From the NCBI GenBank assembly GCA_007376195.1, contig VMFT01000002.1:1273-65272 (forward strand): DNA of 64,000 nucleotides, given 5' to 3'. Below the pieces are notes generated by a model. The model saw only the letters and a list, made by a program, of their open reading frames with translations. It made no database searches and was not told the origin of the DNA. The stretch comes from Parcubacteria group bacterium Gr01-1014_29. Lineage in GTDB: Bacteria; Patescibacteriota; Minisyncoccia; Ryanbacterales; 2-02-FULL-48-12. Both the position numbers and the translations under genes were made by a program. Of this stretch, positions 1 through 64,000 are shown piece by piece (positions within the stretch are counted from its first letter, which is position 1; each line of letters starts with the position of its first letter).

Positions 1-362
1 AACACAGAGAAATAATGAATAGCGGGGTGGGGTAAATTATGCGTGTTCAAACAAATACGAAAAGTCGGCATATAAATAGCCGCATCGTTTTTCTTCTCAA
101 ACACAGTTCTCCCACTTGCGTCACCGCTAAAGCTAGGGCGGCACGCGGTCGCGTAAAGCTTCGGAAGGACGCAGTAATCCTAAAGGACTGCGATTTACAG
201 TCGCCTTGCAAGGCGAGTAAATCGGGAGCATCCTCCACGATGGCACCCAAAAATAAGAAGGAAAGCGACTATATTTTTGGAGTGTGCCCGCATGGGTGCA
301 CCCAGAAAAGAATTGAACCAAGAAGTCCTTACGTGGTAGGGATTTTTTGGTATTATGAGCAT

Positions 363-995
363 ATGAATTTCGAACAGTCGCAACAAAATCCAAAAACTGA
401 AGTCATCGAAAAAACAAGCAACGATAGGCAATTTGCCTACAAACGCGAGGTTGGAGAATTGATTAAGGAGAGGCCGGGGATTCTGAAGGACGCCCTTAAT
501 CTTATTGCAGAAGCTGAAAAACTTGATGTAGGCAAGAGTATCGACGAAGACGACATAAAAGTTACTTATTTCCAAGAACGTAATTGGTCGCATAACTTTA
601 AAGTCGAAGTGAATGATAAATCATTTTTTGTCAGGAAAGAATTAGGCCGAGGGACTGGATTCAAGGCGATACGGGGATTTAAAGAAGCTGCACAGAGAAT
701 TGAAGGCAAGGAGGATGTGCGGCTCATTGATTACCAGCTTGGCTATACCGACAAGATGGGTAATGACTACTTTGTTGCGAAATGGGAAAATTTGCCCGTG
801 ATGGGAGATTACCTCAGCCGGGATTTGCCTGATGAAGAAAGAAAGTTTATCGCTCAAAAGTTAGAGTATGTATACGATACGTTTAAGGATTATGATGATG
901 TAACTACCGGAAACATGTTTTACGATCCAGAAAAGAAGCAGATCGTATTATTTGATCTGGAAAAGCAGGATATTTATGACAGTAATAAGGGGTAA
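363..995 (+). CDS. hypothetical protein kinase-like (PKL-fold) phosphotransferase
   Basis: Belongs to ORF 39..995. C-terminal motifs DVTTGN (catalytic D..N) and LFDLE (DFG-like) fit an APH/ChoK/RIO-type kinase fold. The in-frame stretch 39-362 is basic, low-complexity and GC-rich, so the true start is probably the Met at 363. Confidence 0.4.
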   Translation: MNFEQSQQNPKTEVIEKTSNDRQFAYKREVGELIKERPGILKDALNLIAEAEKLDVGKSIDEDDIKVTYFQERNWSHNFKVEVNDKSFFVRKELGRGTGFKAIRGFKEAAQRIEGKEDVRLIDYQLGYTDKMGNDYFVAKWENLPVMGDYLSRDLPDEERKFIAQKLEYVYDTFKDYDDVTTGNMFYDPEKKQIVLFDLEKQDIYDSNKG

Positions 996-1073
996 TACAT
1001 CTATGGGTTTTGAAGGGCCACAACTTCCACTAGAGAATACTCAAGCTACACAGGCGACAGAAAAAGTATTGTT

Positions 1074-1100
1074 GTCAAATTCACTTAAAGTGAATTTGAC
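1074..1100. promoter_or_regulatory. 11-bp perfect inverted repeat gtcaaattcac-ttaaa-gtgaatttgac upstream of abiEi; candidate operator or terminator
   Basis: Palindrome read directly; it sits about 60 bp upstream of the AbiEi start and is followed by TTGACA at 1136. Confidence 0.35.
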
Positions 1101-1156
1101 CTATTTTATGCCCTATATTCAGTAGTTTTAGCCTTATTGACAGCGGCGTTTCTGAT

Positions 1157-1795
1157 ATGATACACTATTGTCATACTATGAAAAGTAAGAATAATCTTCT
1201 AGAACAGCTCAAATCCTTACCCCATTTCGGGAAGAATACTGTATATCAGCTTGGCAAACAGTTGGGGCTCAAGGACTCTACGGTTAATACCTACATTAGC
1301 CGTTTTTTGAAGTACAAAGAAATTATCCAGCTCAGGAGAGGGTTGTATGTGTCTGCTGATTTTTTTGATAAAAATAGGAACGATGTTTCCTATTCATTCT
1401 ATCTTGCCAATGTCATTCGAACGCCGTCATATATCAGTTCGTGGGCGGCGCTTCAGTATTACAACCTTGCTACGGAGGCGATCCACTCTGTCACCTCGGT
1501 CACACCTAAAGTGACAAAAGAATACCAGACAAAGGCCGGTAATTTCGCATATCAGTCAATCAGCAAAAATTTTTTCGCAGACTTTTCTTTGGCAAAAGGA
1601 AAGTTTGATTTCTATATAGCTTCTCCCTCCAAAGCATTGTTTGATTTGCTCTATTTGAGGACCCGTCAGTTCAATAACCTTTCAGTAGAACAGATAAAAG
1701 CAATGGTTTCAGAATTAAGGATAGACATTGATGAAATGAGTAAGGAAGAGCAGGATAAATTTTATTCAATGATTAATAAATACTCCCATGAGTGA
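1157..1795 (+). CDS. AbiEi-family antitoxin / wHTH transcriptional regulator (type IV TA)
   Basis: N-terminal winged-helix region with the ...RLRRGLY... motif typical of AbiEi. The 3' end overlaps the next gene by 8 nt. Start could instead be the internal Met at 1178. Confidence 0.55.
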   Translation: MIHYCHTMKSKNNLLEQLKSLPHFGKNTVYQLGKQLGLKDSTVNTYISRFLKYKEIIQLRRGLYVSADFFDKNRNDVSYSFYLANVIRTPSYISSWAALQYYNLATEAIHSVTSVTPKVTKEYQTKAGNFAYQSISKNFFADFSLAKGKFDFYIASPSKALFDLLYLRTRQFNNLSVEQIKAMVSELRIDIDEMSKEEQDKFYSMINKYSHE

Positions 1796-3071
1796 ACAGA
1801 TTTCAACAATTCTAAAACGTAAGCTTGATGATCTTGCCGCCTACGGCAGTCTTGATGCGGAAACGCGCCGTAATGCTCTGAAAGGAGAGTTGCAGTTTTA
1901 TGTTCTCAATTTCATTTACCATCACCCGGAATACAACGCGTGGATCATGTATGGCGGTTCGGCACTTCGTATTATCCATGAGCTTGACCGCATGTCAGTT
2001 GACTTGGATTTTGAGATTTCTCATGCGGTAACGGAGAAGTTTTTAGAGGAATTGAAAAAAGAAGTTGAGGATTACTTCACTAATACCTTTGGCGCGGGAG
2101 CTGATTTTCTTACGATAAAAATAATCACCGGTAGAGGTCTGCTCTTGAAGTTCCACGTTGGTGAAGAGCTAAGCTCCGGACACCCCTCAAAGCAGGTGCA
2201 TGTAAAAATTGATCTCAATCACTTTGTCGCTCCCAAGACTGTCACTGAACGTCGGCCGATAAACCGCAATCAGTTATCCTTTGTGATCATCACCTACAAT
2301 ATGTCCTCGCTTATGGCGAGCAAGCTTGCCGCTATTTTCCTCCGTGGTACCCGTGGCGTGGGAGAAGCAACTTACGAGGAAAAAGGACGCGATATTTATG
2401 ATCTCCTTTGGTACATGAATAAAAAAGTAGTGCCAGACTTCGATTACCTCATAGCCAAAGGCATTGACGCGAAAGACCCTCGCGCGCTTTTCGATAAACT
2501 CACGCTTCAGATCAACAAAGTGAGCGATAAAAATCTTGAGCAGGACCTTGAGCCTCTGTTTGTGGATAAGACGTATATTAGAAATTTGCTCAAGAACTGG
2601 CGAGAGAGCTATCTACGACTTTTGGATGAATATAAAATTCGCAACATTAAAGAACTCGAGAGTATTGGTATACATCAGGACTTTCGCACAGATACTTTTT
2701 CTTTCGTGTATTGGTATACGACGGAGGACGGCGGATCGATCAGGGTTGTTTATAACCTAAGCGAGTACTGGATTATATTCGGCGAGGGTAATTTGCAGGT
2801 TGAAATAGATAAGAAACTGGAAGAGAGGATGGATTTCAGGAGCAACAGGGTTAGCAGTCGTCCGACTTCGCAGGATAGGCTTAAGCAGTACGCGACCCTG
2901 TTTTATCAGAAAACGGAAAAGTACTTCAAGAAAACGAATCGGATCATGCTCGGGGACAGCATTATCACTAAGATTATTCGGATAACGGCCGATAATTTGA
3001 ACCAGAAGGAACAGATCGTGCTTAATAAGTCGGCACTGCTTTCTTGTGAGCTTGATGACTTACTGAAATAA
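1788..3071 (+). CDS. AbiEii/AbiGii-family nucleotidyltransferase toxin (DUF1814) with about 130-aa C-terminal extension
   Basis: Motif MYGGSALRIIHELDRMSVDLDFE matches the GG(T/S)ALR...S.DlDF nucleotidyltransferase signature of AbiEii. Translationally coupled to AbiEi. Confidence 0.6.
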   Translation: MSEQISTILKRKLDDLAAYGSLDAETRRNALKGELQFYVLNFIYHHPEYNAWIMYGGSALRIIHELDRMSVDLDFEISHAVTEKFLEELKKEVEDYFTNTFGAGADFLTIKIITGRGLLLKFHVGEELSSGHPSKQVHVKIDLNHFVAPKTVTERRPINRNQLSFVIITYNMSSLMASKLAAIFLRGTRGVGEATYEEKGRDIYDLLWYMNKKVVPDFDYLIAKGIDAKDPRALFDKLTLQINKVSDKNLEQDLEPLFVDKTYIRNLLKNWRESYLRLLDEYKIRNIKELESIGIHQDFRTDTFSFVYWYTTEDGGSIRVVYNLSEYWIIFGEGNLQVEIDKKLEERMDFRSNRVSSRPTSQDRLKQYATLFYQKTEKYFKKTNRIMLGDSIITKIIRITADNLNQKEQIVLNKSALLSCELDDLLK

Positions 3072-3088
3072 ATTTTAGGAAAAGTTTG

Positions 3089-3334
3089 TTACAAAATTTT
3101 ATGACTTGAAGGAAGCCACTCTATGAGTTTTTTGCGATGCTTGTCAATTGACCATTCGTCGCTGTTTTTGAAAAGAGAAGGATAAAGCGACTGAAATTTT
3201 TTCAGTGTAGCAACTGATGCTTGAGTAAAATTTGCCGGTATGGTGCTATTGTACATTTCCATAAAAACAGGCAGAGTTGTTGCGATTTGATTGATTTCTA
3301 GATCGTTTTTTTTCTTTCCCTTCATGTTTATCAT
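3089..3334 (-). CDS. hypothetical small protein (81 aa)
   Basis: ORF only; AT-rich; no recognisable motif. Confidence 0.3.
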   Translation of the reverse strand: MINMKGKKKNDLEINQIATTLPVFMEMYNSTIPANFTQASVATLKKFQSLYPSLFKNSDEWSIDKHRKKLIEWLPSSHKIL

Positions 3335-3383
3335 ACTATCATAGCTTACTCAAAACATCAATCTCTTTATGTGTATGCATAAA

Positions 3384-3425
3384 AAATGCCCGGGAGAAAT
3401 TGTTCTCATCGGGCTTTTTGCTGTT
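3384..3425 (-). terminator. rho-independent terminator (minus strand)
   Basis: On the minus strand: gcccgatgagaacaatttctcccgggc stem followed by attttttat. Confidence 0.4.
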
Positions 3426-3817
3426 ACTTTTTGCCGCTGCGTTTTTTGGCATAGCAGCGGTTCAGGAACGATCTCGCTACTTCCCACTTGGTATGCGGGT
3501 CATTTGTTATGTAGTTGGGAATTACACCACGCTCATCAGTGGTAGTACCGTCCTTAAAAAATATGCGTCCGTTTGTAAATTTTAACACAGCACCGTCTGT
3601 AAATGTGTGTGTTATTTGCATTCTTTACTGTCGGCAATACCATATCGTTTGCAATGCGGATCATAACGCATTCATGCACCGCTTTTTTATCCAGCGGATA
3701 GAGCCACTGCTCTTCAAGTACACGCAGCAACTCGTCATAAGTGGTTTGGTCGCCACTGCTTATGCTAGTACTGCTCACAATTGTTGCGAGCACGGCCAAT
3801 ACGATAAAGCGCTTCAT
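3424..3817 (-). pseudogene. small secreted protein split over two frames at a T6/A6 homopolymer; apparent frameshift or sequencing error
   Basis: ORFs 3554..3817 (signal peptide MKRFIVLAVLATIVSS) and 3424..3621 overlap in different frames across the aaaaaa run at 3558-3563. A terminator follows directly at 3424. Confidence 0.3.
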
Positions 3818-4070
3818 GGTTCACCTCGCGTTTGTCAGATTTGTTCTTGATATAGCATACGGAAATATTTTTGTAAATGTCAACAAAGGGAGTTGACATT
3901 ATATTTATAAAATGTTAGCACTGGAAATGGTATAGAAGCAAAAATCAAGCTCTTTGACATATACAACTAGGACTTACGTGTTTGTGTATATTCTGGCTTT
4001 TTCTTTTCTGTCATTCTCGCGCAGGCGGGAATCCAGGACATTGTCAGTAATAGAAAAGGAGTGATTGGAA

Positions 4071-4889
4071 ATGAGCACAGCAAGGACACGCAAAGCAACA
4101 CACCAGGGTTCTAAACATCTCCAGCTTGGGTTTAATAACCAGGACGGGGTACTTTTGGAGTCTTTCAATATACCGGCTTTTGGGAAACAATATACCGTTG
4201 GCATCGTATGTGACGGCTGTACTGGGCTTCCTGGGTTTAGTAAAACCGAGGTCGGCGCGAGTATTTTGCCGGTTTTTGCGTTCGGACGGTGTCAAGAGTT
4301 CTTGTGCGCCGGTCTTCCGCTCGCGGATATACCGATGGTACTGTTTCAATCATGCACAGAATTCTTGCGCGATTTGGCGCAGAAGGTTATGCCCGGAAAT
4401 ATTTATTGGGGATATTCGGAAGTGTTGAGCACCGCTTTGGCAAAACTCAAAACGGGTCGCAAGGGTTGGGACAGTACTACACGCTTTCGCATCGACTATC
4501 TTTCGGCGACGCTGCTTGGTTTCGTTACAGACGAAACGCAATTAGTTACGTTTACGGCTGGCGACGGCATCGTGCTGGTAAACGATGACATTCGCGTTAT
4601 TGACCAGGACGACAAACCAGAATATCCGGCGTCTTCGATCAACAGCCCGGGAAAGGGATTTGACGTACATGTCTTGAGTCTCTCCGAAGTGCAGAGAGTT
4701 GCCATTTGTTCGGATGGGTTAAAGGAACTTATGCAGGACCAAAAGTTTGTGGACCAGATGTTTTCGTTCAGTCCCGGACTGTTCGGATTGCAGATTCTCC
4801 TTAACAATACCTACAGCGAACGTGATCACCTTATGGAGGATGATTGTACGGCGGTTACATTCGAAAGGAGCGATGAGCCATGTACCTAG
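4071..4889 (+). CDS. PP2C-family Ser/Thr protein phosphatase
   Basis: PP2C metal-binding motifs: NQD, GIVCDGCTG (xxDGxGG-like), CSDGL, DDCTAV. Strong RBS aaaaggag 9 nt upstream of the ATG at 4071; the ORF track starts at TTG 4065. Confidence 0.6.
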   Translation: MSTARTRKATHQGSKHLQLGFNNQDGVLLESFNIPAFGKQYTVGIVCDGCTGLPGFSKTEVGASILPVFAFGRCQEFLCAGLPLADIPMVLFQSCTEFLRDLAQKVMPGNIYWGYSEVLSTALAKLKTGRKGWDSTTRFRIDYLSATLLGFVTDETQLVTFTAGDGIVLVNDDIRVIDQDDKPEYPASSINSPGKGFDVHVLSLSEVQRVAICSDGLKELMQDQKFVDQMFSFSPGLFGLQILLNNTYSERDHLMEDDCTAVTFERSDEPCT

Positions 4890-6844
4890 TGAATGGCAAG
4901 AAATATGATGAAGATCCAAGCCGCAAACTTGGTGGCGGGTCTGAAGGTTCGGTGTATCCATTCGACGGCGACCCGGATAATACATGCGTCAAACTTTGGC
5001 ATCCAGTTGATCCGAAAGATCGTTCCGGACAGCAGATTGCGTTATACCGTGCAAAGAAAGTAAAAGCTGTTACGGGTCTTAACCTTCATTTGCCAGAACA
5101 GTTCATTCTCCCAAAACTTCCCGCACAAGACGGTAAGGGAAATATTATTGGCTATCTCATGCGACGCGTGCCGAAAGAGTATGTCAAGTTGATGAAGTTG
5201 CTTCAGCCAGCGTTTCGAACCAACAATTCGATTGGGTTGAAAGATATTGCGTTGTTGTACGCTTTTTTCTTCGAGGACTTGGAGGTACTTCAGAAGAATA
5301 GTATCTCGGTGGGGGACGTAAATCTTGGCGGCAACATGGTGAGATTCACCTCGAAAGGGATTGAGCGCGTATGGGTGGATACCGATAGTTGGAGCTATCC
5401 AGGATTTCCCTGTCTCGCTACAACGGAAATGTTCTGTCATCCGGATTTGTATGCAAACCTTGGGTCTGGTGGCAAATTTGTGCCGCCTATGCACAAGCAT
5501 GACTGCTTTGCATTCGAGGTGGAATTTTGTCTGCTGGCTCTGCCGGGAGCTCACCCATTTCGAATGGGGTTGCATCCGAGCGTTACCAGTCTTCAGGAGC
5601 GCGCAGAGGCGGGGATTACCATTTTCGATTCTAGTGTAGCTTATCCAAAGTACTTGCCATCTCCAGATGTGCTAAGTGATGAGTTGCTTCACGAACTTAT
5701 TCTCCGGTTGAAGCGGAAAAAGGAGGAACCGCTTCCTGCCAAACTGCTTCGGGATTTTGCCGAACAGTTGGTCGTATGCGCGAAGTGCAGCGAGCAGTAT
5801 CATCGCTCGCGTTCAAATTGTCCGAAGTGTCAGGAGAAAACCATAGTCGATCTAAAGAAATTGATCGAGCTCATAATCCAAGAAGTCTATGCCGCTTCGG
5901 AAGCGATTTTATACACGCAAGTTGTCGACAGTACACTTTTTGTGGTTTGTCGAGTTAGCGGGATGATACACATCGTAACTATTGATGAGAAAGGAGGTGT
6001 AGATACACTTGTAACTTTCATTTCAGCTCTCCGTGGTATGCGGTACCGATTCTTTGGATCACACCTGGTTGTGTGTCCTGATGTGTACGCTGATGCGCCC
6101 GTGCCGATTCAGATTTATAGGATTACAGGTAGCACGTTGCAGATGGTGCAGAATATAACAACCAACGGTCTCGAAAACGAGTCGGCGGTATTCGATGTGT
6201 CGTCACGGTTCATGTACCGTACGGCGGGCAACACTCTCCTGTGCGGGAAATGGATGTTTGGCGGCAAGGTCTTTGGTGAAGATCCTGTTACACAGGTGCA
6301 TCAAACGCAGAGCTGGTTTACTGTGGATCGCACATCCGGATTAGATCGGGAAGCGATATTCGGTTATGACCGTGCTCTTCGCGATATGCAATGGTTTGTT
6401 GTGAAGGGAGACAAGGCCGGAGAGAAGTTCGATTTTCACAACGTTACTCTTCCTGCAATGCGCGCGGGGGAAAGACTGGAAGATTTTGCAGTGGATTTCG
6501 GTGCGGATGCTGTGCTGTTGGTGCGGCAAACCCTTTATCAAGGCCGTCAATATATTCGGTATTCCATCATTGCTCTTAACGGGGTTGTGGTGGAAGATCG
6601 TGTGTTGAGGAGCGGAGATAATGGGTATGACGCATGGGAGAGTATTCACGGCAAATTGTTCCAAAAATCGAGCATTCTTCATGTAACTCCCTTGGGCGTC
6701 GTAAAACAGACGCTCCTGAACAATGCCTATGAACTTGTGGAGGATACGCGCGGTGTGGTGACGGCGGAGGATTGGCTGTTTCGGTTCAACAAGAGTGTCG
6801 GCATTGCACGACGTGGTGCCGTGCTGACAATGAGAAAAAAGTAA
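4880..6844 (+). CDS. atypical Ser/Thr protein kinase-like protein with internal Cys4 zinc ribbon and large C-terminal domain
   Basis: Gly-loop LGGGSEGSVY, Lys in VKLW, catalytic-loop-like SVGDVNLGGN, DFG-like VDTDSW, zinc ribbon CAKCSEQYHRSRSNCPKCQ. Overlaps the PP2C stop by 10 nt; RBS aaaggag. Confidence 0.55.
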   Translation: MYLVNGKKYDEDPSRKLGGGSEGSVYPFDGDPDNTCVKLWHPVDPKDRSGQQIALYRAKKVKAVTGLNLHLPEQFILPKLPAQDGKGNIIGYLMRRVPKEYVKLMKLLQPAFRTNNSIGLKDIALLYAFFFEDLEVLQKNSISVGDVNLGGNMVRFTSKGIERVWVDTDSWSYPGFPCLATTEMFCHPDLYANLGSGGKFVPPMHKHDCFAFEVEFCLLALPGAHPFRMGLHPSVTSLQERAEAGITIFDSSVAYPKYLPSPDVLSDELLHELILRLKRKKEEPLPAKLLRDFAEQLVVCAKCSEQYHRSRSNCPKCQEKTIVDLKKLIELIIQEVYAASEAILYTQVVDSTLFVVCRVSGMIHIVTIDEKGGVDTLVTFISALRGMRYRFFGSHLVVCPDVYADAPVPIQIYRITGSTLQMVQNITTNGLENESAVFDVSSRFMYRTAGNTLLCGKWMFGGKVFGEDPVTQVHQTQSWFTVDRTSGLDREAIFGYDRALRDMQWFVVKGDKAGEKFDFHNVTLPAMRAGERLEDFAVDFGADAVLLVRQTLYQGRQYIRYSIIALNGVVVEDRVLRSGDNGYDAWESIHGKLFQKSSILHVTPLGVVKQTLLNNAYELVEDTRGVVTAEDWLFRFNKSVGIARRGAVLTMRKK

Positions 6845-6871
6845 CCCCAAACCCATGAAAGGAGTACAGTA

Positions 6872-7945
6872 ATGACTACTGTCAAAATTGCGGCACACAT
6901 GCCGCTTCTCTACACGCCCAAGTTCTGGGCTCCGGCGAAAGCTTATGAGAACTACACGCCGGATATCGAGGGGGCCAAGCTCGAAGGCGCTGAATACGCT
7001 CGTAAGCATGGTCTCGAGCCTGCGTTCAGACTGTTGGAGCGGCCGGAGGGTGCCAGTATGGCATTTCTTACAGACTTACAACAGGACTTCCGTGATCATG
7101 GAAGATTGCCGGTTACTGGTACGGATGATGTTGTCCTTCGATGTGCCTCGCGCCTCATCAATGGATTTATTTCCGGCCATTATGCGGGGCTGAAACGTTC
7201 TAAGGATGGGCATCCGCCGGTGCATGTTTCGTTTGGCACATACTTTCGAACGCAAACAGGGGAGTTGTTCGATCTGCGGACACGCAAAGCATCTATCCTT
7301 GCGTTGGAAGATGATAAAAAGTGTATTTTCAAGGCTACATGTTTCGATCCGAGTGATGGTTCTCCCGTCGACGCGGGATACATTCAGCCCATGTACAAGC
7401 CACATGAATGTGTGGCATACAACCATTATCTGGAAAGTACAGGACAAGCACCGCAGTGGGCATTTGCCCAGCATTGTGAACTTGGTACGGACGGCGAATC
7501 GTTCCATCCGCTCATTGTCGAGGCAGTTGCTTTCGCGAGCGGGTTACGGAGCTTTGTTCCGGGACTGGTTAGCAAGGGGCATATCATGGAGTGGGATTGG
7601 TATGGCCCGCTCTGTTCGTGCGGAGGATATTCGGAGGATCCAAACATTGTGCCGGTAATTACCCACCCGCAAGGTGGGTTCCAGAAAGACATTGTCGATG
7701 GGTTCAAACCCTTTCGGAGTGTCGAATTCTTTGGGGTCGCGGAAGACTTCTGCGATTATTGGATGAAGAAGCAGAGCCGGTGGTATTTCAGAGGAACGGA
7801 GTTTCTCAAAAAGATGGTATTCGTCGAAGATGGCACTGCACCCATCGTCCCGAATGCCCAGCATGTGAAGACCCAGAATGCTGAAGCGAGGGCCGAAGGC
7901 GTGAAGTTCATTAAGCACGATACACCTTTCGCGCAATCGCTGTAG
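6872..7945 (+). CDS. isochorismatase-family cysteine hydrolase, nicotinamidase (PncA)-like, with about 100-aa internal insertion
   Basis: AFLTDLQQDF..G.LPV.G.DDVV...RLI aligns to PncA ALLLVDLQNDF...LAVPEGD...RLI. FHPL, the catalytic-Cys region GVAEDFCDYW (cf. GLATDYCV) and VFVEDG (cf. VITDG) are all present. RBS gaaaggag. Confidence 0.5.
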   Translation: MTTVKIAAHMPLLYTPKFWAPAKAYENYTPDIEGAKLEGAEYARKHGLEPAFRLLERPEGASMAFLTDLQQDFRDHGRLPVTGTDDVVLRCASRLINGFISGHYAGLKRSKDGHPPVHVSFGTYFRTQTGELFDLRTRKASILALEDDKKCIFKATCFDPSDGSPVDAGYIQPMYKPHECVAYNHYLESTGQAPQWAFAQHCELGTDGESFHPLIVEAVAFASGLRSFVPGLVSKGHIMEWDWYGPLCSCGGYSEDPNIVPVITHPQGGFQKDIVDGFKPFRSVEFFGVAEDFCDYWMKKQSRWYFRGTEFLKKMVFVEDGTAPIVPNAQHVKTQNAEARAEGVKFIKHDTPFAQSL

Positions 7946-8029
7946 AGAAGTGCATCATCGGAGGCGGTGACTCTCATTGCACCGCCCCCAATTTTTCATC
8001 AACAACCAAACAGTCAAAGGAGAAAATCC

Positions 8030-8905
8030 ATGCCAACAAAATCAGTTGACCCAACAATCGCGGCATTCTTCAAAGATCCTGATGCGAGCAGTGTTGTGGG
8101 ACTTAAGGCATCTCAAATCGTTGCGCCGATCGTGCGCGGCGAAGACGTGAGGCCGGAAGAGCTTATGATGGGTGGCGGCTTGCGCATTGTCCAGTTTGTA
8201 CTCGATCGTTCTCCGAGCATGGAGCCGGTGGGCAACATGCTTCGGGAGGACTTCAACACAGAGTTCGTACCGGCGGTGAAAGAGGCACGCGAGGATGATA
8301 TCAGTGTTCTGCGTATCGGCGGCACGTCGTTTTCAACCGACATCGAGCCGATTTGGAAGGGAAAAGGTTTATCCGGAGTCACTGAATATTATCATTCCAT
8401 CGATAATCTTCCAGCACTTACTCGCGCTGAATACGATCCGGAGAGAGGCTACACAACGGCACTTCATGATGCTATCCTCGACGGTACGGCACGTGCTCTG
8501 AAGTTTGCCGCGGACCAACAGCAAAAGACAGGTACGGCGCCTGATGTGGATGTGATTGTCTTAACTGACGGAGCCAATAACTGTAACCCCAGAGATCCTG
8601 CGGTAGTGAAAGATATGGTTGTGGGCGCAAACAAACGGCGAGTGCGGTTTATCTTCTTCTACTTCGAAACAGGTGACGGTCTCGAAAACCCGAAAGACTA
8701 TGCCGTTAGTGAGCTAGGTTTTGACGGTGAGAATGTCATGGAGTTCAAACAGGGGCCAGGCGAAACGAAGGAAGAACGCCGCAAGCGTTTCCGGCGCATG
8801 ATGCGGGTGATGAGCAGGGTCTCGGCATCCAAAGGCATGAGCGCTGTTCAAGCGGCCGCGACGCAACAAGTTGCCACCGCAACTGATGACGAAGATCTTG
8901 TCTAA
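8030..8905 (+). CDS. von Willebrand factor type A (vWA) domain protein, TerY-like
   Basis: MIDAS motifs DRSPSM (DxSxS), TALHDAI (Thr) and VIVLTDGANN (D). RBS caaaggag 8 nt upstream of the ATG at 8030. Confidence 0.6.
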   Translation: MPTKSVDPTIAAFFKDPDASSVVGLKASQIVAPIVRGEDVRPEELMMGGGLRIVQFVLDRSPSMEPVGNMLREDFNTEFVPAVKEAREDDISVLRIGGTSFSTDIEPIWKGKGLSGVTEYYHSIDNLPALTRAEYDPERGYTTALHDAILDGTARALKFAADQQQKTGTAPDVDVIVLTDGANNCNPRDPAVVKDMVVGANKRRVRFIFFYFETGDGLENPKDYAVSELGFDGENVMEFKQGPGETKEERRKRFRRMMRVMSRVSASKGMSAVQAAATQQVATATDDEDLV

Positions 8906-8917
8906 AGGAGTAGGACA

Positions 8918-9157
8918 ATGGCTTCTTTAATACAGCTCACCATGCTTGCTGAACTTACAGTAAAAGAAGTGAAAGCAAGCAAACTTCCTCTGGAGGAAGT
9001 TGATCTTGTGGAAGTCGCGGCTATCCTCATTCACGCAAAGCACCTTGATGGAAATACTGAGGGTCAGGCCGAGGTGAGTACGGAAGGGTGGCCGGATGTG
9101 TCCCTCGCATGGAAATCCCGTTATAGAAACCTTGCGAGACAGTTCTTTCAAAAGTAA
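8918..9157 (+). CDS. hypothetical small acidic protein (79 aa), last gene of the operon
   Basis: RBS taaaggag; 12 nt after the vWA stop; followed by a terminator. Confidence 0.4.
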   Translation: MASLIQLTMLAELTVKEVKASKLPLEEVDLVEVAAILIHAKHLDGNTEGQAEVSTEGWPDVSLAWKSRYRNLARQFFQK

Positions 9158-9172
9158 GCAGTTCATTTACCG

Positions 9173-9198
9173 GACCTCCCGAGAGGTCCGTTTTTATT
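9173..9198 (+). terminator. rho-independent terminator
   Basis: ggacctcccgagaggtcc hairpin followed by gtttttatttg. Confidence 0.5.
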
Positions 9199-9547
9199 TG
9201 GCATCCTTGCTAGATCAGTAGTTATATGATAAAAACCCGGAGGTTATTTTCAAGAGCGACGCGTTTGAGGGCCGCGAGCACGAGATCATCGGAAAGGAAT
9301 ATGCAAAGAGAATTAAAATTGTCCGCGATGTTGTGGACCATTCGTCCACAACGGAAATTTTAAGAGAAGCATCAAAACGACCTTATTGAGTTGGCGTGAT
9401 ATCAACGGTGAAACATCACATACACTAGGCATATGATCCCACTTTGAGCAGTGGGATTTTTTTCGTCGTAATATTCCATTCAATAACTGTTCGTTGTTTT
9501 TTAATCATTAGTTTTCTATTATTGTGATATGTCATACTGGTATTTCC

Positions 9548-9668
9548 ATATGAATCCCGTTAGAGATCGCAGACGCATAAAACTGATGCTAATCAAAAAG
9601 CAAAACAGTATTAATCACCATAAACACATAGGACGCGAGGCTTGTTCGTCTGCGTCTTATCTCTAACG
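9548..9668. repeat. long imperfect inverted repeat (arms cccgttagagat..cgcagacgc / gcgtctgcg..atctctaacggg) enclosing about 60 nt and ending at the HD-gene start codon
   Basis: Arms read directly; the right arm ends 2 nt before the ATG at 9671. Confidence 0.4.
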
Positions 9669-9670
9669 GG

Positions 9671-10267
9671 ATGAACAAAATTTTTCGTCATTTTCTTGAT
9701 CGCTCGCTTTCGCATGTGGTGCGCTTTAACAGCACTCCTCAGCAGTTTGGGGAATCAGTGGCGGAGCACTCGTTTTATGTTGCATATTTCACAAGCATTT
9801 TGATTTACTTTTTGCGCGAGGCAGGGGAAGAGGTGGACGAGGCGCGCGCGTTAAAAATTGCCCTTCTGCATGATGCGGAAGAGAAATTTAGCGGCGATAT
9901 TCTTACGCCGTTTAAGCATTACAACGAGGATGTGTTGCGCGCGATTCGCAAGGTAAATCAGGAGACGATCTCGTTTGTGTTTGAAGATTTACCTCCGGAT
10001 TTAAGCGCGGAATTTATCGCGTTGTGGAACGAAGATGTTAATCTTACAACCAAAGAAGCACAGATTGTCAAAACTGCCGACAAGGTATCTCTCCTCGCAA
10101 AATGTTACGAAGAAATTAAGATCGGCAACGAATTTTTCCTCCCTATTTATGAACGGGAACTGGGAAGACTCTCCGCGCTTTCATGGCCGTGGTGGCGAAA
10201 GATCAAAAAGCATATCCTTCCCCACCGCCGGACTCCCATACCGCTTCCGGTGGACCATTTGCATTAA
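9671..10267 (+). CDS. HD-domain phosphohydrolase, YfbR-like 5'-deoxynucleotidase
   Basis: SVAEHSFYVAY ... ALLHDAEEKFSGDI match the HD motif and YfbR-like context. Confidence 0.55.
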   Translation: MNKIFRHFLDRSLSHVVRFNSTPQQFGESVAEHSFYVAYFTSILIYFLREAGEEVDEARALKIALLHDAEEKFSGDILTPFKHYNEDVLRAIRKVNQETISFVFEDLPPDLSAEFIALWNEDVNLTTKEAQIVKTADKVSLLAKCYEEIKIGNEFFLPIYERELGRLSALSWPWWRKIKKHILPHRRTPIPLPVDHLH

Positions 10268-10362
10268 ATAAAAGCGACGATTGTTGTCACACCACTGGAG
10301 AGTTTTTGGTTTCCAAGTTTTTTCGCGGTCGCATATACTTCTTGGAAATGAGAAATAATATG

Positions 10363-10563
10363 TTAAAACCGTGAGGCACGGCTGTGTCTCGAGAATCTAT
10401 TACTTCGTCCACTGCTACCTCTGCTAGAAAAACCGCGTCCAAAAGCAGGTCGGGTACGCGTGCGCGGGCGCATTACTTTTTGAAGCGCCAGGAGCTCTTC
10501 CGAGACGCTCTCGGGGTACAGATGCTTGACAGCAGTGGCAAGTAAGGTATATGATAAAATCAT
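10363..10563 (-). pseudogene. duplicated 3' fragment of the DEAD-box helicase gene (C-terminal tail copy)
   Basis: Encodes ...ESVSEELLALQKVMRPR..., identical over 17 aa (about 50 nt) to the C-terminus of the helicase at 11773..12993, then diverges. Confidence 0.45.
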
Positions 10564-10584
10564 ATTATAATATCATATAAATAT

Positions 10585-10806
10585 ATGACTACCTTATCTG
10601 TGCCGGTGCCGCCAAAGTTGGAGGAATTGGTAAATTCTTTGGTGAAAAGAGGGTATGGGGCAAATAAAGCGGATGTTGTGCGAAAAGCCCTCGAGCTTCT
10701 TGCGGAGGAAGAAGCCATTAAGACCGTGCGGGAAGCGCAACAGGAAGTGCGCGATGGTAAAGTGCTCAAAGGAGACATTCGCAGGCTTATCAAGAACATG
10801 CTGTAA
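10585..10806 (+). CDS. ribbon-helix-helix type antitoxin (ParD/CopG-like)
   Basis: 73-aa protein with a predicted N-terminal beta-strand plus helices; stop overlaps the toxin ATG (TAATG). Confidence 0.5.
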   Translation: MTTLSVPVPPKLEELVNSLVKRGYGANKADVVRKALELLAEEEAIKTVREAQQEVRDGKVLKGDIRRLIKNML

Positions 10807-11069
10807 TGATCGGATTGCAATACGCGCCAAAGTTCTTGAAGCAGTTGAGTAAGCTGGATCCTGCTCTCCAAAAAGAGGCGTTTGCGAAGATTGAGCTCTT
10901 CAAGGACAAGAAAAACCATCAATCCCTAGAAGTACATAAGTTGCAGGGAAGGCTTTCCGGCAGCTATGCATTCTCGGTCAATTACAAAGATCGGATTGTT
11001 TTTGATTATGTTTCAAAAAGCGAGGCTGTTTTGCTTGCTATCGGGGATCATGATGTTTATAAAAAGTAA
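10806..11069 (+). CDS. RelE/ParE-family toxin (mRNA interferase)
   Basis: ...LQGRLSGSYAFSVNYKDRIVFDYVS...AVLLAIGDHDVYK shows RelE/ParE hallmarks. Confidence 0.6.
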   Translation: MIGLQYAPKFLKQLSKLDPALQKEAFAKIELFKDKKNHQSLEVHKLQGRLSGSYAFSVNYKDRIVFDYVSKSEAVLLAIGDHDVYKK

Positions 11070-11180
11070 TGAACTAGATTGTTTATCAGTGTGTATAAAC
11101 ACGCTTTTCTGTTGCATCTCGGCTGTTTTTATGGTATCTTCTTTGTGAACTACACAGAATAAATTTATAGGAGGTGCATA

Positions 11181-11672
11181 ATGGTAGTCATTGTTGTCAA
11201 AGATAATCGTCCGTTGAAGTTCGCGGTTGCTGTTGTAATTAGAAGTATAGATCGGAAAATGCTTTTTGTTGTACAACGGCCTCCCGACGATGATGAGTTT
11301 CCCGACATGTGGGGATTGCCTTCCGCAAGTGCGAAGCGTGGTGAGCTTCCCGAAGAAGTTGTGCGGCGCATTGGACGCGAAAAGCTCAATGTAGAACTCA
11401 CGCCGAATTGGTTTCTTGGCGTAAAATATGCCGAGCGAACTAATTACAAACTCATCTTGATGGATATGTGCGCTGACATTGCGGAAGGTGCTCTGAATGT
11501 CCGAATTGCAAACGTTCGCAACCGCGCAGTACCTGGTACAAAGTATGTTGACTGGCGGTGGGTGGAGGGTCTGGACATTCTCAAAGAAGCCGCGTCGCGC
11601 GGTTCCATCTGTTCGCAGATTCTTCTGGAGTATGAAGGTGTGGACTACCCAGACAAGAGGCACTTTAATTGA
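11181..11672 (+). CDS. Nudix-like hydrolase (degenerate Nudix box)
   Basis: GLPSASAKRGELPEEVVRRIGREKLNV approximates the Nudix box Gx5Ex7REuxEExGu. Confidence 0.35.
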   Translation: MVVIVVKDNRPLKFAVAVVIRSIDRKMLFVVQRPPDDDEFPDMWGLPSASAKRGELPEEVVRRIGREKLNVELTPNWFLGVKYAERTNYKLILMDMCADIAEGALNVRIANVRNRAVPGTKYVDWRWVEGLDILKEAASRGSICSQILLEYEGVDYPDKRHFN

Positions 11673-11772
11673 TATCGTTTCCAGCCCCCACGCTCATTTG
11701 AGTGTCGGGGCGTTTTCTTTTTCTACGCTCTTGCCGGTTGGCGGATTTTTTCGTGTTGTATGCTATGTCAAA

Positions 11773-12993
11773 TTATCTATGAGGGTTGGTTCGGGGCGCG
11801 CGGTTGGTTCTTACGAATGGGCGCGGGCCGCCGCTTCGAGGTGAGAAACTGCGCTGTGTCGGCCAGCTGGCGGATTGCTGATGTCTGCTTGTGCGCCCGC
11901 GCGGACGGGGGCGCATTACTTTTTGAAGCGCCAGGAGCTCTTCCGAGACGCTCTCGTGGCGTTTTACCAGAAGTGTTTTACGGATAAGGCGCTCAATAGC
12001 GCGAATTTCTCCTTGCTGGTCGGGGGTGGCCAGAGATATTGCCTTACCCTCCCTACCCGCGCGGCCCGTGCGCCCGATGCGGTGCACGTAGTCTTCAGAG
12101 CTTTCGGGTATGTCAAAATTTACCACTAACTCAATATTGACGACGTTGATGCCACGCGCGGCTATGTCAGTAGCCACAAGCACGCGATATTTTCCTTTTT
12201 TGAACCCTTCCAGCGCTTCACGGCGCTGGCCCATTGTTTTGTTTGAGTGTATTTCTACAGCACGTTCCCCAATGTCGCGGAGGTGCCGCGCGAGCTTTGA
12301 TGCGCCATGTTTTGTGCGCGAGAATATCAGAATGGTGCCCGCATGTTCCCGGAGAAGCGTTTCAAGGAGGGAAATTTTTGACTCCTTTTTTACTATATAT
12401 ATTTCCTGCTCTGTCGCTTCTATGGTGGTGCCCGCGGGCGCGACCTCAACTCGTACAGGGAGCGTCATGTGACGTGTGGCAATGGATACGATGGTATCCG
12501 GCATGGTTGCAGAAAACAGCATGGTTTGGCGCTTGCCTGGCTCCGGCAAGGCTTCAAAGATGATGCGTATTTGCGGAGCAAAGCCCATGTCAAACATGCG
12601 GTCGGCTTCGTCAAGAACCAGAATGGTTATGTTGCCAAGCGAGACAGTTTTTTCTCCAAGATGGTCAATGAGACGTCCGGGAGTCGCGATAATAATGTGA
12701 GGGCCTTGCCGCAGCTGGTCAATTTGACGCGGCATGGATTCGCCTCCTATGAGTACTGCGGTGCGAAGTCCCAGCGGATGCCCGATTTTCTGAAGCATAT
12801 CGTTTACTTGCAAGGCAAGTTCGCGCGTGGGGAGCACCACGAGCCCGCGTGCGCGGTGCTCTGCGATGCGTTGAATCATAGGTATGCCGAAGGCAAGGGT
12901 CTTGCCGGTGCCGGTCTGCGCGATGCCGATAATGTCTTTTCCTTCGATTGCCGCAGGAATAGATTGGTGTTGAATGGGGGTTTCTTGTGTCAT
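11773..12993 (-). CDS. DEAD-box ATP-dependent RNA helicase with RG-rich C-terminal tail
   Basis: Motifs AQTGTGKT, PTRELA, DEAD, SAT and HRIGRTGRAG. Start taken at the Met preceding TQETPIQ; the ORF track extends to 13077. Confidence 0.75.
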   Translation of the reverse strand: MTQETPIQHQSIPAAIEGKDIIGIAQTGTGKTLAFGIPMIQRIAEHRARGLVVLPTRELALQVNDMLQKIGHPLGLRTAVLIGGESMPRQIDQLRQGPHIIIATPGRLIDHLGEKTVSLGNITILVLDEADRMFDMGFAPQIRIIFEALPEPGKRQTMLFSATMPDTIVSIATRHMTLPVRVEVAPAGTTIEATEQEIYIVKKESKISLLETLLREHAGTILIFSRTKHGASKLARHLRDIGERAVEIHSNKTMGQRREALEGFKKGKYRVLVATDIAARGINVVNIELVVNFDIPESSEDYVHRIGRTGRAGREGKAISLATPDQQGEIRAIERLIRKTLLVKRHESVSEELLALQKVMRPRPRGRTSRHQQSASWPTQRSFSPRSGGPRPFVRTNRAPRTNPHR

Positions 12994-13148
12994 ACATGTG
13001 TGACCCGATTTCCTTTCGTGGGTCACACATCTTGCGAGAGATGACACAAATAAGGCGCGAGTCTTTAATAAAAGCAATTATACCACATTCATATATATTT
13101 TGCAAGGACTGATGGCTGGGGCCTTTTTGATATACTATAAATGGTACC

Positions 13149-14270
13149 ATGTTTGGTTTCGATAAAGAAAAATTCCAATATATTTTTGACCGCTACGAGC
13201 GGTGGGCGTTTTCAGGTTCCATGCTTTTGGGGTTTATTGTGGATAGCCTCACGCTTACTCGTATTGATTTATTGTTTGATAATCTTGTTCTCTTTTTTTA
13301 TCTCGCGGTTGCCGTTGTGGGCATTGTGATAACTAACCTATACGACACCGGTGTATGGCGGGGAACGCCCGACGGCGTGCGATTGCTGCATCGCATTCCT
13401 TCCTACGCGCGGATGGTGTCGCCCTTTTTGATGCAGTATGCCTTTGGAGGGCTTCTTTCCGGTTTTTTCGTGTTTTACTCGCGCGGCGCATCGTTTTCCG
13501 CCAGCGGACTGTTTTTAGCTCTATTGTTCGGACTTCTGGTGGGAAACGAATTTTTTAGAACGCGGTATCAGCAATTTACGTTTCAGGTAAGTATTCTCTT
13601 TTTTGTTTTGTATTCCTATATGATTTTCTTTATTCCCATTGTGGTAGGCGCCATGGGCGCGTGGGTATTTCTCGCGAGCGGAGCAGTAAGCATCGGCGGC
13701 ATGGGTTTCTTGCTCTATGGTTTTTCTTGTCTTATGCCTACCACGCGCCAGCAGCTTCGTACGGCTGTAGCCGGAAGCATCGGCGGGATATTTCTCGTTA
13801 TGAATGCCCTGTATTTTCTCAATATTCTTCCGCCACTACCCCTTTCCCTTAAAGAAGCAGAGGTGTATCACGAGGTTCGGCGCGTGGCTGGCGGGTATCG
13901 GGTTATGGGTGAAGATCAGCCATGGTACGCGTTCCTGCTACCGCGTAAAACGGTACACCTTATTCCGGGGAATCCCGTTTACTTTTACAGCGCCGTATTT
14001 GCACCTACGCGGCTCGCCCAAACCCGCATTATCCACCATTGGCAGTATTTTGATGAAAAAAAAGACGCATGGATAAGCCGTTCACGCATTGAGTTTCCAA
14101 TTGCAGGCGGCCGGGATGGCGGGTATCGCGGCTATTCGCAAAAAACAAACGTGGAGCCGGGTTTATGGCGGGTGCGCGTGGAGACAACACGAGGACAAGT
14201 GTTGGGGCAAAAGAGCTTTTGGGTGGAGCGGGTGGCAGAATCACCTGCATTAGTAGAACAAATATTTTAA
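13149..14270 (+). CDS. multi-pass membrane protein with C-terminal soluble domain, hypothetical
   Basis: Several hydrophobic segments; N-terminus is MFGFDKE. Confidence 0.45.
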   Translation: MFGFDKEKFQYIFDRYERWAFSGSMLLGFIVDSLTLTRIDLLFDNLVLFFYLAVAVVGIVITNLYDTGVWRGTPDGVRLLHRIPSYARMVSPFLMQYAFGGLLSGFFVFYSRGASFSASGLFLALLFGLLVGNEFFRTRYQQFTFQVSILFFVLYSYMIFFIPIVVGAMGAWVFLASGAVSIGGMGFLLYGFSCLMPTTRQQLRTAVAGSIGGIFLVMNALYFLNILPPLPLSLKEAEVYHEVRRVAGGYRVMGEDQPWYAFLLPRKTVHLIPGNPVYFYSAVFAPTRLAQTRIIHHWQYFDEKKDAWISRSRIEFPIAGGRDGGYRGYSQKTNVEPGLWRVRVETTRGQVLGQKSFWVERVAESPALVEQIF

Positions 14271-14301
14271 AATGTTCAAAGCTAAGCTTTGAACATTTTT
14301 G
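14271..14301 (+). terminator. rho-independent terminator (perfect 12-bp stem)
   Basis: aatgttcaaagc-taa-gctttgaacatt followed by ttt. Confidence 0.5.
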
Positions 14302-14309
14302 TCTTATGT

Positions 14310-14921
14310 ATGTTCGGATTTGATAAGGAAGAACTCAAACTTTTGCGCTTGCTCCGTACGCCGCGCGCGGTGCAGGATTATTTAGATACAGTCCCCATGA
14401 ATTTTGAACAGATGGGTGACACGTTGTTATCGCCGCGCCGCGTTATGCGCGAGAAAAAAGCGCACTGCATGGAAGGCGCGCTTTTTGCGGCAGCCGCGTT
14501 TTGGGTGCGGGGGAGAGAGCCGTTACTACTTGATTTGTGTACCACGCGCGAAGATGATGACCATGTAGTGGCGCTTTTCAAGGAACGCGGACGATGGGGC
14601 GCGGTAAGCAAAACAAACCACGCCGTATTGCGGTGGCGCGAGCCGATTTTTAAGAGTGTTCACGCACTCGCGGCTTCCTATTTTCATGAATATTTTTTGG
14701 ATGATGGCAAGCGGACTCTTCGCGCGTACTCGCGGCCGTTTGATCTTTCGACGCGAAAGTTTGCGGGGTGGACAGTTGCCGAAAACGATTTATGGCACCT
14801 TTCAAAAGCGCTTGATGCCGCGCGGCATTATTCTTTGGTACCGCGGGGTAACTTTCGCCACGCGCGTCTCGCGGACAGTCTTGAGATTGAAGCGGGAAAA
14901 ATAACAGAATGGAAAGTCTGA
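14310..14921 (+). CDS. hypothetical protein with Cys...His (HCMEG ... DDDHVVAL) arrangement, possibly a transglutaminase/papain-like cysteine peptidase fold
   Basis: Motif spacing only. N-terminus MFGFDKE is shared with the upstream gene. Confidence 0.3.
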   Translation: MFGFDKEELKLLRLLRTPRAVQDYLDTVPMNFEQMGDTLLSPRRVMREKKAHCMEGALFAAAAFWVRGREPLLLDLCTTREDDDHVVALFKERGRWGAVSKTNHAVLRWREPIFKSVHALAASYFHEYFLDDGKRTLRAYSRPFDLSTRKFAGWTVAENDLWHLSKALDAARHYSLVPRGNFRHARLADSLEIEAGKITEWKV

Positions 14922-14997
14922 ACGCAAGTTGTTGTTGCTTTTATTGATAGTTTTTGGTACATTCATATGAAATAAACCCGAGAGAAGGAGGCAATAA

Positions 14998-16437
14998 ATG
15001 AAACGGAATGAGTTTTTTCAACAACGCGAGGGTCGTTCTTTGAAACCAGATGATATAACACTTAACACAAAGTTTGTTGAATTTGTTCCCAAGCAGATTT
15101 CCCTGGCCACGCGTTTTTCGCGGAATGTTACGCTCAAGGTGCCGCTGGTGAGCGCCGCTATGGATACGGTCACAGAGGCGCGTATGGCTATTGCCATGGC
15201 TCGGTGGGGTGGCATGGGCATTATTCATCGCAATCTTACTCCACACAAACAAGCCGAAGAAGTAGACCGCGTGAAGAATGCCTGTAAATTCGGCCTCATA
15301 GAACAGCCAATCTGCGTTTTTGAAGACGAAACAGTAGAGAGTATCGATCGGCGTCGTGAAGAGAAGCAATACCACTTCCATAGTTTTTTGGTGATTGAAA
15401 GATTGATAGGGAGGCTTGTTGGGGTCTTTACAGGCCAGGATCGTCGGTTTTGCAAATCTCTTGCAGTGCAAGTTCGGGAAGTTATGACTAGGAACCCGGT
15501 GACTGGTATATTTGGAGATACTACCGTGGTGCAGGCGTTTGAAAAGATGCGCGAAAAGAAAATCAAAGTGTTGCCGCTTATAAGTACCCTCGGCACTGTT
15601 AGAGGGCTTTGGACACTTGCCGATGTGGAGCGTATGCTTGCGCAATCAGTACCGGACAATTTTGGGAGTGATGGACGCTACCAAGTAGCGGCGGCAATCG
15701 GTCTTCTTGGTGTAGATAAAGACACCGAGGAGCGTGTGGCTTTGCTTGTTGACAAGCATGTTGACGTCCTGAAGATAGATATGGCGCACGCAGGAACTGC
15801 CGCGGCAGTTGAGACAGTTAAATGGATCAAATGTATCTATCCGGTGGACGTTGTTCCTGGCAATGTGTCGGAAGAAAGTGCTACACGGCACCTACTTGAA
15901 GCTGGCGCTGATGGTATTATGGTAGGCCAAAGTCCGGGATCTGTGTGTAAGAGTAAGCAAGTCAAAGGAACAGGTCTTGCATTGGCAACAGCGGTGTACA
16001 AGTGTGCACAGATCACCGAGAAATGTGATGTTCCGCTTGGCGCAGACGGTGGATTGTGGCATCCAGGCGATATAGTCAAAGTGTTAGCAATCGGGGCTAG
16101 TTTTGCGGTTTGCGGCAGGAGGTTTGCTGGCACCGAAGAATCGCCGGGTGATGTGATAGAGGACGAAGAGACAGGGCTTCGAAAAAAATTGTACCGTGGC
16201 ATGGGATCGCTTGGTGCTATGCGCGACCGTATGAACATGGGATCACGCGAGCGGTATTTGCAGAACGATATGGAAGAATTGGTGGCAGAGGGGTTTGAAA
16301 CGGAGGTGCCCTATGTGGGACCTGCTGAAAAGATTACCAAGACACTCGCTGGCGGTATTCGGAAAGGCATGTTTGAGATAGGCGCTTACGATATACCTTC
16401 CCTGCGAATCGAAGCGGACTTTTACGAGGAGCAATAA
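14998..16437 (+). CDS. guaB: inosine-5'-monophosphate dehydrogenase
   Basis: PLVSAAMDTVTE..GGMGIIHRN, CBS-domain region and catalytic-loop GQSPGSVC. Confidence 0.75.
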   Translation: MKRNEFFQQREGRSLKPDDITLNTKFVEFVPKQISLATRFSRNVTLKVPLVSAAMDTVTEARMAIAMARWGGMGIIHRNLTPHKQAEEVDRVKNACKFGLIEQPICVFEDETVESIDRRREEKQYHFHSFLVIERLIGRLVGVFTGQDRRFCKSLAVQVREVMTRNPVTGIFGDTTVVQAFEKMREKKIKVLPLISTLGTVRGLWTLADVERMLAQSVPDNFGSDGRYQVAAAIGLLGVDKDTEERVALLVDKHVDVLKIDMAHAGTAAAVETVKWIKCIYPVDVVPGNVSEESATRHLLEAGADGIMVGQSPGSVCKSKQVKGTGLALATAVYKCAQITEKCDVPLGADGGLWHPGDIVKVLAIGASFAVCGRRFAGTEESPGDVIEDEETGLRKKLYRGMGSLGAMRDRMNMGSRERYLQNDMEELVAEGFETEVPYVGPAEKITKTLAGGIRKGMFEIGAYDIPSLRIEADFYEEQ

Positions 16438-16868
16438 TGGAAAACACACAAATCCACGATGACTTGCGTGCGGTGGCGCAATATGTTGAGACCGCTCTTA
16501 TGTATAAATCTTTCGTGCCAGGAGAGCCTCCCAAAGCGCTCAACCGTGTGTGGGCACTTTTCAAAAAATCGGTTGAGGAACGCACAATACCGATATCACC
16601 CGACGGGCTTACCGTACCCGAATGGTCCACCGACCCGTTATTAGTCGTCTTGAGACACCTCTACCATCTGGTACCCAACAAGGAGACACCGCTTTCATTT
16701 TTGGCCGTGTTTCGCTTTTTAAATTCCCTCGGCCGGCAGGAGGAGATTATATATCATGTAGATGCGGAAACCGGTCGCGAGCTTTTGGGGGTACTGAAGC
16801 GGTTGCAGGATGAGGATTTTGTTTTTGGCATTGTATGTGCCAGGTGCGGGATTTTTCTCGGCAGATAA
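16437..16868 (+). CDS. hypothetical protein
   Basis: ORF overlaps the guaB stop by 1 nt; no recognisable motif. Confidence 0.35.
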   Translation: MENTQIHDDLRAVAQYVETALMYKSFVPGEPPKALNRVWALFKKSVEERTIPISPDGLTVPEWSTDPLLVVLRHLYHLVPNKETPLSFLAVFRFLNSLGRQEEIIYHVDAETGRELLGVLKRLQDEDFVFGIVCARCGIFLGR

Positions 16869-16896
16869 GTAGTAAGGAAATTTGCACTTGTATCCG

Positions 16897-16935
16897 CTTG
16901 GAGTTTTATGCTTCAAGCGGTTTTTCTTTAACTCG
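16897..16935 (+). terminator. rho-independent terminator
   Basis: ccgcttg...caagcgg stem followed by tttttc. Confidence 0.4.
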
Positions 16936-16963
16936 ATAATTCTAAACGTGGTACTATAGATGC

Positions 16964-17428
16964 ATGGGGGAGTCTTTTGTTCACACATGTGACAGGAAGG
17001 TTATTAAAATCATACGGCAGCTTGCCATACCAATGGGGCGTGTGTCGTTGTTTGTCGTGTTTTTCTGGTTTGGGTTTCTAAAACTGCTTGGTGCAAGTCC
17101 TGCGGGTTCTCTTGTGAATGACCTTCTTGGTAAAACCATGCCATTTTGGCCGTTTGAGAGCTTTATGGTGTTTCTGGGCATCTTGGAAATGCTGGTAGGC
17201 ATCGCGTTTTTAATCGAGGGATGGGAACGTTTTGCGATTGCGCTTATGGCGCCGCATATGATCGTTACCTTTCTCCCGTTTATTCTATTACCAGAGGTGG
17301 TGTGGTATACGTTTTTAACACCAACATTAGAAGGGCAGTATATCATAAAGAACCTCGTGGTAATCGCGTTGGCGCTTAGTTTGGGGGCACGCTTGCAGCC
17401 GATCGGCGCGCCGCGCCGAGGCCGCTAA
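16964..17428 (+). CDS. DoxX-like small membrane protein
   Basis: Four hydrophobic helices; the start may be the internal Met near 17030. Confidence 0.4.
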   Translation: MGESFVHTCDRKVIKIIRQLAIPMGRVSLFVVFFWFGFLKLLGASPAGSLVNDLLGKTMPFWPFESFMVFLGILEMLVGIAFLIEGWERFAIALMAPHMIVTFLPFILLPEVVWYTFLTPTLEGQYIIKNLVVIALALSLGARLQPIGAPRRGR

Positions 17429-17504
17429 AATTGTTGTCCACAGGTTCTTACCGAGTTTGCTCGGTTTTTTTGTTGCGCGGATTTTTATTGCGCGAAGGAG
17501 TAGT

Positions 17505-17600
17505 GTAGAATACGTCTACTGGTAAAAATCCCCCTTCATCCCCCTTTTCCAAAGGGGGACATACGCTCCTCCCTTTGGAAAAGGGAGGTTAGGAGGGATT
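17505..17600. repeat. paired hairpin modules A (tcccccttt..aaaggggga) and B (ctcctcccttt..aaagggagg-ttaggaggga) upstream of nrdA
   Basis: Read directly; the same two modules recur at 29520-29625 in the opposite order. Confidence 0.5.
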
Positions 17601-17661
17601 TCGTAATTCAAAGTAGTTTTCTATCAACTAATGTCCAGCCGCAGCAAGATATGTTGCGGGT

Positions 17662-20586
17662 GTGTTGTCAGGCACCATGGAAAACATACAGAAAATAAAG
17701 AAACGCAACGGAGAGGTCGTAGAATTTGACCAGCATAAAATAACACTCGCGGTGCAAAATGCTTTTTTTGCAACGCGCGGGACGTTAGACGAGGCGCGTC
17801 TGCGCGCTATTACCGAGAACGTCGTTATTGAGCTTGTTGCTCTGTTTCCGTCCACCGAGCAGATTCCATCCGTTGAGAATGTGCAGGATATCGTGGAGCG
17901 CAAGATCATGGAGCAGGGCTTTTTTGATGTCGCAAAAGCCTATATTCTCTATCGGTATGATCATGCCAAAGAGCGGGAGGAGAAGAAAAAGGATACCTTG
18001 CGGCGCATTCAGGAAAATCAGATTACGATTATAAAACGGTCAGGCAAACCGGAGCCGTTTTCAATGGAAAAAATTCGTACATCGCTTCGCTATGCCGCGC
18101 GCGGCTGCCAAGACGCCGTGGATATAGAGAGGCTTGCGGAACAATGCCGTAACGAGGTGTATGACAACATGCCCACATCTGAAATTGCGCGCTCATTGGT
18201 GTTGGTTGCTCGATCGTTCATTGAGCTTGATCCGGCCTATTCAAAAGTGGCTGCCCGGCTGATGCTGGTAAAGCTCTACAAAGATATAATCGGCTCGAAG
18301 ATTGACTACGCCCGGCTCGATCAGCAGTACCGCGAGGCGTTTGTGCAGGTACTGCAACATGGCGTGGGCGTGGGAAAACTGGACAAGCGCATGCTGGAGT
18401 TTGATCTTGAAAAACTGGCTCTCCGCCTCAAGCCCGAACGCGACGATTTGTTGCGGTATCTGGGTGTGCAGCGGCTGTATGATCAATATTTTTTGAAAAA
18501 CGCGGAAACTCGGGATGTATTGGAAGCGCCGCAGATGTTTTGGATGCGCGTGGCGATGGGTCTGGCGCTGGGCGAGCAGGAAAAAACCAAATGGGCGGAA
18601 GAATTTTACGAAATACTCTCGATGCTCCGGTATGTGCCGTCGAGCCCCACGCTGTATCACGCGGGCATGGTGAAGGCGCAGTTGAGTTCGTGTTTTCTTT
18701 CCACGGTGGGGGACGACTTGCATGCGATTTTCAAATCATACGGCGACAGCGCGCATTTGTTGAAATGGGCAGGCGGCATGGGTATGGACTGGACTCCCGT
18801 GCGCGCCACTGGCGCTTTGGTGCGGAGCACCGGCGTGGAGTCGCAAGGCGTGGTGCCGTTTTTGAAAATAATGAACGACGTTACGATTTCCATAAACCGC
18901 AGCGGCAGGAAGCGGGGCGCGACGTGCGTGTATCTTGAAACTTGGCACTACGACATTGAGGACTTTCTGGAGCTTCGCAAGAATACGGGCGACGAGCGCC
19001 GCCGCACGCATGATATGAACACGGCCAACTGGATACCCGATCTTTTTATGAAGCGCGTGCGCGAAGACGGGGATTGGACACTTTTTTCATCGGAAGAAGT
19101 GCCGGATCTCCACGAAACATACGGCAGAAAATTCGAAGAGCGCTATATGGCATACGAACGGAAGGCCGATGAGGGGGGTATCCACATGTGGAAGCGTATG
19201 AAAGCGCGGGAGCTTTGGAAGAAAATGCTTGCCATGCTGTTTGAAACGGGTCATCCGTGGATTACATTTAAGGATCCATCCAACATCCGTTCGCCCCAAG
19301 ATCATGTGGGTGTTGTGCACAATTCAAACTTATGCACGGAGATAACGCTTAACAACTCCGCCGAAGAGACCGCGGTCTGCAATCTCGGCTGGATCAATTT
19401 CGCTGAGCACGTAACGGACGGTGTGTTTGACGAAGCAAAAGCGGCCCAAACCGTACGGCTTGGCATGCGCATGCTCGACAACGTTGTTGATTTGAACTAC
19501 TACCCCACAGTCGAAACCAAGCGGTCTAATATGCGCCATCGCCCGGTAGGATTTGGCATGGGCGGATTTCACGATGCGCTCTACCGGATGAATATACAAT
19601 TTGATTCGGAGGCGGCGGTTGAGTTTGCCGACCGCAGCATGGAGGTTATTGCGTATCACGCGTATCTTGCGTCTTCCCAGCTTGCGGCTGAGCGTAGCGC
19701 CTACGAGACATTCAAGGGTTCCAAATGGGATCGCGGCATCCTGCCGCAGGATACCTTGCAGCTTCTGGAGGAAGAGCGCGGCGAGCATATTCCCGTCTCG
19801 CGCCGAAGCTCGCTTGACTGGAGCGTGGTGCGCGACGCTATCAAACAATATGGCATGCGCAACTCCAACTGTCTTGCGGTGGCTCCCACAGCGTCCACAT
19901 CCAACGTGGTGGGGGCGATTCCTTCTATTGAACCGATTTACAAAAACATCTATGTAAAGTCGAATATGTCCGGGGACTTTACCGTGGTAAACGAGTACCT
20001 GGTGGAAGATTTAAAAAAGATCGGGTTGTGGAGCAGGGAGATGTTGAATAAAATTAAGTTTAAGGACGGCAATATTTCCAGCATCGCGGGCATTCCAGAT
20101 CATCTCAAAGAAAAATACAAAGAAGTGTTTCAGATAAATCCCAAGTGGCTTATTCGCGCGGCGGCTCATCGCGGCAAGTGGATAGATCAGAGCCAATCGC
20201 TGAACATTTTCTTTGCGGGTTCTTCCGGAAAGCAGATTTCTGAGATTTACCAGTATGCGTGGGAAATGGGCTTAAAGACTACGTATTATTTGCGTACACT
20301 TGCGGTCTCGCAGGTAGAAAAGTCTACCGTGAGCGCGGTAGAATACGGGTCCACCCACGTTCGTGTGCAAGAGACGGTTGCGGCCGCAACTCTCGCAGAG
20401 GGAATTGTGTCGCAGCAGGCGCAAGGTATGGATGCGGAGCGTATGGCAGTTAGCGAAAGGCCGGTATACTTGACACCCCACATCGAAGCGGCTGATATTC
20501 CGGAGTCGCCAGAGAGCAATCCCCTATCTGTACCACAGCCGAAACTGTGCAGTATCGAGGATCCAAGCTGTGAATCATGCCAGTAA
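17662..20586 (+). CDS. nrdA: ribonucleoside-diphosphate reductase alpha subunit, class I, with N-terminal ATP-cone
   Basis: ATP-cone at the N-terminus, NLCTEI, GGFHDALY, and a C-terminal CxxC tail (CESCQ). Start may be the Met at 17677. Confidence 0.8.
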   Translation: MLSGTMENIQKIKKRNGEVVEFDQHKITLAVQNAFFATRGTLDEARLRAITENVVIELVALFPSTEQIPSVENVQDIVERKIMEQGFFDVAKAYILYRYDHAKEREEKKKDTLRRIQENQITIIKRSGKPEPFSMEKIRTSLRYAARGCQDAVDIERLAEQCRNEVYDNMPTSEIARSLVLVARSFIELDPAYSKVAARLMLVKLYKDIIGSKIDYARLDQQYREAFVQVLQHGVGVGKLDKRMLEFDLEKLALRLKPERDDLLRYLGVQRLYDQYFLKNAETRDVLEAPQMFWMRVAMGLALGEQEKTKWAEEFYEILSMLRYVPSSPTLYHAGMVKAQLSSCFLSTVGDDLHAIFKSYGDSAHLLKWAGGMGMDWTPVRATGALVRSTGVESQGVVPFLKIMNDVTISINRSGRKRGATCVYLETWHYDIEDFLELRKNTGDERRRTHDMNTANWIPDLFMKRVREDGDWTLFSSEEVPDLHETYGRKFEERYMAYERKADEGGIHMWKRMKARELWKKMLAMLFETGHPWITFKDPSNIRSPQDHVGVVHNSNLCTEITLNNSAEETAVCNLGWINFAEHVTDGVFDEAKAAQTVRLGMRMLDNVVDLNYYPTVETKRSNMRHRPVGFGMGGFHDALYRMNIQFDSEAAVEFADRSMEVIAYHAYLASSQLAAERSAYETFKGSKWDRGILPQDTLQLLEEERGEHIPVSRRSSLDWSVVRDAIKQYGMRNSNCLAVAPTASTSNVVGAIPSIEPIYKNIYVKSNMSGDFTVVNEYLVEDLKKIGLWSREMLNKIKFKDGNISSIAGIPDHLKEKYKEVFQINPKWLIRAAAHRGKWIDQSQSLNIFFAGSSGKQISEIYQYAWEMGLKTTYYLRTLAVSQVEKSTVSAVEYGSTHVRVQETVAAATLAEGIVSQQAQGMDAERMAVSERPVYLTPHIEAADIPESPESNPLSVPQPKLCSIEDPSCESCQ

Positions 20587-20587
20587 A

Positions 20588-20676
20588 TTAGGCGCTAGGC
20601 ACTAGGCGTTAGGAACTAAGAAAGAAAAATATCTTTCTAGCATCCAGAGCCTAAAGCCTAAAGCCTAAAGCCTAAT
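20588..20676. repeat. intergenic palindromic element, ctaggc/cctaaag arrayed-heptamer type
   Basis: Left arm ttaggcgctaggcactaggcgttagg, right arm cctaaagcctaaagcctaaagcctaa, around an AT-rich centre that has its own inner palindrome. Confidence 0.5.
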
Positions 20677-20678
20677 CT

Positions 20679-21716
20679 ATGCCTATTCAAAAAACAACAG
20701 AACGCGTGAACAGTAATAAACGCCGCATCATCAACGGAGAAGACGCGGATGTAATGCAGTTATACCCCATTAAGCACAAATTTGCGTGGGATGCGTATAT
20801 AATAGGGAACGCCAACCATTGGTTGCCAACCGAAGTCAACATGCAGCGCGATGTTGAGCAGTGGAAGTCTCCGTATGTTCTTACGGCGGACGAGCGTCTT
20901 GCGCTGGAAACCGTGCTTGGGTTTTTCACCACAGCCGATTCTCTCGCGGCAAACAACCTGGTGCTTGCCTCCTATAAGCACATCACTTCGCCCGAATGCC
21001 GGCTGTATTTATTGCGTCAGGCCTATGAAGAGGCAATCCATACGCATGCGTATCAATACATTGTAGAAAGCCTGGGTATGGATGAAGGGCGCCTGTTCAA
21101 CATGTACCGCGAGCATGATGCAATTTACAACAAAGACGCGTTTATCCTTACGTTTAACGAAGGCATTTTTGACCCTCACTTCAAAACCGGCACATTCGCG
21201 TCGGATCAGAAGTTTCTTGAGAACATGGTTGTGTTTTCAATTATTCTTGAAGGCATCTTTTTTTACAGCGCGTTTGCCGTTATGTTCGGGTTCCAGCGGC
21301 AAAATAAAATGGTTGGCGCGGCCGAGGAGATCCAATACATCATGCGCGATGAGTCTATGCACCTTAACTTCGGGATTAACGTTATAAATACTATAAAACA
21401 GGAGCAGCCGGAGTTGTGGACAAAGGATTTCCAGGAGCATGTCATGGAGCTTGTGAAAACAGCTGTTGTGCTTGAATCCACATTCGCGGCAAGCGTGTTT
21501 CCACACGGCATTTTCGGCATGAACGCCGATGGATTTCGTCAGTATATACAACATATTGCGGACCGCCGGCTGCAGCGGATAGGTCTTCTGGCAGCATATG
21601 GCAGTCAGAACCCATTTCCGTGGATGTCCGAAGCCATTGACCTTTCCAAGGAAAAAAATTTCTTTGAGACGCGCGTTATTGAATATCAGACCGGTGGCGC
21701 GTTAGAATGGGAATAG
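20679..21716 (+). CDS. nrdB: ribonucleoside-diphosphate reductase beta subunit
   Basis: Ferritin-like di-iron motifs (EAIHTHAY, ESMHLNF) and a C-terminal tail; directly follows nrdA. Confidence 0.75.
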   Translation: MPIQKTTERVNSNKRRIINGEDADVMQLYPIKHKFAWDAYIIGNANHWLPTEVNMQRDVEQWKSPYVLTADERLALETVLGFFTTADSLAANNLVLASYKHITSPECRLYLLRQAYEEAIHTHAYQYIVESLGMDEGRLFNMYREHDAIYNKDAFILTFNEGIFDPHFKTGTFASDQKFLENMVVFSIILEGIFFYSAFAVMFGFQRQNKMVGAAEEIQYIMRDESMHLNFGINVINTIKQEQPELWTKDFQEHVMELVKTAVVLESTFAASVFPHGIFGMNADGFRQYIQHIADRRLQRIGLLAAYGSQNPFPWMSEAIDLSKEKNFFETRVIEYQTGGALEWE

Positions 21717-21790
21717 GAATCAACGAATAGCGAATCAGAAACGAATTTACGAATGAGGTGAATTAAGCTAAAAATAAGTCCTATTCGTTG
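21717..21790. repeat. acgaat-type TIR element (cargo-less copy) related to the GxxExxY cassette ends
   Basis: atcaacgaatagcgaatcagaaacgaatttacgaatg ... cctattcgttgat. The ends resemble the 30-bp TIRs at 38552 and 38984. Confidence 0.4.
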
Positions 21791-21800
21791 ATAAAATATT

Positions 21801-23177
21801 ATGCCTACCCAACCTCACCTAAAGTATCTCACGCCGGAAAAATTTCTCAACACGATTCTTGAAGAAGCGGTGCGCGACCGCGCGTCTGATGTGCACATTG
21901 AGCCCTTGGTAGATGAATTGCGGGTGCGCTTTCGTATTGATGGATACTTGCAGGAGCGTTACCACCGGCCGCTTATGGAAATTGAGCCGTTAGTAACGCG
22001 CATCAAGGCTATTTCCGATCTTGATCTTGCAACGCGCCTTCCGCAGGACGGTCATTTTGAGTTTAGTGTAGAGCTTTCAGAAAGCGCCAAAAACAACACA
22101 CAAGAAGCTACGCAGCCCGTTGTGGAAATGCGCGAGCCGCCGTCGCGTCTGGCAGACGCGTTCTCGTCACTCTTTAGCACAGGCAAACAAGAAGACGAGT
22201 TGGAACAGATTGTTTCTTCCCAGCCGGATAAAAAAGATGTAACAGAAATCAAAGGGACGCAAAAAACGCGCCCCGCGGGCGTGTATGTGCTTAATGTGCG
22301 TGTGTCGGTGTTTCCTACGGTCTATGGTGAGGCGGTTGTGTTTCGGTTGCTTAACCGCAGCGACATGCTTATCTCGCTTTCAGGTCTTGGTATGGAAGCA
22401 AGTGACCTTGCCGCCATGCGTGATCTTATTACTCGTACGTATGGCATGGTGCTTACCACGGGACCTTCCGGCTCCGGCAAGACCACGACGCTGTACGCGA
22501 TTCTTCAAGAGCTTAAAAACAAAGAAAAAAACATTATCACGCTAGAAGATCCGGTCGAGTTTTATTTTGGTGATATCCGGCAAACCCAGATTCGGCCCGA
22601 ACAAGGGCTTACGTACGCGGTAGGCATGCGTTCTGTTTTGCGTCAGGACCCCGACGTTATTATGATAGGTGAAATCCGTGATCGTGAAACGGCTGAACAC
22701 GCCATGCGCGCATCGTTGGTGGGACGCATGGTTGGCTCCACGGTTCACTCTAATACAGCTGTCGGTACCATCGCGCGCTTGATCGATATGAATGTTGAGC
22801 GCAGTCTTATCGCGTTTGCGCTAAACGGCATCATCGACCAGCGGCTAGTGCGCAAGGTATGCGATGTATGCGCCGCATCGTATGCTCCTGATCCTGCAGC
22901 GCTCCGGCGTATTGGTATTGCAGATGGCATGAAGGGTACGTTTCGCAAGGGTAGCGGATGCGCGGAGTGCGGCAGTACGGGCTTTAACGGACGCACAGGT
23001 GTGTTTGGTATTCTTGTTATGGATGACGAGTTGCAGTCTTTAATTGTGGAGCGTTCTCCCATGCGGGCGTTGCAGGAGTACATGGAAAAATCTGACATGG
23101 CAACATTGCGCCAGCGCATAGCGGAAAAAGTGCTCGCGGGTGTTATCACCGCTGAAGAAGCCGCCCGTGCGGTGTGA
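21801..23177 (+). CDS. type II/IV secretion system ATPase (PilB/GspE family)
   Basis: Walker A GPSGSGKTTT, Asp box, His box, and tetracysteine CDVC...CAEC. Confidence 0.7.
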   Translation: MPTQPHLKYLTPEKFLNTILEEAVRDRASDVHIEPLVDELRVRFRIDGYLQERYHRPLMEIEPLVTRIKAISDLDLATRLPQDGHFEFSVELSESAKNNTQEATQPVVEMREPPSRLADAFSSLFSTGKQEDELEQIVSSQPDKKDVTEIKGTQKTRPAGVYVLNVRVSVFPTVYGEAVVFRLLNRSDMLISLSGLGMEASDLAAMRDLITRTYGMVLTTGPSGSGKTTTLYAILQELKNKEKNIITLEDPVEFYFGDIRQTQIRPEQGLTYAVGMRSVLRQDPDVIMIGEIRDRETAEHAMRASLVGRMVGSTVHSNTAVGTIARLIDMNVERSLIAFALNGIIDQRLVRKVCDVCAASYAPDPAALRRIGIADGMKGTFRKGSGCAECGSTGFNGRTGVFGILVMDDELQSLIVERSPMRALQEYMEKSDMATLRQRIAEKVLAGVITAEEAARAV

Positions 23178-23409
23178 TATACAGTAGAACGAAACTCAAA
23201 AGAAGCGTTTTCGGACGTGCTCTCAAAATTAAAAAATCTCCTCGTGCCGTTACAAGTTAATTTTTACTATGTCAGTCATCAAAAAATGCTTTCAAGTAAT
23301 GCTTTTGTAGCTATTTGGTGTAGTTGATGTAACTTGTAACGGTACTCGCATCAAAAATGCGGGAGATGACGTGATTGCGCGTTAGACAATGTTGTAGTAC
23401 ATTGAAAAC

Positions 23410-23643
23410 ATGCCTACTCTTACAATCCCAAAAAAACTTACGAAAGGCGAAGACCTTGTAGTGATTCCGCGTAAGGAATACGAGGAGCTTTTGCGTGTTC
23501 AGCAGTCGATGCCAGAGAAAGTAAAAACATTTAAGCCGACTGCTAGTGAAAAGAAAGCTATCGCGGAAGCGCGTAAACGATTTGCGAAAGGCGAATATCT
23601 CACTCTCGAAGAGCTTCGTCATGAGCTGGCGCTTAATCGTTGA
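23410..23643 (+). CDS. antitoxin of a RelE/ParE module (77 aa)
   Basis: Small protein whose 3' end overlaps the toxin start by 23 nt. Confidence 0.45.
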   Translation: MPTLTIPKKLTKGEDLVVIPRKEYEELLRVQQSMPEKVKTFKPTASEKKAIAEARKRFAKGEYLTLEELRHELALNR

Positions 23644-23878
23644 TAAATCGGTAAGTAAAGAATTAAAACGCGTACCGCGCAAAATAGCTACGCGCGTTTT
23701 TTCTGTTATAGAGCATTTGGTTGAAGACCCTTTCTTTGGGGATATTGAAAAAATGGAAGGAGAAGATTTTGTGTGGCGTCGGCGTGTCGGTAGTTACAGG
23801 ATTTTTTATGAAGTACTGCAACGTGAGAAATTAATCCGAATTACGAATGTGAAACGGAGAACTTCAAAGACATATTAA
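23621..23878 (+). CDS. RelE/ParE-family toxin
   Basis: ...DPFFGDIEKMEGEDFVWRRRVGSYRIFYEV...LIRITNVKRR matches the RelE/ParE consensus. Confidence 0.5.
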   Translation: MSWRLIVDKSVSKELKRVPRKIATRVFSVIEHLVEDPFFGDIEKMEGEDFVWRRRVGSYRIFYEVLQREKLIRITNVKRRTSKTY

Positions 23879-23883
23879 GAATC

Positions 23884-23925
23884 ATAAAAAATCTCCTCGC
23901 ATCCAAGATGCGGGAGATGATGTAA
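23884..23925 (-). terminator. bidirectional hairpin; rho-independent terminator for nth on the minus strand
   Basis: tctcctcgcatc-caag-atgcgggaga; the minus strand has TTTTTTAT after the stem. Confidence 0.45.
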
Positions 23926-23964
23926 TTTACCGTTGTGTGGCATTATGTCAAGGTGAAAATATTC

Positions 23965-24678
23965 CTATACAAGTGCTGAGGGGCAGAGTTTATTAAGGGG
24001 GCACTCCACGCATTTGGGACGTTGCGCGATGCAGATTGCGCGGCCGTGGTTTATCAAGCGATAGGTGAGGCTAAACCAATTCTTTTTCGGGAAGAGCGTC
24101 ATCAAGTCTTTTTCAATTTTTACAGGATCGGTTTGTTTCGTAAAACCAAGCCGTTGAGAGAGGCGTATCATATGCGTGTCTATGGCGATGCCTTCTACTA
24201 CGCCGTAGGCGTTTCCCAGCACCACATTCGCGGTTTTGCGGGCTACTCCGGGCAAGGTAAGCAAGTCCTGCATGGTATGAGGAAGTTTTCCGTTGAAGGT
24301 ATCCTGGATTTTTTTACATGCCCTAATGATATGTTTTGTTTTTGCATGATAGAATCCCGATGGACGTATCTCTCTTTCAAATAGTGACGGTTTCGCATGC
24401 GCAAAGTCTTTCGCGGTTTTATATTTTTTGAAAAGGGGTACGGTAACTTCGTTCACTTTTTTGTCGGTGCATTGGGCCGAAAGTATAACAGCCACGAGAA
24501 GTTGGATATTGTTTCCATATTTCAACGCGATTTTTGCATTCGGGTACGTTTTGGTAAGCACCCGAACTATTTGCGTCGCGCGTTTTTTCTTGTCGGCGAC
24601 GGGTTCCGTTTTGATCCACGGTTTTGTATACATTTGAAATTTTTCCATAATTTTTTCAGATGTTTTTATTTTACACAA
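23965..24678 (-). CDS. nth: endonuclease III
   Basis: HhH-GPD motif LPGVARKTANVVL and [4Fe-4S] cluster C-x6-C-x2-C-x5-C at the C-terminus. Confidence 0.75.
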   Translation of the reverse strand: MCKIKTSEKIMEKFQMYTKPWIKTEPVADKKKRATQIVRVLTKTYPNAKIALKYGNNIQLLVAVILSAQCTDKKVNEVTVPLFKKYKTAKDFAHAKPSLFEREIRPSGFYHAKTKHIIRACKKIQDTFNGKLPHTMQDLLTLPGVARKTANVVLGNAYGVVEGIAIDTHMIRLSQRLGFTKQTDPVKIEKDLMTLFPKKNWFSLTYRLINHGRAICIAQRPKCVECPLNKLCPSALV

Positions 24679-24723
24679 TATATGATACTATGTGAAAGCA
24701 AGCATATATTCTAGATAAAATTT

Positions 24724-25317
24724 ATGCAAACATTTATCAAATACATCGTAGTACTTGGTATCATTACAGGCGCTGTTTTTTTGCTTTCGCGTAGCACTAT
24801 TTCACTAAAAGAAGAAGGCACAAGAGCGTCTGAACCATCACTCACTGCTGATATACAGACAAATTTCGGGATGATTACCGTGGAGCTTTTCCCGGAGGAT
24901 GCGCCGAAAACGGTAGAGAATTTTATCAAACTCGCCGAATCAAAGTTTTATGATGGCACAAAACTCCATCGCATCATCAAAAATTTTATGATTCAAGGCG
25001 GAGATCCAAACAGCAAAGATACTGATTGGTCTGATGACGGCAAAGGCGGGCCTGGCTACGCGTTTGAAGATGAATTTAACGAACACAAAGTGGTGCGTGG
25101 CGCGCTCGCCATGGCCAATTCCGGACCTAACACAAACGGCAGTCAGTTTTTTGTCGTGACTGCCAAGGAAACCCCGTGGCTCGACGGAAAGCATACCGTA
25201 TTCGGTCGTGTGGTAAGGGGCATGGAAATAATCGATAAAATAGAATTGATGGCCACAAATGAAAAAGATCATCCGCTGGAGGACGTAGTGATTGAGAACA
25301 TAGCGATACCACGGTGA
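24724..25317 (+). CDS. cyclophilin-type peptidyl-prolyl cis-trans isomerase with N-terminal membrane anchor
   Basis: HRIIKNFMIQGGD, GYAFEDEF, ALAMANSGPNTNGSQFF. Confidence 0.75.
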   Translation: MQTFIKYIVVLGIITGAVFLLSRSTISLKEEGTRASEPSLTADIQTNFGMITVELFPEDAPKTVENFIKLAESKFYDGTKLHRIIKNFMIQGGDPNSKDTDWSDDGKGGPGYAFEDEFNEHKVVRGALAMANSGPNTNGSQFFVVTAKETPWLDGKHTVFGRVVRGMEIIDKIELMATNEKDHPLEDVVIENIAIPR

Positions 25318-26018
25318 CCATGGAACAACAGGTTCGAAAACACAATAAAAGCGGCGAGTACCTAAAAGATGTCGTGTATGGCGCAAACGACGGTGTTATT
25401 ACGACGTTTGCAGTTGTCGCGGGCGTTGCGGGAGCAGGTCTTGATAGCGCTATTGTTGTTTTGTTGGGGCTTGCAAATTTGCTGGCTGATGGATTTTCCA
25501 TGGCCGCGTCAAACTATCTGGGCAGCAAGTCCGAGCGCGACTATGTCATGCGTGAACGAGATACGGAAGAAATGGAATTGCATGCTGAACCGAAAAGGGA
25601 ACACACAGAGATGTTTGGCTATCTGCGGCGCAAGGGATACGCCCAACAAGATGCCAAAGCTTTGCTTTCACTGCTTTCAAAAAACAAAAGCTTGTGGCTT
25701 GATATTATGAGTCATGAGGAACTTGGCATAAGTCCACCGAATGGCGCAAGTACACCCGTTCGCGCCGCGCGGGCGACTTTTTTTTCGTTTGTGTTTGCCG
25801 GCGCTGTGCCGCTTATACCGTATATGGTTTTTACCGGTGGCGACTTGTTTAGTATCGCTTCCTGGAGCACCGCCGTTGTTTTGTTTACGATTGGCGCGGC
25901 GCGGTCATTGTTTACCGATCAACGATGGTATACTGCGGGATTTGAAATGTTGTGTGTTGGTGGAACCGCGGCGTTGATCGCCTATAGCGTCGGTTATTTG
26001 CTAAGCGTGATGCTGTAA
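25314..26018 (+). CDS. VIT1/CCC1-family Fe/Mn transporter
   Basis: YLKDVVYGANDGVITTFAVVAGV and C-terminal TM helices. Confidence 0.6.
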   Translation: MTMEQQVRKHNKSGEYLKDVVYGANDGVITTFAVVAGVAGAGLDSAIVVLLGLANLLADGFSMAASNYLGSKSERDYVMRERDTEEMELHAEPKREHTEMFGYLRRKGYAQQDAKALLSLLSKNKSLWLDIMSHEELGISPPNGASTPVRAARATFFSFVFAGAVPLIPYMVFTGGDLFSIASWSTAVVLFTIGAARSLFTDQRWYTAGFEMLCVGGTAALIAYSVGYLLSVML

Positions 26019-26028
26019 TGGCGTTTTG

Positions 26029-27123
26029 TTATTTCCGTTCTTCAAGATGTGCGTGAGCAATTCTGCGTTTTGCGCCTTCGCTCAAGACGCCAAATCGCAC
26101 TTCGTCTCCTATGGTGAGTCCTTCAAGCATGTCTTCGAGGGTTTCTTTTTCGGTGATACGCTTTTTATTGCATGTAAGAATAATATCGCCTTCTCGGAGC
26201 CCCGCCTTAGCCGCAGCACTCCCGGGAACAATCGCATGGTCTCCGGGAAACGCTTCTTTAAGGATCAATGCGCCATGCGTAACCGGAAGCCCAAAACGAT
26301 CCGCGATGCGCTTGTTCAAGAGCACATAACGTACGCCCAGAAACGGCCGGCGAATGCGGCCATGCTGGGTTATGTCGTCGAGATCGCGCTTTGCCTTTAT
26401 TACGGGAATGGCAAAGCCGATGTTTTGCGCCCCAAATACAATAGCAACGTTGATACCAATGACATTGCCATCCAAGTCAATAAGCGGGCCGCCGGAGTTT
26501 CCCGGGTTTATGGCCGCGTCGGTTTGGATAAGGCCGCGGAGCCGTTCTTGGCGGCCGGACATATCGGTAATTGCCGAGATAAGGCGCGAGAGGCCGGAGA
26601 TGACGCCGGTGGAGACCGAGTTTTTAAATTCACCGAGCGCGTTGCCGATGGCGATCACCGTCTGCCCCAGCTCAAGCGGTTTTTCTTCGGCAAGCGATAC
26701 AACAGGAAGTTCCGGTAGCGTGCGCCCGCGCATCTCAATTTTAAGAATTGCAACGTCGTGAATGGGATCGCGCGCAACTATTGATACGGGGTATGACTGG
26801 TCGTTGTGCAGGACCGCAGTATATTCCGCTTCTGGGTCCGCGACTACATGGCGGTTTGTAAGAATGATGCCAGTTTTATTCACCAGAAACCCCGAGCCGC
26901 CGCCAAGCCGCACCTTGCCGTCGTCGGTGGTGGGAATGTCATCAGGAATTTCTTCGCTATCCATACCCATGCCGGGTGTGGCTTCTCCAAACGGTGATAC
27001 ACCAAAGGGGGCGAGTTTGCGGGCGGCTTCCTGCAACGCTTGCCAGTCTTTTGCCGCGGTAATGGATACTACGGCGGGCATGACTTTTTTAACTGCCTCT
27101 ACAATTTGTTCTTCGTATGTCAT
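26029..27123 (-). CDS. HtrA/DegP-family serine protease with PDZ domain
   Basis: GNSGGPLIDLDGNVIGIN and the catalytic His/Asp regions; C-terminal PDZ-like segment. Confidence 0.75.
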   Translation of the reverse strand: MTYEEQIVEAVKKVMPAVVSITAAKDWQALQEAARKLAPFGVSPFGEATPGMGMDSEEIPDDIPTTDDGKVRLGGGSGFLVNKTGIILTNRHVVADPEAEYTAVLHNDQSYPVSIVARDPIHDVAILKIEMRGRTLPELPVVSLAEEKPLELGQTVIAIGNALGEFKNSVSTGVISGLSRLISAITDMSGRQERLRGLIQTDAAINPGNSGGPLIDLDGNVIGINVAIVFGAQNIGFAIPVIKAKRDLDDITQHGRIRRPFLGVRYVLLNKRIADRFGLPVTHGALILKEAFPGDHAIVPGSAAAKAGLREGDIILTCNKKRITEKETLEDMLEGLTIGDEVRFGVLSEGAKRRIAHAHLEERK

Positions 27124-27201
27124 ATAGATAAGTATACTTGCAAATAGATAAGTAAGCTAGTATAGTAGGGGCGGATATGCGAAAGAAGAAAGGAGATACA
27201 G

Positions 27202-27564
27202 ATGGAAACAGGAATATATGAAAATGAACTGTTTGAATCGTATGTGCTGTTACCCGAGCAAGTTACCTCTTTGGCAGCAGCAGATTCTCCCGAACATCGG
27301 TTCATGCGGGTCGTGTTGGAAGATGCACTCAAGGGATATCAGAGATATAAAGACAAGAAATCTCTGAGAGCGCGGCGGTTGTTTCAGGAAGATGAGAAGT
27401 GGTTTCGGTCTGCTGACGTGTCGTGGCCGTTTTCTTTTGAAAATATCTGCATGGCGCTGGGTCTAGATGCCCAAGCAGTGAGGAAAGAGCTTTTCAGAAA
27501 GGATTCCAAAGTGAAAGTGCCAATGATTAACTTGATCACCTATCACCGCACAAAAATTGGATAG
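27202..27564 (+). CDS. hypothetical protein
   Basis: ORF only. Confidence 0.3.
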   Translation: METGIYENELFESYVLLPEQVTSLAAADSPEHRFMRVVLEDALKGYQRYKDKKSLRARRLFQEDEKWFRSADVSWPFSFENICMALGLDAQAVRKELFRKDSKVKVPMINLITYHRTKIG

Positions 27565-27628
27565 GTTTCACATGCGCTGCCAAATTGTGGCGGTGCTTTT
27601 TTGTTCCGTTTTCTGGTACAATACACTC

Positions 27629-28852
27629 ATGACTCAAGACAAAAAATTTCCGGATGGGTTTTTGTGGGGGGCGGCGACGTCAGCTCATCAAGTTGAAGGA
27701 GACAACCGGAACGATTGGACGGAGTGGGAAAAGAAAAACGCCGAGCGGCTTTCAAAAACAAATGGCGCGAAATATCCTCCGGAAAATTATATTTCCGATC
27801 AGGCGTGTGATCACTACAGTCGCTACGAGGAAGATTTTGATATCGCAAAGTCTCTTGGCCACAATGCGCACCGGTTTTCCATTGAGTGGTCTCGCGTGGA
27901 GCCGGAAGAGGGAAAGTTTGATGAGAAAGAAATTGAACACTACCGCGACGTAATCCGCGCGTTACGCGAACGGGGCATGGAGCCGTTTGTAACATTGTGG
28001 CATTGGACAAACCCTATTTGGTTTGCTGAAGCGGGCGGTTGGGAGAATAAAAAAGCGACGGAATATTTTGTGCGCTATGTGGAAAAAGTTGTTGATGTTC
28101 TCGGCGACGTGAAATTTTGGATAACCATGAATGAGCAAGAGGCGTTTGCGCGCCATGGCTACTTTACGAAAGATCGCCCGCCCGCCACCGGCACTATTTT
28201 TACGGCATATCATGTGCTTAAAAAACTGGTTCATGCTCATGAGCAGGCGTATCAAGTTATAAAAAATATACGACCAAAAAGCCTTGTGGGGTTTTCGGAA
28301 AGCCGTGTTTTTTTTGAACCGTATAACAGGTTGCCCCACAATCTCCTTGCGACAAAACTTATTGCGTGGTGGAGGAACAACGCTTTTTTTGATCAGTTTG
28401 TCAAACATTCTGATTTTATTGGCCAGCAGTATTATTTTCACTCAAGGGTACGATTGAATCCGTTTGTGTCCCACTGGGGCTTTCAGTATAACGAAAATAA
28501 GAAAGTAAGCGACATGGGGTGGGAATTGTATCCGGAAGGACTATACCATGTGCTCACGGACTTAACAAAATATAAAAAACCTATTTATATCACAGAGAAC
28601 GGGCTTGCCGATGCACGGGATGAACACCGGGCGTGGTTTATCCGGGAGCATGTTCGTTGGATGAAAAAAGCAATGGATGAAGGGGCTGATGTGCGTGGAT
28701 ATTTTTATTGGTCACTATTGGACAATTTTGAGTGGGACAAAGGATTCTGGCCGCGATTCGGACTCGTGGAGGTGAATTACCAAACGCTCGAGCGAACAAT
28801 TCGCCCGAGCGCGTGGGAGTATAAGAAAATAATTATGGATCATGAAGCGTGA
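27629..28852 (+). CDS. glycoside hydrolase family 1 (beta-glucosidase-like)
   Basis: FLWGAATSAHQVEG, TMNEQ and ITENG catalytic motifs. The ORF track starts at 27557 with a hydrophobic N-terminal extension. Confidence 0.75.
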   Translation: MTQDKKFPDGFLWGAATSAHQVEGDNRNDWTEWEKKNAERLSKTNGAKYPPENYISDQACDHYSRYEEDFDIAKSLGHNAHRFSIEWSRVEPEEGKFDEKEIEHYRDVIRALRERGMEPFVTLWHWTNPIWFAEAGGWENKKATEYFVRYVEKVVDVLGDVKFWITMNEQEAFARHGYFTKDRPPATGTIFTAYHVLKKLVHAHEQAYQVIKNIRPKSLVGFSESRVFFEPYNRLPHNLLATKLIAWWRNNAFFDQFVKHSDFIGQQYYFHSRVRLNPFVSHWGFQYNENKKVSDMGWELYPEGLYHVLTDLTKYKKPIYITENGLADARDEHRAWFIREHVRWMKKAMDEGADVRGYFYWSLLDNFEWDKGFWPRFGLVEVNYQTLERTIRPSAWEYKKIIMDHEA

Positions 28853-29013
28853 ATCATGAAGCATAAGATATTAAATTCCTCACTTTTATGTTCCATGTTT
28901 CAAGTTTTATGTTATATGCTTTATGAACTGGTTTCTCATATCACTTCTTGCACAATGGGTTACCCCCTGCGAACTCATTTGCTTTTCAAGCGTACATATT
29001 TTATAATACATAC

Positions 29014-29226
29014 ATGACTGTGGTTGAGCAAAAAATATCATTACTGGAAAAAGAAGTACAACAACTTCGCTCGTTTATTATTGGTATCGCAGGAAAAGAT
29101 CCGGAAGGCGACTATAAGCCGGAGTTTGTGGATGATATTTTTAAAGCGCGCAGTGAGAAATCTGCCTATACATTTCATGGAAAATCTTCATTTCTTACCG
29201 AACTGCACCGCCGCAAGGCATCATGA
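29014..29226 (+). CDS. putative antitoxin (coiled-coil, 70 aa) of a RelE/ParE module
   Basis: Stop overlaps the toxin ATG (ATGA). Confidence 0.4.
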   Translation: MTVVEQKISLLEKEVQQLRSFIIGIAGKDPEGDYKPEFVDDIFKARSEKSAYTFHGKSSFLTELHRRKAS

Positions 29227-29486
29227 TCCGCGTTCTTACAACAGAACGTTTTCTTGATGGAGCCGCATATTTACCAAAACAGCAACAGCAGAAACTTGCA
29301 AATCTTCTTATAACATTGGAAGAAAATCCCTTTCATCCAAAACTTCGCACAAAATTATTGCGCGGTACGCTCACCGGCCTTTATGCATTTCGTATAACGC
29401 GCGACTGGCGTGTGATCTTTCAATTTCAAGATACACACACCATACTACTCCTCCGCACCGCAAACCGTAAAGACATCTACCGATAA
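29223..29486 (+). CDS. RelE/ParE-family toxin
   Basis: ...LTGLYAFRITRDWRVIFQFQDTHTILLLRTANRKDIYR matches the RelE/ParE consensus. Confidence 0.55.
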   Translation: MIRVLTTERFLDGAAYLPKQQQQKLANLLITLEENPFHPKLRTKLLRGTLTGLYAFRITRDWRVIFQFQDTHTILLLRTANRKDIYR

Positions 29487-29519
29487 ATAGATTTCCTCTC
29501 ACATTCTACTCCACAAAAT

Positions 29520-29625
29520 AACTACTCACTCCTCCCTTTGAAAAAGGGAGGTTGGGAGGGATTTTACAAGATGTATTTTTTAAAAATCCCCCTTATTCCC
29601 CCTTTTACAAAGGGGGAATTTCCCA
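29520..29625. repeat. paired hairpin modules B then A (same family as 17505-17600)
   Basis: ctcctccctttgaaaaagggaggttgggagggatt ... aaaatcccccttattcccccttttacaaaggggga. Confidence 0.5.
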
Positions 29626-29667
29626 AGGTGTGAGCAGTTACTCCACAAACTATTGAACTTTGTCCTC

Positions 29668-29699
29668 GGACTCTGCATTTTAATGCAGGGTCCTTTTTT
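29668..29699 (+). terminator. rho-independent terminator
   Basis: ggactctgcattttaatgcagggtcc followed by tttttt. Confidence 0.45.
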
Positions 29700-29831
29700 G
29701 TACGCTAGAATAAAAATGGTAGTAGGTGAATATACGGGAGAAAAGTTGATATGTTTGGTTATTTAGAAAGCGCCTTTTAATTGAAAGGCGTTTTTTCTTT
29801 TGATGAGCTATACTAGAAGTGTATTTTAAAC

Positions 29832-29856
29832 TAACGCCTAAAGCCTAGCGCCTAAT
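29832..29856. repeat. solo arm of the ctaggc/cctaaag palindromic element family
   Basis: ctaacgcctaaagcctagcgcctaa immediately upstream of the ATG at 29863. Confidence 0.35.
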
Positions 29857-29862
29857 TTTTTT

Positions 29863-31737
29863 ATGAACTGGTTTCTTATATCACTTCTCGCACAGGTTGT
29901 TCTTGGCACCGCATCGGTGGTTGATAAGCTGTTCCTCAAAAAATCCTATCCAAATCCGGTAGGGTACACGTTTTGGATAGGAATATTAGGTTTAGTGTCG
30001 GTGTTTCTTTTGCCGTTCGGGTTTGAATGGGCAGAATCTGCAGTAGTGGTGCGTGCGTTGTGGGGAGGCGCTGTGTTTATGGCCGCACTTCTGCTTTTTT
30101 ATTGGGCATTGTATTACGGAGAAGCATCAGGGGCAGTGGTTGCCATTGGCGGTCTTTCGCCGGTAGCAACATTATTTTTTTCTTTTGTGCTCATGGGCGG
30201 TTCGCTTGCATCTTACGAAATTGCAAGCTTTTTTCTTTTGGTAATTGGCAGTTTTCTTCTGTCGTTTACCGCAGAGCGGACCGTGCGCCTGCGCGTGGCA
30301 GGGCTCGTTGCGGCAAGCGCCCTCTTATTTGGGTATTCCAATATTCTTGCCAAGCAAGTGTTTGACGCTACCTCATTTTTCACCGGATTTTTCTGGCTAA
30401 AAATCGGCGGAGTTATTGCGGTGTTCCTACTGTTTTTTTACGCGCCGTGGCGAAAGGCGATTCTCAATCCGGGAGAGAAAGACGAGTTTCATAATCGTCT
30501 TGGCTATTTTACCAACCGAGTGTACGCAGGCGTCGGTTCTATACTAATATATTACGCTATCGCATTAGGCGTGCCGCCGCTGGTGGATGCCATGCAGGCA
30601 GTACGGTTTTTATTTGTGTTTCTCGGCGGTTGGCTGGTGCTTCGTGAGACGTTTCGCGGAAAAATTCTTGCGCTAAAAATCGCCGCGTTTATAATAGTGT
30701 CTCTTGGGGTGTTGTTTCTCGGCGTGGGCACCTATCTCTCACACACAGCGCCAGATCCGAACCGGTCTATCGCGTGGGGAGTTACATTTTCAGAAAAATT
30801 CGCACGGGAATTTTTTGTGCCAAATGACAGTGCGCCCGGTCGGATGACCGGGTCGGATGAGTATTGGAAAAGTAACTATGACGCGATTCTTGATGATCTT
30901 GGCGTGCGGCATCTCCGATTGGTTGCTTACTGGGATCTTCTGGAGCCAACGGAAGGCGTATTTGATTTTTCAGGGCTTGACTATCAAATGCGCCGCGCGG
31001 AGAAAGTCGGGGCGGATGTTATCTTGGTGGTAGGAAAGAAAGTGCCGCGGTGGCCGGAGTGCCACACCCCGCACTGGGTGCGGGAATTTTCAATTTCCAA
31101 TTTTCAATTTCCAAACAAACAAGACGAAAAACTACTGGAGTTTGTTGAAGTAGTTGTAAAAAGATACAACGATTCTCCGGTACTTCGTTATTGGCAGGTG
31201 GAAAATGAACCATTTTTGCCGTTTGGAGAGGGAGCGTGCGCTCTTTCCGGGAAAGAGCTTTTGGAAAACGAAATAGAACTTGTGAAAAAACTAGACCCGG
31301 CGCATCCAGTTGTCATCACGGATTCAGGAGAAATTGGGGCGTGGGTGCGTGCCGCGAAACGCGGGGATGTATTTGGCACCACCATGTATAGAAGAGTACA
31401 CAACGACCGTCTTGGCAACTTCGAATATCCTATTGGTCCGTGGTTTTTCCGCGTGAAAGAAAAAATAGTCCGCTTTTTGCTTCAAGATTACGAGAAAAAA
31501 TTTATAGTGGTTGAACTTGGCATGGAGCCGTGGTTGCCCCAACAGCTCTATGAGACAACGCCGGAGGAACAAATGCAGGTTTTTGATTTTGAGTTTTTCA
31601 AAGATTCTGTGCGATTTGCCAAAGATACGGGGTTTGATGAGTACTATCTGTGGGGTGCTGAATGGTGGTATTGGTTAAAAACAAAACACAACGATCCCCG
31701 GTTTTGGGATGAGACGGGTGAGTTGTTTCCCAACTAA
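29863..31737 (+). CDS. fusion protein: N-terminal about 10-TM EamA/DMT-like membrane domain plus C-terminal TIM-barrel glycoside-hydrolase-like domain
   Basis: Hydrophobic N-terminal 300 aa; the C-terminal part has WQVENEP (GH5/GH42-like NEP catalytic motif). Confidence 0.5.
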   Translation: MNWFLISLLAQVVLGTASVVDKLFLKKSYPNPVGYTFWIGILGLVSVFLLPFGFEWAESAVVVRALWGGAVFMAALLLFYWALYYGEASGAVVAIGGLSPVATLFFSFVLMGGSLASYEIASFFLLVIGSFLLSFTAERTVRLRVAGLVAASALLFGYSNILAKQVFDATSFFTGFFWLKIGGVIAVFLLFFYAPWRKAILNPGEKDEFHNRLGYFTNRVYAGVGSILIYYAIALGVPPLVDAMQAVRFLFVFLGGWLVLRETFRGKILALKIAAFIIVSLGVLFLGVGTYLSHTAPDPNRSIAWGVTFSEKFAREFFVPNDSAPGRMTGSDEYWKSNYDAILDDLGVRHLRLVAYWDLLEPTEGVFDFSGLDYQMRRAEKVGADVILVVGKKVPRWPECHTPHWVREFSISNFQFPNKQDEKLLEFVEVVVKRYNDSPVLRYWQVENEPFLPFGEGACALSGKELLENEIELVKKLDPAHPVVITDSGEIGAWVRAAKRGDVFGTTMYRRVHNDRLGNFEYPIGPWFFRVKEKIVRFLLQDYEKKFIVVELGMEPWLPQQLYETTPEEQMQVFDFEFFKDSVRFAKDTGFDEYYLWGAEWWYWLKTKHNDPRFWDETGELFPN

Positions 31738-31753
31738 AGAAAAAACCGGCTTG

Positions 31754-32280
31754 CTACCGGTTTTGTGATTTGAAAGAGGAGTGATGCAAGTTATATTCTT
31801 TGAGATAGTTACGGAGTGTCCGCGTGGTCAATTTTGATATCTGAGCCGCTCTGGTCATGTTGCCTTGCGTTCTAAATAAGATCGCAGTAATGTATTGTTT
31901 CCTAGCGTCTGCGAGTGTCGGCAGTACCTCATCATATTTGATGAGCGGCGAAGGTATTTCGATGTGTGATAAAGAGATTTCAACAGGCGGCAAAGGTATT
32001 TCGTGAAGCTGGAAGAAGTCGCTAGCCCCAACAACTTGTTTATCCACTCGCTTTTTGATATATTGCAACTTTGTTGGTGGTGTGCGATTTTTTCTATAAA
32101 ATTTTTGTTAGAAATATAATCATCCACTTGGCTTTTACTTAGTTCCCGAGTAGTAAAAAGAAACATTAAAATCTCATAGTAAACGTGCTCCGCACTTCTT
32201 TTTAGTTTTTTCTCGGATATACTCATAGCTTTCCAGTGAACGGTTGATTGAGAATTGATTATCTTGGTGTTGGAACTCAA
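31754..32280 (-). pseudogene. AT-rich gene for a Fis-type HTH protein, apparently frameshifted (two overlapping ORFs)
   Basis: ORF 31754..32068 carries a C-terminal HTH (MTRAAQISKLTTRTLRNYLKEY). ORF 31855..32280 overlaps it in another frame; T-runs sit at 32088-32108. Confidence 0.3.
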
Positions 32281-32333
32281 GTTAGGCGCTATCTATCAAC
32301 TCTTGCAAGACATAACTACCCCAGATTTTAATT

Positions 32334-32408
32334 TGGTGTCCTCGGCAGGAATTGAACCTGCATCAAAGGCTTAGGACGCCCCTATTCTGTCCGTTGAACT
32401 ACGAGGAC
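32334..32408 (-). tRNA. tRNA-Arg (anticodon CCT)
   Basis: Minus strand: GTCCTCG acceptor, D-loop with GG, anticodon loop gTCCTaa, T-arm GCAGG-TTCAATT-CCTGC, 3' CGAGGAC-A-CCA. Manual fold; the anticodon stem has two G-U pairs. Confidence 0.65.
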
Positions 32409-33028
32409 ATAATTAACTGATTAAGTCTTTTTATAATGCAAAATATTTCTTTTAATAACAATCCTCCTTTTTTAACTCTGACTCTACACATGCCATATTT
32501 AAGTTTACCTTTCTTTTTACCTTTTAAAACATTCACGCTCGTCTCTTTCCCTAGCTTGATTCCGGTTACTTCAGACCAAAATTTAAGGCAGTTTTTCTTG
32601 TTGAGATCTTCATATATTCTTACTGAAATTTTAAGGTCGCTGTTCTGAATTCCGAAAGTAGTTCGTAAGGTATAAAGAAATAATCTAATTAAATCCGGAT
32701 CAGTATTGGAAAGTCCAAAATCTTTTTTTGATCCCTCAGCCCAATATAAAGAAGTTGCTATAAGGGCTAAATCTTTTCGTGTCAAACAATCCATTAATTG
32801 TTCGGCTTTTCCCTTAGCTGTATCCCAATGTCGCTCAGAAATGATTTTACTTGCATTACGGCGGTTAAGCCATCTTTGATAATGTTTAGGGAGTATGTTA
32901 ATATTTTTTATGTATCTCGATGCGGTTGATTTCGAAATTTCGCACATGCGGCTTATTTCGGGTACACTATAACCCCGAGCTCTTAAACTTCGGATTTCGG
33001 AGATTTTATCATCTTGGATAGGTAGCAT
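32399..33028 (-). CDS. AT-rich protein with N-terminal resolvase-type HTH and LAGLIDADG-like (LYWAEGS) homing-endonuclease-like domain
   Basis: GYSVPEISRMCEISKSTASRYIKN HTH; IATSLYWAEGSKK resembles a single-motif LAGLIDADG. GC content is far below its surroundings; the stop overlaps the tRNA-Arg 5' end by about 10 nt. Confidence 0.4.
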   Translation of the reverse strand: MLPIQDDKISEIRSLRARGYSVPEISRMCEISKSTASRYIKNINILPKHYQRWLNRRNASKIISERHWDTAKGKAEQLMDCLTRKDLALIATSLYWAEGSKKDFGLSNTDPDLIRLFLYTLRTTFGIQNSDLKISVRIYEDLNKKNCLKFWSEVTGIKLGKETSVNVLKGKKKGKLKYGMCRVRVKKGGLLLKEIFCIIKRLNQLIMSS

Positions 33029-33074
33029 ATACCCAGAGTATCAGTACATACAATTATGTCAAGGACGGACTTGC

Positions 33075-33110
33075 TCTATCCAGTTGAGCTATGGGGGCTT
33101 AGGCCATGGC
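33075..33110 (-). other. tRNA 5'-half-like fragment (acceptor plus D-arm) without a matching 3' half
   Basis: Minus strand reads GCCCCCA-TA-GCTC-AACTGGAT-AGAGC-A-AGTCC.. then loses tRNA structure; a second partial copy (GAGCGGATAGAGCAA) lies about 35 nt upstream. Confidence 0.35.
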
Positions 33111-33272
33111 GGGTAGGTGTTTGCTCTATCCGCTCCGACGCTCTGCTTTGCCCGCCCAGAGGCGGGTCCGCCTCGGGCGGAAACTACGAGGGCATGTTGC
33201 CATAGTATAAGAAAATGGTAGTATTGTCTTGTAGCAACTTGAAATACATCAATCCCGAAAAGGAGGGTTTAT

Positions 33273-33734
33273 ATGCCGCTACCTGGAATTCTTGAAAACC
33301 GCTTTTGCCCTCTTTGCGGGTTTCAACTCGAAGGCGATAATTTTCTTGAAACAATAGAGCAAAGCGAAGAAGAATATTATTTGTGCCTGCAAGGTAAACA
33401 CACCGCACCATGTGTGGTGCAAGAAGAACGGCACCACGAAGAATGGCCGGTAAGTTTTTTTGTGGTATGGCGGGCAGACGGCGCAAAAATCAAAAGCGAG
33501 AAGAGATGGTGTTTGTTTTGCGGCTTTCCAACAGATGAATGTTATACATATATTGATTTTACTGCGGAGAGTCAACAAAAAGGGTGTGTGTTCTCTGTTT
33601 GCTCTAGCGTAGAATCCCATGCGTGGCAAGAAGTTCATAATGAGACATGCATTTTCTTTGTAGAGGAAACAGTAGAGAAGTTGGCTCTTTTAGAGCACAT
33701 GTTCATGTTTCTTAGTTGGGGGTTGCCAAATTGA
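33273..33734 (+). CDS. hypothetical Cys-rich protein (two CxxC pairs; zinc-ribbon-like)
   Basis: CPLCGF ... CLFCGF pairs. Confidence 0.4.
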   Translation: MPLPGILENRFCPLCGFQLEGDNFLETIEQSEEEYYLCLQGKHTAPCVVQEERHHEEWPVSFFVVWRADGAKIKSEKRWCLFCGFPTDECYTYIDFTAESQQKGCVFSVCSSVESHAWQEVHNETCIFFVEETVEKLALLEHMFMFLSWGLPN

Positions 33735-33751
33735 TTAAGTCGCTCCCCATT

Positions 33752-33795
33752 ATGCTTTTCGCACGGTGTCTTGTTGCGAAAAGCATTTTATTTTG
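33752..33795 (+). terminator. rho-independent terminator
   Basis: atgcttttcgca-cggtgtcttgt-tgcgaaaagcat followed by tttattttg. Confidence 0.5.
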
Positions 33796-33941
33796 CCATA
33801 CATTATTATGTATACTAAGCGGTGTGTAACCCGCCCATAGCTCCCTCCTTCACTCGCCTTCGGCGAGCTTCGGAAGGGCACGCATCTCAATAACACGATG
33901 TTAGTCCTTCTGAAGCTAAGCGAATGCTTAGCGTAGGAGGA

Positions 33942-34014
<73 letters not shown>

Positions 34015-34067
34015 CACTTAGAAAAAGGCAAGCCAGAGGAAGCCGCCTCGCTTCGCTCGGCGACTGA

Positions 34068-34472
34068 TTGGTATTCAATTTTGTGGGTCTGAAAAACATT
34101 TTTGCAATCTCGATTCCGATTTTCATAGCACATGGGCTAGAAGAATACTTTACGGGATTTTTTAACATTGATAACATTTCCCGATTTGTTTTCAGCCCAC
34201 TTGAAACCATGCCTCTTCTCCAGGCCACTTTTCTGCTTTTCCAAATTATGATTTGGTTGCTTCTCATAATTTCTTTGCTCTTAATCACGAGTGAAAAATG
34301 GCAATCGCGTTTAATGATAATTCCAGGACTGATTTATATTTTTGAGTTGCACCATTTGTGGAAGGCGCTAATCTCTGGGGGCTATTATCCCGGACTAATA
34401 ACCGCAATTGCTTTTCCGATAATCGGCTTTCTATTTTGGAAAGAATTGTTAAAGCACTACAAACATGTTTAG
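34068..34472 (+). CDS. HXXEE-domain membrane protein
   Basis: IAHGLEEYFTGF (HxxEE) followed by TM helices. Confidence 0.4.
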   Translation: MVFNFVGLKNIFAISIPIFIAHGLEEYFTGFFNIDNISRFVFSPLETMPLLQATFLLFQIMIWLLLIISLLLITSEKWQSRLMIIPGLIYIFELHHLWKALISGGYYPGLITAIAFPIIGFLFWKELLKHYKHV

Positions 34473-34725
34473 AGTTATTGCTTTCGCAAATACTTTCGCC
34501 ATTATTGATTTGATACTCCATCAACTTTTCCATCTGTGGATTTCTGTCGCGCCACGCTCGTATGAATGGGCGATGAATTTGTTTGTCGCTGGTCTTCATC
34601 TCCAAGTAACTGATTTTGATAGCAGTTTTACTCATGTTGCCTTGGGTACCATAGTTGAAGCATCGGCTTTCTGGATTCTTGGTGCTTCATTTGCATTGAT
34701 TTACAATCGGCTATCAAAGTCATAG
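34465..34725 (+). CDS. hypothetical small membrane protein
   Basis: ORF only; hydrophobic. Confidence 0.25.
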   Translation: MFRVIAFANTFAIIDLILHQLFHLWISVAPRSYEWAMNLFVAGLHLQVTDFDSSFTHVALGTIVEASAFWILGASFALIYNRLSKS

Positions 34726-34983
34726 GATTAGTTGCCGCCAAAGAAAAACTTGTTCCCGTTTTATCTGGCAAAATGAAGTTACAAAACGCAATCCCGCCTT
34801 CTAAAATTTTAAATAAGTGGCGGGAACATTGTCATCCTCCTTCGCCAAGGCTACGGAAGGACAAGTCGGTGCGGCTCCGCCGCCTTTCGGATTTTTCGCG
34901 GGGGGTTCCTCGCCCTTCGACAAGCTCACTATTTTAAGAATACCGGACACTTGTTTTATTCCTCTTATTTGCTATGCTGTAAG

Positions 34984-35218
34984 CATGAAAAAACATAAAG
35001 AAATAATCTATCAATACGAGGTTCTTTTTGACCCAAATGGGGTGGGATATACCGTTACGGTACCCAAACTCCCCGGACTTGTTACTGAAGGGAACAATTT
35101 AAAAGACGCGCGGGAAATGGCAAAAGATGCTATTCGGTGTTACCTCGGAGCAATCTTAAAAGAAAAAGCTATTGCTTTCGGAACCACACGACATGAGAGG
35201 ATCAGAGTAGCAGTATAA
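34984..35218 (+). CDS. hicB: HicB-family antitoxin
   Basis: YEVLFDPNGVGYTVTVPKLPGLVTEGNNLKDAREMAKDAI matches the HicB/UPF0150 consensus. Confidence 0.55.
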
Positions 35219-35227
35219 TTTTACTTT

Positions 35228-35455
35228 GTGCCAAAACTTCCGCGTATACCATCTTCGTTGGTAATTCGAGCTCTCAAACGGGCTCATTTTTACGAATTTC
35301 ATCAATCGGGAAGCCATGTACAACTTCGACATCCTGATACACAGGAGTTGCGAGTCACAATACCATTTCATAGGAAAGATTTAACACCAAAAACACTGAA
35401 ATCAATTATTCAACAAGCTGGTTTAACTGTCGAAGAATTTATTAAATTGCTCTAA
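35228..35455 (+). CDS. hicA: HicA-family toxin (mRNA interferase)
   Basis: ...VIRALKRAHFYEFHQSGSHVQLRHP...VTIPFHRKDLTPKTLKSIIQQAGL matches the HicA consensus. Confidence 0.6.
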   Translation: MPKLPRIPSSLVIRALKRAHFYEFHQSGSHVQLRHPDTQELRVTIPFHRKDLTPKTLKSIIQQAGLTVEEFIKLL

Positions 35456-35483
35456 TCTGGCAGGAGCTCCCTGTCTTTTGATT

Positions 35484-35705
35484 TTACTTTGTTTGTCTGG
35501 AGCCATGTTTTTGCCCGCCCCTTAGGGGCGAGGTCTCGTCTTTGGCGGAGGCGGAAAACCACGCTTTTATTTTATCCCAAAATAGTATTCGAATTCCAAT
35601 AAATTCCAGACCAACAAAAATCAACCAAGAACCCGGTGTAAAAGGCGTAACCAGAGCCAAAAGACCGATAACGATTAAGAGAATGCCGATTGTTTTTTTA
35701 ACCAC
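35484..35705 (-). CDS. hypothetical small membrane protein (73 aa)
   Basis: Two TM helices. Confidence 0.35.
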   Translation of the reverse strand: MVKKTIGILLIVIGLLALVTPFTPGSWLIFVGLEFIGIRILFWDKIKAWFSASAKDETSPLRGGQKHGSRQTK

Positions 35706-35749
35706 AGATTTACACTTACATTATAGATTTTTCTCTCCTTGATATATTG

Positions 35750-35820
35750 TCGGGGTAGGCGGAATCGGACCGCCACTACAAGACCCCCAGCCTTGCGTAC
35801 TACCACTATACTATACCCCG
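35750..35820 (-). tRNA. tRNA-Pro (anticodon GGG)
   Basis: Minus strand: CGGGGTA acceptor, GTAT-AGTGGTA-GTAC D-arm, CAAGG-CTGGGGG-TCTTG anticodon arm, GGCGG-TCCGATT-CCGCC T-arm, TACCCCG-A. Confidence 0.65.
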
Positions 35821-35888
35821 CTACTTCTATTTTGGCATATGAAAAAAGGAGCTCCAACTCCCTCTTGTCCCTCTTCGCTTACAACTTG

Positions 35889-36092
35889 TTACTTGGTACT
35901 TACTGCTAATTTGAGATGCTTCCCGCCTTTGAGACACCGGGTGCATATTTTTATGCGCCTGCCCGTTGCCAACGTTGCCCATTGAAGATTGGGATAATGC
36001 CGTTTCCATTGCACGGGGTTGTAGTGCGCGCGCAGCAGACTGCGTTCACCACCCATGCGTGAAGTTTTATTGCAGGTTGGACACGATTTCAT
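35889..36092 (-). CDS. rpmB: 50S ribosomal protein L28
   Basis: MKSCPTCNK..., ..NPNLQ.., ..ICTRCLK matches bL28. Start taken at the internal Met of ORF 35889..36143. Confidence 0.6.
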   Translation of the reverse strand: MKSCPTCNKTSRMGGERSLLRAHYNPVQWKRHYPNLQWATLATGRRIKICTRCLKGGKHLKLAVSTK

Positions 36093-36180
36093 GGTCTTAT
36101 TTCTAGCAAATTTATTGTGAGTACGCAATAGACCAACATTCAATTGGGAGTTGTAAATTGAAAATCATTTCTCTATTATA

Positions 36181-36867
36181 ATGATTATGGATACAAGCGC
36201 TCTGAGTTTTATATTCCAAATAGCCATACTCGTTATGTCTGTGGTAATTCATGAAGTATCGCACGGTTTTATGGCTTATGCGCTGGGCGATCCTACCGCC
36301 AAATATGCCGGGCGGCTTACCTTAAATCCGATACCGCATATTGATCCGTTTGGTTCGATTATACTTCCGTTTGTTCTTTCCTTGTTGCCGGGCGGGATAG
36401 TGTTTGGCTATGCAAAACCAGTGCCTTATAATCCTTACAATCTTCGTGACCAAAAATGGGGCCCCGCATTAGTGGCTGGCGTGGGTCCGCTTTCAAATCT
36501 GTTTGTTGCGTTCGTGTTTGGACTCATTATCCGTTTTGGCGCGACTACTTCATTTGCGATCCCCGCTGCATTTTTTGAAATTGCATCCCTTATTGTTCTT
36601 TTAAATATTGTGCTTGCGGTATTCAACTTGGTGCCAATACCGCCGCTTGATGGCTCGCGCGTGCTCTTTACACTGCTTCCATACCACATGGATCACATCC
36701 GGCAGTTTCTGGAACAATATGGCTATATCTTACTGCTTGTGTTTATTTTCTTTTTCTTCCACATACTGCATCCTATCATCGAACAATTATTTTATTGGTT
36801 TACAGGTTTAGGGCCCAACCTCCTGGGGGATTTCATTGAATGTTTTCGCCATGGTTGTTCTTTATGA
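36181..36867 (+). CDS. site-2 protease family (M50) membrane metalloprotease
   Basis: HEVSHGFMA (HExxH) in a TM helix; LTLNPIPHIDPFG. Confidence 0.65.
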   Translation: MIMDTSALSFIFQIAILVMSVVIHEVSHGFMAYALGDPTAKYAGRLTLNPIPHIDPFGSIILPFVLSLLPGGIVFGYAKPVPYNPYNLRDQKWGPALVAGVGPLSNLFVAFVFGLIIRFGATTSFAIPAAFFEIASLIVLLNIVLAVFNLVPIPPLDGSRVLFTLLPYHMDHIRQFLEQYGYILLLVFIFFFFHILHPIIEQLFYWFTGLGPNLLGDFIECFRHGCSL

Positions 36868-37139
36868 TCATGGATGATAATGAGTTATACGGACGTAACT
36901 TCTTGCTTTCCGCGGCTTACTGTGATACAAATGCCAATATGCAGCAGGTTGTTGAACAAAAAATGAATTATGGAAAGGTGCTGGAACGGCAGGAAATTAT
37001 CCTGCGGGAGATTGATCAGATCAAAACTAAGATGCGACTACTTGGTTCTTTGGGTCGCTTCAAGGAAGTTGCACGGAGAGGGCAGCAATTTGCAAAGAAA
37101 CATGGGATAACACAAAAAGACGTTCTTGAGAATGATTAA
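36864..37139 (+). CDS. hypothetical protein, candidate antitoxin partner of the downstream PIN gene
   Basis: Small helical ORF that overlaps the PIN-gene start. Confidence 0.3.
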   Translation: MIMDDNELYGRNFLLSAAYCDTNANMQQVVEQKMNYGKVLERQEIILREIDQIKTKMRLLGSLGRFKEVARRGQQFAKKHGITQKDVLEND

Positions 37140-37533
37140 AGTTGTATTAGATACCAATGTTGTTATTTCTGCGCTTTTTTGGAAAGGTGTCCCCCACACT
37201 ATTGCTGAAAAAGGACTCAAAGGAAGTTTTGTACTTGTAACGTCGCATGAGATTCTAAAGGAGATTAAAGACAAACTTGAGGGAAAGTTCAGATTTCCTA
37301 CAATAGATACTGCCGCTTTTATCGATATTCTTGTACTAAACTCTGAAATTGTTATGCCAGTGGAGAAGCTCAATGTTGTTAGTAAAGATCCTACGGACAA
37401 TAAAATAGTTGAGTGCGCTATTGCTGGTAAAGTTGACTATATTATTTCTGGTGATAAGCATCTTTTGAATATCAAAGGATATGAGGGAGCGAGAATTATT
37501 TCTCCCACAGAATTTCTGAAACTGATTAGTTGA
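37126..37533 (+). CDS. PIN-domain (VapC-like) ribonuclease
   Basis: VLDTNVVISAL, DPTDNKIVECA and ISGDK acidic residues typical of PIN. Confidence 0.6.
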   Translation: MRMIKVVLDTNVVISALFWKGVPHTIAEKGLKGSFVLVTSHEILKEIKDKLEGKFRFPTIDTAAFIDILVLNSEIVMPVEKLNVVSKDPTDNKIVECAIAGKVDYIISGDKHLLNIKGYEGARIISPTEFLKLIS

Positions 37534-37581
37534 CACTGTGTCTTTATTTTGATAGCGTTATTTCTACGTTTTTGTTTACAT

Positions 37582-37992
37582 ATGCCAACAATTAACCAAT
37601 TAGTACGGAAACCGCGCAAGACCGCTCAAGCGAAAGCAAAAACGCCCGTGCTCCGGCGCGGCTTTAACACGGTTCACAATCGGCCTACGGAATACGCGTC
37701 GCCCTTTAAGCGCGGCGTATGTGTGGCGGTGCGTACGACAACGCCAAAAAAACCGAACTCGGCGTTACGTAAAATTGCCCGCGTACGGCTTACCAACGGC
37801 ATGGAAGTAACGGCATATATTCCGGGAGAGGGGCATAACTTACAGGAACACTCGGTGGTGATTATCCGCGGCGGGCGCGTGAAAGATCTTCCGGGTGTGC
37901 GGTACCACATTGTGCGCGGTATGCTGGACGCAAGCGGTGTGGAAGGTCGCAAACAGGGGCGGAGCAAGTATGGAGCAAAGAGACCTAAATAG
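37582..37992 (+). CDS. rpsL: 30S ribosomal protein S12
   Basis: [12 protein letters not shown]... with the conserved [10 protein letters not shown]. Confidence 0.9.
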
Positions 37993-38067
37993 GCTCTAGA
38001 GGGTTAGGCGCTAGGCTTTAGGAAAAGATATAGAAATGTCTTCTAGAGCCTAAGGCCTAGTGCCTAA
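37991..38067. repeat. intergenic palindromic element (ctaggc type)
   Basis: ...gggttaggcgctaggctttagg ... cctaaggcctagtgcctaa, with nested ctctagag arms. Confidence 0.5.
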
Positions 38068-38079
38068 TTTTCTAAACAA

Positions 38080-38550
38080 ATGAGACGAAAACCAGCAACA
38101 AAACGAGAAATACCGGCAGATTACAAATGGGACTCCCCGCGAGTTGCCAAGTTTGTAAATATAATCATGTGGGACGGCAAGAAATCAGTTGCCGAACACG
38201 TTGTATATGATGCGTTGGATATCGTTGCAAAAAAAGCGAGCGTGGAAAATCCTGTCGTGGTTTTTGACCTTGCGCTCGACAATGTTGCGCCGCTTGTGGA
38301 AGTGCGTTCGCGCCGCGTAGGAGGTGCAAACTATCAAGTTCCGGTAGAGGTGCGCGGGCCGCGCCGCATGACGCTTGCGATGCGCTGGCTTGCAGCCGCC
38401 GCCCGTTCGCGCAAAGGCGCGCCTATGGCCGAACGCCTCGCGGAAGAGTTGTTTCTGGCATCCAAAAACGAAGGCGTTGCAATAAAGAAGAAACTAGACA
38501 CGCATCGCATGGCGGACGCCAACAAGGCATTTGCTCATTTTGCGTGGTAG
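38080..38550 (+). CDS. rpsG: 30S ribosomal protein S7
   Basis: S7 family sequence; canonical str-operon position. Confidence 0.9.
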
Positions 38551-38551
38551 A

Positions 38552-39013
38552 AAATCAACGAATAACGAATTAAGTACGAATAAACGAATGAAGGAGTTGA
38601 AAAGAAGTGATTTGGTATATCCCGAATTAAGTTATCGGATTATAGGTTGTGCGTTTGAAGTTTATAACATTTTAGGTCAGGGTCGCCAGGAAAAGCATTA
38701 CCAGAAAGCGTTGGTGGAAGAATTCAAAAACATAGGGCTTGCAATAATTGAACAGGTTTACTATCCTATTTCATTCAAAAATAAAAATATCGGAAAAGAC
38801 TTTCTTGATTTCTTGGTTAATAGTCAGGTAGTTGTAGAAATCAAAAAAGGTGATAGATACTCCAAACAACACATTGATCAAGTATTAGAATATCTTAAAG
38901 TTAGCGACAAACAACTTGCTATCTTAATTAATTTTGGATCGCAGGGTGTCCACTTCAAAAGAATTATAAATTTTAATTCGTAAATTCGTACTTAATTCGT
39001 TATTCGTTGATTT
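38552..39013 (+). mobile_element. cassette with perfect 30-bp terminal inverted repeats (aaatcaacgaataacgaattaagtacgaat) carrying a GxxExxY gene, inserted exactly between rpsG and fusA
   Basis: Left TIR 38552-38581 and right TIR 38984-39013 are exact reverse complements; the fusA ATG is at 39014. Confidence 0.5.
38588..38983 (+). CDS. GxxExxY-family protein (PD-(D/E)XK nuclease superfamily)
   Basis: YPELSYRIIGCAFEVYNILGQG contains the G-x-x-E-x-x-Y motif; AT-rich gene. Confidence 0.55.
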   Translation: MKELKRSDLVYPELSYRIIGCAFEVYNILGQGRQEKHYQKALVEEFKNIGLAIIEQVYYPISFKNKNIGKDFLDFLVNSQVVVEIKKGDRYSKQHIDQVLEYLKVSDKQLAILINFGSQGVHFKRIINFNS

Positions 39014-41107
39014 ATGAGACAATACCCTTTAGAAAAAACTCGTGACTTTGGTATTATCGCTCACATCGACGCTGGCAAAACCACCGTTACCGAGCGCGTT
39101 TTGTTTTACACGGGGGTTTCCCACAAAATCGGCGAGGTGCATGAGGGAAAGGCCATTATGGACTGGATGGAGCAGGAGCGCGAACGCGGCATTACTATCA
39201 CTGCCGCTGCCACAACTTGTTTCTGGAAACGCACCTATGCGCCTGACACGGGAGAATTTCGGTTTAATATTATTGATACCCCGGGCCATGTGGATTTTAC
39301 CGCAGAAGTGGAACGGTCGCTCCGCGTGCTTGATGGAGGAGTGGTGGTGTTTGACGGAGTAGCGGGTGTGGAACCGCAGTCTGAAACCGTATGGCGCCAA
39401 GCCGACAAATACAAAGTGCCGCGCATTTGTTTTATAAACAAGCTTGATCGTATGGGCGCGAGTTTTGAGAAAAGTTTTGCTTCAATTCTCGATCGTCTCA
39501 CACCCAATGCTGTTGCGGTTACCATTCCCATTGGTCTCGAATCAGATTTCGCAGGCATTATTGATTTAGTCCGCATGAAGACGATTAAATTTTTGGGAGA
39601 GCGAGGCGAGCATGTATCAGAATCAGATATTTCGGCAGACAGGAAAGAAGAGGCAAAAAAGTGGCGCGCAGTGCTTCTTGAGAAAGTTGCAGAAACAGAC
39701 GACGTGCTTACGGAAAAGTTTCTTGAAGGAGGTGAAATTTCTGAAGACGAATTGCGAACAGCCCTTCGAAAGGCGACTCTTGCCTACCGCTTGGTCCCCG
39801 TATTTTGCGGGTCTGCTCTCAAGAACAAGGGTGTCCAGATTGTGCTTGACGGTGTCATTGACTATCTTCCCGCGCCGACGGACGTACTGCCCGTTACGGG
39901 GCATGACCCAAAGACAGATGAAGAAATAACACGCCAAGCGCGTGATGATGTTCCATTTGCCGCACTTGCATTTAAGTTGCAGACGGATCCTTATGTGGGC
40001 CAACTGACGTATTTTCGGGTGTATTCTGGCATGCTCGAGGCGGGGTCGTATGTTTTGAACGCGACAAAAGGAGAAAAAGAGCGCGTCGGGCGGATTTTAC
40101 GCATGCATGCGAATGATCGCGAGGATGTAAAAGAAATTTTTGCGGGTGAAATCGGCGCCCTGGTTGGCATGAAGAATACATTTACAGGAGATACGTTGTG
40201 TGATCCCGATCACCCGATTATTTTGGAAAAAATTACGTTCCCGGAACCGGTGGTCGCCATGCGTATTGAGCCAAAGACGAAGGCCGATCAGGAGCGTATG
40301 GGTCTTGCGTTAAAACGCCTGTCTGATGAAGACCCGACGTTTCGCATTAAATCAGACCCTGAAACGCTTGAAACCATTATCGCGGGCATGGGCGAGCTGC
40401 ATTTGGAAATTTTAGTAGACCGCATGAAACGGGAGTTCAAGGTGGACGCAAACATCGGCCGGCCGCAGGTAGCATATAAAGAGACAGTTAAAAAGAAGGC
40501 CGAGGCCGAAGGAAAATATATCCGCCAGTCGGGCGGTAGAGGGCAGTATGGGCATGTGTGGTTGAAGATCGAACCCTTGGAGCGCGGTGCGGGGCTTCTA
40601 TTTGAAGATAAAATAAAAGGAGGTGTGATACCGCGCGAGTATATTTCGGCGGTGGAGAAAGGTGTTCGCGAGGCGGCCGACAAAGGCGTGATAGCCGGCT
40701 TTCCATTCATTGACGCGAAAGTTACTTTGTATGACGGATCATATCACGAAGTAGACTCGTCGGAAGCCGCGTTTAAGATTGCCGGATCCATAGCGTTCCA
40801 GGAAGTTGCTAAACGCGCCAATCCCCTGTTGCTTGAGCCTATTATGAAAGTGGAAGTCGTAACGCCGGATACATTCATGGGAGATGTTACCGGCGATATT
40901 AATTCCAAACGCGGGCGCATTGAAGAGATGTCAGACCGCATGAACGTAAAGGTGATGCAGGCCCAAGTGCCGCTTGCCGAGATGTTCGGTTATGTAACGA
41001 ATCTTCGCTCCATGACCGAAGGCCGCGCAAGCTACACTATGGAATTCAGCCATTATGAGGAAATACCAAAACACGTCGCTGAGCAAATTGTGGAAGGAAG
41101 GAAATGA
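39014..41107 (+). CDS. fusA: elongation factor G
   Basis: [20 protein letters not shown] and the full EF-G domain order. Confidence 0.9.
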
Positions 41108-41230
41108 GTCGCCCGTTTTATTTCCAACAAACATACGCGATCGCGAAAAATGTTGGAAAAAGCACAAACTTGCCTTTTCCGCCAACTTTATCTTCTTGGT
41201 ATTCAATCATTTAGAATTCTTTCTTCAGCT

Positions 41231-41273
41231 AACTTTATAAAGTTCCTTTATTTTGCATAACTTTATAAAGTTT
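41231..41273. promoter_or_regulatory. two copies of the 14-bp perfect palindrome aactttataaagtt (28 bp apart) upstream of the HTH-Fic gene; candidate operator
   Basis: Read directly at 41231-41244 and 41259-41272. Confidence 0.4.
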
Positions 41274-41287
41274 GGTAATATAAATCC

Positions 41288-42220
41288 ATGACTATTCGTC
41301 AAAAACTGGAAATTATCCAAAAAATGCTGGGATTAACACAGACAAAGCTCGCCGAAAAATTCGGCGTGTCTTTTGCCGCTTTTAACAGCTGGTGGACCGA
41401 AAAATCAAAGCCCCGGCCTAAAATGCAGGCCGCCATAGACGAGCTGTTTTTGGAAGTGACCGGACAAAAAATAATATCCACTGATCAGCTTACAGCAAAA
41501 AAGCAAGCTCTCCGGCAGAAATCGGGAGAACACAAAAATATTGTGACAGAAATTCTGGATAATCCGGATATCCGCGATCAGTTTATTTTAAAGCTCACCT
41601 ATCATAGCAACAGTATTGAGGGTAGTACGCTTACCGAGCCGGATACAGCGGCGATTCTTTTTGACAATGCGGCTCTGCCCAATAAAAGTTTGACCGAACA
41701 ACTGGAAGCGAAGAATCATCAGACTGCTTTGAATTATTTGTTTGATTATGTCGCCAAAAAAGAAAAAGTTGATGAGGCACTGGTACTTAAACTTCATAGT
41801 ATTCTCATGAATGGTATCCGTCCGGATGCCGGTGTATATCGCAATCATGCTGTCAGAATCACCGGCGTTAATTTGCCAACTGCGAATTATATGAGTGTTC
41901 CTAAATTGATGCCAGAGGTAATGGCTCGAGTCGCTCTAAAAAACACAGACATACTTGCAGAGTCCGCCGGTGTTCATAGCAAATTCGAACAAATTCATCC
42001 TTTTTCCGATGGTAACGGCCGTATTGGACGATTGCTTATGAGCACAATGTTACTTAGTGCAAATTTTGCTCCTGCAATAATTCGTCAGGAACAAAAACGG
42101 CTGTATTACACATATCTTTATAAAGCTCAAACCAAAGATGACCACAGCCAACTAGAGGATTTTCTCTGTGAAGCTGTCAGGGACGGGTTCAAGATTTTGG
42201 AACGCACAGACGCGAGATAA
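41288..42220 (+). CDS. Fic-family protein (AMPylase-type) with N-terminal XRE-type HTH
   Basis: Fic motif HPFSDGNGRIGR; N-terminal LGLTQTKLAEKFGVSFAAFNSW HTH. Confidence 0.7.
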   Translation: MTIRQKLEIIQKMLGLTQTKLAEKFGVSFAAFNSWWTEKSKPRPKMQAAIDELFLEVTGQKIISTDQLTAKKQALRQKSGEHKNIVTEILDNPDIRDQFILKLTYHSNSIEGSTLTEPDTAAILFDNAALPNKSLTEQLEAKNHQTALNYLFDYVAKKEKVDEALVLKLHSILMNGIRPDAGVYRNHAVRITGVNLPTANYMSVPKLMPEVMARVALKNTDILAESAGVHSKFEQIHPFSDGNGRIGRLLMSTMLLSANFAPAIIRQEQKRLYYTYLYKAQTKDDHSQLEDFLCEAVRDGFKILERTDAR

Positions 42221-42293
42221 TCGTTCTGCTTTTTGGCAAAAAAATCCCCGGTTCGCTTGCGGCGAATCGGGGGAGTTTGTTTATGAGAAACAC

Positions 42294-42587
42294 TTAGTGC
42301 CGTCGTGGTACAACATGTCGGTAATCAAATGAGCTGTCTAAGCTACTGTTTACATCCCCGCACATGTTACATACACCAACACCAAGGCGTACCGTGACTT
42401 TTGTGTCAGCACGACACTTCGGTACACACCAGAATTCCACATAGTCATGGTCGCAGGTAAAGCGCTGGAACGTTATCACCAAACGTCGTAACATACAAAA
42501 CAGCGATACCCGTTTTACACTGACATGCGGGATCCTGCGGAATAGTACTTCTGTTGCCATTATTCGTCTCCTTTCGGTTTTCTTCAT
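42294..42587 (-). CDS. hypothetical protein with Cys motif
   Basis: ORF only. Confidence 0.3.
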   Translation of the reverse strand: MKKTERRRIMATEVLFRRIPHVSVKRVSLFCMLRRLVITFQRFTCDHDYVEFWCVPKCRADTKVTVRLGVGVCNMCGDVNSSLDSSFDYRHVVPRRH

Positions 42588-42643
42588 TCTTAGCGCACAG
42601 GTTGCGGCTTGTCAACAGGTGTAATGTTTTCTATTCTATAATA

Positions 42644-42958
42644 ATCATGCTTACAAAACTTGGATATTATCTAGGCCAACAGTCAATTCACAAACCGGTG
42701 CGCTATATTACCTTAAGCGGGGAGGAGTTTGTGGTAATGCCGGCGAAGGACTATGCGCTTCTTACCGGTCTTGACACGGATACCTTGCCAGTGATGGAAG
42801 TGTCTGATACTGTTACAAGTATAGCGCAGGTGGAAGAATCGGAAGAAGAAAAGCAAAACAGCCCAGGCATTTCCTCCGCTAGTGAAACTGGCTCGGCATG
42901 GGCTTTGGCCACTATCTCGCTGGAAGAGGAAATCAGCGTTGATCGGCTGCCGCTCTAG
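42644..42958 (+). CDS. Phd/YefM-like antitoxin-fold protein with acidic C-terminal tail
   Basis: N-terminus KPVRYITLSGEEFVVMPAKDYALL resembles the Phd/YefM N-terminal strand-helix. Start taken at the internal Met of ORF 42554. Confidence 0.35.
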   Translation: MMLTKLGYYLGQQSIHKPVRYITLSGEEFVVMPAKDYALLTGLDTDTLPVMEVSDTVTSIAQVEESEEEKQNSPGISSASETGSAWALATISLEEEISVDRLPL

Positions 42959-43035
42959 TCATGAAGCTTAAAACATGAAACTTGGAACATTTGTTTTATT
43001 TTTTATGCTTCACGTTTCATGCTTCAAGCTTCAGG
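42959..43035. repeat. intergenic palindromic element (catgaagc/gtttcatg type)
   Basis: catgaagcttaaaacatgaaacttggaacat ... atgcttcacgtttcatgcttcaagcttcag. Confidence 0.45.
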
Positions 43036-43116
43036 TTAACCCCTTGACGATTTTCCTCTCGATATGGTAAAGTATAAAAACGTTAATTATCATTATAACT
43101 CTAATTTTTACATACT

Positions 43117-44313
43117 ATGGCAACAGAAAAATTTGAGAGGTCAAAACCTCACGTCAATGTAGGCACTATTGGTCATGTAGACCATGGCAAAACTACTCTT
43201 ACCGCAGCAATTCTTCACTCGCTGAATCTCGCGGGCATGAAAGTAAAGTTGGAGAAGGTTGATGATATTGACAAGGCGCCTGAAGAACGCAAGCGCGGCA
43301 TTACCATAGCGCTTCACCACTCGGAATATGAATCCGAGAAGCGGCACTACGCGCACATTGACGCGCCCGGGCACGCGGACTACATCAAGAACATGATTAC
43401 GGGTGCCGCCCAAATGGACGGCGCGGTATTGGTGGTTTCTGCCGTTGATGGTCCTATGCCCCAGACCCGGGAGCACATTCTTTTGGCGCGCCAAGTGGGT
43501 GTGCCGGCTATCGTTGTGTTTCTAAATAAGGTTGACATGGTATCCGATGCGGAATTGATTGACCTTGTGGAAGCTGAAATTCGCGAACTTCTCTCGAAGT
43601 ATGAATTTCCTGGCGATGCCACCCCTATTATCCGCGGTTCTGCCCTAAAGGCGCTGGAAGCAAGTTCCGTGGACGACCAAAACGTAAAGCAGGTGTTGGA
43701 GCTCGTAAAGGCGCTTGACGAGTATATTCCGGAGCCTGTTCGTGAAAAAGAAAAGCCGTTTTTGATGCCGGTAGAAGATGTATTTTCCATTGAGGGGCGC
43801 GGCACGGTAGTCACCGGCCGTATCGAACGCGGTGTGGTAAAAGTAAACGAGGAGGTTGAAATTGTGGGGCTTCGCGACACGCAGCGTACCATTGTCACAG
43901 GCATTGAAATGTTCAATAAATCGCTCGATGAAGGAATCGCGGGAGATAATGCGGGGCTTCTTCTGCGGGGTTTAAAGAAAGAAGATGTTGAGCGCGGGCA
44001 GGTGCTCGCAAAACCAAAGACCATCACCCCGCATACAGATTTTGATGCCGAAGTATATATCCTTACCAAGGAGGAAGGTGGGCGCCACACCCCGTTTTTT
44101 TCAGGCTACAAACCGCAGTTTTATATCAGGACAACAGATGTTACCGGCGATGTAACGCTTCCGCAGGGTACGGAGATGGTCATGCCGGGCGATACGATAA
44201 CATTCCAGGTAAAACTTATTTCGCCGATTGCGCTGGAAGAACGGCAACGCTTTGCTATCCGTGAAGGGGGTCACACGGTGGGCGCCGGCATAGTAACGAA
44301 GATTACGAAATAG
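43117..44313 (+). CDS. tuf: elongation factor Tu
   Basis: [22 protein letters not shown]. Confidence 0.9.
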
Positions 44314-44337
44314 GCGACAGCATAGCGACGTATCGCA

Positions 44338-44667
44338 ATGGCATCACGAAAAGAAGAAGAAAAACAACGCCTTCGCATCCGCATCAAGGGATACGACCAC
44401 AAGATTATTGATTCAAGCGTGCGGCAGATTGTAGAGACGGTACTGCGGTATGGGGCGGATGTGGTAGGTCCTCTTCCGCTTCCAACGGAGATTCGTAAGT
44501 ATACGGTAAACCGCTCGCCATTTATACACAAAAACGCGCGCGAACAGTTTGAGATGCGGGTGCATAAGCGGCTGATTGACATATTGAATCCCGTGCCAAA
44601 AATTATTGATGCATTAACAAATCTTACGCTTCCCGCAGGCGTTGATATTGAGATTAAGATGGGGTAA
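44338..44667 (+). CDS. rpsJ: 30S ribosomal protein S10
   Basis: [15 protein letters not shown]... matches the S10 family. Confidence 0.85.
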
Positions 44668-44727
44668 GGGCGGCGAATGAAGAAGCGAAAATACCGGACA
44701 TCGCTCCGGTATTTTTAAAAAGCGATT

Positions 44728-45285
44728 ATGAAATATATTCTGGGTACAAAAAAAGAGATGACGCAGATGTTTCGCGTGGATGGTGTAACGGAACCAGTTA
44801 CGCTTGTTCAGGCTTTGCCGGTGGAGATTTCGCTTATTCGCACCGTGCAAAAAGATGGCTATGAAGCAGTACAGGTGCGCCAAGGCCGGGTGCGCCGCGA
44901 GTTTCGTATAATGGGTGGCGCGATCAGCGCTATCGAAGGCGTCCTCGGCGATACGCTGAATGTTGCGCAGTTTTTGGAGGGACAAAAGGTGACTGTTTCG
45001 GGCATATCCAAAGGGAAAGGATTTCAGGGAGGCGTGAAGCGGCACGGTTTTCACGGTGCGTCTAAAACACACGGCGTTAAGCACGCGCATCGCCAGCCCG
45101 GATCTATCGGCGCGGGCGGTGTGCAACGGGTTCTGAAAGGCCAGCGGATGGCCGGGCGCATGGGCAGTGATCGCGTTACAACCAAAGGGGTGCGCGTGGT
45201 AAAAGTCTATCCGGAGAAAAATCTGATCGCGTTAAAAGGCGGCATACCGGGAAGCAGGGGAAGTTTAGTGGAAATACGAGGATAA
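44728..45285 (+). CDS. rplC: 50S ribosomal protein L3
   Basis: Glycine-rich region of L3 plus order in the S10 operon. Confidence 0.85.
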   Translation: MKYILGTKKEMTQMFRVDGVTEPVTLVQALPVEISLIRTVQKDGYEAVQVRQGRVRREFRIMGGAISAIEGVLGDTLNVAQFLEGQKVTVSGISKGKGFQGGVKRHGFHGASKTHGVKHAHRQPGSIGAGGVQRVLKGQRMAGRMGSDRVTTKGVRVVKVYPEKNLIALKGGIPGSRGSLVEIRG

Positions 45286-45290
45286 GATGA

Positions 45291-45360
45291 TAGGCACTAG
45301 GCTCTAGGCATTAGGGAAAAAATATATGTTCCCAGCTAGTGCCTAAGGCCTAATGCCTAA
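45291..45360. repeat. intergenic palindromic element (ctaggc type)
   Basis: taggcactaggctctaggcattagg ... cctaaggcctaatgcctaa. Confidence 0.5.
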
Positions 45361-45366
45361 AAGATC

Positions 45367-46035
45367 ATGGAAACTAGCGTATACAATATGCAAGGGGAAA
45401 AAGTTGGTATGATAGACCTCCCAGCATCTGTGTTTGGCTTGCCGTGGAATGCCGCGCTTGTGCAGCAGGCGGTAGAGGCGGAGCGCAGGAATGCGCGCGC
45501 CGGGACCGCTCATACCAAGGATCGCGGTGAAGTTTCTGGCGGCGGAAAAAAGCCATGGCAGCAGAAAGGCACCGGGAGAGCGCGCCATGGATCCATTCGT
45601 TCGCCGTTGTGGAAGGGCGGCGGCGTTACACACGGTCCCCGCGTTGAGCGGATGTTCAGCGCAAAAATTAATAAGCGCGCGCGCAGGAAAGCGCTTCTTA
45701 CTTCGTTGTCTGAAAAAGCGCGCGATAACGAAATTGTCATATTTGATGTCTTAACATTTGAGGAAGCGCGTACGCGGAATGCCGCGCGCATGTTTCGTAG
45801 TCTGGCAGATCTTTATGTGCCGCGCATCGGCATGAAAGGTGGAACGGTATTGGTGGCGCTTGCTTCGGCTGACAGACAAGCGGTGCGCGCTCTCAAAAAT
45901 TTGGCGTATGTTCAGTCTGCCGAAGCACGGAATCTTTCCGCGCACCAAGTGCTCGCTTCGAAATATATAGCGCTGTCAAAAGAAGCGCTGCCGGTTTTGG
46001 AAACTTTTGCCGAGAAATTAACAAAACATGGGTAA
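45367..46035 (+). CDS. rplD: 50S ribosomal protein L4
   Basis: Order and L4 family similarity. Confidence 0.85.
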   Translation: METSVYNMQGEKVGMIDLPASVFGLPWNAALVQQAVEAERRNARAGTAHTKDRGEVSGGGKKPWQQKGTGRARHGSIRSPLWKGGGVTHGPRVERMFSAKINKRARRKALLTSLSEKARDNEIVIFDVLTFEEARTRNAARMFRSLADLYVPRIGMKGGTVLVALASADRQAVRALKNLAYVQSAEARNLSAHQVLASKYIALSKEALPVLETFAEKLTKHG

Positions 46036-46040
46036 TTTGT

Positions 46041-46394
46041 ATGATATTTGGAAAAAAAGAACAAAAGGTTGATGGTGTGCCAATCGGCGGCAGCGCGCCC
46101 GTTCAGGAGAAAAGTGGTTACGCGGAATATGGCATACTTCGCGCGCCGGTGATAAGCGAGAAAGCATCCTTATTGGCAGGGCAGGGTACGTATGTGTTTT
46201 TTGTGCGCCAGGGAGCGAATAAAATGGCTATCAAGAAGGCGGTGTCCACGCGGTTCGGTGTTGATGTAGTATCGGTACGCATTGGAAAAAAGCCGCAGAA
46301 GCGCATTCGGCGCGGAGCTCATACCGGACGACGGCACGGGTATAAAAAAGCGCTGGTATCGGTGCTTGCCGGGCAGAAGATAGAACTTGCATAA
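46041..46394 (+). CDS. rplW: 50S ribosomal protein L23
   Basis: Order and L23 family similarity. Confidence 0.8.
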   Translation: MIFGKKEQKVDGVPIGGSAPVQEKSGYAEYGILRAPVISEKASLLAGQGTYVFFVRQGANKMAIKKAVSTRFGVDVVSVRIGKKPQKRIRRGAHTGRRHGYKKALVSVLAGQKIELA

Positions 46395-46405
46395 GTTATA
46401 ATTGT

Positions 46406-47230
46406 ATGCGTCAATACAAACCAACAACACCAGGAAGGCGCGGTATGTCTGTAATGTCGCGGCCGTTTCTTTCTTCAGGGCGCCCCCAAAAGAGTCTGGT
46501 GGCGGGGAGAAAACGCGCTGTCGGCCGCAATAACGTCGGCCGCATAACAACGCGACACAAAGGAGGCGGCCACAAGCGTTTGTATCGATTTGTGGATTTT
46601 GGGCAGGAGAAGCGCGATGTTCCCGGGCGTGTGCTTTCATGCGAGTACGATCCGAACAGGACTTCATATATTGCGTTGGTCGCCTATCGCGACGGCGACA
46701 AGCGGTATATACTGCTTGGACAGGAGATGGCAGACGGAGCTGAAATTATCACATCAGAAAAAGCTCCGGTACAACCGGGCAACAGGCTGCCGCTCTCAAG
46801 GATTCCTGTCGGGACATTTGTATATAATGTCGAGGTGCATCCGGGCGGCGGGGGAAAACTTGTTCGCGCTGCCGGTGTGGGCGCCGAAGTTCTTGCGCAC
46901 GATACCCCGTATGTCTTGCTGCGTCTGCCGTCGAAAGAAATCCGCAAGATACAAGAACACTGCTGGGCTTCTGTGGGGCGCCTCAGCGGTGAGGAGCATC
47001 GCTTTGTAACAATAGGCAAAGCGGGTCGGTCGCGTTGGATGGGTAAACGGCCCACCGTGCGAGGGTCGGCAATGAATCCCGTTGATCATCCTTATGGCGG
47101 CGGTGAAGGCCGTGCGCTTCGCGGGACGCGGCGTCCAAAAAATCTTTGGGGGAAAGGAGTGCGGGGAGTAAAGACACGCGGGAAGAAGAAATATTCAAAT
47201 AAACTTATTATAGAGCGGAGGAAAAAATAA
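46406..47230 (+). CDS. rplB: 50S ribosomal protein L2
   Basis: L2 family motifs; order. Confidence 0.9.
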   Translation: MRQYKPTTPGRRGMSVMSRPFLSSGRPQKSLVAGRKRAVGRNNVGRITTRHKGGGHKRLYRFVDFGQEKRDVPGRVLSCEYDPNRTSYIALVAYRDGDKRYILLGQEMADGAEIITSEKAPVQPGNRLPLSRIPVGTFVYNVEVHPGGGGKLVRAAGVGAEVLAHDTPYVLLRLPSKEIRKIQEHCWASVGRLSGEEHRFVTIGKAGRSRWMGKRPTVRGSAMNPVDHPYGGGEGRALRGTRRPKNLWGKGVRGVKTRGKKKYSNKLIIERRKK

Positions 47231-47236
47231 CATAGT

Positions 47237-47569
47237 ATGAGTCGCAGTTCAAAAAAAGGTCCCTATGTCAATGAGCGTTTGCTGCAGAAACTTTCAAAAG
47301 AAAAGCCGGGAACACGGGCAGTTATTAAGACGTGGGCGCGTAGTTCCATGATAAGCCCCGAGATGGTCGGTTACACTATTGGCGTGCATAATGGCAAAGA
47401 TCATATCGCAGTTACTATTAACGAAGATATGATTGGTCACCGGTTGGGCGAATTCAGCCCTACCAGAAAATTTATTCGCCACGGCGGAAAAATGCAAAAA
47501 GAGCAGGAGCAAAAAGCAAAAACGGCAGCCGCTGCCGCTCCCGCGCCAAGCAGTAAGAAAACAGGATGA
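47237..47569 (+). CDS. rpsS: 30S ribosomal protein S19 (with C-terminal extension)
   Basis: [11 protein letters not shown]...GHRLGEF. Confidence 0.85.
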
Positions 47570-47904
47570 AAACAGTGAAAGCACAACTGAAGTATGCGCG
47601 CATATCGCCGCAGAAAGCGCGGCGTGTTGCCGATGTTATTCGCGGTATGTCGGTGCCTGCGGCACATGTGCAATTGGCGATGCTTGGGCAGCGGCCGGTG
47701 TTGGTACTGCGAAAACTTCTTGCTTCAGCCGTAGCGAATGCCAAACAATTAGGGCTTGAGACGAGCCGTCTTATCGTGCAATCGCTTACGGTTAACGAGG
47801 GACCCATGTTTAAACGTTCTATGCCGCGGGCACATGGCCGGGCAACGCCAATTCGGAAACGCACGAGTCATATTGCTTTGGTGGTAGGAGAAAAGGAATT
47901 ATGA
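47566..47904 (+). CDS. rplV: 50S ribosomal protein L22
   Basis: Order and family similarity; overlaps rpsS by 4 nt. Confidence 0.85.
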
Positions 47905-48617
47905 CACATGTAGCTCACCCCTACGGGGTACGATTGGGTATATTAAAAGATTGGCGGTCGCGTTGGTTTGACGCGCGTGGATATCGCCAGTTGCTGAAGA
48001 TTGATACACTTTTACGCGTTTACCTATGGCGCGAACTCGACGGTATTTTGGTTGACAGCATTGATATCGAACGTTCTGGGCGCGTGTTATCCGTTATAAT
48101 TAAAACAAGTCAACCCGGCTTGCTCGTCGGGCGCGGGGGTGAGGGGGCGGAGAAATTGAAAGAGAAAATCCGTTCCTATGTGGCAAAAATTGAGCGCCAG
48201 CCTGTTACGGGCGGCACATGTACCCCGGAGGGCGGTGTGGAAGGTCGTGGCCGCGTGGAAATCCGCCTTACCATTGAAGAAGTTCGAATGCCGGAAACGC
48301 ATGCGAATATTCTTGCGCAGATGGTGGTGCAGGATCTTGAGCGGCGGCTCCCGTTCCGGCGTGTTTTGAAGGGCGCTATAGAAAAAGCAAACACGAATAA
48401 AGAAGTCCAAGGCGTAAAGATAGCATTGAAAGGCAGGCTTGACGGAGCGGAGATGGGGCGGTATGAATGGCTGCGAAAAGGACGTATTCCATTACAAACG
48501 CTCCGGGCGGATGTAGATTACGCACAGCAGGAAGCACAGTTGCCATACGGCACCATTGGCATAAAGGTCTGGATTTATAAAGGGGAGCGCTTTGAGAATG
48601 AAAAACCAAGTGGGTAG
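47901..48617 (+). CDS. rpsC: 30S ribosomal protein S3
   Basis: KH domain; order. Confidence 0.9.
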   Translation: MTHVAHPYGVRLGILKDWRSRWFDARGYRQLLKIDTLLRVYLWRELDGILVDSIDIERSGRVLSVIIKTSQPGLLVGRGGEGAEKLKEKIRSYVAKIERQPVTGGTCTPEGGVEGRGRVEIRLTIEEVRMPETHANILAQMVVQDLERRLPFRRVLKGAIEKANTNKEVQGVKIALKGRLDGAEMGRYEWLRKGRIPLQTLRADVDYAQQEAQLPYGTIGIKVWIYKGERFENEKPSG

Positions 48618-48707
48618 TCCCTCGCTTTGCTCGGTGATGTCGAAGATACTGAACGCAGTGAACGTACTCAAAAATTATAGTCGTTATCACTCCTTAATTT
48701 TTGGCAT

Positions 48708-49121
48708 ATGCTAGTTCCCAAAAAAGTAAAACATAGAAAATGGCAGCGCGGACGGAGTCGTGGTCTTGAAACACGCGGCACAACCCTTGCTTTTGGAGCA
48801 TTCGGCCTCAAGGCAATGGAAGCGCGATGGATTGATTCCCGACAAATTGAGGCAGCTCGGCGCGCCATGACACGCTATGTTCAGCGCGGCGGCAAGATAT
48901 GGATCCGGATATTTCCCGACAAGCCCATTACCAAGCGGCCACCGGAGACAACGCTCGGAGGCGGGAAGGGCGCGCCGGATAAATATGTGTTTCCGGTTCG
49001 GCCGGGGCGTGTGCTTTTCGAGATGGATGGCATCGCGGAGAATGTTGCGCGCGAGGCGTTGCGTAGAGCAGGCGCGAAGCTCCCCCTCAAAGTAAAAATT
49101 ATTAGCAGGTTGAGTACATAA
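48708..49121 (+). CDS. rplP: 50S ribosomal protein L16
   Basis: [16 protein letters not shown]... Confidence 0.9.
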
Positions 49122-49124
49122 TAT

Positions 49125-49319
49125 ATGAAACCGCGTGATGCCAGGGAAAAAAGTATAGCGGAGCTCAAGACTGCTCTCTACGACGTTCAGAAGCAATTGG
49201 GCGATCTGTATTTTGATCTTGCCGCAGGCCGTATAAAAAACGTAAAGGGGGCGGCAACTCTTCGCCGCGAGGCCGCGCGCATAAAAACCATACTACATGA
49301 TGCAAACAACTCATCCTAA
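49125..49319 (+). CDS. rpmC: 50S ribosomal protein L29
   Basis: Order; small helical protein. Confidence 0.8.
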
Positions 49320-49542
49320 AAGATTACAAGGAACGATAGTATCCGACCGCATGCAGAAAACAGCGGTTGTGTTGGTTGTGCGGTTGGAAAAATATCCGAA
49401 GTACAAGAAATATCACAAAGTCAGCAAGAAATTCAAAGCGCACGATGAACAAAACGAATACAAAACTGGCGATAAGGTCGTGATTCAAGAAACACGCCCC
49501 CTGTCAAAAGACAAGAGATGGAAAGTTATTAGTAAGGTATAA
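49297..49542 (+). CDS. rpsQ: 30S ribosomal protein S17
   Basis: ..[14 protein letters not shown].. OB fold; overlaps the rpmC end. Confidence 0.85.
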
Positions 49543-49628
49543 TTAGGCTTTAGGCGCTAGGCATTAGAACACTGAATGAAAACTATGTGTCTAGTCCTAG
49601 AGCCTAAGGACTACTATCTAGCGCCTAC
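49543..49628. repeat. intergenic palindromic element (ctaggc type)
   Basis: ttaggctttaggcgctaggcattag ... ctagtcctagagcctaagg ... ctagcgcctac. Confidence 0.5.
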
Positions 49629-49633
49629 ATTAT

Positions 49634-49999
49634 ATGATTCAACCTCAAACACAATTGAAAGTAGCCGACAACTCGGGAGCAAAACTTATCCAGGTTTTTA
49701 AGATTTTGGGCGGGAGCCGCCGCCGGTACGCGCGCATCGGGGATTTGGTTGTGGCGTCGGTTAAGATAGCTGAACCGAAAAAGGCGGTAAAAAAGAAAGA
49801 TATTGTCCGGGTGGTTATCGTACGGCAAGCCCAGCCCTATCGACGCGCCGATGGGTCTTATATTCGTTTCGATGACAACGCAGGGGTTATCGTGGACGGA
49901 AAAGAACCAAAGGGAGGACGTATTTTCGGCCCCATTCCACGGGAACTTCGGGAGCGCGGATTTACAAAAATAATTTCATTGGCCGAAGAAGTGGTGTAA
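49634..49999 (+). CDS. rplN: 50S ribosomal protein L14
   Basis: [17 protein letters not shown]... Confidence 0.9.
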
Positions 50000-50007
50000 A
50001 TAGCAAA

Positions 50008-50085
50008 CTAGGCATTAGGCTCTAGGCACTAGGAAAAGAAATACAAAAGCATTTTTTCCTAAAGCCTAACGCCTAGAGCCTAGAG
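50008..50085. repeat. intergenic palindromic element (ctaggc type)
   Basis: ctaggcattaggctctaggcactagg ... cctaaagcctaacgcctagagcctagag. Confidence 0.5.
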
Positions 50086-50091
50086 TATTCT

Positions 50092-50397
50092 ATGCGCATA
50101 AAAAAAGGTGACAACGTGAAAGTAATAAGCGGAAAGGACCGCGGTAAGACGGGTACGGTTGTTCGGGCTGTTCCGGATCAGGATCGTATTGTGGTAGATG
50201 GTTTGAATATACGAAAACGCCATGTCCGCGCGAAGCGTGCGGGGCAGAAAGGAGAAGTCGTACAATTTTCCGCTCCCCTGCATGTTTCAAATATACAGCT
50301 GGTCTGTACAAAATGCGGAAAAACAACCCGCGTGGGTTATCGGGTGGACGGAGCCGTTAAAAGCAGGGTGTGTAAAAAATGTGGAGCGGATATATAA
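50092..50397 (+). CDS. rplX: 50S ribosomal protein L24 with C-terminal CxxC...CxxC zinc ribbon
   Basis: KOW motif at the N-terminus; CTKCGK...CKKCG at the C-terminus. Confidence 0.85.
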   Translation: MRIKKGDNVKVISGKDRGKTGTVVRAVPDQDRIVVDGLNIRKRHVRAKRAGQKGEVVQFSAPLHVSNIQLVCTKCGKTTRVGYRVDGAVKSRVCKKCGADI

Positions 50398-50398
50398 T

Positions 50399-50947
50399 AT
50401 GGCGCCATCAGCACTACAAAATAAATACCAGAAAGACGCACTACCCGCCATGCAGACCCGTTTTGGGCATGCAAATGTAATGGCTGTTCCTCGGTTACAA
50501 AAGACGGTCGTGAATATTGGGATTGGGCGTATTGCGAGAGAAAAGGGAAGCGATGAGGAGGTGGTAAAGTTTATAACGGGTATTACGGGACAAAAGCCTA
50601 CACCGTGTCTTGCGCGTAAATCCATTGCGGCGTTCAAAACACGCGCGGGACAAGTGATTGGTTATAAGGCTACATTACGCGGCAGGCGGATGTTCGACTT
50701 TTTGGAACGTTTTATTTCTGCGGCCATTCCGCGCATGAGAGATTTTCGGGGTATTGACCCAAAAGCGGTTGATGCCGGAGGAAACTTGACGGTTGGTGTG
50801 CGAGAACATATTATATTTCCAGAGACTATCGGTGAGGATATGCGCATGATTTTTGGGCTTGAAGTGACGACAACTACCAACGCAAAGACGCGTGAGGAAG
50901 CAGTCGAGCTATTTAGATTATTAGGATTCCCATTAAAAAGGCACTAG
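50399..50947 (+). CDS. rplE: 50S ribosomal protein L5
   Basis: Start taken at MAPSALQNKYQ within ORF 50222..50947. Confidence 0.85.
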   Translation: MAPSALQNKYQKDALPAMQTRFGHANVMAVPRLQKTVVNIGIGRIAREKGSDEEVVKFITGITGQKPTPCLARKSIAAFKTRAGQVIGYKATLRGRRMFDFLERFISAAIPRMRDFRGIDPKAVDAGGNLTVGVREHIIFPETIGEDMRMIFGLEVTTTTNAKTREEAVELFRLLGFPLKRH

Positions 50948-51012
50948 GGCACTAGGCTCTAGGCCTTAGGATTCTAAGTCCTAGAGCCTAGTGCCTAGGT
51001 TCCTAGCGCCTA
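50942..51012. repeat. intergenic palindromic element (ctaggc type), overlapping the rplE stop
   Basis: cactagggcactaggctctaggccttagg ... cctagagcctagtgcctagg ... cctagcgcctag. Confidence 0.5.
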
Positions 51013-51017
51013 GTATT

Positions 51018-51203
51018 ATGGCAAAAACATCAGTAGTAGCAAGGTCGAAGAAAAAACCAAAGTTTGTAACACGGCTTGTGCGGCGCTGTTTTCGCTGTGG
51101 CCGCAAGCGCGGGTATATGCGTGCTTTTGATCTTTGCCGCATCTGTTTTCGCGAACTTGCGCTCCGCGGCGAGTTGCCAGGTATTAAAAAATCATCATGG
51201 TAA
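51018..51203 (+). CDS. rpsN: 30S ribosomal protein S14, type Z (zinc-binding)
   Basis: [20 protein letters not shown]. Confidence 0.85.
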
Positions 51204-51209
51204 GTAGTA

Positions 51210-51292
51210 TCAACGAATAACGAATCTGTTACGAATAAACGAATAATAACCGCTGAATTCCATTCGTACATTCGTACAAGATTCGTTATTCG
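51210..51292. repeat. acgaat-type TIR element (cargo-less copy); ends nearly identical to the TIRs of the GxxExxY cassette
   Basis: atcaacgaataacgaatctgttacgaataaacgaat ... attcgtacattcgtacaagattcgttattcgatg. Confidence 0.5.
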
Positions 51293-51304
51293 ATGATTGT
51301 TTTT

Positions 51305-51700
51305 ATGACAGATTCTATTTCAGACACACTAACAAGAATTCGGAATGCGCAAATGGTTCAGAAGCGCAGTGTTGTGGTGCCTCATTCCGACATTGTGCAC
51401 GAGGTGCTGCGTGTATTGAAGGAAACAGGTTTTGTGCGGGAAGCTGTAAAGCGAGGACGCCGGAACCGGTGCGTTCTTGATGTGTCGCTTCTTTATGATG
51501 CCAGCGGTAGCGGGCATATGCAGGGCGCACGGCGTGTCAGCAAACAAAGTAAGCGTGTGTATGCGCGCGCGTGTGATTTGAGACCCTCCAAGAAAAGCGC
51601 CAAAGGTATCTTTATTGTTTCCACATCGAGCGGCATCATGTCTTCTTCTGATGCGCGCAAATCAAAAGTCGGCGGCGAAGTTTTATGCGAAGTATGGTAA
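51305..51700 (+). CDS. rpsH: 30S ribosomal protein S8
   Basis: MTDSISDTLTRIRNAQ; the ORF track begins four codons earlier at 51293. Confidence 0.85.
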   Translation: MTDSISDTLTRIRNAQMVQKRSVVVPHSDIVHEVLRVLKETGFVREAVKRGRRNRCVLDVSLLYDASGSGHMQGARRVSKQSKRVYARACDLRPSKKSAKGIFIVSTSSGIMSSSDARKSKVGGEVLCEVW

Positions 51701-51703
51701 TAA

Positions 51704-51786
51704 AACGTGAAGCCTGAAACTTGAAACGTAAAACCCAAGAAAATAATTTTTAAGGTTTAAGGTTTCAGGATTTAAGTTTCAGAATT
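51704..51786. repeat. intergenic palindromic element (gaaac/gtttc type)
   Basis: gaagcctgaaacttgaaacgtaaaacc ... aggtttaaggtttcaggatttaagtttcag. Confidence 0.45.
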
Positions 51787-51789
51787 TAT

Positions 51790-52338
51790 ATGGGTCGTCT
51801 ATCAGCAAAACCAATTCATGTTCCCGAAGGAGTGTCCGCCCGTTTGGAAAACGGTGTTTTCAGCGTGAAAGGGCCAAAGGGAGAGTTGTCGCGCGTATTG
51901 CCCCGCGATGTGGTGTTGGTCGTAGCGGAAAATGGGCGGGAGATTTCTGTCGTCGCATCAAAACGTGTCAAAACAGCAAACCTTCTTGGCACCGCATATG
52001 TCTCTGCCAGAAATATGGTTCAGGGTGTTTGGGAGGGGTTTTCGAAGATTCTAGAAATGGAAGGGGTGGGTTATCGCGCATCTAAGGAAGGCAACGATAT
52101 TGTTTTTTCGCTTGGTTTTTCTCACCCCGTCCGCTATACGCCGCCGGACAATGTTCAGCTTGCCGTTGAAAAAAATACTATACGGGTAGTTGGTATTGAC
52201 AAAGAGCTTGTTGGAAAGGTTGCTGCTGATATTCGCGCCTTAAGGCCGCCCGAGCCCTACAAAGGCAAGGGTATTCGGTACCAAGGGGAGCGGATTCAGC
52301 GTAAGCAAGGCAAGAAAGCTGGAGTGGGGGCAACGTAA
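51790..52338 (+). CDS. rplF: 50S ribosomal protein L6
   Basis: Order and family similarity. Confidence 0.85.
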
Positions 52339-52342
52339 AAAT

Positions 52343-52711
52343 ATGACACATACACTAAACAATAGAACACGAAGAACGCGGCGGCACAAACGGGTGCGAG
52401 CGAAGGTTCAGGGGACAGCGAAAGTGCCGCGTCTTTCGGTATTCCGTTCAAACCGGCATGTTTACGCGCAGATTATTGACGATGTTGCCGGGCGGACATT
52501 GGCGGGAGTGCATAGCGCTTCTTTCGTTTCTTTAAAAAAGGACTCAAAAGAAACAAAAACAGAACATGCGAAAAAAATTGGTACCCAGATTGCCAAACGT
52601 GCCAAGGAGCTTCGTATTGTGCGCGTTGTGTTTGATCGGGGCGGGTATCGGTATCAAGGGCGTGTACGCTCGCTGGCGGACGCTGCGCGAGAAGGTGGTC
52701 TTGAATTTTAA
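52343..52711 (+). CDS. rplR: 50S ribosomal protein L18
   Basis: Order and family similarity. Confidence 0.85.
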
Positions 52712-52755
52712 TGGTTTATCAGGCACCATAGGTCAATCATATAAAAATACATTAT

Positions 52756-53223
52756 ATGCGCAGACGAATGCAAAAACAAAAACGGGAACGCCCGGAATTC
52801 GATCAAAAGCTGATTGATCTTCGGCGTGTTGCGCGCGTGGTTTCCGGCGGGCGCCGATTTAGTTTTCGCGCATCGCTTGTTATAGGCAATCGCAAGGGGG
52901 ATGTCGGGTTTGCGTCGGCGAAGGGGGCGGACACTGCTATGGCAATTGAAAAAGCGTTTCGCCAGGCGCGTAAGTACATGATCAGCGTTCCCTTGACGTC
53001 GGAAGGTACCATTAGGCATGAGGTGTCCGCAAAACATTCCGGTTCCCGGATTTTATTGAAACCTGCGCGCAAAGGAAGAGGAATTATGGCAGGCGGCCCC
53101 GTGCGTATTGTATGCGATATGGCGGGCATCAGGGATATTACCGGCAAGATTGTTTCTCGCTCTACGAACAAGCTGAACAACGCGTTGGCGACAATGAAAG
53201 CATTACAGAAATTAAAAATGTAA
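52756..53223 (+). CDS. rpsE: 30S ribosomal protein S5
   Basis: ..RVARVVSGGRRFSFRASLVIGN.. Confidence 0.85.
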   Translation: MRRRMQKQKRERPEFDQKLIDLRRVARVVSGGRRFSFRASLVIGNRKGDVGFASAKGADTAMAIEKAFRQARKYMISVPLTSEGTIRHEVSAKHSGSRILLKPARKGRGIMAGGPVRIVCDMAGIRDITGKIVSRSTNKLNNALATMKALQKLKM

Positions 53224-53231
53224 TTTTTTTC

Positions 53232-53669
53232 ATGCAACTGCATACCATATCAGCGCCAAAACATACATCTGCCAAACGCATTGGCCGCGGCGGCAAGCGC
53301 GGCACGTTTTCGGGTCGCGGCACCAAAGGCCAAAAAGCGCGGGCTGGTCGCCGTATTCGTCCGCAATTGCGCGATATATTGAAAAAAATCCCAAAGAAAC
53401 GCGGGTATCGTTTTACGTCATTTCGCGCGCGACCAATCGGTGTTAACCTTTCCATCCTCAATGAAAAGTTTGAGTCGGGCGGTGTTGTTTCTCCTCAGAC
53501 GCTTGTCGAAGGGGGCATGGTATCCCGGAAGGGTGGTGCGTATCCTTCCGTAAAGATTCTTGGCACAGGAATTATTTCAAAAAAGCTTACCATTGAAGGA
53601 TGTCAGATTTCCGCATCAGCAAAAGAGAAGATCGAAAAAGCGGGAGGAAAACTAGTAGCTAGGCGTTAG
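53232..53669 (+). CDS. rplO: 50S ribosomal protein L15 (directly after S5; no L30 gene in between)
   Basis: MQLHTISAPKHTSAKRIGRGGKRGTFSGRG; start taken inside ORF 53112..53669. Confidence 0.85.
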   Translation: MQLHTISAPKHTSAKRIGRGGKRGTFSGRGTKGQKARAGRRIRPQLRDILKKIPKKRGYRFTSFRARPIGVNLSILNEKFESGGVVSPQTLVEGGMVSRKGGAYPSVKILGTGIISKKLTIEGCQISASAKEKIEKAGGKLVARR

Positions 53670-53733
53670 GCACTAGGCGCTAGAGGAACAAAAAAATATT
53701 CTAGAGCCCTAAAGCCTAAAGCCTAAAGCCTAA
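53652..53733. repeat. intergenic palindromic element (ctaggc/cctaaag type), overlapping the rplO stop
   Basis: ctagtagctaggcgttaggcactaggcgctagagg ... ctagagccctaaagcctaaagcctaaagcctaaa. Confidence 0.5.
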
Positions 53734-53734
53734 A

Positions 53735-54997
53735 ATGAATAAAATCCTATTGATATTCAAAGACCCCGACCTCCGTAAGCGCGTTCTTTTCATGCTTGGT
53801 ATTTTGGTTGTATTCCGGCTTACGGCAGCTGTGCCTATTCCCGGTGTTGACATCGGGCAACTGCAGGCGTATCTGTCCGGAAACCAATTGCTTGGTTTGC
53901 TGAATATTTTCTCCGGCGGCGCTTTGGATAATCTTTCTATTATAATGTTGGGGCTGGGGCCGTATATTACCGGCTCAATTATTATGCAGTTGATGACATT
54001 GGTATTTCCTCAGCTGAAGGAAATGTATCAGGAAGCGGGGGAGGCAGGGCGGCAGAAGTTCAATCAGTACTCGCGTTTGCTGACGGTGCCTCTTGCATTG
54101 TTGCAGGGATACGGTTTGTTGACGCTTCTGTCGCGGCAGGGCATTTTTACTGACGCGAGTTTTGCCGGCATTGCGGTAAATGTTGTTATTGTTACGGCAG
54201 GAGCGCTATTTCTTATGTGGCTGGGAGAACTTATTTCCGAATATGGCATCGGAAATGGCGTTTCCATCATGATTTTCGCCGGCATTGTAGCTGGTGTGCC
54301 GTCGAGCATACAGCAGACGCTCTTTTCGTTTGACAGTTCGCAGATTCCGCTCTTTGTGACATTTGCGGTTCTGGCAATTGTTGTTATTGCTTCTATCGTG
54401 TTTATTACCGAAGGCGAGCGGCCGGTTCCGGTTTCTTACACCAAGCGCGTGCGCGGTATGCGCATGTACGGAGGGTTTTCCACGTATCTCCCTTTGCGGG
54501 TAAACCAGGCAGGCGTAATTCCGATTATCTTCGCGCTTTCCATACTTCTGTTCCCGCAAATGTTCGCGGGGTTTCTCGCGGTCTCTTCCAACTCGTTTCT
54601 GCGCGGCATAGCTGATGTGTTTACAAACTTTACGCAAAATCTGTTACTCTATGGTACCGCGTATTTTATTCTGGTGTTCTTTTTCACGTATTTTTATACG
54701 GCAGTCACTTTTGATCCGGATACCATTTCAAGCAATCTGCAAAAAAGTGGCGGGTTCGTTCCCGGTATTCGCCCGGGTCGGCCCACGGCGGATTTTTTGA
54801 GCAATATCATCACGCGCATAACGCTCGTTGGCGCATTATTTTTAGGGCTTATTGCCGTTCTGCCGTTTATGGTGCAGGCCGCAACCGGAATTGTAACGCT
54901 TACGCTGGGCGGCACGGCACTGCTTATTGTTGTCTCTGTTGTGCTTGAACTTATGAAGCAGTTACAGGGGAAATTGGTGATGCGGGAGTATGAATAG
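53735..54997 (+). CDS. secY: preprotein translocase subunit SecY
   Basis: 10-TM SecY signature; order. Confidence 0.9.
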   Translation: MNKILLIFKDPDLRKRVLFMLGILVVFRLTAAVPIPGVDIGQLQAYLSGNQLLGLLNIFSGGALDNLSIIMLGLGPYITGSIIMQLMTLVFPQLKEMYQEAGEAGRQKFNQYSRLLTVPLALLQGYGLLTLLSRQGIFTDASFAGIAVNVVIVTAGALFLMWLGELISEYGIGNGVSIMIFAGIVAGVPSSIQQTLFSFDSSQIPLFVTFAVLAIVVIASIVFITEGERPVPVSYTKRVRGMRMYGGFSTYLPLRVNQAGVIPIIFALSILLFPQMFAGFLAVSSNSFLRGIADVFTNFTQNLLLYGTAYFILVFFFTYFYTAVTFDPDTISSNLQKSGGFVPGIRPGRPTADFLSNIITRITLVGALFLGLIAVLPFMVQAATGIVTLTLGGTALLIVVSVVLELMKQLQGKLVMREYE

Positions 54998-55038
54998 CGC
55001 TATTTGGCTGGAAGTGATAAAATAAAGTAAGAGGTTAT

Positions 55039-55620
55039 ATGGAAAAACCGCTTAACGTCGTTTTTATCGGTGTCTCGGGTTCGGGTAAGGGCACGCAGGT
55101 AGAACTTCTTGTGGGTGTTTTGAATTTGCGCCAAAAAACAAAAATTATTTCTTCCGGTGATTTATTCCGTGATTTGCAAGAACACGACACGGATACGGCA
55201 CATCGTGTAAGAGAAATTTTGCAGAAGGGAGGATTGCCCTATGATGATTTAGCAACGGCGCTTTGGATGCATGAAATCGCTTATACCGTGAAGGAAGACG
55301 AGGGGATTGTTTTTGACGGCGCTCCACGACGCGTGCAAGAAGCGAAAAATATCGATAGCTTTTTTACATTCCTTGATCGGTTGGATATGTTACGCATTTT
55401 GCATTTAAATGCTTCGCCGGAAGAAGTAACCAGACGTCTCCTGAAACGCGGCCGTGTAGATGATAACGAACCTGCTATTGCCGGGCGGATTGCATATTTC
55501 AAAGAAAAAGTTTTGCCAGCCACACTCTATTACCAAGAACAGAATCGTCTTATCGAAATAAACGGTGAACAGAGCGTTGAAAAGGTACATAAGGATATCG
55601 TGAAAGCATTGAAGCTCTAA
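55039..55620 (+). CDS. adk: adenylate kinase
   Basis: P-loop GVSGSGKGTQ; order. Confidence 0.8.
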   Translation: MEKPLNVVFIGVSGSGKGTQVELLVGVLNLRQKTKIISSGDLFRDLQEHDTDTAHRVREILQKGGLPYDDLATALWMHEIAYTVKEDEGIVFDGAPRRVQEAKNIDSFFTFLDRLDMLRILHLNASPEEVTRRLLKRGRVDDNEPAIAGRIAYFKEKVLPATLYYQEQNRLIEINGEQSVEKVHKDIVKALKL

Positions 55621-55626
55621 GATACG

Positions 55627-56394
55627 ATGGCATTCATAAAGTCTAAAAAAGAGATTGAAGCGCTTCGGGAAGGTGGACAAAAGCTCGCGGAAATATTACG
55701 AAAGGTGGTTGAAACGGTAAAACCAGGCGTTACTACTAAAGAACTCGACAGGCTCGCGGAGAGCCTGATTTTGTCTGTCGGCGGCACGCCGTCGTTTAAG
55801 GGATATCACATTCCCGGCGCGCATACTCCCTACCCAGCGTCTTTGTGCACATCCATCAACGACGAGGTGGTGCATGGGATACCTTCGGAAAAACGAGTTC
55901 TGAAGGATGGAGATATTATCGGCCTTGATATTGGCATGAAGTATAAGCGGTTGTACACCGATATGGCGGTAACGGTTGGAGTTGGCGCGATAGACGCCGC
56001 ATCTCGCAAGCTTCTTTTGGTAACCGAACACGCGCTTGCGGAGGGTATTGTCCAAGTTCGCGCGGGCGCACATGTGGGAGATATCAGTGAGGCGGTTCAG
56101 ACGTATGCCGAAGATCACGGACTTGGCGTGGTGCGGGAACTCGTAGGGCATGGCGTGGGGCACGCGGTGCATGAAAATCCGCCCATACCAAATTTTGGCA
56201 GCCGGGGGCAGGGAGAAAAGCTTCGCGAAGGAATGGTGATCGCGATTGAGCCTATGCTCACAGCAGGAGATTATGCCGTTGTTCTTGCGCCCGATGATTG
56301 GACATGGAAAACAAAAGACGGTTCTCGCGCGGCGCATTTTGAACACACAGTGGCGGTTACGAAAGATGGCGTACGGGTGTTGACAAAGATATAG
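55627..56394 (+). CDS. map: methionine aminopeptidase type I
   Basis: Pita-bread metal ligands (D..D..H..E..E); order. Confidence 0.85.
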   Translation: MAFIKSKKEIEALREGGQKLAEILRKVVETVKPGVTTKELDRLAESLILSVGGTPSFKGYHIPGAHTPYPASLCTSINDEVVHGIPSEKRVLKDGDIIGLDIGMKYKRLYTDMAVTVGVGAIDAASRKLLLVTEHALAEGIVQVRAGAHVGDISEAVQTYAEDHGLGVVRELVGHGVGHAVHENPPIPNFGSRGQGEKLREGMVIAIEPMLTAGDYAVVLAPDDWTWKTKDGSRAAHFEHTVAVTKDGVRVLTKI

Positions 56395-56563
56395 TCTTGT
56401 GCTATCTTTTCTATAAATTTGCGGGCAGAAGATTAAAGGAGGTTAAAGAATGTCAAAGAGGATTTCACCTGTGATTGTTGACCTAGAAAAGTCCCAATTT
56501 GCTAAGACTAGGAGATAGGCACATGTTTTGCATGTGCTTTTTCTTTTGCTTTTGGCGCGTAGA

Positions 56564-56605
56564 AATTCCTAAAAATATGGACGGTCGTCCATATTTTTAG
56601 GAATT
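56564..56605. promoter_or_regulatory. 42-nt perfect palindrome (aattcctaaaaatatggacg-gt-cgtccatatttttaggaatt) followed by a T-run; terminator or operator between map and ruvX
   Basis: Read directly; followed by cttgctatttttta. Confidence 0.4.
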
Positions 56606-56641
56606 CTTGCTATTTTTTATGCGGTGTCATATCCTTTCTTC

Positions 56642-57043
56642 ATGCGGATTCTTGGCATTGATTATGGCACCAAACGTATCGGGTTTGCGGTGGGAGATAC
56701 TGATCAGAAAATTGCGTTCCCGCGTGATGTTATGGAAGGCCGTGCTAGAGCGCTTGATTACGTGGATAGAATGATAGATCAGGAAGGAATACAAAAAGTT
56801 ATTATCGGCATTCCCATGCGTCATAGTGGGGAAGAGGGAGAACTTGCCGGCGAGATCCGTATATTTGCAAAAGAGATAACAGAAAAACTTGGCGTGGAAG
56901 TGGTGTTCCAAAACGAGATCCTTTCCACAAAAGCCATTCAGCAAGGCACTGTTTCTAAAGATAAAATAGACGCCGCGAGCGCCGCGCTTATTTTGCAGAG
57001 CTATCTTGATAGAATTATGAACCCAGAATCACGCGCCCACTAG
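56642..57043 (+). CDS. ruvX: Holliday-junction resolvase-like YqgF/RuvX
   Basis: MRILGIDYGTKRIGFAVGD. Confidence 0.75.
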   Translation: MRILGIDYGTKRIGFAVGDTDQKIAFPRDVMEGRARALDYVDRMIDQEGIQKVIIGIPMRHSGEEGELAGEIRIFAKEITEKLGVEVVFQNEILSTKAIQQGTVSKDKIDAASAALILQSYLDRIMNPESRAH

Positions 57044-57204
57044 CGCCTAAACGTAGCGGCAGCGGGTAGGCGAATTATTGCTTAGTGTACATCTTTTGAC
57101 GATAGGAAAAAGATGTACACTACTGTGGATTACAAAATGTGATAATGTGTTGCCAGGAATTGTGGTATTTCGTAATTCAACGTACCCTATGGTAAAGTAT
57201 CCCT

Positions 57205-57948
57205 ATGGAACGCGAACGTCCCTATCTCTCAATAATTGTTCCCACGTATAACGAGGAAAAACGCATTGAAAAAACGTTGCGGCGGCTTGATGAATATTTG
57301 CGGCAGCAATCGTATACATACGAAATTCTTGTGGTGGTTGACAATGCAACTGATAAAACTGCTGACATTGTACGCGGACTTGAGGTATCTATCCCACACA
57401 TGCGACTCTTGTGGAGGGATGTCAACTTCGGCAAGGGCGGTTCCGTGGTGCGCGGCATGGCGGAGGCAAAAGGCGAGATTCGGTTGTTTACCGATGCTGA
57501 CAATTCAACAGATATAACACACTTCGAAAAAATGAAACCGCTTTTTGATGAAGGATATGATATTGTTATTACGTCACGCAATCATTTAGACGCAGCGGGT
57601 GCAACCCAAGCCATATCTCAATCGTGGTTCAAACGCATCATGGGCATGGCAGGGAATATCTTTATTCAAGTTGTTGCCGTTCGGGGCATTTGGGACACAC
57701 AAAACGGTTTTAAAGCATTTCGTTTTTCCGTGGCACAGCGCATTTTTCCCCAGCTTGCGATTCATGGCTGGGGGTTTGACATTGAGATATTAGCGCTTGC
57801 GCGGGCAATGAACTCGCGTATCGGGATTATACCTGCGCATTGGATGAACGACGAAGAAAGCCATGTGCGCTTGATAAATTACTTTCAAGTTTTGTGGGAG
57901 ACGGTTCTTGTACGGTGGAATCTGATTACCGGGAAATATAAGATTTAA
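57205..57948 (+). CDS. family 2 glycosyltransferase (dolichyl-phosphate mannosyltransferase-like)
   Basis: LSIIVPTYNEE, VVVDNATD, DAD. Confidence 0.7.
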   Translation: MERERPYLSIIVPTYNEEKRIEKTLRRLDEYLRQQSYTYEILVVVDNATDKTADIVRGLEVSIPHMRLLWRDVNFGKGGSVVRGMAEAKGEIRLFTDADNSTDITHFEKMKPLFDEGYDIVITSRNHLDAAGATQAISQSWFKRIMGMAGNIFIQVVAVRGIWDTQNGFKAFRFSVAQRIFPQLAIHGWGFDIEILALARAMNSRIGIIPAHWMNDEESHVRLINYFQVLWETVLVRWNLITGKYKI

Positions 57949-57955
57949 TTTTCTG

Positions 57956-58996
57956 ATGTTTTCCAGAAAAAAAACAGAAAAACACAGCGAGTTGGTTTCC
58001 GAACTCCGAAAAGACGCCGTATCTGGTGAATGGATACTAGTTGCCGCGGGCCGCTCAAAGCGTCCGGGCGAGTTTAATCGGCATAAACACAAGAAGCCGC
58101 AGCCGCAGAGCTCGTGTCCGTTTGAAGATACGCGTATTAATGGGGAAGATCCCTTACTATGGTATCCACATCCGGAGAGCGGCGTGAAAGATTCTCTAGA
58201 TGAATGGTTTGTGCAGGTGATAGCCAATAAATACCCTGCGCTCATGCCGCACGCGGATCGTACATGTGCTATGATAAGCGATACCGGACCGTATAAACGG
58301 ATGGACGGTGTTGGGTACCACGAGATTATTGTAACGCGCCCGCATGAACGAAGTCTTGGCGCTATGACAATAGACGAGGCGGGTCTTGTGATACGCGCGT
58401 ATCGCGAACGGTTTGCCGCGCTTAAAAAAGATCCTTGTGTGGCGTATATTTTAGTATTTCACAACGATGGTGAGGAAGCGGGCGCGTCAATTAGTCATCC
58501 TCATTCACAACTCATTGCGTTTCCCATTATTCCGCCCGACGTACAGCAAAGCATTCGCGGATCTACGGAGTTTTACAACGTGCACGACGCATGCATTCAC
58601 TGCCGTATGATTGCATGGGAGCTGGAAGACGGAGAACGCATAGTGTTTGAAAACGAGAAATTTATTGTAATAGCGCCGTATGCGTCGCGCGTATCGTTTG
58701 AATTGCGCATCTATCCACGTGAGCATGCTCCGCATTTTGACCTTATGCCCGAACCCCAGCTTGATCTTTTTGCCCAAGCGCTTACGGTTACTCTCAAAAA
58801 GTTGCAGGATGCTCTGGGAGACCCCGCGTATAACTTTTTTATCCATACAGCTCCCACAAACCAGCACGACGGCGAGTTTTATCATTGGCATTTGGAAATA
58901 CTTCCTAAGACGGCAGTGCCGGCCGGTCTGGAACTTGGCACGGGGGTTGATGTTGTGACGGTGGCACCGGAGGATGTGCCGGGGTTACTGACATGA
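57956..58996 (+). CDS. galactose-1-phosphate uridylyltransferase-like HIT-family nucleotidyltransferase
   Basis: CPFE Zn-site region and HPHSQ active-site motif (cf. GalT HPHGQ). Confidence 0.55.
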   Translation: MFSRKKTEKHSELVSELRKDAVSGEWILVAAGRSKRPGEFNRHKHKKPQPQSSCPFEDTRINGEDPLLWYPHPESGVKDSLDEWFVQVIANKYPALMPHADRTCAMISDTGPYKRMDGVGYHEIIVTRPHERSLGAMTIDEAGLVIRAYRERFAALKKDPCVAYILVFHNDGEEAGASISHPHSQLIAFPIIPPDVQQSIRGSTEFYNVHDACIHCRMIAWELEDGERIVFENEKFIVIAPYASRVSFELRIYPREHAPHFDLMPEPQLDLFAQALTVTLKKLQDALGDPAYNFFIHTAPTNQHDGEFYHWHLEILPKTAVPAGLELGTGVDVVTVAPEDVPGLLT

Positions 58997-59009
58997 AAAT
59001 TCTTACGTT

Positions 59010-59609
59010 ATGAAATATAAACTGCCTCTCGTACATAGTTTGTATCATTGGACCTTGAAATGGGCAGCGCATCCGCACGCGGCGTGGATGCTTTTTTTGG
59101 TTGCATTTATTGAGAGTTCAGTATTTTTAATTCCGCCGGACGTATTGCTCATTCCCATGACACTTGCGGAGCCTCGAAAATGGTTCCGGTTTGCGCTCAT
59201 CACAACCAGCGCCTCTGTGCTGGGGGGTATAGCAGGCTATTATATCGGGTATGGTTTGTGGGAGACAGTAGGAAAACCCGTAATCGAGTTTTATAAATTT
59301 GAAGAAGCTATGATTGCTGTTGGGGCGCAGTATAGGGCAAATGCGTTTTGGGCAATTTTTACCGCAGCGCTCACCCCTATTCCGTATAAGGTATTTACTA
59401 TTTCAGCGGGTCTTTTTCATATACCATTAACAACACTGGTGGTCGCTTCCATTGTGGGGCGCGGTTTGCGTTTTTTCGCAGTGGGGTGGCTTATCAGAAC
59501 ATACGGTGATCCTATAAAAGTATTTATTGAAAAGTATTTTGATATACTTACCGTTGCTCTGGTTGTTTTATTGGTAGGCGGTTTTCTTGTCATACGATTT
59601 CTTATATAA
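59010..59609 (+). CDS. YqaA/DedA-family membrane protein
   Basis: Hydrophobic profile and the IESSVFLIPPDVLLIP motif. Confidence 0.5.
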   Translation: MKYKLPLVHSLYHWTLKWAAHPHAAWMLFLVAFIESSVFLIPPDVLLIPMTLAEPRKWFRFALITTSASVLGGIAGYYIGYGLWETVGKPVIEFYKFEEAMIAVGAQYRANAFWAIFTAALTPIPYKVFTISAGLFHIPLTTLVVASIVGRGLRFFAVGWLIRTYGDPIKVFIEKYFDILTVALVVLLVGGFLVIRFLI

Positions 59610-59613
59610 AGAA

Positions 59614-60399
59614 ATGAAAAAACTTATTGTCGCAAACTGGAAGTGTAATCCCGCAACTTTGCGCCAAGCGCAGGAGTTGTTTCGCGCGACAATTAAGGCG
59701 GTCCCAAAAAGCAAAAATGTTAAGGTTGTTGTCTGTCCTCCTTCTGTGTATCTTTCAGGCTTCAGGTTTTCCGCCAAAGGCGGATCCGCCTTTGGCGGAC
59801 AAGTTTCAGGTCTTAAGCTCGGCGCCCAAGACGTGTTTTGGGAAGATACAGGAGCATATACGGGTGCGGTGGGTCCGCGGATGTTGAAGAGCGTCGGCGT
59901 GACATATGTCGTCATGGGGCATTCGGAGCGGAGAGAACAATTTGGCGATACGAACGAGTCGGTAAGAAAGAAAGTGGCGGCGGCTCTGAAAGGGGGCCTC
60001 TGCGTTATTGTATGCGTGGGCGAGAAAACGCGAGAAGCCGATGCGTCAGAATACGCGTTATATGTGAAGAAAGAGGTTGAAGAAGCTCTTCGCGGCATTT
60101 CAAAGGCGGCGCTGAAAAATGTGGTGGTGGCATACGAGCCGTTATGGGCTATTGGATCGGATGAGGCGGATACGCCGGAAAGCACGCTTGAGATGGCATT
60201 GTATATCCGCAAAATAATTGCTGGTATGTTTGGTAATGTAGTCGCGCAGAGTTTTCCCGTGCTCTATGGCGGATCGGTAAACATAGGAAACGCGCGCGCT
60301 TTTTTGCGAGATGGCGGCGTTGATGGTTTATTGGTAGGGAGGGCAAGTTTGGACTCAAAGGCGTTTGGGAAGATAGTTGAGGAAGCAAATGGTTTATAA
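59614..60399 (+). CDS. tpiA: triosephosphate isomerase
   Basis: VANWKCN, GHSERR, AYEPLWAIGS, GGS. Start taken at MKKLIVANWK. Confidence 0.85.
   Translation: MKKLIVANWKCNPATLRQAQELFRATIKAVPKSKNVKVVVCPPSVYLSGFRFSAKGGSAFGGQVSGLKLGAQDVFWEDTGAYTGAVGPRMLKSVGVTYVVMGHSERREQFGDTNESVRKKVAAALKGGLCVIVCVGEKTREADASEYALYVKKEVEEALRGISKAALKNVVVAYEPLWAIGSDEADTPESTLEMALYIRKIIAGMFGNVVAQSFPVLYGGSVNIGNARAFLRDGGVDGLLVGRASLDSKAFGKIVEEANGL
59771..59798. repeat. 28-nt perfect palindrome ccgccaaaggcggatccgcctttggcgg inside the tpiA reading frame, flanked by ttcagg direct repeats
   Basis: Read directly; it encodes an extra SAKGGSAFGG loop relative to canonical TIM. Confidence 0.5.
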
Positions 60400-60471
60400 A
60401 AATATAAAATGTAAATATCAAAATGTAAAATGATTCCGGTGCAACCGGAATAAAGTTCTAAAATCATCATT

Positions 60472-61602
60472 GTGCTCTCTCAAAAACTTCCCGTTTTTAA
60501 TAAATCAGTTACGGTATCCAACAAGCGTGTCATCGTGCGTGTTGATTTTAACGTGCCTCTTGAACATGGTGGTATTGCGGATGACTACCGCATCATAAAA
60601 ACACTTCCGCTGTTAGAGCAGCTCCGTAGCGGAGGCGCGCGCCTTGTGTTGTTGAGCCATCTTACGGAAAAAAAGGAACACCGGAGTTTTGCTGCTTTGG
60701 TGGATGAGCTCAACCGCATTGTGGGGTTAGGCATGGTGTTTGCAAAAAGTGTTGAGGAGGCTCGTCAGAACGGCGCAGATGTTGTGCTTCTTGAAAATCT
60801 CCGCGTGTTTCCGGGCGAAGAACGAAACGATGTTGTGTTTGCCGAAGAGCTTTCTACGCTCGGGGATATATTTATCAATGAAGGTTTTTCGCAATCGCAC
60901 CGGCCGTATGCAAGCATCATGCATCTTCCAAAACTTCTTCCGTCTTATGCCGGCCCCCTATTTTATGAAGAAGTGATGAAACTGGAAGAAGCGCTAAATC
61001 CCGAGCGGCCGTTTATGCTGGTGCTGGGCGGCGTAAAATTTGCGACGAAAGTCGGTGTGTTGGAGCACTTTATGAAAACTGCCGACAAGATTTTTGTGGG
61101 CGGCGCGCTTGCAAATACGTTTCTTGCCGCAAAGGGGCATCGGGTTGGCGCGTCCCCAGTAGAAAAGGACGCTTTTGAATACGTTCGCGAAATGTTTTTA
61201 AATTCTCCCAATCTTATGCTTCCTTCGGATGTGCGCGTGGGAGAGAATAAGACGTTAGGCATAGGGAATATAGGAGAACGGGATGTCGTATATGACATAG
61301 GTCCCGCATCGTCTGACGCTCTTGGGCGCGTTTTGGGAGATATGAAGATGATACTCTGGAACGGCCCGCTGGGGTGCGTGGAAGAGGGGTATGGCCAGGG
61401 AACGGCTAATCTCCTTTCTGTTCTTGCCGCAACCAAAGCAAAAGTAATAATTGGCGGTGGAGATACTCTGGCGGTTGTACGCAACCAAGGGTTGGAGAAC
61501 AGGTTTTACCATCTCTCCACAGGTGGCGGCGCTATGTTAGAATTTTTGGCGAAAGGCACGTTGCCTGGCATTGAAGCGATACTTGACAACACAAAAGACT
61601 AA
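60472..61602 (+). CDS. pgk: phosphoglycerate kinase
   Basis: RVDFNVP and the hinge/nucleotide motifs. Confidence 0.85.
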   Translation: MLSQKLPVFNKSVTVSNKRVIVRVDFNVPLEHGGIADDYRIIKTLPLLEQLRSGGARLVLLSHLTEKKEHRSFAALVDELNRIVGLGMVFAKSVEEARQNGADVVLLENLRVFPGEERNDVVFAEELSTLGDIFINEGFSQSHRPYASIMHLPKLLPSYAGPLFYEEVMKLEEALNPERPFMLVLGGVKFATKVGVLEHFMKTADKIFVGGALANTFLAAKGHRVGASPVEKDAFEYVREMFLNSPNLMLPSDVRVGENKTLGIGNIGERDVVYDIGPASSDALGRVLGDMKMILWNGPLGCVEEGYGQGTANLLSVLAATKAKVIIGGGDTLAVVRNQGLENRFYHLSTGGGAMLEFLAKGTLPGIEAILDNTKD

Positions 61603-61747
61603 AAAGTTTGTTGCGGTAGTATTCAAAGCTAGAATTCTGGCTTTTTTCTTTTTTCAAAAAAGAATGATATACTATACCTCATGCTGAATTTTTATATGTT
61701 GTTTTTCTTTTCCAGTCTCCAGTCTCTAATTTCCAGCCTCTAGTGTT

Positions 61748-62533
61748 ATGTGGTACAAAGACGCATCAGAATTTATGGCAGAAATGGGACACAACCGCGA
61801 CGGCACATGGTACCCGCGCGTGACAAAAATACTCGATGTAAAATCAAAACCGGCGCTTGAGATATTTATGCGCGAAGTCGGCAGTTATGAAGCGGCTGAA
61901 GACATCAAAAACAAATCGGCCGAGGAAGGGAGTTTGGTGCATGAAGTGGTGCAGAAGGTCGCCACCGGGAAGCCTGTGAATGTTCCCGCTTCCATTGCGC
62001 CTGCCGTAGCGGCGTTTCAGGATTTCGCATCAAAACGTGGCATTCAGATGCATCCTGATTTTATTGAATGGCCTGTCATTTCTTCGAAGAATAGGTACAC
62101 GGGTACGGTGGACGCGCTTGCCGAGATCGACAGTAAGTTCGGCGTGCTTGATATCAAAACATCCACCGGGTTTTATCGGGAATACAATCTGCAGACCGCG
62201 GCATATGTGTCGGCAATTCAGGAGCCGGATTCCATGCGTATTCTTGCTTTGCCGCGCCCCATAGAGACGCGCTGGATTTTGCGTGTAAACCAACACCGCA
62301 TCTGCACGAAATGCAAAGCTACGCTGCGCGAGAAAGGCGGGCGTAACAAAATTAGAAATGCTAACATTGCTTCGTCGTGCCCGGAAGACGCGCACGAGTG
62401 GGGAGAGGTAGAAGGAGATGTGGAGCTCAAAGAATTTCCATATTATTATGCTGATGTAAAAGCGTTTCTTGCCGCAAAAACGCTTTGGGAGTGGGAACAT
62501 AGTTACTGGTTGCGGCAGGTGGGATATCTTTAA
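61748..62533 (+). CDS. hypothetical PD-(D/E)XK-like nuclease-fold protein with inserted Cys4 zinc ribbon
   Basis: GTVDAL ... LDIKTS (D...D/E-x-K) and CTKCKATL...SSCPED. Confidence 0.35.
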   Translation: MWYKDASEFMAEMGHNRDGTWYPRVTKILDVKSKPALEIFMREVGSYEAAEDIKNKSAEEGSLVHEVVQKVATGKPVNVPASIAPAVAAFQDFASKRGIQMHPDFIEWPVISSKNRYTGTVDALAEIDSKFGVLDIKTSTGFYREYNLQTAAYVSAIQEPDSMRILALPRPIETRWILRVNQHRICTKCKATLREKGGRNKIRNANIASSCPEDAHEWGEVEGDVELKEFPYYYADVKAFLAAKTLWEWEHSYWLRQVGYL

Positions 62534-62576
62534 AAATAATGTTATAATTATGATTATAATGCAGGACGTTCCATTT

Positions 62577-62608
62577 CCATCCATCCATCCATCCATCCAT
62601 CCATCCAT
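62577..62608. repeat. (CCAT)8 tetranucleotide microsatellite (plus one more CCAT 2 nt upstream)
   Basis: Read directly between the convergent 3' ends. Confidence 0.7.
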
Positions 62609-62668
62609 CATTCTAATGTAGAAGAAGCATTTTTGTGTGTACCGCACTGCTTTTCGCAGTGTTTTTTG

Positions 62669-63718
62669 TTATTCATGGAGCCAGAACCAGTATTGATTTT
62701 TTAGATCGTTGGTAAAGGCGTATGTATTGGCGTGAGAAAGTACCCCGAGATAAGATTGGAGAGATTGTTCGACGGCTTCGTAAGATATAATCCCTTGTTT
62801 ATGTTCACGAATGCGCCAAAAAAGTTTTTTGAGTATGCGCTTCTTGGTTTTTGTACGAAGTTGCTGATAATGCGGCAAAACAATATAGCCCAAAAAATCT
62901 ATGCCCTGATGAAATTTCCGAATCGTGACTTTGTTGGGATGCAGATTGAGAGTAAGGTTCTCTTTCAAAAACTTGCTGATTAATGGAATCAGGCCCTCAA
63001 GATAATTTCTATTATCAGAAACAACCACAAAATCATCCGTATAGCGAAGGTAGTTTTTTACTTTAAGCTCATGCTTCATAAATTGATCAAACTCATTCAT
63101 ATATACGTTCGCAAAGAGTTGCGATGTCAGATTTCCAATGGGTACACCTTTGCGTTCAAAAAAGTTGGAATATTTGGTAGTGAAGCTCTCTACAATCTCG
63201 GAGAGCAACCACACCGTGTCAGTATCTTTGATTCTTTTGCCAAGAATACGAAGCAGTACGCCATGGTCGATCGTATCAAAAAACTTTCTCACGTCGCATT
63301 TCAAGGCAAAAGATTTTTTGTGTCCATTGCCGCTAATCTTGCGAATGATGTTCGCAAGGGCCTTTATTCCTTTGTGGGTTCCTTTTCCAATGCGACAGGA
63401 AAAGGATTTTGCAATGAACGTGGGTTCAAAGATTGGATTGAGCATGGTAAAAATGGCGTGATGCAAGATCCGATCTCGCACCGTCGCCTTATGGATATGG
63501 CGAGGTTTTGGGTCCTTTATCCAAAAGCCGCTATAAGCGCCATGTTTGTATTGTTTTGTACGCAAGTCGCGATGCAGTGCAAAGATATTTTCCTCCAGTC
63601 GCCATTCAAATTCCTGCACGTCAATCCTATTCCGCTTATCGCTCTTAAAAGCGTCCCAGGCGGAAAAAAGATTTTCCAATGAGATTATTCGTTCGTAAAT
63701 ATTCTTATAAACTTTCAT
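62669..63718 (-). CDS. reverse transcriptase of diversity-generating retroelement (DGR) type
   Basis: RT motifs FALKCDVRKFFDTIDH (motif A), GVPIGNLTSQLFANVYMNEFD (with the DGR-diagnostic IGxxxSQ) and YLRYTDDFVV (YxDD); no endonuclease domain; AT-rich. Start taken at the Met of MKVYKNIYERI; the ORF track extends to 63775. Confidence 0.6.
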   Translation of the reverse strand: MKVYKNIYERIISLENLFSAWDAFKSDKRNRIDVQEFEWRLEENIFALHRDLRTKQYKHGAYSGFWIKDPKPRHIHKATVRDRILHHAIFTMLNPIFEPTFIAKSFSCRIGKGTHKGIKALANIIRKISGNGHKKSFALKCDVRKFFDTIDHGVLLRILGKRIKDTDTVWLLSEIVESFTTKYSNFFERKGVPIGNLTSQLFANVYMNEFDQFMKHELKVKNYLRYTDDFVVVSDNRNYLEGLIPLISKFLKENLTLNLHPNKVTIRKFHQGIDFLGYIVLPHYQQLRTKTKKRILKKLFWRIREHKQGIISYEAVEQSLQSYLGVLSHANTYAFTNDLKNQYWFWLHE

Positions 63719-63726
63719 AATTATTA

Positions 63727-64000
63727 TGCAAGACCTTGATATACCAATCTTCAAAAAGACGTACGATTTGTACAACGAATTCTACGGTCTTCGCAATGGC
63801 GTTCCCAAGCAAGATAGATTTACCATTTGGCAGCGTTGCGAAAATCTTATTCTTGAGATTCTGGAGTATATCCTCGACGCAAGCCGACTCTCTAAAATAG
63901 AGAAGCTACCCATACTCCAAAAAGCGAGCACAAAACTTAACCTGCTCCGCGTATTCCTTCGGCTCTGCAAGGACACGAAGGTATTGGATAGCAAAAAGTA
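63727..64000 (+). CDS. partial (runs off the window): Avd-like four-helix-bundle protein (23S rRNA IVS protein family), divergent from the RT
   Basis: Plus-strand frame from the ATG at 63727 is open to the window end: MQDLDIPIFKKTYDLYNEFYGLRNGVPKQDRFTIWQRCENLILEILEYILDA... The helical periodicity resembles Avd. Confidence 0.35.

Follow-up and report, generated by a model that had tools for sequence, protein, structure and literature searches.

The 462-nt insert that fills the rpsG/fusA spacer in the window (the whole stretch of 64,000 nucleotides that was analysed) carries a GxxExxY nuclease gene enclosed by two inverted arrays of CGAAT words. The explanation put forward here, to which we give somewhat less than an even chance of being right, is that this element is the gene-bearing member of a family of nuclease-associated palindromic repeats, and that the protein is the partner of the arrays. 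According to this proposal, the GxxExxY protein would bind to the pentamer repeats both in its own arms and in the gene-less palindromes, and it would nick or cut the arrays, possibly in hairpin or cruciform form; such nicking or cutting would spread or maintain the repeat family, as the RAYT transposase does for REPINs. The nuclease gene would be read from the str-operon transcript, as its position and co-orientation suggest. Besides, pairing of the arms in the RNA would bring the stop codon of rpsG and the start codon of fusA together at the base of a single stem, which may be what makes an insert of 462 nt tolerable in an essential operon.

The partnership is favoured because fixed words separated by free spacers are the signature of a sequence-specific binder with multiple sites, because the word differs between protein subfamilies, and because the GxxExxY protein is the sole constant neighbour of the arrays. 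The argument is one of co-location, from which we infer binding, cleavage, mobilisation and the effect on the RNA. The joint change of the motif in both arms may also reflect shared descent, since gene and arms are physically linked, and the fact that no insertion polymorphism was seen between close strains counts against the partnership.

The rpsG/fusA element and its relatives in the window

The features of the locus and of its two gene-less relatives are the following (coordinates are those of the window):

38080..38550, + strand: rpsG (ribosomal protein S7), upstream flank; ORF and translation, matched S7 proteins, PF00177
38552..38592, + strand: left arm; AAATCAA and then four CGAAT, same layout in homologous loci
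38559-63, 38566-70, 38577-81 and 38585-89, + strand: CGAAT pentamers of the left arm
38588..38983, + strand: GxxExxY / PD-(D/E)XK nuclease gene, 131 aa (Pfam, NCBIfam)
38973..39013, + strand: right arm; four ATTCG and then TTGATTT, abutting the fusA ATG
38976-80, 38984-88, 38995-99 and 39002-06, + strand: ATTCG pentamers of the right arm
39014..41107, + strand: fusA (EF-G), downstream flank; ORF, Pfam domains of the identical gene in locus L001
51209..51297, no strand assigned: complete gene-less palindrome, 4+4 pentamers and a 17-nt loop, filling the rpsN/rpsH spacer
21719..21792, no strand assigned: degenerate member after the putative nrdB (so named in the original prediction), between a stop codon and the next ATG

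Direct reading of the sequence gives AAATCAACGAATAACGAATTAAGTACGAAT at 38552-38581 and its exact reverse complement at 38984-39013, which confirms the 30-bp arms that had been predicted. When AAATCAACGAATAACGAATTAAGTACGAAT was searched in the window with up to three mismatches, these two sites only were returned, the expectation being 0.00 in 100 shuffles. Arm pairing reaches inward to 41 nt with 93% complementarity (38552-38592 with 38973-39013). A single base (38551) separates the left arm from the rpsG stop codon (38548-38550), and the right arm ends at 39013, with the fusA ATG starting at 39014. The insert had been described as beginning 1 nt past the rpsG stop and ending just before the fusA ATG, inside the str operon; these limits hold, and rpsG and fusA are indeed its flanks. 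The last left-arm pentamer (38585-89) runs into the start codon of the nuclease gene (CGAATG), whose final codons, AAT TCG TAA, lie inside the right arm. Since the right arm reaches the fusA ATG, this gene is left without a possible Shine-Dalgarno motif; the upstream sequences of the operon genes indicate that most genes of the str operon lack a recognisable one. The G+C content of the nuclease gene is 30-34%, versus around 50% in the flanking genes.

The ORF at 38588-38983 matches the Pfam family PDDEXK_3 (PF13366; E 1.6e-31, 109.5 bits against a cut-off of 22), and the same 131-aa protein matches NCBIfam TIGR04256 GxxExxY (E 2.6e-32, 111.6 bits against a cut-off of 35), in agreement with the nuclease gene originally placed between the arms. 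The motif reads G-R-Q-E-K-H-Y (G32-x-x-E35-x-x-Y38), and G32, E35, Y38, D74, E84-x-K86 and Q98 are invariant in 27 homologues. The AlphaFold model (pLDDT 93) has the PD-(D/E)XK core fold, and Foldseek retrieves with it only the generic minimal nuclease core, including Cas4 SSO0001, lambda-type exonucleases, tRNA-splicing endonucleases and the Holliday-junction resolvase ST1444 (Hjc; rmsd 2.6 A over 98 columns); no meaningful solved relative was found by sequence. As modelled, the protein is a minimal PD-(D/E)XK endonuclease with an intact predicted active site. A defence system was considered and discarded, PADLOC giving weak matches to the Cas4 nuclease core only (E 2e-4 and weaker), and the 131-aa protein has zero matches in the PHROGs phage families.

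The identical protein is deposited as a hypothetical protein, and PDDEXK_3 appears as 'Unknown' in a superfamily survey of 2012 (PMC3424549). The literature search, with subscription journals mostly outside its scope, found no function for GxxExxY, PDDEXK_3 or PF13366. The same search found no description of CGAAT-type elements, of MITEs or REP elements in CPR/Patescibacteria, or of IVS-related families, and one may exist in subscription journals.

Related to the gene-less copies, the original prediction had reported two of them in the window. Both exist, with limits shifted slightly to those listed above, and their kinship with the nuclease element was correctly recognised. The copy in the rpsN/rpsH spacer folds as RNA with -34.5 kcal/mol (z -7.0). 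The degenerate member keeps the full left arm (ATCAACGAATAGCGAAT..CGAAT..CGAAT), its right arm being reduced to the outer ten bases (ATTCGTTGAT). The terminal sequences had been called near-identical among the copies; in fact the pentamers are common to all three and nearly every spacer base is different. No further cluster of at least three CGAAT/ATTCG pentamers was found in the 64-kb window beyond these three elements. A known RNA family was also considered and rejected, since Rfam returns nothing but tRNAs for the window and for 20 related loci. The spacer before rpsH, gene-less in the window, holds a GxxExxY gene and a right arm in loci L139 and L141.

Distribution of the gene and of the arrays

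The search with an alignment of 27 homologues against metagenomes yielded 80 loci, 69 of which are distinct (less than 90% identity). Pentamer arrays stand on both sides of the gene in 51 of these 69 loci, on the right side only in 13, on the left side only in five (some of them cut by contig ends) and on neither side in none, frequencies that are conditional on the loci having been found through the gene or the arm. Applied to random 75-nt windows in the 69 loci, the same array criterion is satisfied by 2.4%. With arms on at least one side in 69/69 distinct homologues, gene and arms are one unit, and the gene can no longer be taken as the incidental cargo of one copy, as it had been described.

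Relatives with 66-82% protein identity occupy the same rpsG/fusA position with the same arms, and a 65% relative, again with the same arms, precedes a PrgI-like secretion gene. With the scan confined to the strand of the nuclease gene, an ORF beginning no more than about 220 nt from that gene is present in 57 of the 69 loci, and these downstream genes fall into 42 clusters, among them EF-G, S8, L24, L16, S21, DnaG, RecJ, ClpB, TrmD and the PrgI-like protein. There is one copy of the GxxExxY gene in the 64-kb window, and two copies within a few kb are present in L139 and in L202. At the junctions, the left arm either begins 1-3 nt past the upstream stop codon or contains that codon, and the reading frame of the upstream gene frequently extends into the arm, where it terminates with ATC AAC GAA TAA (...INE and stop). 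On the other side, 0-10 nt lie between the right arm and the next ATG, and right-end variants with GATGATG provide the ATG of the next gene. As the upstream stop and the downstream ATG can both be supplied by the arms, the element can replace the whole stop-to-start junction.

Seven distant homologues (29-35% identity), located on plasmids or chromids, were also analysed. The gene of Bacteroides finegoldii is flanked by 30-nt inverted arms with CAGAGGA-type words (90% complementary), that of Bernardetia by 28-nt inverted arms with CACAGAGA words, and that of Sphingomonas, placed between fabD and fabG, by 25-nt inverted arms with CGCGAAG words (92% complementary). A 16-nt inverted repeat accompanies the Treponema gene, a CGCGGAT-array palindrome lies directly downstream of the Gemmatirosa gene, and in Fusobacteria and Persicobacter the repeats are in direct orientation. 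From these sequences, nesting of the gene in an inverted motif array looks general for the GxxExxY family. A wider claim, which we consider plausible but on balance doubtful, is that GxxExxY proteins (PF13366 / TIGR04256), which form a very widespread family, are the dedicated nucleases of a hitherto unrecognised class of palindromic motif-array elements that spans phyla. The word recognised would depend on the subfamily, with CGAAT for Patescibacteria and Bacteroidota and with CAGAGGA, CACAGAGA or CGCGAAG elsewhere, and the motif-array elements would settle precisely at operon stop/start junctions.

The arrays themselves were scanned with the pattern ATCAACGAATARCGAAT, one genome per species, which gave at least 116 loci; an array was accepted as real when it had at least four words of one orientation or 3+3, and MAG taxon labels were taken as deposited. 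Among the 116 matches listed, 79 are real arrays, labelled as Patescibacteria (42), Bacteroidota (27), Proteobacteria/Desulfobacterota MAGs (5) and unclassified (5). The Patescibacteria with arrays comprise Parcubacteria lineages, Saccharibacteria and Gottesmanbacteria. The other 37 of the 116 listed have at most one pentamer beyond those of the query pattern, and could have matched by chance. The family, small in the original prediction, is far more than local, with arrays present in Patescibacteria and Bacteroidota. The real matches listed consist mostly of single arms and of palindromes with a length of about 75-95 bp, and about four of the real arrays listed adjoin a GxxExxY gene, so that gene-less copies outnumber the gene-bearing ones. 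Copies from the same genome (L035, L110, L125) have the pentamers in common and differ in the spacers. Palindromes lie between co-directional genes in 15/16 cases with both neighbours callable, and many gene-less copies have the centre CGAAT-TCGTAA-ATTCG. Single half-arms are found directly before tpiA, rnc and pth in either orientation, a hint, against the partnership, that they have a role apart from the nuclease. Carriage of the arms by phages was considered and dropped: two matches lie on viral contigs, and they are regarded as chance because only the two pentamers of the query pattern are present in them.

A second family of palindromes, composed of GCCTAR heptamers and without a known partner gene, fills other spacers of the same operons, which also counts against the partnership.

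Arm conservation, residence in the str operon and alternative readings

Each arm is made of four or five CGAAT words with fixed spacing, capped by ATCAA or TTGAT. Written out, the left arm has the layout (A)ATCAA-CGAAT-AA-CGAAT-N5-7-CGAAT-N3-CGAAT, which the right arm repeats as a mirror image. In variant lineages another word is found, and the change affects both arms (CTAAT/ATTAG, CAAAT/ATTTG, ACGAAA/TTTCG). In 45 fully parsed elements, the long spacer S2 shows a complementarity of 44.5% between left and right arm, versus 44.5 +/- 3.8% when arms are shuffled between elements; the window copy, whose spacers pair perfectly (TAAGTA/TACTTA), is the exception. Conservation along the arm is highest in the outer 17-bp block. 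At the three variable positions of this block, with the pairs oriented by the flanking genes, 48 Watson-Crick pairs, 12 G-U pairs (sense strand), 10 A-C pairs and 17 others were counted, hence there is no RNA-strand bias. The conserved feature is the pentamer words, and the spacers are neither conserved nor complementary. A plain RNA stem maintained by covariation was discarded for this reason, spacer pairing being at the shuffled level and the G-U pairs showing no strand bias.

Between the window and locus L005 synonymous sites are saturated: pS is 0.70 for the GxxExxY gene and 0.72 for fusA, dS is about 2 and about 2-2.5, and dN/dS is 0.05 and 0.03, respectively. Against L007 and L011, dN is 0.23-0.26 for the nuclease gene and 0.25-0.26 for fusA. 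The window and L005 have retained all the pentamers as well as the two outer caps and differ in the spacers, and most pentamers persist across nine rpsG/fusA loci with different spacers; L011, L137, L143 and L167 have lost one or two words each and L168 has lost the left arm. The low dN/dS and the kept pentamers show that purifying selection acts on both gene and arms at this site, unlike what a recently landed selfish insert would display. A recent insertion, as we read the original prediction, does not fit with the presence of the same unit in saturated lineages or with purifying selection on both gene and arms.

The pairwise identities of EF-G and of the GxxExxY protein show a weak correlation (Pearson 0.41), and L168 resembles L007 and L158 at 93-94% identity in EF-G and at 62-63% in the nuclease; strict co-divergence with the host was set aside on account of the weak correlation and of the discordant L168. 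The four closest S7 relatives that were looked up (76-88% identity, some of them named Ryanbacteria) are without a GxxExxY gene at the site. Their rpsG/fusA spacers contain two small ORFs, 170 nt of other sequence, or other genes, and in one of them a 63-aa ORF is flanked by inverted CAAAAT/ATTTTG arrays. In L023 (Patescibacteria) a left arm stands alone between rpsG and fusA. An ancestral gene universal to str operons and lacking repeats, the alternative that the original prediction had set against an insertion, was thus rejected: orthologues do carry the repeats, and the gene is not universal because the closest S7 relatives hold other inserts at the site. Long residence together with other occupants makes of rpsG/fusA a long-lived but contested slot.

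Several other readings of these data were weighed against the partnership of protein and arrays. An RNA-level element, the mRNA counterpart of the ORF-bearing 23S rRNA IVS with arms kept for transcript pairing, is unlikely as the explanation, though it deserves serious attention. The stem would let RNase III excise the insert, or would couple fusA initiation to rpsG termination, and the nuclease gene would be a passenger or a decaying selfish gene. The transcript does fold with the arms paired (MFE -111.5 kcal/mol, z -4.0; z -7.0 for the gene-less copy), the arms fit tightly to the stop and start codons (1-3 nt and 0-10 nt), 15 of the 16 callable elements are between co-directional genes, and the outer 17-bp block is the one best conserved. 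Furthermore, a Coxiella IVS with terminal stem and ORF is cut by RNase III (PMC4990558), and as the operon genes are mostly without Shine-Dalgarno motif, access to the start site may depend on RNA structure. Nevertheless, a stem needs complementarity and not a fixed word, whereas in these arms the word stays the same from phylum to phylum and the spacers lack complementarity; G-U pairs among the mismatches do not favour the transcribed strand; the gene shows no decay (dN/dS 0.05, catalytic residues invariant); half-arms occur alone; and Rfam matches no element. Both readings are compatible, since a partnership at the DNA level may go together with selection for RNA behaviour that does no harm in an operon mostly without Shine-Dalgarno motifs.

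Quite improbable, in our opinion, is a free-standing homing endonuclease gene that targets the centre of the palindrome and whose arms serve as homology for the repair that copies the gene in. What invites this idea is the gene-less centre CGAAT-TCGTAA-ATTCG, which is the exact remnant of CGA[ATG...AAT]TCGTAA-ATTCG minus the ORF, along with the spacer before rpsH, which lacks the gene in the window but has it in L139 and L141. The weak EF-G/GxxExxY correlation (r 0.41) and the discordant L168 suggest replacement at the same site, and str operons collect other small inserts often deemed selfish (a PIN/MazE pair, Fic, GIY-YIG). However, gene-less copies far outnumber gene-bearing ones, which would imply homing of very low efficiency, the arms offer no more than about 40 bp of homology and include divergent spacers, the long residence with dN near that of fusA is unusual for an invading homing gene, and 13 loci are without a left arm. 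An ordinary TIR transposon or MITE with an unseen transposase, which carried the GxxExxY gene as cargo into the str operon recently, is very improbable and this reading is largely refuted. The perfect 30-nt terminal inverted repeats, the AT-rich interior and the short gene-less copies elsewhere in the window are what would be expected from it, but no target-site duplication was seen by eye in the three window copies or at the junctions read in other loci, same-genome copies differ in every spacer, the gene is a constant companion of the arms, and the unit is old at rpsG/fusA and under purifying selection. The arms are therefore not the ordinary transposon TIRs of the original prediction: they are conserved pentamer arrays with free, non-complementary spacers and with no target-site duplication seen.

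Comparison with known systems

Integron attC sites are imperfect palindromes located 3' of the cassette ORF, in arrays and accompanied by an integrase. The outer ATCAAC...GTTGAT of the CGAAT family resembles the RYYYAAC...GTTRRRY boxes at 6/7 positions, according to our own reading of the consensus. An attC site was nonetheless rejected, since the ORF is inside the palindrome and the copies are single and scattered in operon spacers, with no cassette arrays. Correia/NEMIS, ERIC and RUP elements are bacterial MITEs, that is small palindromes located in transcribed spacers and able to fold into long stems as RNA; they are conserved over their whole length, Correia elements carry a TA duplication, and we know of no dedicated gene nested in any of them. 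In the CGAAT family, by contrast, the words alone are conserved, no duplication was seen, and there is a nested gene. Free-standing homing endonuclease genes between conserved genes are represented by the phage seg/mob genes and by I-Ssp6803I (PD-(D/E)XK). Like them, the window gene codes for a small nuclease, lies in a spacer between conserved genes, is co-oriented and has a deviant base composition; unlike them, it has portable conserved arms, many gene-less relatives, long residence and strong purifying selection.

A 28-bp terminal stem closes the Coxiella IVS, whose internal ORF is preceded by tandem heptamers, and RNase III cuts it (PMC4990558). The 23S IVSs of Coxiella and Leptospira (S23p / four-helix-bundle ORF) and the window element are alike in being inserts of about 430-460 nt in a highly expressed transcript, with a terminal inverted repeat of about 28-41 bp around an ORF of about 120-130 aa and with short tandem repeats just before the ORF, and in being conserved by descent (PMC4990558). 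The differences are that the window element is in an mRNA operon (rpsG/fusA) whereas the IVS is in helix 25 or 45 of the 23S rRNA, no rRNA being found by Rfam in the window or in the 20 related loci; that the window ORF codes for a nuclease with an intact predicted active site under strong selection, the Coxiella ORF being in decay and probably untranslated; and that the CGAAT family includes many gene-less copies.

In REPIN/RAYT systems a short single-copy gene is flanked by its own repeats and paired with one repeat type (PMC3337134). The CGAAT family shares with them the short palindromic doublets scattered in intergenic spacers, the short gene flanked by its own repeats in inverted orientation, gene-less copies far commoner than the gene, the pairing of each gene type with its own repeat type, and long-term persistence in a lineage. 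On the other hand, the REPIN/RAYT gene codes for an HUH/Y1 (IS200-like) transposase and that of the CGAAT family for a PD-(D/E)XK nuclease, and since this nuclease belongs to a different superfamily, the RAYT mechanism cannot be transferred by homology. Besides, REPIN/RAYT repeats are single REP hairpins with a GTAG head, whereas the arm of the CGAAT family is a pentamer array with free spacers, its elements fill stop-to-start junctions inside operons, and the same word is common to several phyla.

If the proposed partnership is correct, the large GxxExxY family would gain a testable function through a constant DNA partner defined by its sequence, and a second nuclease-with-repeats system would stand beside REPIN/RAYT. 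Its hosts would be uncultured Patescibacteria with small streamlined genomes, in which repeats are not expected to persist, and elements that replace stop-to-start spacers in Shine-Dalgarno-poor operons would offer a natural system for the study of insert tolerance and operon expression. The likeness to the ORF-bearing rRNA IVS would call for a fresh comparison: the motif-array class may be a PD-(D/E)XK counterpart of REPIN/RAYT, and possibly kin of these rRNA inserts.

Small inserted genes of the str operon

The str operon of the window carries more small inserted genes besides the 131-aa PD-(D/E)XK nuclease gene of the GxxExxY element, and both of the regions concerned are AT-rich in comparison with their neighbours:

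36840-37533: contains a 99-aa ORF and a 135-aa ORF, directly upstream of rpsL
41288-42220: Fic-domain gene downstream of fusA (assigned by Pfam PF02661 on the identical gene of L001, a locus with the same fusA)

In the related locus L225, the site of the 99-aa/135-aa pair is occupied by a MazE and PIN pair, the correspondence being one of position. The S7 protein of L225 is 78% identical to that encoded in the window, and the rpsG-fusA spacer of this locus contains a 63-aa ORF placed between inverted CAAAAT/ATTTTG arrays (L225:2972-3281). This insert has the architecture of the GxxExxY element, but with another word and another cargo. A 58-aa ORF with a GIY-YIG domain is found between fusA and tuf in the relative L011 (L011:5567-5743), which also bears the GxxExxY element; it adds another small gene for a nuclease to the operon that holds this element.

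Heptamer palindromes and gene starts

Further operon spacers of the window are filled by a second family of palindromes, whose unit is the tandem heptamer (A/T/G)GCCTA(A/G). Heptamer clusters number 13 in the window and 0 in shuffled sequences. The palindromes and single arms recorded are the following:

20588-20675: palindrome
38004-38067: palindrome
50008-50083: palindrome
50952-51013: palindrome
53659-53733: palindrome
29836-29855: single arm
45341-45360: single arm
49543-49562: single arm

The spacers occupied by heptamer palindromes are rpsL-rpsG, rplN-rplX, rplE-rpsN and rplO-secY, and a folding energy of -45.9 kcal/mol (z -7.2) was computed for the one in rpsL-rpsG. Regarding the gene starts of the str, S10 and spc operons (37549-57956), most genes lack a Shine-Dalgarno-like motif at a distance of 30 nt or less from the ATG, and it seems that start sites in Gr01-1014_29 are marked by signals other than Shine-Dalgarno.

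Half-arms, tandem arms and long runs

Lone CGAAT half-arms of four to five words, with no partner arm nearby, lie directly 5' of the ATG of ordinary genes in six loci from other genomes (L098, L105, L084, L033, L023 and L021). Judged by their N-termini, five of these genes are tpiA, rnc, pth (twice) and fusA, and the sixth belongs to a MAG labelled Chitinophaga. Right arms are repeated in tandem, at least two of them, 3' of the GxxExxY gene in L140, L151, L156, L168, L202 and L204-L209. Two GxxExxY genes occur within a few kb of each other in L139 and in L202; those of L139 differ in their words, ATTCG for one versus ACAAAT for the other. Four loci from Bacteroidota MAGs (L024, L026, L070 and L132) contain long tandem CGAAT runs with a period of 7-8 nt, the longest comprising 14 consecutive words. 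Some of these runs form hairpins directly 5' of a gene start, and they may represent an expanded version of the CGAAT arrays.

Distant homologues on plasmids

Co-directional housekeeping genes also flank distant GxxExxY genes, located between fabD and fabG (L230, a Sphingomonas parapaucimobilis plasmid), after radA (L231, a Bacteroides finegoldii plasmid) and after ade (L219, a Bernardetia plasmid). All three are enclosed by inverted arrays built from short motifs different from CGAAT. The arms of L230 and L231 begin with TTCAC and end with GTGAA.

What the first reader, a model, noticed from the sequence alone, without database searches (positions are those of the whole stretch)
59754..59810. 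In-frame 28-nt perfect palindrome (with central GGATCC) inside tpiA, flanked by TTCAGG direct repeats
ccgccaaaggcgg-a-tccgcctttggcgg lies within the TIM coding sequence and adds about eight residues (SAKGGSAFGG) to a loop relative to canonical TIM alignments (inference from memory of TIM sequences). The hexamer ttcagg occurs twice immediately 5' and once immediately 3'. That resembles a target-site duplication around a tiny palindromic insertion tolerated in a surface loop.
Basis: partly seen in the sequence, partly recalled or inferred. Interest (0 to 1): 0.55.

Follow-up and report, generated by a model that had tools for sequence, protein, structure and literature searches.

The report
Tiny double-hairpin insert in tpiA
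The palindrome inside this triose-phosphate isomerase gene is one copy of a 30-base, GC-rich "double-hairpin" DNA element that has inserted itself, in frame and without wrecking the protein, into many essential genes and tRNA-gene fragments of uncultivated bacteria from several phyla, and no description of it turned up in the papers I could search.

Summary
Window 59770-59799 is a perfect 30-nt palindrome, TCCGCCAAAGGCGGA|TCCGCCTTTGGCGGA, and each half is itself a hairpin. It lies in frame in tpiA and encodes SAKGGSAFGG.

The closest orthologue (86-89% identical) lacks exactly these 30 nt. It already has all three TTCAGG hexamers, so they are host sequence, not a target-site duplication. AlphaFold puts the ten residues in the only disordered stretch, the α2-β3 loop. 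The residues invariant across the orthologue alignment, which include N8, K10, H103 and E175, are all present.

The element is not unique to this gene. All are MAGs or SAGs: 51 Patescibacteria, 19 Omnitrophota, 13 PVC, and others. Stems are constant, loops vary (T-Y-N), and flanks are tTT…AAa.

- **In genes:** over half lie in long ORFs, 80% of them in the phase giving S-A-x-G-G-S-A-x-G-G. Hosts include DnaG, RpoC, GyrA, UvrB, UvrC and aminoacyl-tRNA synthetases.
- **In tRNA pieces:** others sit in arm loops of duplicated tRNA-gene fragments, one at window 33151-33181.

Best reading: a tiny selfish palindromic element, tolerated in a surface loop. Its mobilising mechanism is unknown. It resembles mitochondrial double-hairpin elements and Rickettsia palindromic elements.

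The parts
59614..60399 (+). tpiA (triose-phosphate isomerase, 261 aa), the host gene. The ORF is intact and the alignment-invariant residues N8, K10, H103 and E175 are present.
   Evidence: ORF list. 100% match to 'triosephosphate isomerase, Parcubacteria group bacterium Gr01-1014_29' with PF00121. Invariant columns. PDB TIMs match at E = 5.7e-57.
59770..59799 (.). The 30-nt double-hairpin element, TCCGCCAAAGGCGGATCCGCCTTTGGCGGA. It is a perfect palindrome, in frame as SAKGGSAFGG (residues 53-62).
   Evidence: Absent from the closest orthologue. Matches the dispersed family found.
59770..59784 (.). Hairpin unit 1: stem TCCGCC/GGCGGA, loop AAA (the reverse-complement orientation of the family unit).
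59785..59799 (.). Hairpin unit 2: stem TCCGCC/GGCGGA, loop TTT (family unit loop consensus T-Y-N).
59754..59769 (+). Left flank TTCAGGCTTCAGGTTT. This is host sequence, one copy of a pre-existing tandem repeat, and it ends in the T-run typical of insertion sites. It is not a target-site duplication.
59800..59814 (+). Right flank CAAGTTTCAGGTCTT. This is host sequence, the second copy of the pre-existing repeat, and it is present next to the first copy in the empty-site orthologue.
33151..33181 (.). [quoted passage not shown] It is non-coding and lies inside a duplicated tRNA-Arg 5' fragment.
   Evidence: The same layout occurs in L092.
33182..33193 (-). 5' piece of a duplicated tRNA-Arg(CCT) gene. 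It reads GCCCTCGTAGTT on the minus strand and is interrupted by the element at the D-loop position. The intact gene reads GTCCTCGTAGTT|CAACGG.
   Evidence: By eye against the intact tRNA; ARAGORN does not call a tRNA here even after the element is deleted.
32334..32408 (-). Intact tRNA-Arg(CCT), downstream of the fragments and of an ORF with weak HTH-domain matches (32399-33028, minus strand).

Best explanation
The palindrome is one copy of a dispersed family of roughly 30-nt, GC-rich double-hairpin DNA elements. Each element is two inverted copies of the unit TCCGCC-TYN-GGCGGA. This copy entered tpiA as a clean 30-nt insertion after the T-run of a Phe codon, with no target-site duplication.

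It persists for three reasons. It is ten codons long. It lies in the reading phase that yields a flexible Ser/Ala/Gly peptide. And it falls in a disordered α2-β3 surface loop. On this reading it does nothing for TpiA and is a tolerated passenger.

The following are shown:
- it is an insertion relative to the nearest orthologue;
- it belongs to the family;
- it lies in a loop;
- members share flank and phase regularities, and no target-site duplication is seen.

The following are inferred:
- The element is selfish or mobile and is copied by something acting in trans.
- Candidate 1 is a single-strand (HUH/Y1-type) nickase-transposase that joins the hairpins at TT^ sites, often in the loops of stem-loop DNA.
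- Candidate 2 is a small GIY-YIG nuclease.
- Candidate 3 is repair-templated copying from another copy, primed by TT/AA microhomology.
For: - **Insertion:** the window and L001 differ by exactly these 30 nt at 89% amino-acid and 82% synonymous-site identity.
- **Family size:** My own estimate from the composition of the loci is about 0.04 expected by chance.
- **Only common double hairpin:** among DNA not selected by the pattern, 10 of 16 generic double hairpins belong to this family, against 0.8 double hairpins in total expected.
- **Anatomy:** loops are NNA then TNN, the centre is GATC in 94 of 123, and 19 of 123 are perfect palindromes.
- **Flanks:** T at position -2 in 78-84% of copies on both sides, the same in coding and non-coding copies.
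- **Coding context:** 69 of 127 elements lie in open stretches of at least 600 nt, and 55 of those 69 are in phase 0.
- **Hosts:** DnaG, AspRS, PheT, UvrB, a class-I aaRS, UvrC, RpoC, RecG, CysRS and GyrA.
- **No target-site duplication:** none in general. At tRNA fragments compared with the adjacent intact gene, five of seven insertions are exact and two carry one extra A.
- **Loop placement:** AlphaFold pLDDT is 88.3 overall, and the only stretch below 50 is residues 54-63.
- **Independent datasets:** the related tpiA copy is identical in four separate assemblies. Hits include long-read MAG contigs of 0.7-1.6 Mb and a single-cell genome.
Against: - No enzyme is identified.
- No recurrent neighbouring gene was found across the 120 loci.
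- The GIY-YIG link rests on 9 ORFs, 4 of them within 200 nt of an element. It may simply reflect that both features sit at tRNA-gene fragments.
- The stems look invariant partly because the search pattern fixed them.
- The same essentially identical 30 nt across at least 8 phyla is hard to reconcile with neutral selfish DNA. In gyrA two lineages carry the identical element while third-codon identity is only 0.60. That suggests constraint, recent transfer or recurrent insertion.
- Only one nucleotide-level filled/empty pair is clean in a protein gene. The gyrA pair also differs by one codon.
- Translation of the insert is inferred from the phase bias, not observed.
Confidence: 0.7

Rival explanations
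1. Local origin. A pre-existing 15-nt hairpin in tpiA (TCCGCCAAAGGCGGA, encoding SAKGG) was copied in inverted orientation by strand-switching during replication. That would create the perfect palindrome in place, with no mobile element involved.
For: The two halves differ only in AAA versus TTT, which is what an inverted rather than a direct duplication of a hairpin would give. Relatives carry single units at this loop: STKGG, SAKDG and SAVGG. The loop sits in a tandem-repeat context that could be prone to slippage.
Against: The closest orthologue has neither half. The same two-unit element, with the same stems, occurs at 120 or more unrelated loci in other genes and phyla. Most of those copies have non-complementary loops, which an inverted duplication would not produce. 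The single units in relatives carry mismatches in the stems and look like decayed copies.
Confidence: 0.05
2. Selected function. The element is kept because it does something useful. Possibilities are a DNA or RNA structure (a protein-binding or uptake signal, an mRNA pause or stability hairpin) or a useful flexible decapeptide. It would then be more than a passenger.
For: Stems are essentially identical across phyla. gyrA lineages L120 and L217 share a 30/30-identical element while synonymous sites are about 60% identical. tpiA genes only 48-69% identical carry it at almost the same loop. There is a strong phase bias. The lineages are Patescibacteria, and the tpiA neighbourhood of one relative (L002) encodes a Competence-domain protein (PF03772).
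Against: The element occurs in unrelated genes, in non-functional tRNA fragments and in intergenic DNA. It is absent from most orthologues, including about 50 gyrA relatives and the nearest tpiA. Copies are visibly decaying in tpiA relatives. Density is low, 2 per 64 kb here. The orientation is wrong for a terminator, with the T-run before and the A-run after. The phase bias is equally explained by purifying selection against Arg-rich or Pro-rich readings.
Confidence: 0.15
3. Artefact. The palindrome is an assembly or library chimera, or a synthetic sequence (its centre is a BamHI site), and is not part of the organism's genome.
For: Inverted duplications are a known class of assembly and library artefact (own knowledge). 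All hits are MAGs or SAGs. The window's own tpiA allele is known from a single contig.
Against: It is mid-contig and in frame in an intact gene. The related tpiA insertion is identical in four independent assemblies. Hits come from many studies and include long-read MAG contigs of 0.7-1.6 Mb and a single-cell genome. Loops vary while stems do not. Literature hits for GGCGGATCCGCC are only cloning primers in unrelated work.
Confidence: 0.02

Closest known systems
Mitochondrial double-hairpin elements (DHEs) of chytrid fungi and Schizosaccharomyces
   Same: Both are short, GC-rich and predicted to fold into two hairpins. Both are scattered in intergenic DNA and inside structural RNA genes. Copies are identical or differ only in a loop across species, which leaves open purifying selection or horizontal transfer. 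Both are 'potentially mobile' with no known enzyme (PMC10085805).
   Different: DHEs are organellar and fungal. The element here is bacterial, spans at least 8 phyla, and lies mostly inside protein-coding genes in a preferred reading phase. Sequence similarity to DHEs was not tested because no DHE sequences were at hand.
Rickettsia palindromic elements (RPEs)
   Same: Palindromic selfish repeats that insert in frame into unrelated housekeeping genes and are translated as part of the protein (PMC10969869).
   Different: RPEs are about 150 bp, encode a conserved peptide of their own, and are described from Rickettsia. This element is 30 nt and crosses phyla.
REP / REPIN elements with RAYT transposases
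   Same: Palindromes of 20-40 bp, often occurring as inverted doublets. A hairpin is the recognised unit (PMC3733652 abstract; REPIN and RAYT from own knowledge).
   Different: REPs are extragenic, carry a GTAG or CGTC tag at one end, are high-copy and are species-specific. Here 54% of copies lie in long open stretches, there is no such tag (flanks are TT/AA), copy number looks low, and the sequence is shared across phyla.
MITEs in general
   Same: Small, non-autonomous, inverted-repeat structure, forms stable stem-loops (PMC10969869).
   Different: MITEs are typically AT-rich, intergenic, 100-500 bp, flanked by target-site duplications, and derived from an identifiable IS. None of these holds here.
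IS200/IS605-type single-strand transposition (and its miniature derivatives)
   Same: Hairpin ends, no target-site duplication, and insertion next to a short T-containing target (own knowledge of IS608/ISDra2). Insertion here is at TT^, and in the tRNA-derived targets it falls inside the loop of a stem-loop.
   Different: No TnpA was found nearby. The hairpins abut the junction with no room for the guide sequences those elements need. Both flanks show the preference, not just the left one.
GC clusters of yeast mitochondria and the 'byp' inserts of Magnusiomyces
   Same: GC-rich hairpin inserts of about 30-50 nt that can sit inside coding regions (own knowledge).
   Different: The byp inserts are skipped by the ribosome. 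Here the phase bias argues for ordinary translation.

Membership tests
Triose-phosphate isomerase (host gene) | PF00121 fold and residues invariant in TIM alignments | tested here: met
   PF00121 precomputed. N8, K10, H103 and E175 are invariant columns. PDB TIMs match at 5.7e-57 over residues 2-257. AlphaFold pTM is 0.89 with alternating strands and helices.
MITE | Flanking direct repeats (target-site duplication) | tested here: not met
   The empty site in L001 is restored by removing the 30 nt alone. Of seven tRNA-fragment versus intact-gene comparisons, five are exact and two carry one extra A. Flanking direct repeats are only marginally more frequent than in the random control.
MITE | AT-rich, intergenic, derived from an IS that supplies a transposase | tested here: not met
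   Both 15-nt hairpin units are two-thirds or more G+C. 54% of copies lie in long open stretches. No recurrent transposase-like neighbour was found in 120 loci.
REP/REPIN-RAYT | Extragenic location | tested here: not met
   69 of 127 copies lie in open stretches of at least 600 nt, inside DnaG, RpoC, GyrA, aaRS genes and others.
REP/REPIN-RAYT | Conserved GTAG or CGTC tetranucleotide at one end | tested here: not met
   The flank profile shows tTT on the left and AAa on the right, with no GTAG or CGTC.
REP/REPIN-RAYT | A RAYT (Y1 transposase) gene in the same genome | not testable with these tools
   Only 64 kb of the source genome and 8-kb windows of the others were available.
Rickettsia palindromic elements | In-frame insertion into unrelated protein-coding genes | tested here: met
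Rickettsia palindromic elements | Length of about 100-150 bp with its own conserved peptide; Rickettsia lineage | tested here: not met
   30 nt. Found in Patescibacteria, Omnitrophota, PVC and others.
Mitochondrial double-hairpin elements | Short GC-rich sequence folding into two hairpins, with variation concentrated in the loops | tested here: met
   One caveat: the perfect copy in the window is predicted to fold as one long hairpin when single-stranded.
Mitochondrial double-hairpin elements | Sequence relatedness to fungal DHEs; organellar location | not tested
   No DHE sequences were available. The location here is bacterial chromosomes.
IS200/IS605-like single-strand elements | No target-site duplication and insertion 3' of a fixed short target | tested here: inconclusive
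   No duplication. The left flank ends in TT in most copies, but also in TA, TG or TC, and the right flank is equally biased.

The most novel reading that the evidence does not exclude
A previously undescribed class of ultra-small (30-nt) double-hairpin mobile DNA spreads within and between bacterial phyla, chiefly Patescibacteria, Omnitrophota and the PVC group. It inserts cleanly at TT^ sites, including the loops of tRNA-gene arms and surface loops of essential proteins. It is translated as S-A-x-G-G-S-A-x-G-G and is moved by a dedicated but unidentified hairpin-recognising enzyme. It would be a bacterial counterpart of the long-unexplained mitochondrial double-hairpin elements and GC clusters.
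Probability: 0.45. Interest if true: 0.8.

Novelty: new variant of a known kind. Interest (0 to 1): 0.66.

Why it matters
If the reading is right, essential genes of the smallest-genome bacteria are being peppered with a 30-nt element that cells tolerate by translating it.

- **Annotation and alignment.** There is a recurrent, recognisable 10-residue insert in DnaG, RpoC, GyrA, aminoacyl-tRNA synthetases and TpiA. Treated as homologous characters, these residues could mislead phylogenies of these lineages.
- **Loop tolerance.** The insertions are a natural experiment on which protein loops tolerate additions.
- **A marker.** Presence or absence of a copy could mark strain history and gene transfer.
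- **An old open question.** How GC-rich hairpin elements move has been unresolved for mitochondrial double-hairpin elements and yeast GC clusters for decades (own knowledge). Here there are thousands of genomes and many filled/empty site pairs, which makes the question approachable by comparative genomics and by testing candidate nucleases.

Tried and rejected
- **TTCAGG as a target-site duplication.** Rejected. The hexamer is at chance frequency and is present at the empty site.
- **General target-site duplications or inverted repeats around family members.** Only a marginal excess was found, driven by a few microsatellite-like flanks in Omnitrophota.
- **Rfam.** The window yields only three tRNAs at the gathering threshold. 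Nothing was found at 32200-33400 at E up to 10 apart from the tRNA.
- **The second copy (33151-33181) as an interrupted tRNA.** ARAGORN finds no tRNA even after the element is deleted. The tRNA-fragment reading rests on by-eye similarity to the intact tRNA-Arg and on the parallel case L092.
- **LAGLIDADG nature of ORF 32399-33028.** I guessed this by eye. Pfam does not confirm it and gives only weak HTH matches.
- **L029 as another tpiA.** It is not one.
- **Metagenome scan for close tpiA relatives.** Only one locus reached 65% identity and the rest were below 50%, so it was of little use for dating the insertion.
- **A conserved neighbouring gene across 120 loci.** None was found. The largest cross-locus cluster was an ABC ATPase in 5 loci.
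- **Viral contigs.** Only 3 hits, so phages are not an obvious vehicle.
- **Literature.** Seven searches (the sequence itself, palindromic elements plus CPR, double-hairpin, GIY-YIG plus tRNA, RPE and others) found no description of this element.
- **Counting the decapeptide in the protein database.** Not possible. The query was too short and the E-value ceiling too low.
- **Terminator reading.** Rejected, because the T-run precedes and the A-run follows the hairpins.
- **RNA-level excision (intron-like).** Considered because of the tRNA D-loop copies. It is disfavoured by the strong reading-phase bias, which only matters if the insert is translated.
Full report
**1. The observation**

Window 59770-59799 reads TCCGCCAAAGGCGGATCCGCCTTTGGCGGA. 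It is a perfect even palindrome of 30 nt centred on GGA|TCC, and it extends to 18-nt arms with one mismatch. Each 15-nt half is itself a hairpin with a 6-bp stem and 3-nt loop. The halves differ only in AAA versus TTT.

No other palindrome in the 64-kb window has arms longer than 8 nt, and 100 dinucleotide-preserving shuffles never exceeded 11. As single-stranded DNA it folds at -16.9 kcal/mol, z = -6.6.

It lies in frame in a 261-codon ORF (59614-60399). That ORF is 100% identical to the annotated triose-phosphate isomerase of the MAG 'Parcubacteria group bacterium Gr01-1014_29'. The 30 nt encode residues 53-62, SAKGGSAFGG.

**2. It is an insertion, and the TTCAGG repeats are not its footprint**

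The nearest TpiA in about 5.8 billion proteins, P0002, is 251 aa long. It is 86% identical by BLASTP and 89% over aligned codons, with 82% identity at synonymous third positions. It lacks exactly these ten residues.

- Its DNA (L001) reads ...tca ggc ttc agg tta | cag gct tca ggt ttt aag...
- The window reads ...tca ggc ttc agg ttt [30 nt] caa gtt tca ggt ctt aag....

Removing the 30 nt restores collinearity. There is a one-base ambiguity at the junction: TT^A is the most parsimonious placement.

The empty site already contains all three TTCAGG copies, as a 14-nt tandem repeat CAGGCTTCAGGTT(A/T). Nothing was duplicated on insertion.

Against a solved Geobacillus TIM, the region is 8 residues longer.

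**3. Where it sits in the protein**

An AlphaFold2 model built on 32 orthologues has mean pLDDT 88.3 and pTM 0.89. Its only stretches below pLDDT 50 are residues 54-59 and 61-63, between helix 44-49 (α2) and strand 67-71 (β3). By general knowledge of TIM barrels, α-to-β loops lie on the face opposite the active site.

Residues N8, K10, H103 and E175, together with the other invariant positions of the orthologue alignment, are all present. The gene looks functional, and the insert looks like a floppy surface loop.

**4. It belongs to a large dispersed family**

The window holds a second, imperfect double hairpin at 33151-33181: CCCGCCcagaGGCGGG|TCCGCCtcgGGCGGA.

A Ryanbacteria TpiA, P0003 (67% identical), carries TCCGCCAAAGGCGGATCCGCCTCGGGCGGA in the same loop. 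That copy is identical in four independent assemblies.

I scanned one genome per species of GTDB with TCCGCCN{3,4}GGCGGAYCCGCCN{3,4}GGCGG. My estimate from the base composition of the loci is about 0.04 matches expected by chance.

All 120 are MAGs or single-cell genomes. By record title they break down as:

| Group | Loci |
|---|---|
| Patescibacteria | 51 |
| Omnitrophota | 19 |
| Planctomycetota / Verrucomicrobiota / Kiritimatiellae / Lentisphaerae | 13 |
| 'Uncultured Gammaproteobacteria' | 11 |
| Bacteroidota / Ignavibacteriota | 5 |
| Chloroflexota | 4 |
| Firmicutes | 2 |
| Other | 3 |
| Unclassified | 12 |

They include long-read contigs of 0.7-1.6 Mb. IMG/VR viral contigs gave only 3 hits. 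In about 420 kb of DNA not selected by the pattern, 10 of the 16 adjacent 6-bp-stem double hairpins were this family, against 0.8 double hairpins in total expected from shuffles.

**5. Anatomy of the family**

- The first loop is NNA in 115 of 123 copies, and the second is TNN in 118 of 123. The element is therefore two inverted copies of one oriented unit, TCCGCC-T-Y-N-GGCGGA.
- The commonest unit loops are TCT, TTT, TCC and TTC.
- Only 19 of 123 copies have complementary loops and so form a perfect 30-nt palindrome, as the window copy does.
- The centre is GATC in 94 copies and GACC or GGTC in 29.
- Doubles dominate. There were 127 doubles and 35 singles, and many 'singles' are doubles with one decayed half.
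- Flanks are otherwise unrelated, but T occupies position -2 in 78-84% of copies, -1 in 59%, and -3 in 52-56%, symmetrically on both sides (tTT[E]AAa). The figures are the same for coding and non-coding copies.
- The tRNA comparisons below show that the flanking Ts pre-exist in the target. This is therefore a site preference, not part of the element.

One caveat applies throughout. The stems were fixed by my pattern, so their apparent invariance is partly by design. Variants with compensating changes do exist, for example CCCGCC/GGCGGG, and ACCGCC/GGCGGT in L218.

**6. What it lands in**

Of 127 elements, 69 lie in open stretches of at least 600 nt. That is 54%, against 72% for random 30-mers in the same loci. 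Of those 69, 55 are in the phase that reads S-A-x-G-G-S-A-x-G-G, where one third would be expected. The typical context is F-SAxGGSA(S/F)GG-K.

Pfam identifies ten tested hosts as DnaG, AspRS, PheT, UvrB, a class-I aaRS, UvrC, RpoC, RecG, CysRS and GyrA. Because 30 nt keeps the frame in any phase, the phase bias matters only if the insert is translated. It is most simply explained as selection against the Arg-rich and Pro-rich readings.

A second class of sites is striking. In L042, L046, L069, L092, L110, L040, L117, L070 and the window itself, the element sits in the loop of the D-, anticodon- or T-arm of a duplicated, non-functional piece of a tRNA gene next to the intact gene.

- Deleting the 30 nt from L069 restores an ARAGORN-callable tRNA-Val(GAC).
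- Comparison with the adjacent intact copy gives seven more filled/empty pairs. Examples are GTAGTT^CAATGG, CTCAGTT^GGTTAG, GGGTTC^AAATCC and GAGATT^CGAGT.
- Five of the seven are exact, two carry one extra A, and none shows a duplication.

**7. Recurrence, persistence and decay**

The tpiA α2-β3 loop is a hotspot.

- P0003 and P0110 carry double elements after a Phe codon. In P0003 the insertion point lies two codons upstream of the window's site.
- P0009, P0012 and P0015 carry single units with stem mismatches: TCCaCCAAAGGCGGA, TCCGCCAAAGaTGGA and TCCGCtgttGGCGGA.
- P0004 carries a related 16-nt palindrome, TCCGCCAGCTGGCGGA.

In gyrA, two lineages (L120, L217) have the identical perfect element at INL^KK, while about 50 relatives lack it. 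Third-codon identity between the two genes is only 0.60. Neighbouring relatives carry other GC hairpins at the same loop.

So copies are gained repeatedly at favoured sites. Some decay. Some stay perfect for longer than neutral drift would predict, or else are re-acquired.

**8. How it most likely works**

The following are shown:
- clean insertion;
- family membership;
- site preference;
- phase bias;
- loop placement.

The following are inferred. The element is selfish DNA copied in trans. Three mechanisms fit the data.

- **(a) A hairpin-recognising single-strand nickase or transposase.** This fits the absence of target duplication, the TT^ junction, and the targets inside loops of stem-loop DNA.
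- **(b) A small GIY-YIG nuclease.**
  - In support: nine such ORFs lie in the 854 kb of element loci, and none in 444 kb of other loci.
  - In support: four lie within 200 nt of an element, three of them between a tRNA fragment and its intact gene.
  - Against: this may only reflect that both features gather at tRNA-gene fragments.
- **(c) Repair-templated copying from another copy.** TT/AA microhomology would prime it, which would explain the symmetrical flanks without any dedicated enzyme.

I cannot choose among these. No conserved neighbouring gene emerged from 120 loci.

**9. Comparison with what is known**

The closest analogues are:
- mitochondrial double-hairpin elements, which are short, GC-rich, predicted to form two hairpins, show loop-only variation, are conserved across species, and have no known mechanism (PMC10085805);
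- Rickettsia palindromic elements, which insert in frame into housekeeping genes but are about 150 bp (PMC10969869).

The element fails the defining tests for MITEs: no target duplication, not AT-rich, not intergenic. It also fails those for REPs: not extragenic, and no GTAG or CGTC tag. Seven literature searches found no description of this sequence or of such elements in these phyla. The searchable library is incomplete, so this is absence of evidence only.

**10. Verdict**

The 'small palindromic insertion tolerated in a loop' reading is supported. The target-site-duplication reading is refuted.

I rate it a new variant of a known kind, namely selfish palindromic repeats that invade genes.

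The main uncertainties are:
- the mobilising mechanism;
- whether conservation reflects function or transfer;
- how far the MAG-only distribution reflects biology rather than sampling.

Noticed in passing
window 32334-33200 (minus strand): Composite locus. It contains a tRNA-Arg-like 5' fragment interrupted by the second double hairpin (33151-33193). Next come another tRNA-like 5' half (33058-33098), a 209-aa ORF with only weak HTH matches (32399-33028), and the intact tRNA-Arg(CCT) (32334-32408). It looks like the remains of a mobile insertion into a tRNA gene.
   Followed up: partly
L040 7380-7835; L046 7270-7699; L069 225-720: Small GIY-YIG ORFs (PF01541) lie between a duplicated tRNA-Ser or tRNA-Val fragment and the intact or complete tRNA copy. 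The fragment carries the hairpin element in a loop. These look like homing-type cassettes targeting tRNA genes. GIY-YIG ORFs are enriched in element loci: 9 in 854 kb against 0 in 444 kb.
   Followed up: partly
window 59751-59820 and orthologues (L001 279-312; alignment A1 columns 57-90): The α2-β3 region of these TpiAs holds a 7-residue tandem repeat whose two copies co-vary between orthologues. Examples are SGFRLQA/SGFKFGA, NHKLQTV/NYKLG, SNLKSQI/SNLKLGA and RYK.../RYKLG. In L001 it is a 14-nt DNA tandem. No explanation was found.
   Followed up: no
L209 1159-1174; L138 1707-1722; L205 1611-1626; L050 7235-7250: A related single-hairpin element, the 16-nt perfect palindrome TCCGCCAGCTGGCGGA. 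It is inserted in the tpiA α2-β3 loop (read as H-P-P-A-G-G) and, in other TpiAs, between FWE(D/E) and G-(S/A)-(Y/F)-T-G. One copy (L050) lies in a Giovannonibacteria locus.
   Followed up: partly
L212 (tpiA of P0005) and L219 1377-1450 (gyrA of P0131); L218 1413-1520; L157 2399-2432: Other GC-rich hairpin inserts occur at the same protein loops: CCTGCC...GGCAGG types, and ACCGCCAAAGGCGGT. L157 has an unrelated double hairpin, GGTCGCCgaaGGCGACC|GCCAGCCgtaaGGCTGG. This suggests several families share the habit.
   Followed up: no
L013 4569-4752 and 6390-6572; also L008, L074, L043: In Kiritimatiellae and Verrucomicrobia MAGs the element is the 5' part of a 185-nt intergenic repeat. The rest of that repeat is a GTCATTCCGAGCG...CAGGATGAC hairpin. 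The same motif forms the leader of a GIY-YIG gene in L008, and that gene is itself bounded by inverted repeats of about 36 nt.
   Followed up: partly
L120 and L217 (gyrA): The identical perfect element (loops AGA/TCT) lies at the same codon in two gyrA genes that are 86% identical in protein and only 60% identical at third positions. Both also lack one Gly codon that all about 50 empty-site relatives have.
   Followed up: partly
L080 6076-6105 vs window 59756-59769: The left flank of an intergenic Omnitrophota copy shares an exact 14-mer, CAGGCTTCAGGTTT, with the left flank of the window's tpiA copy. Several Omnitrophota copies sit in CAGGTTA-type heptamer repeats. This could reflect a preferred target motif or coincidence.
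   Followed up: no
window 41231-41244 and 41259-41272: The 14-nt palindrome AACTTTATAAAGTT occurs twice, 28 nt apart. It could be an operator-like pair.
   Followed up: no

Follow-up and report, generated by a model that had tools for sequence, protein, structure and literature searches.

The window, by which we mean the whole stretch of 64,000 nt analysed here, ends within a pair of divergent genes. One is a complete minus-strand reading frame for a reverse transcriptase (RT), encoding ...GVPIGNLTSQLFANVYMNEF...NYLRYTDDFVVVS, and the other, on the plus strand, is avd (accessory variability determinant), which is cut by the window edge (Table 1). The RT start was placed at the ATG at 63718 and not further upstream in the long ORF, in agreement with the gene call on the adjoining contig described below. 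Only 7 nt separate the two start codons, so the promoter and the ribosome-binding site of each gene must sit within the other; on the RT strand, weak promoter-like sites are found inside the antisense avd. The RT region has a G+C content of 39-41%, lower than the 47-59% on either side of it, and no endonuclease or other additional domain was found in the 349-aa RT. A preliminary description of this DNA had reported an AT-rich RT ORF with the motifs IGNLTSQ and YTDD and without an En domain, next to a partial, divergent ORF of the Avd type, and all of these features are present.

Table 1. Coordinates of the RT-avd gene pair and of the features beyond the window edge. Positions above 64000 are window equivalents (L081 position + 52798).
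Feature	Window position or equivalent	L081 position	Strand	Remarks
Gene of the neighbouring 261-aa protein	61748-62533			Used to reach L081
DGR reverse transcriptase gene	62669-63718		minus	349 aa, complete; motif 4 IGNLTSQ, catalytic YTDD, without En domain
Gap between divergent start codons	63719-63725			7 nt; RT ATG 63718-63716 (minus), avd ATG 63726-63728 (plus)
avd	63726-64000	10928-11278 (complete)	plus	First 91 of 116 codons in the window; ends at the equivalent of 64076
Hairpin	about 64081-64108			Between avd end and TR
TR	64125-64231	11327-11433	RT strand	107 nt; 125-231 nt past the window end
Structured leader and promoter-like TACAAT	to about 64547			Leader about 300 nt
VR	64656-64762	11858-11964		107 nt; 3' end of target gene; 656-762 nt past the window end
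Target ORF	64649-65506	11851-12708	RT strand	285 aa

The flanking genes have housekeeping functions, with ribosomal proteins, secY, adk, map, galT, tpiA and pgk on one side and comEC, msrA and tatD on the other. Such neighbours indicate that the DGR is chromosomal and not phage-borne. Two adjacent genes were considered as possible accessory components and rejected as coincidental: the RNase HI gene beside the target, present in two of 80 related loci, and a PD-(D/E)XK/Cas4-like gene beside the RT, present in none of the 80.

The cassette beyond the window edge

Neither a repeat search nor a self-BLAST with an adenine-bias filter revealed a template/variable repeat (TR/VR) pair or any adenine-biased repeat in the 64-kb window. 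The sequence beyond the edge was reached through the neighbouring 261-aa protein, which led to an ENA contig of 17,770 nt (L081). Compared with window positions 54001-64000, L081 has 4 mismatches and no gaps (99.96% identity), and it extends 6.6 kb past the window. The complete cassette is found there, with all its parts present and intact. The TR and the VR of L081 differ at 15 of 107 nt, and all 15 differences fall on TR adenines; such a restriction to adenines is the classical hallmark of DGRs. Of the 26 adenines of the TR, 12 stand at codon position 1, 14 at position 2 and none at position 3, and the repeat contains nine in-frame AAC codons. The VR makes up the last 36 codons of the 285-aa target ORF and ends 5 nt ahead of the stop codon. 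L081 thus holds both an adenine-only TR/VR pair and a VR that lies within a coding target and is matched by an AAC-rich TR.

When the 64-kb window was searched with the TR of L081, no remote VR was detected, and a metagenome scan with the 26-mer just upstream of the VR gave 0 matches and no further VR copies. The preliminary description had found no TR/VR pair within the window, and the three empty searches agree with this. It had also supposed that TR and target might lie past position 64000, and had proposed looking for an adenine-biased repeat pair in the flanks; the 107-nt pair of L081 lies just there. Its alternative of a solo RT finds no support in L081, where TR, VR and target are all carried.

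TR and VR share an identical, GC-rich 3' end of 23 nt (GTTGGCCTCGGGGCGTCCCGGAA), directly after which the homology stops. Because the 3' ends are identical and the homology ends at this point, IMH and IMH* are inseparable by sequence in L081. The A-free, GC-rich identical 3' segment GTTGGCCTCGGGGCGTCCCGG probably plays the part of the IMH. A GC-rich inverted repeat begins about 30 nt past the VR.

The target protein

The 285-aa target belongs to a family of at least 267 proteins annotated as 'hypothetical'. It gave no match to Pfam, NCBIfam or the PDB sequences, and no secretion signal is evident in it. An AlphaFold model built with 52 homologues (pLDDT 79, pTM 0.72) predicts an N-terminal part made of helices and, after it, an alpha/beta domain at the C terminus. 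The N-terminal part is modelled as an all-helical domain of about 100 residues without known relative. In structural comparisons, the model scored 6.0-6.8 with FGE, EgtB and SenA-type domains, 6.2 with TvpA, 5.4 with Mtd and 5.0 with TaqVP, the last three being DGR variable proteins, and 4-5 with dozens of C-type lectin domains. These scores are moderate and all have the same direction. The loop formed by the VR is modelled at low confidence, as expected of a hypervariable segment.

C-type-lectin-like scaffolds are usual in DGR targets. The comparisons point the same way, namely to a target that displays its variable residues on a C-type-lectin-like fold, and the 'hypothetical' protein can be reannotated as a probable hypervariable C-type-lectin-like binder. 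It has no detectable sequence similarity to TvpA (Treponema denticola, 2y3c), TaqVP (Thermus aquaticus, 5vf4) or Mtd (1yu0), and it differs from these proteins of FGE-sulfatase/C-type lectin-like fold by its all-helical N-terminal domain and by the lack of an evident secretion signal.

Relatives, class and identity of the element

Relatives were collected by scanning one genome per GTDB species, which yielded 424 stretches encoding RT relatives. The best 80 of these (48-90% identity) come nearly all from Patescibacteria MAGs. An opposite-strand avd abuts the RT start in 76 of the best 80, that is, in all those with readable upstream sequence, the other four lacking upstream sequence. About 60 of the best 80 have an adenine-biased TR on the RT strand, 400-530 nt upstream of the RT, and the VR usually lies about 500 nt further upstream of the TR, at the 3' end of the target gene. 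This layout predicted the position of the TR in the window's genome before L081 was examined. A divergent avd is no oddity; it is the standard CPR arrangement. Wu et al. (2018 NAR, PMC5758913) define it as architecture B3, TR-(avd)-RT, and report it for 90% of CPR DGRs and for hardly any others. The element described here has this architecture, with avd on the plus strand, the RT on the minus strand and the TR beyond avd in L081. With the B3 DGRs of CPR/DPANN it shares the order and orientation of target-VR, TR, inverted avd and RT, a Patescibacteria host, a small target of unknown function with a C-terminal VR, and a chromosomal, not phage, location. Nothing essential differs, and the window element is another member of this group; as a DGR, it is one more case of the commonest CPR DGR type. 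Paul and co-workers are said to have dealt with DGRs of the CPR/DPANN type in Nat Microbiol in 2017.

Two related Kuenenbacteria genomes, L006 and L007, show directly that mutagenic retrohoming has taken place recently in this family. They share 98.85% identity over 4.1 kb, and their TRs are the same. The VRs differ at 15 sites, each of which corresponds to an adenine of the TR, while the whole TR-avd-RT stretch has only 2 differences.

Several lines of evidence bear on the class of the RT. Its motif 4, IGNLTSQ, and its catalytic YTDD agree with the [I/L/V]GxxxSQ and YxDD motifs of DGR RTs, and Pfam RVT_1 matches it with 86 bits (cut-off 29.6). The closest solved structure is 8ub7_A (328 aa, nine entries), which aligns end to end with an E value of 2.7e-43. 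This is the RT of the Bordetella phage (bRT), since K29, F66, R74, I76, D138, I181, G182 and Q187 stand at the positions numbered in the bRT-Avd cryo-EM preprint, where template- and dNTP-contacting residues are included in the numbering (10.1101/2023.10.23.563531). In the alignment, all of these residues and D215/D216 are conserved in the window RT. The fragment of Avd in the window (90 residues) reaches 40.7 bits with Pfam bAvd (cut-off 40) and 54.3 bits with NCBIfam DivGenRetAVD (E 1.3e-14; cut-off 80), the latter value falling below the cut-off only because the ORF is cut by the window edge; the complete protein of 116 aa in L081 scores 87.1 bits with DivGenRetAVD and 70.9 bits with bAvd. 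The RT therefore has a bona fide Avd beside it, as DGRs do. The view of the preliminary description that the RT is bRT-like and of the DGR class, with an Avd-type protein divergent from it, is upheld by these results. Taken together, the motifs, profiles and alignments support a DGR-type reverse transcriptase, and the annotation gains in that the gene would not be labelled as an intron, retron or defence gene.

With its relatives and the adjoining contig considered, the RT and Avd of the window very probably form the core of a chromosomal DGR of the CPR/Patescibacteria type with architecture B3 (target with VR, TR, inverted avd, RT). By homology with the Bordetella phage DGR, the TR-containing RNA would be transcribed, and a complex of RT and Avd would bind it and copy it into cDNA, misincorporating opposite template adenines. 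The cDNA would then replace the VR and leave the TR unchanged, and up to 13 codons could be rewritten in this way, all in the C-type-lectin-like surface at the C terminus with which the target is predicted to bind ligands. The biochemistry, the RNA boundaries and present activity in the window's organism are inferences.

Another assignment of the RT, to group II introns/G2L, retrons or DRT/Abi defence systems, with an unrelated 23S-IVS-type protein as its neighbour, is extremely improbable. The top NCBIfam raw score of the window RT does come from the group II intron RT/maturase model TIGR04416 (155.8 bits), with weaker scores for Drt3a and Drt2 (75 bits each), retron_St85 (61), Drt4 (31) and AbiA (20), and the Avd-like protein weakly matches Pfam 23S_rRNA_IVP (28.7 bits, cut-off 33.8). 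However, the corresponding curated cut-offs are 300, 200, 390, 235, 450 and 250 bits, and the RT lies far under every cut-off among the models for group II introns, retrons, Drt2-5, AbiA and retron-TIR. It passes no family-specific model for retron, DRT (UG) or Abi RTs, and the combination expected of a group II intron or G2L element, a passing model with flanking intron RNA domains, was not found. A scan of L081 9800-13000 with Rfam 15, including the group II intron and retron families, gave nothing real; its two matches (E about 0.4-0.55, far under the gathering scores) are due to chance. Among solved structures, the next-best match is a group II intron RT with an E value of 2.9e-25, which leaves bRT ahead by 18 orders of magnitude. 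The passing of a DGR-specific equivalog model by the complete Avd, and the adjacent TR/VR pair with A-only differences, also speak against such an assignment.

If the RT is of the DGR type, the element could still be a solo or decaying remnant whose TR or VR has been lost from the source genome, leaving the RT as a fossil or with some other role. The window itself, without TR or VR, and the empty metagenome scan with the VR-flanking 26-mer would fit this, but we consider it very unlikely: a near-identical contig holds the complete cassette directly adjacent, the RT and Avd ORFs are intact with all catalytic residues kept, and the TR position predicted from 60 relatives falls just past the window. 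Somewhat less remote, though still unlikely, is a DGR that is intact but silent at present, with its VR fixed in the population and no current diversification. A single VR sequence was seen, that of L081, and the divergence between TR and VR could be partly old. Against this, the 107 nt contain no ordinary substitutions beside the A-specific ones, the ORFs and RNA elements are all intact, and the Kuenenbacteria pair shows recent VR turnover in a related lineage. An apparently intact DGR is the reading that we retain.

Structured RNA around the template repeat

The TR of this family is flanked by conserved RNA structure on both sides, all of it outside the window. On the 3' side, 60 of 61 loci have a hairpin whose stem runs without interruption for at least 7 bp (median 12). 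The median distance from the end of the TR/VR homology to the hairpin is 14 nt, and that from the hairpin to the stop codon of avd is 8 nt. The 60 hairpins include 53 different stem sequences and are usually flanked by an A-tract and a U-tract, like terminators. They were found by a search of each sequence; RNAalifold on a MAFFT alignment missed them because the stem lengths vary, and a simple terminator scan did not call the hairpin in L081.

On the 5' side, the stretch of roughly 300-400 nt between target and TR is conserved across the family though RT identity falls to about 50%. Its 3' half of about 137 nt (module B) consists of a long-range closing stem of 11 bp (P1) around P2, P3 and a variable hairpin. 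In a MAFFT alignment of 36 sequences, 97.1% of cells are paired, against 75.3% in shuffled alignments and 38-54% when the partners are slid by 1-3 columns. Compensatory changes occur in 21 of 25 pairs, and the covariation score is 0.79, against 0.33 (shuffled) and 0.12-0.21 (slid). The frequent G-U pairs identify the strand as the sense strand of RT and TR. At least two further covarying hairpins lie in the 5' half of the leader, so that the whole domain has at least five helices, and this half is preceded by the terminator of the target gene and a TAnAAT-like box (TACAAT in L081).

A covariance model of module B (R1) gave 60 matches at 59 loci in 1.23 Mb, all on the RT strand; one locus with two TRs has two matches, and there were no matches elsewhere in the 1.23 Mb or in the window. 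R1 matches 58 of the 69 loci with enough flank, including 24 sequences outside model building, and those missed are the most distant relatives. It behaves as a specific marker of the TR. At the median, the matches extend 1 nt into the TR/VR homology and thus abut its start; P1 therefore lies precisely where the copied segment begins on its 5' side. Module B remains beside the TR even at loci with an inverted or distant target (L013, L018, L025, L027 and L030), and it is therefore not a DNA signal flanking the VR. At its third codon positions, avd is saturated over its full length (entropy of about 1.0 bit at two-fold sites and about 1.8-2.0 bits at four-fold sites). From this it follows that the strand opposite avd encodes no conserved RNA, and also that the conservation of the leader does not just reflect recent common descent.

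Two possible pairings between the leader and the 3' end of the TR were examined, and neither was supported. For a primer-template duplex between the conserved, purine-rich junction GGAUGG in the 5' domain and the pyrimidine-rich linker that follows the TR, cognate and non-cognate energies are -12.06 and -11.98 kcal/mol. A 7-bp complementarity specific to L081, GAUGGGA/UCCCAUC, is likewise unsupported, given that there is no cognate energy gain and no conserved antiparallel pairing; no antiparallel run of at least four columns with at least 85% pairing was found between the leader and the TR 3' end.

[quoted passage not shown] In this element, that of Bordetella phage BPP-1 (mtd-avd-TR-Sp-brt; cryo-EM structures 8ub7-8ube), all of them are located in a 140-nt spacer (Sp) and comprise an Avd-binding stem-loop, a priming adenosine, a 'cPRT stop' duplex, a thumb ring and a bRT-binding stem-loop (10.1101/2023.10.23.563531). 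The Patescibacteria element resembles it in the full-length homology of the RT with conserved template- and dNTP-contacting residues, the Avd partner, the adenine-specific TR/VR differences and the location of the VR at the 3' end of a gene for a protein with a C-type lectin fold, as modelled here. The hairpin just 3' of the TR matches the Avd-binding stem-loop Sp3-33 in position. In contrast to BPP-1, however, avd is inverted and lies between TR and RT, so that the place of the spacer is taken by antisense avd. A conserved 140-nt Sp is absent 3' of the TR, where there is a single hairpin, and the conserved structured RNA is found 5' of the TR instead. BPP-1 is, moreover, a phage tail-fibre system, whereas the window element is chromosomal in a CPR bacterium.

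The covarying leader of roughly 300 nt and the unconstrained antisense avd suggest a DGR RNA unlike that of the Bordetella phage model. The DGR RNA would have its own promoter and be transcribed separately, as structured leader, TR and hairpin. That in this large Patescibacteria lineage of DGRs it is a self-contained ncRNA gene of about 460 nt, organised unlike the Bordetella phage paradigm, we propose tentatively, at slightly under even chances. Should the domain have a function, the recruiting elements for RT and Avd, and perhaps also the site of priming, would have moved from the 3' Sp to the 5' leader, and P1 could serve as the cDNA stop, fixing how far mutagenesis extends on the 5' side.

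Only one item, the conserved 5' leader of the TR RNA, is possibly new. Neither the leader of about 300 nt nor the back-to-back start codons 7 nt apart are mentioned in Wu et al. 2018 (PMC5758913), the bRT-Avd structure preprint (10.1101/2023.10.23.563531), which examined only 40 nt upstream of the TR, or a 2022 review. The leader is also absent from Rfam 15, and an earlier mention in Paul et al. 2017 is possible. A large 5' structured leader, if confirmed, would offer a second, independently evolved RNA solution for comparison, a covariance model for finding TRs without a VR in reach, and concrete constructs for reconstitution. DGRs of the CPR type abound in nature, and this by-product may matter more than the DGR itself. 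By analogy only, the arrangement recalls the retron ncRNA (msr-msd), in which structured ncRNA lies 5' of the reverse-transcribed template and a closing stem abuts that template. The retron RTs belong to another clade, and the element described here, without msDNA, effector gene or Rfam retron match, differs also in that its product would be homed into a gene.

Structured RNA around the template repeat

The diversity-generating retroelement (DGR) continues past the window end, and its template repeat (TR) region was located on the near-identical contig L081. Directly adjoining the TR on its 5' side is an RNA leader, about 300 nt long, that is conserved and structured, with strong covariation; on the 3' side a hairpin stands at a distance of 14 nt (median across loci). 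Of the 69 related DGR loci whose flanks are long enough, 58 have the leader, and 59 related loci carry it in all. In its 3' half, module B, 97% of cells are paired and 21 of 25 pairs show compensatory changes; R1, the covariance model of this module, gave no false matches across the 1.23 Mb searched. The leader has no match in Rfam, and its description was not found in Wu et al. 2018 (PMC5758913), the bRT-Avd structure preprint or the 2022 review. One related locus, L066, has two TRs, each preceded on its 5' side by its own leader copy (two R1 matches) and each with a separate variable repeat (VR) whose differences are biased to TR adenines.

Features of the DGR, its flanks and the window (window coordinates unless a locus is named)
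Feature	Position	Strand	Remarks
RNA leader, TR and hairpin	L081 11279-11749 (window-equivalent 64077-64547)	-	beyond window
Structured leader, further examples	L003 9350-9481; L010 9349-9480		related DGR loci
Double-TR region	L066 7920-8139 and 9369-9597
RT/avd divergent start codons	63716-63728	RT -, avd +
261-aa orphan protein	61748-62533	+	weak Cas4 / PD-(D/E)XK nuclease signature
RNase HI gene	L081 12838-13278 (window-equivalent 65636-66076)	+	divergent from DGR target gene
Sigma-70 promoter	L081 12773-12801	-	perfect consensus TTGACA-17-TATAAT (12/12), upstream of DGR target gene
(TCCA)8 tetranucleotide run	62576-62609		gap between convergent 261-aa ORF and RT 3' end
Heptamer-like repeats	~20587-20690, 29831-29870, 38004-38082, 45282-45336
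Heptamer-like repeats, continued	49550-49582, 50007-50105, 50974-51013, 53651-53748
Heptamer-like repeats, additional positions	21707, 38542, 38976, 51197, 51262

Turnover of variable repeats

Two Kuenenbacteria MAG loci, L006 and L007, are 98.85% identical across 4.1 kb. Their TRs are identical, but their VRs (8980-9086) differ at 15 sites, all of them TR-adenine positions, which points to DGR activity in the recent past of the family. Additional clustered differences lie within the target gene, at 8085-8803.

Start junction, neighbouring genes and short repeats

RT and avd begin back-to-back: the gap between their start codons is 7 nt in the window and ranges from about 15 nt to a slight overlap in most closer relatives. 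The promoter and ribosome-binding site of each gene must accordingly be located inside the other. Third-codon entropy in avd is slightly lower in the first 15 codons (1.06 bits, versus about 1.2-1.5 elsewhere).

The 261-aa protein reaches 25 bits with TIGR00372 (cut-off 65) and has no Pfam match. Its gene was considered as a DGR accessory and rejected, since it stands beside the DGR in none of the 80 best of 424 RT relatives. The RNase HI gene adjoins the DGR in only two of these 80 and is thus probably a housekeeping gene whose position there is coincidental.

The (TCCA)8 run is possibly a slipped-strand site; as the alignment with L081 is gap-free, its copy number is the same there. Heptamer-like short-repeat families, with unit types CTAAAGC / CTAGGCN and ACGAAT/ATTCGTA, occur across the window.
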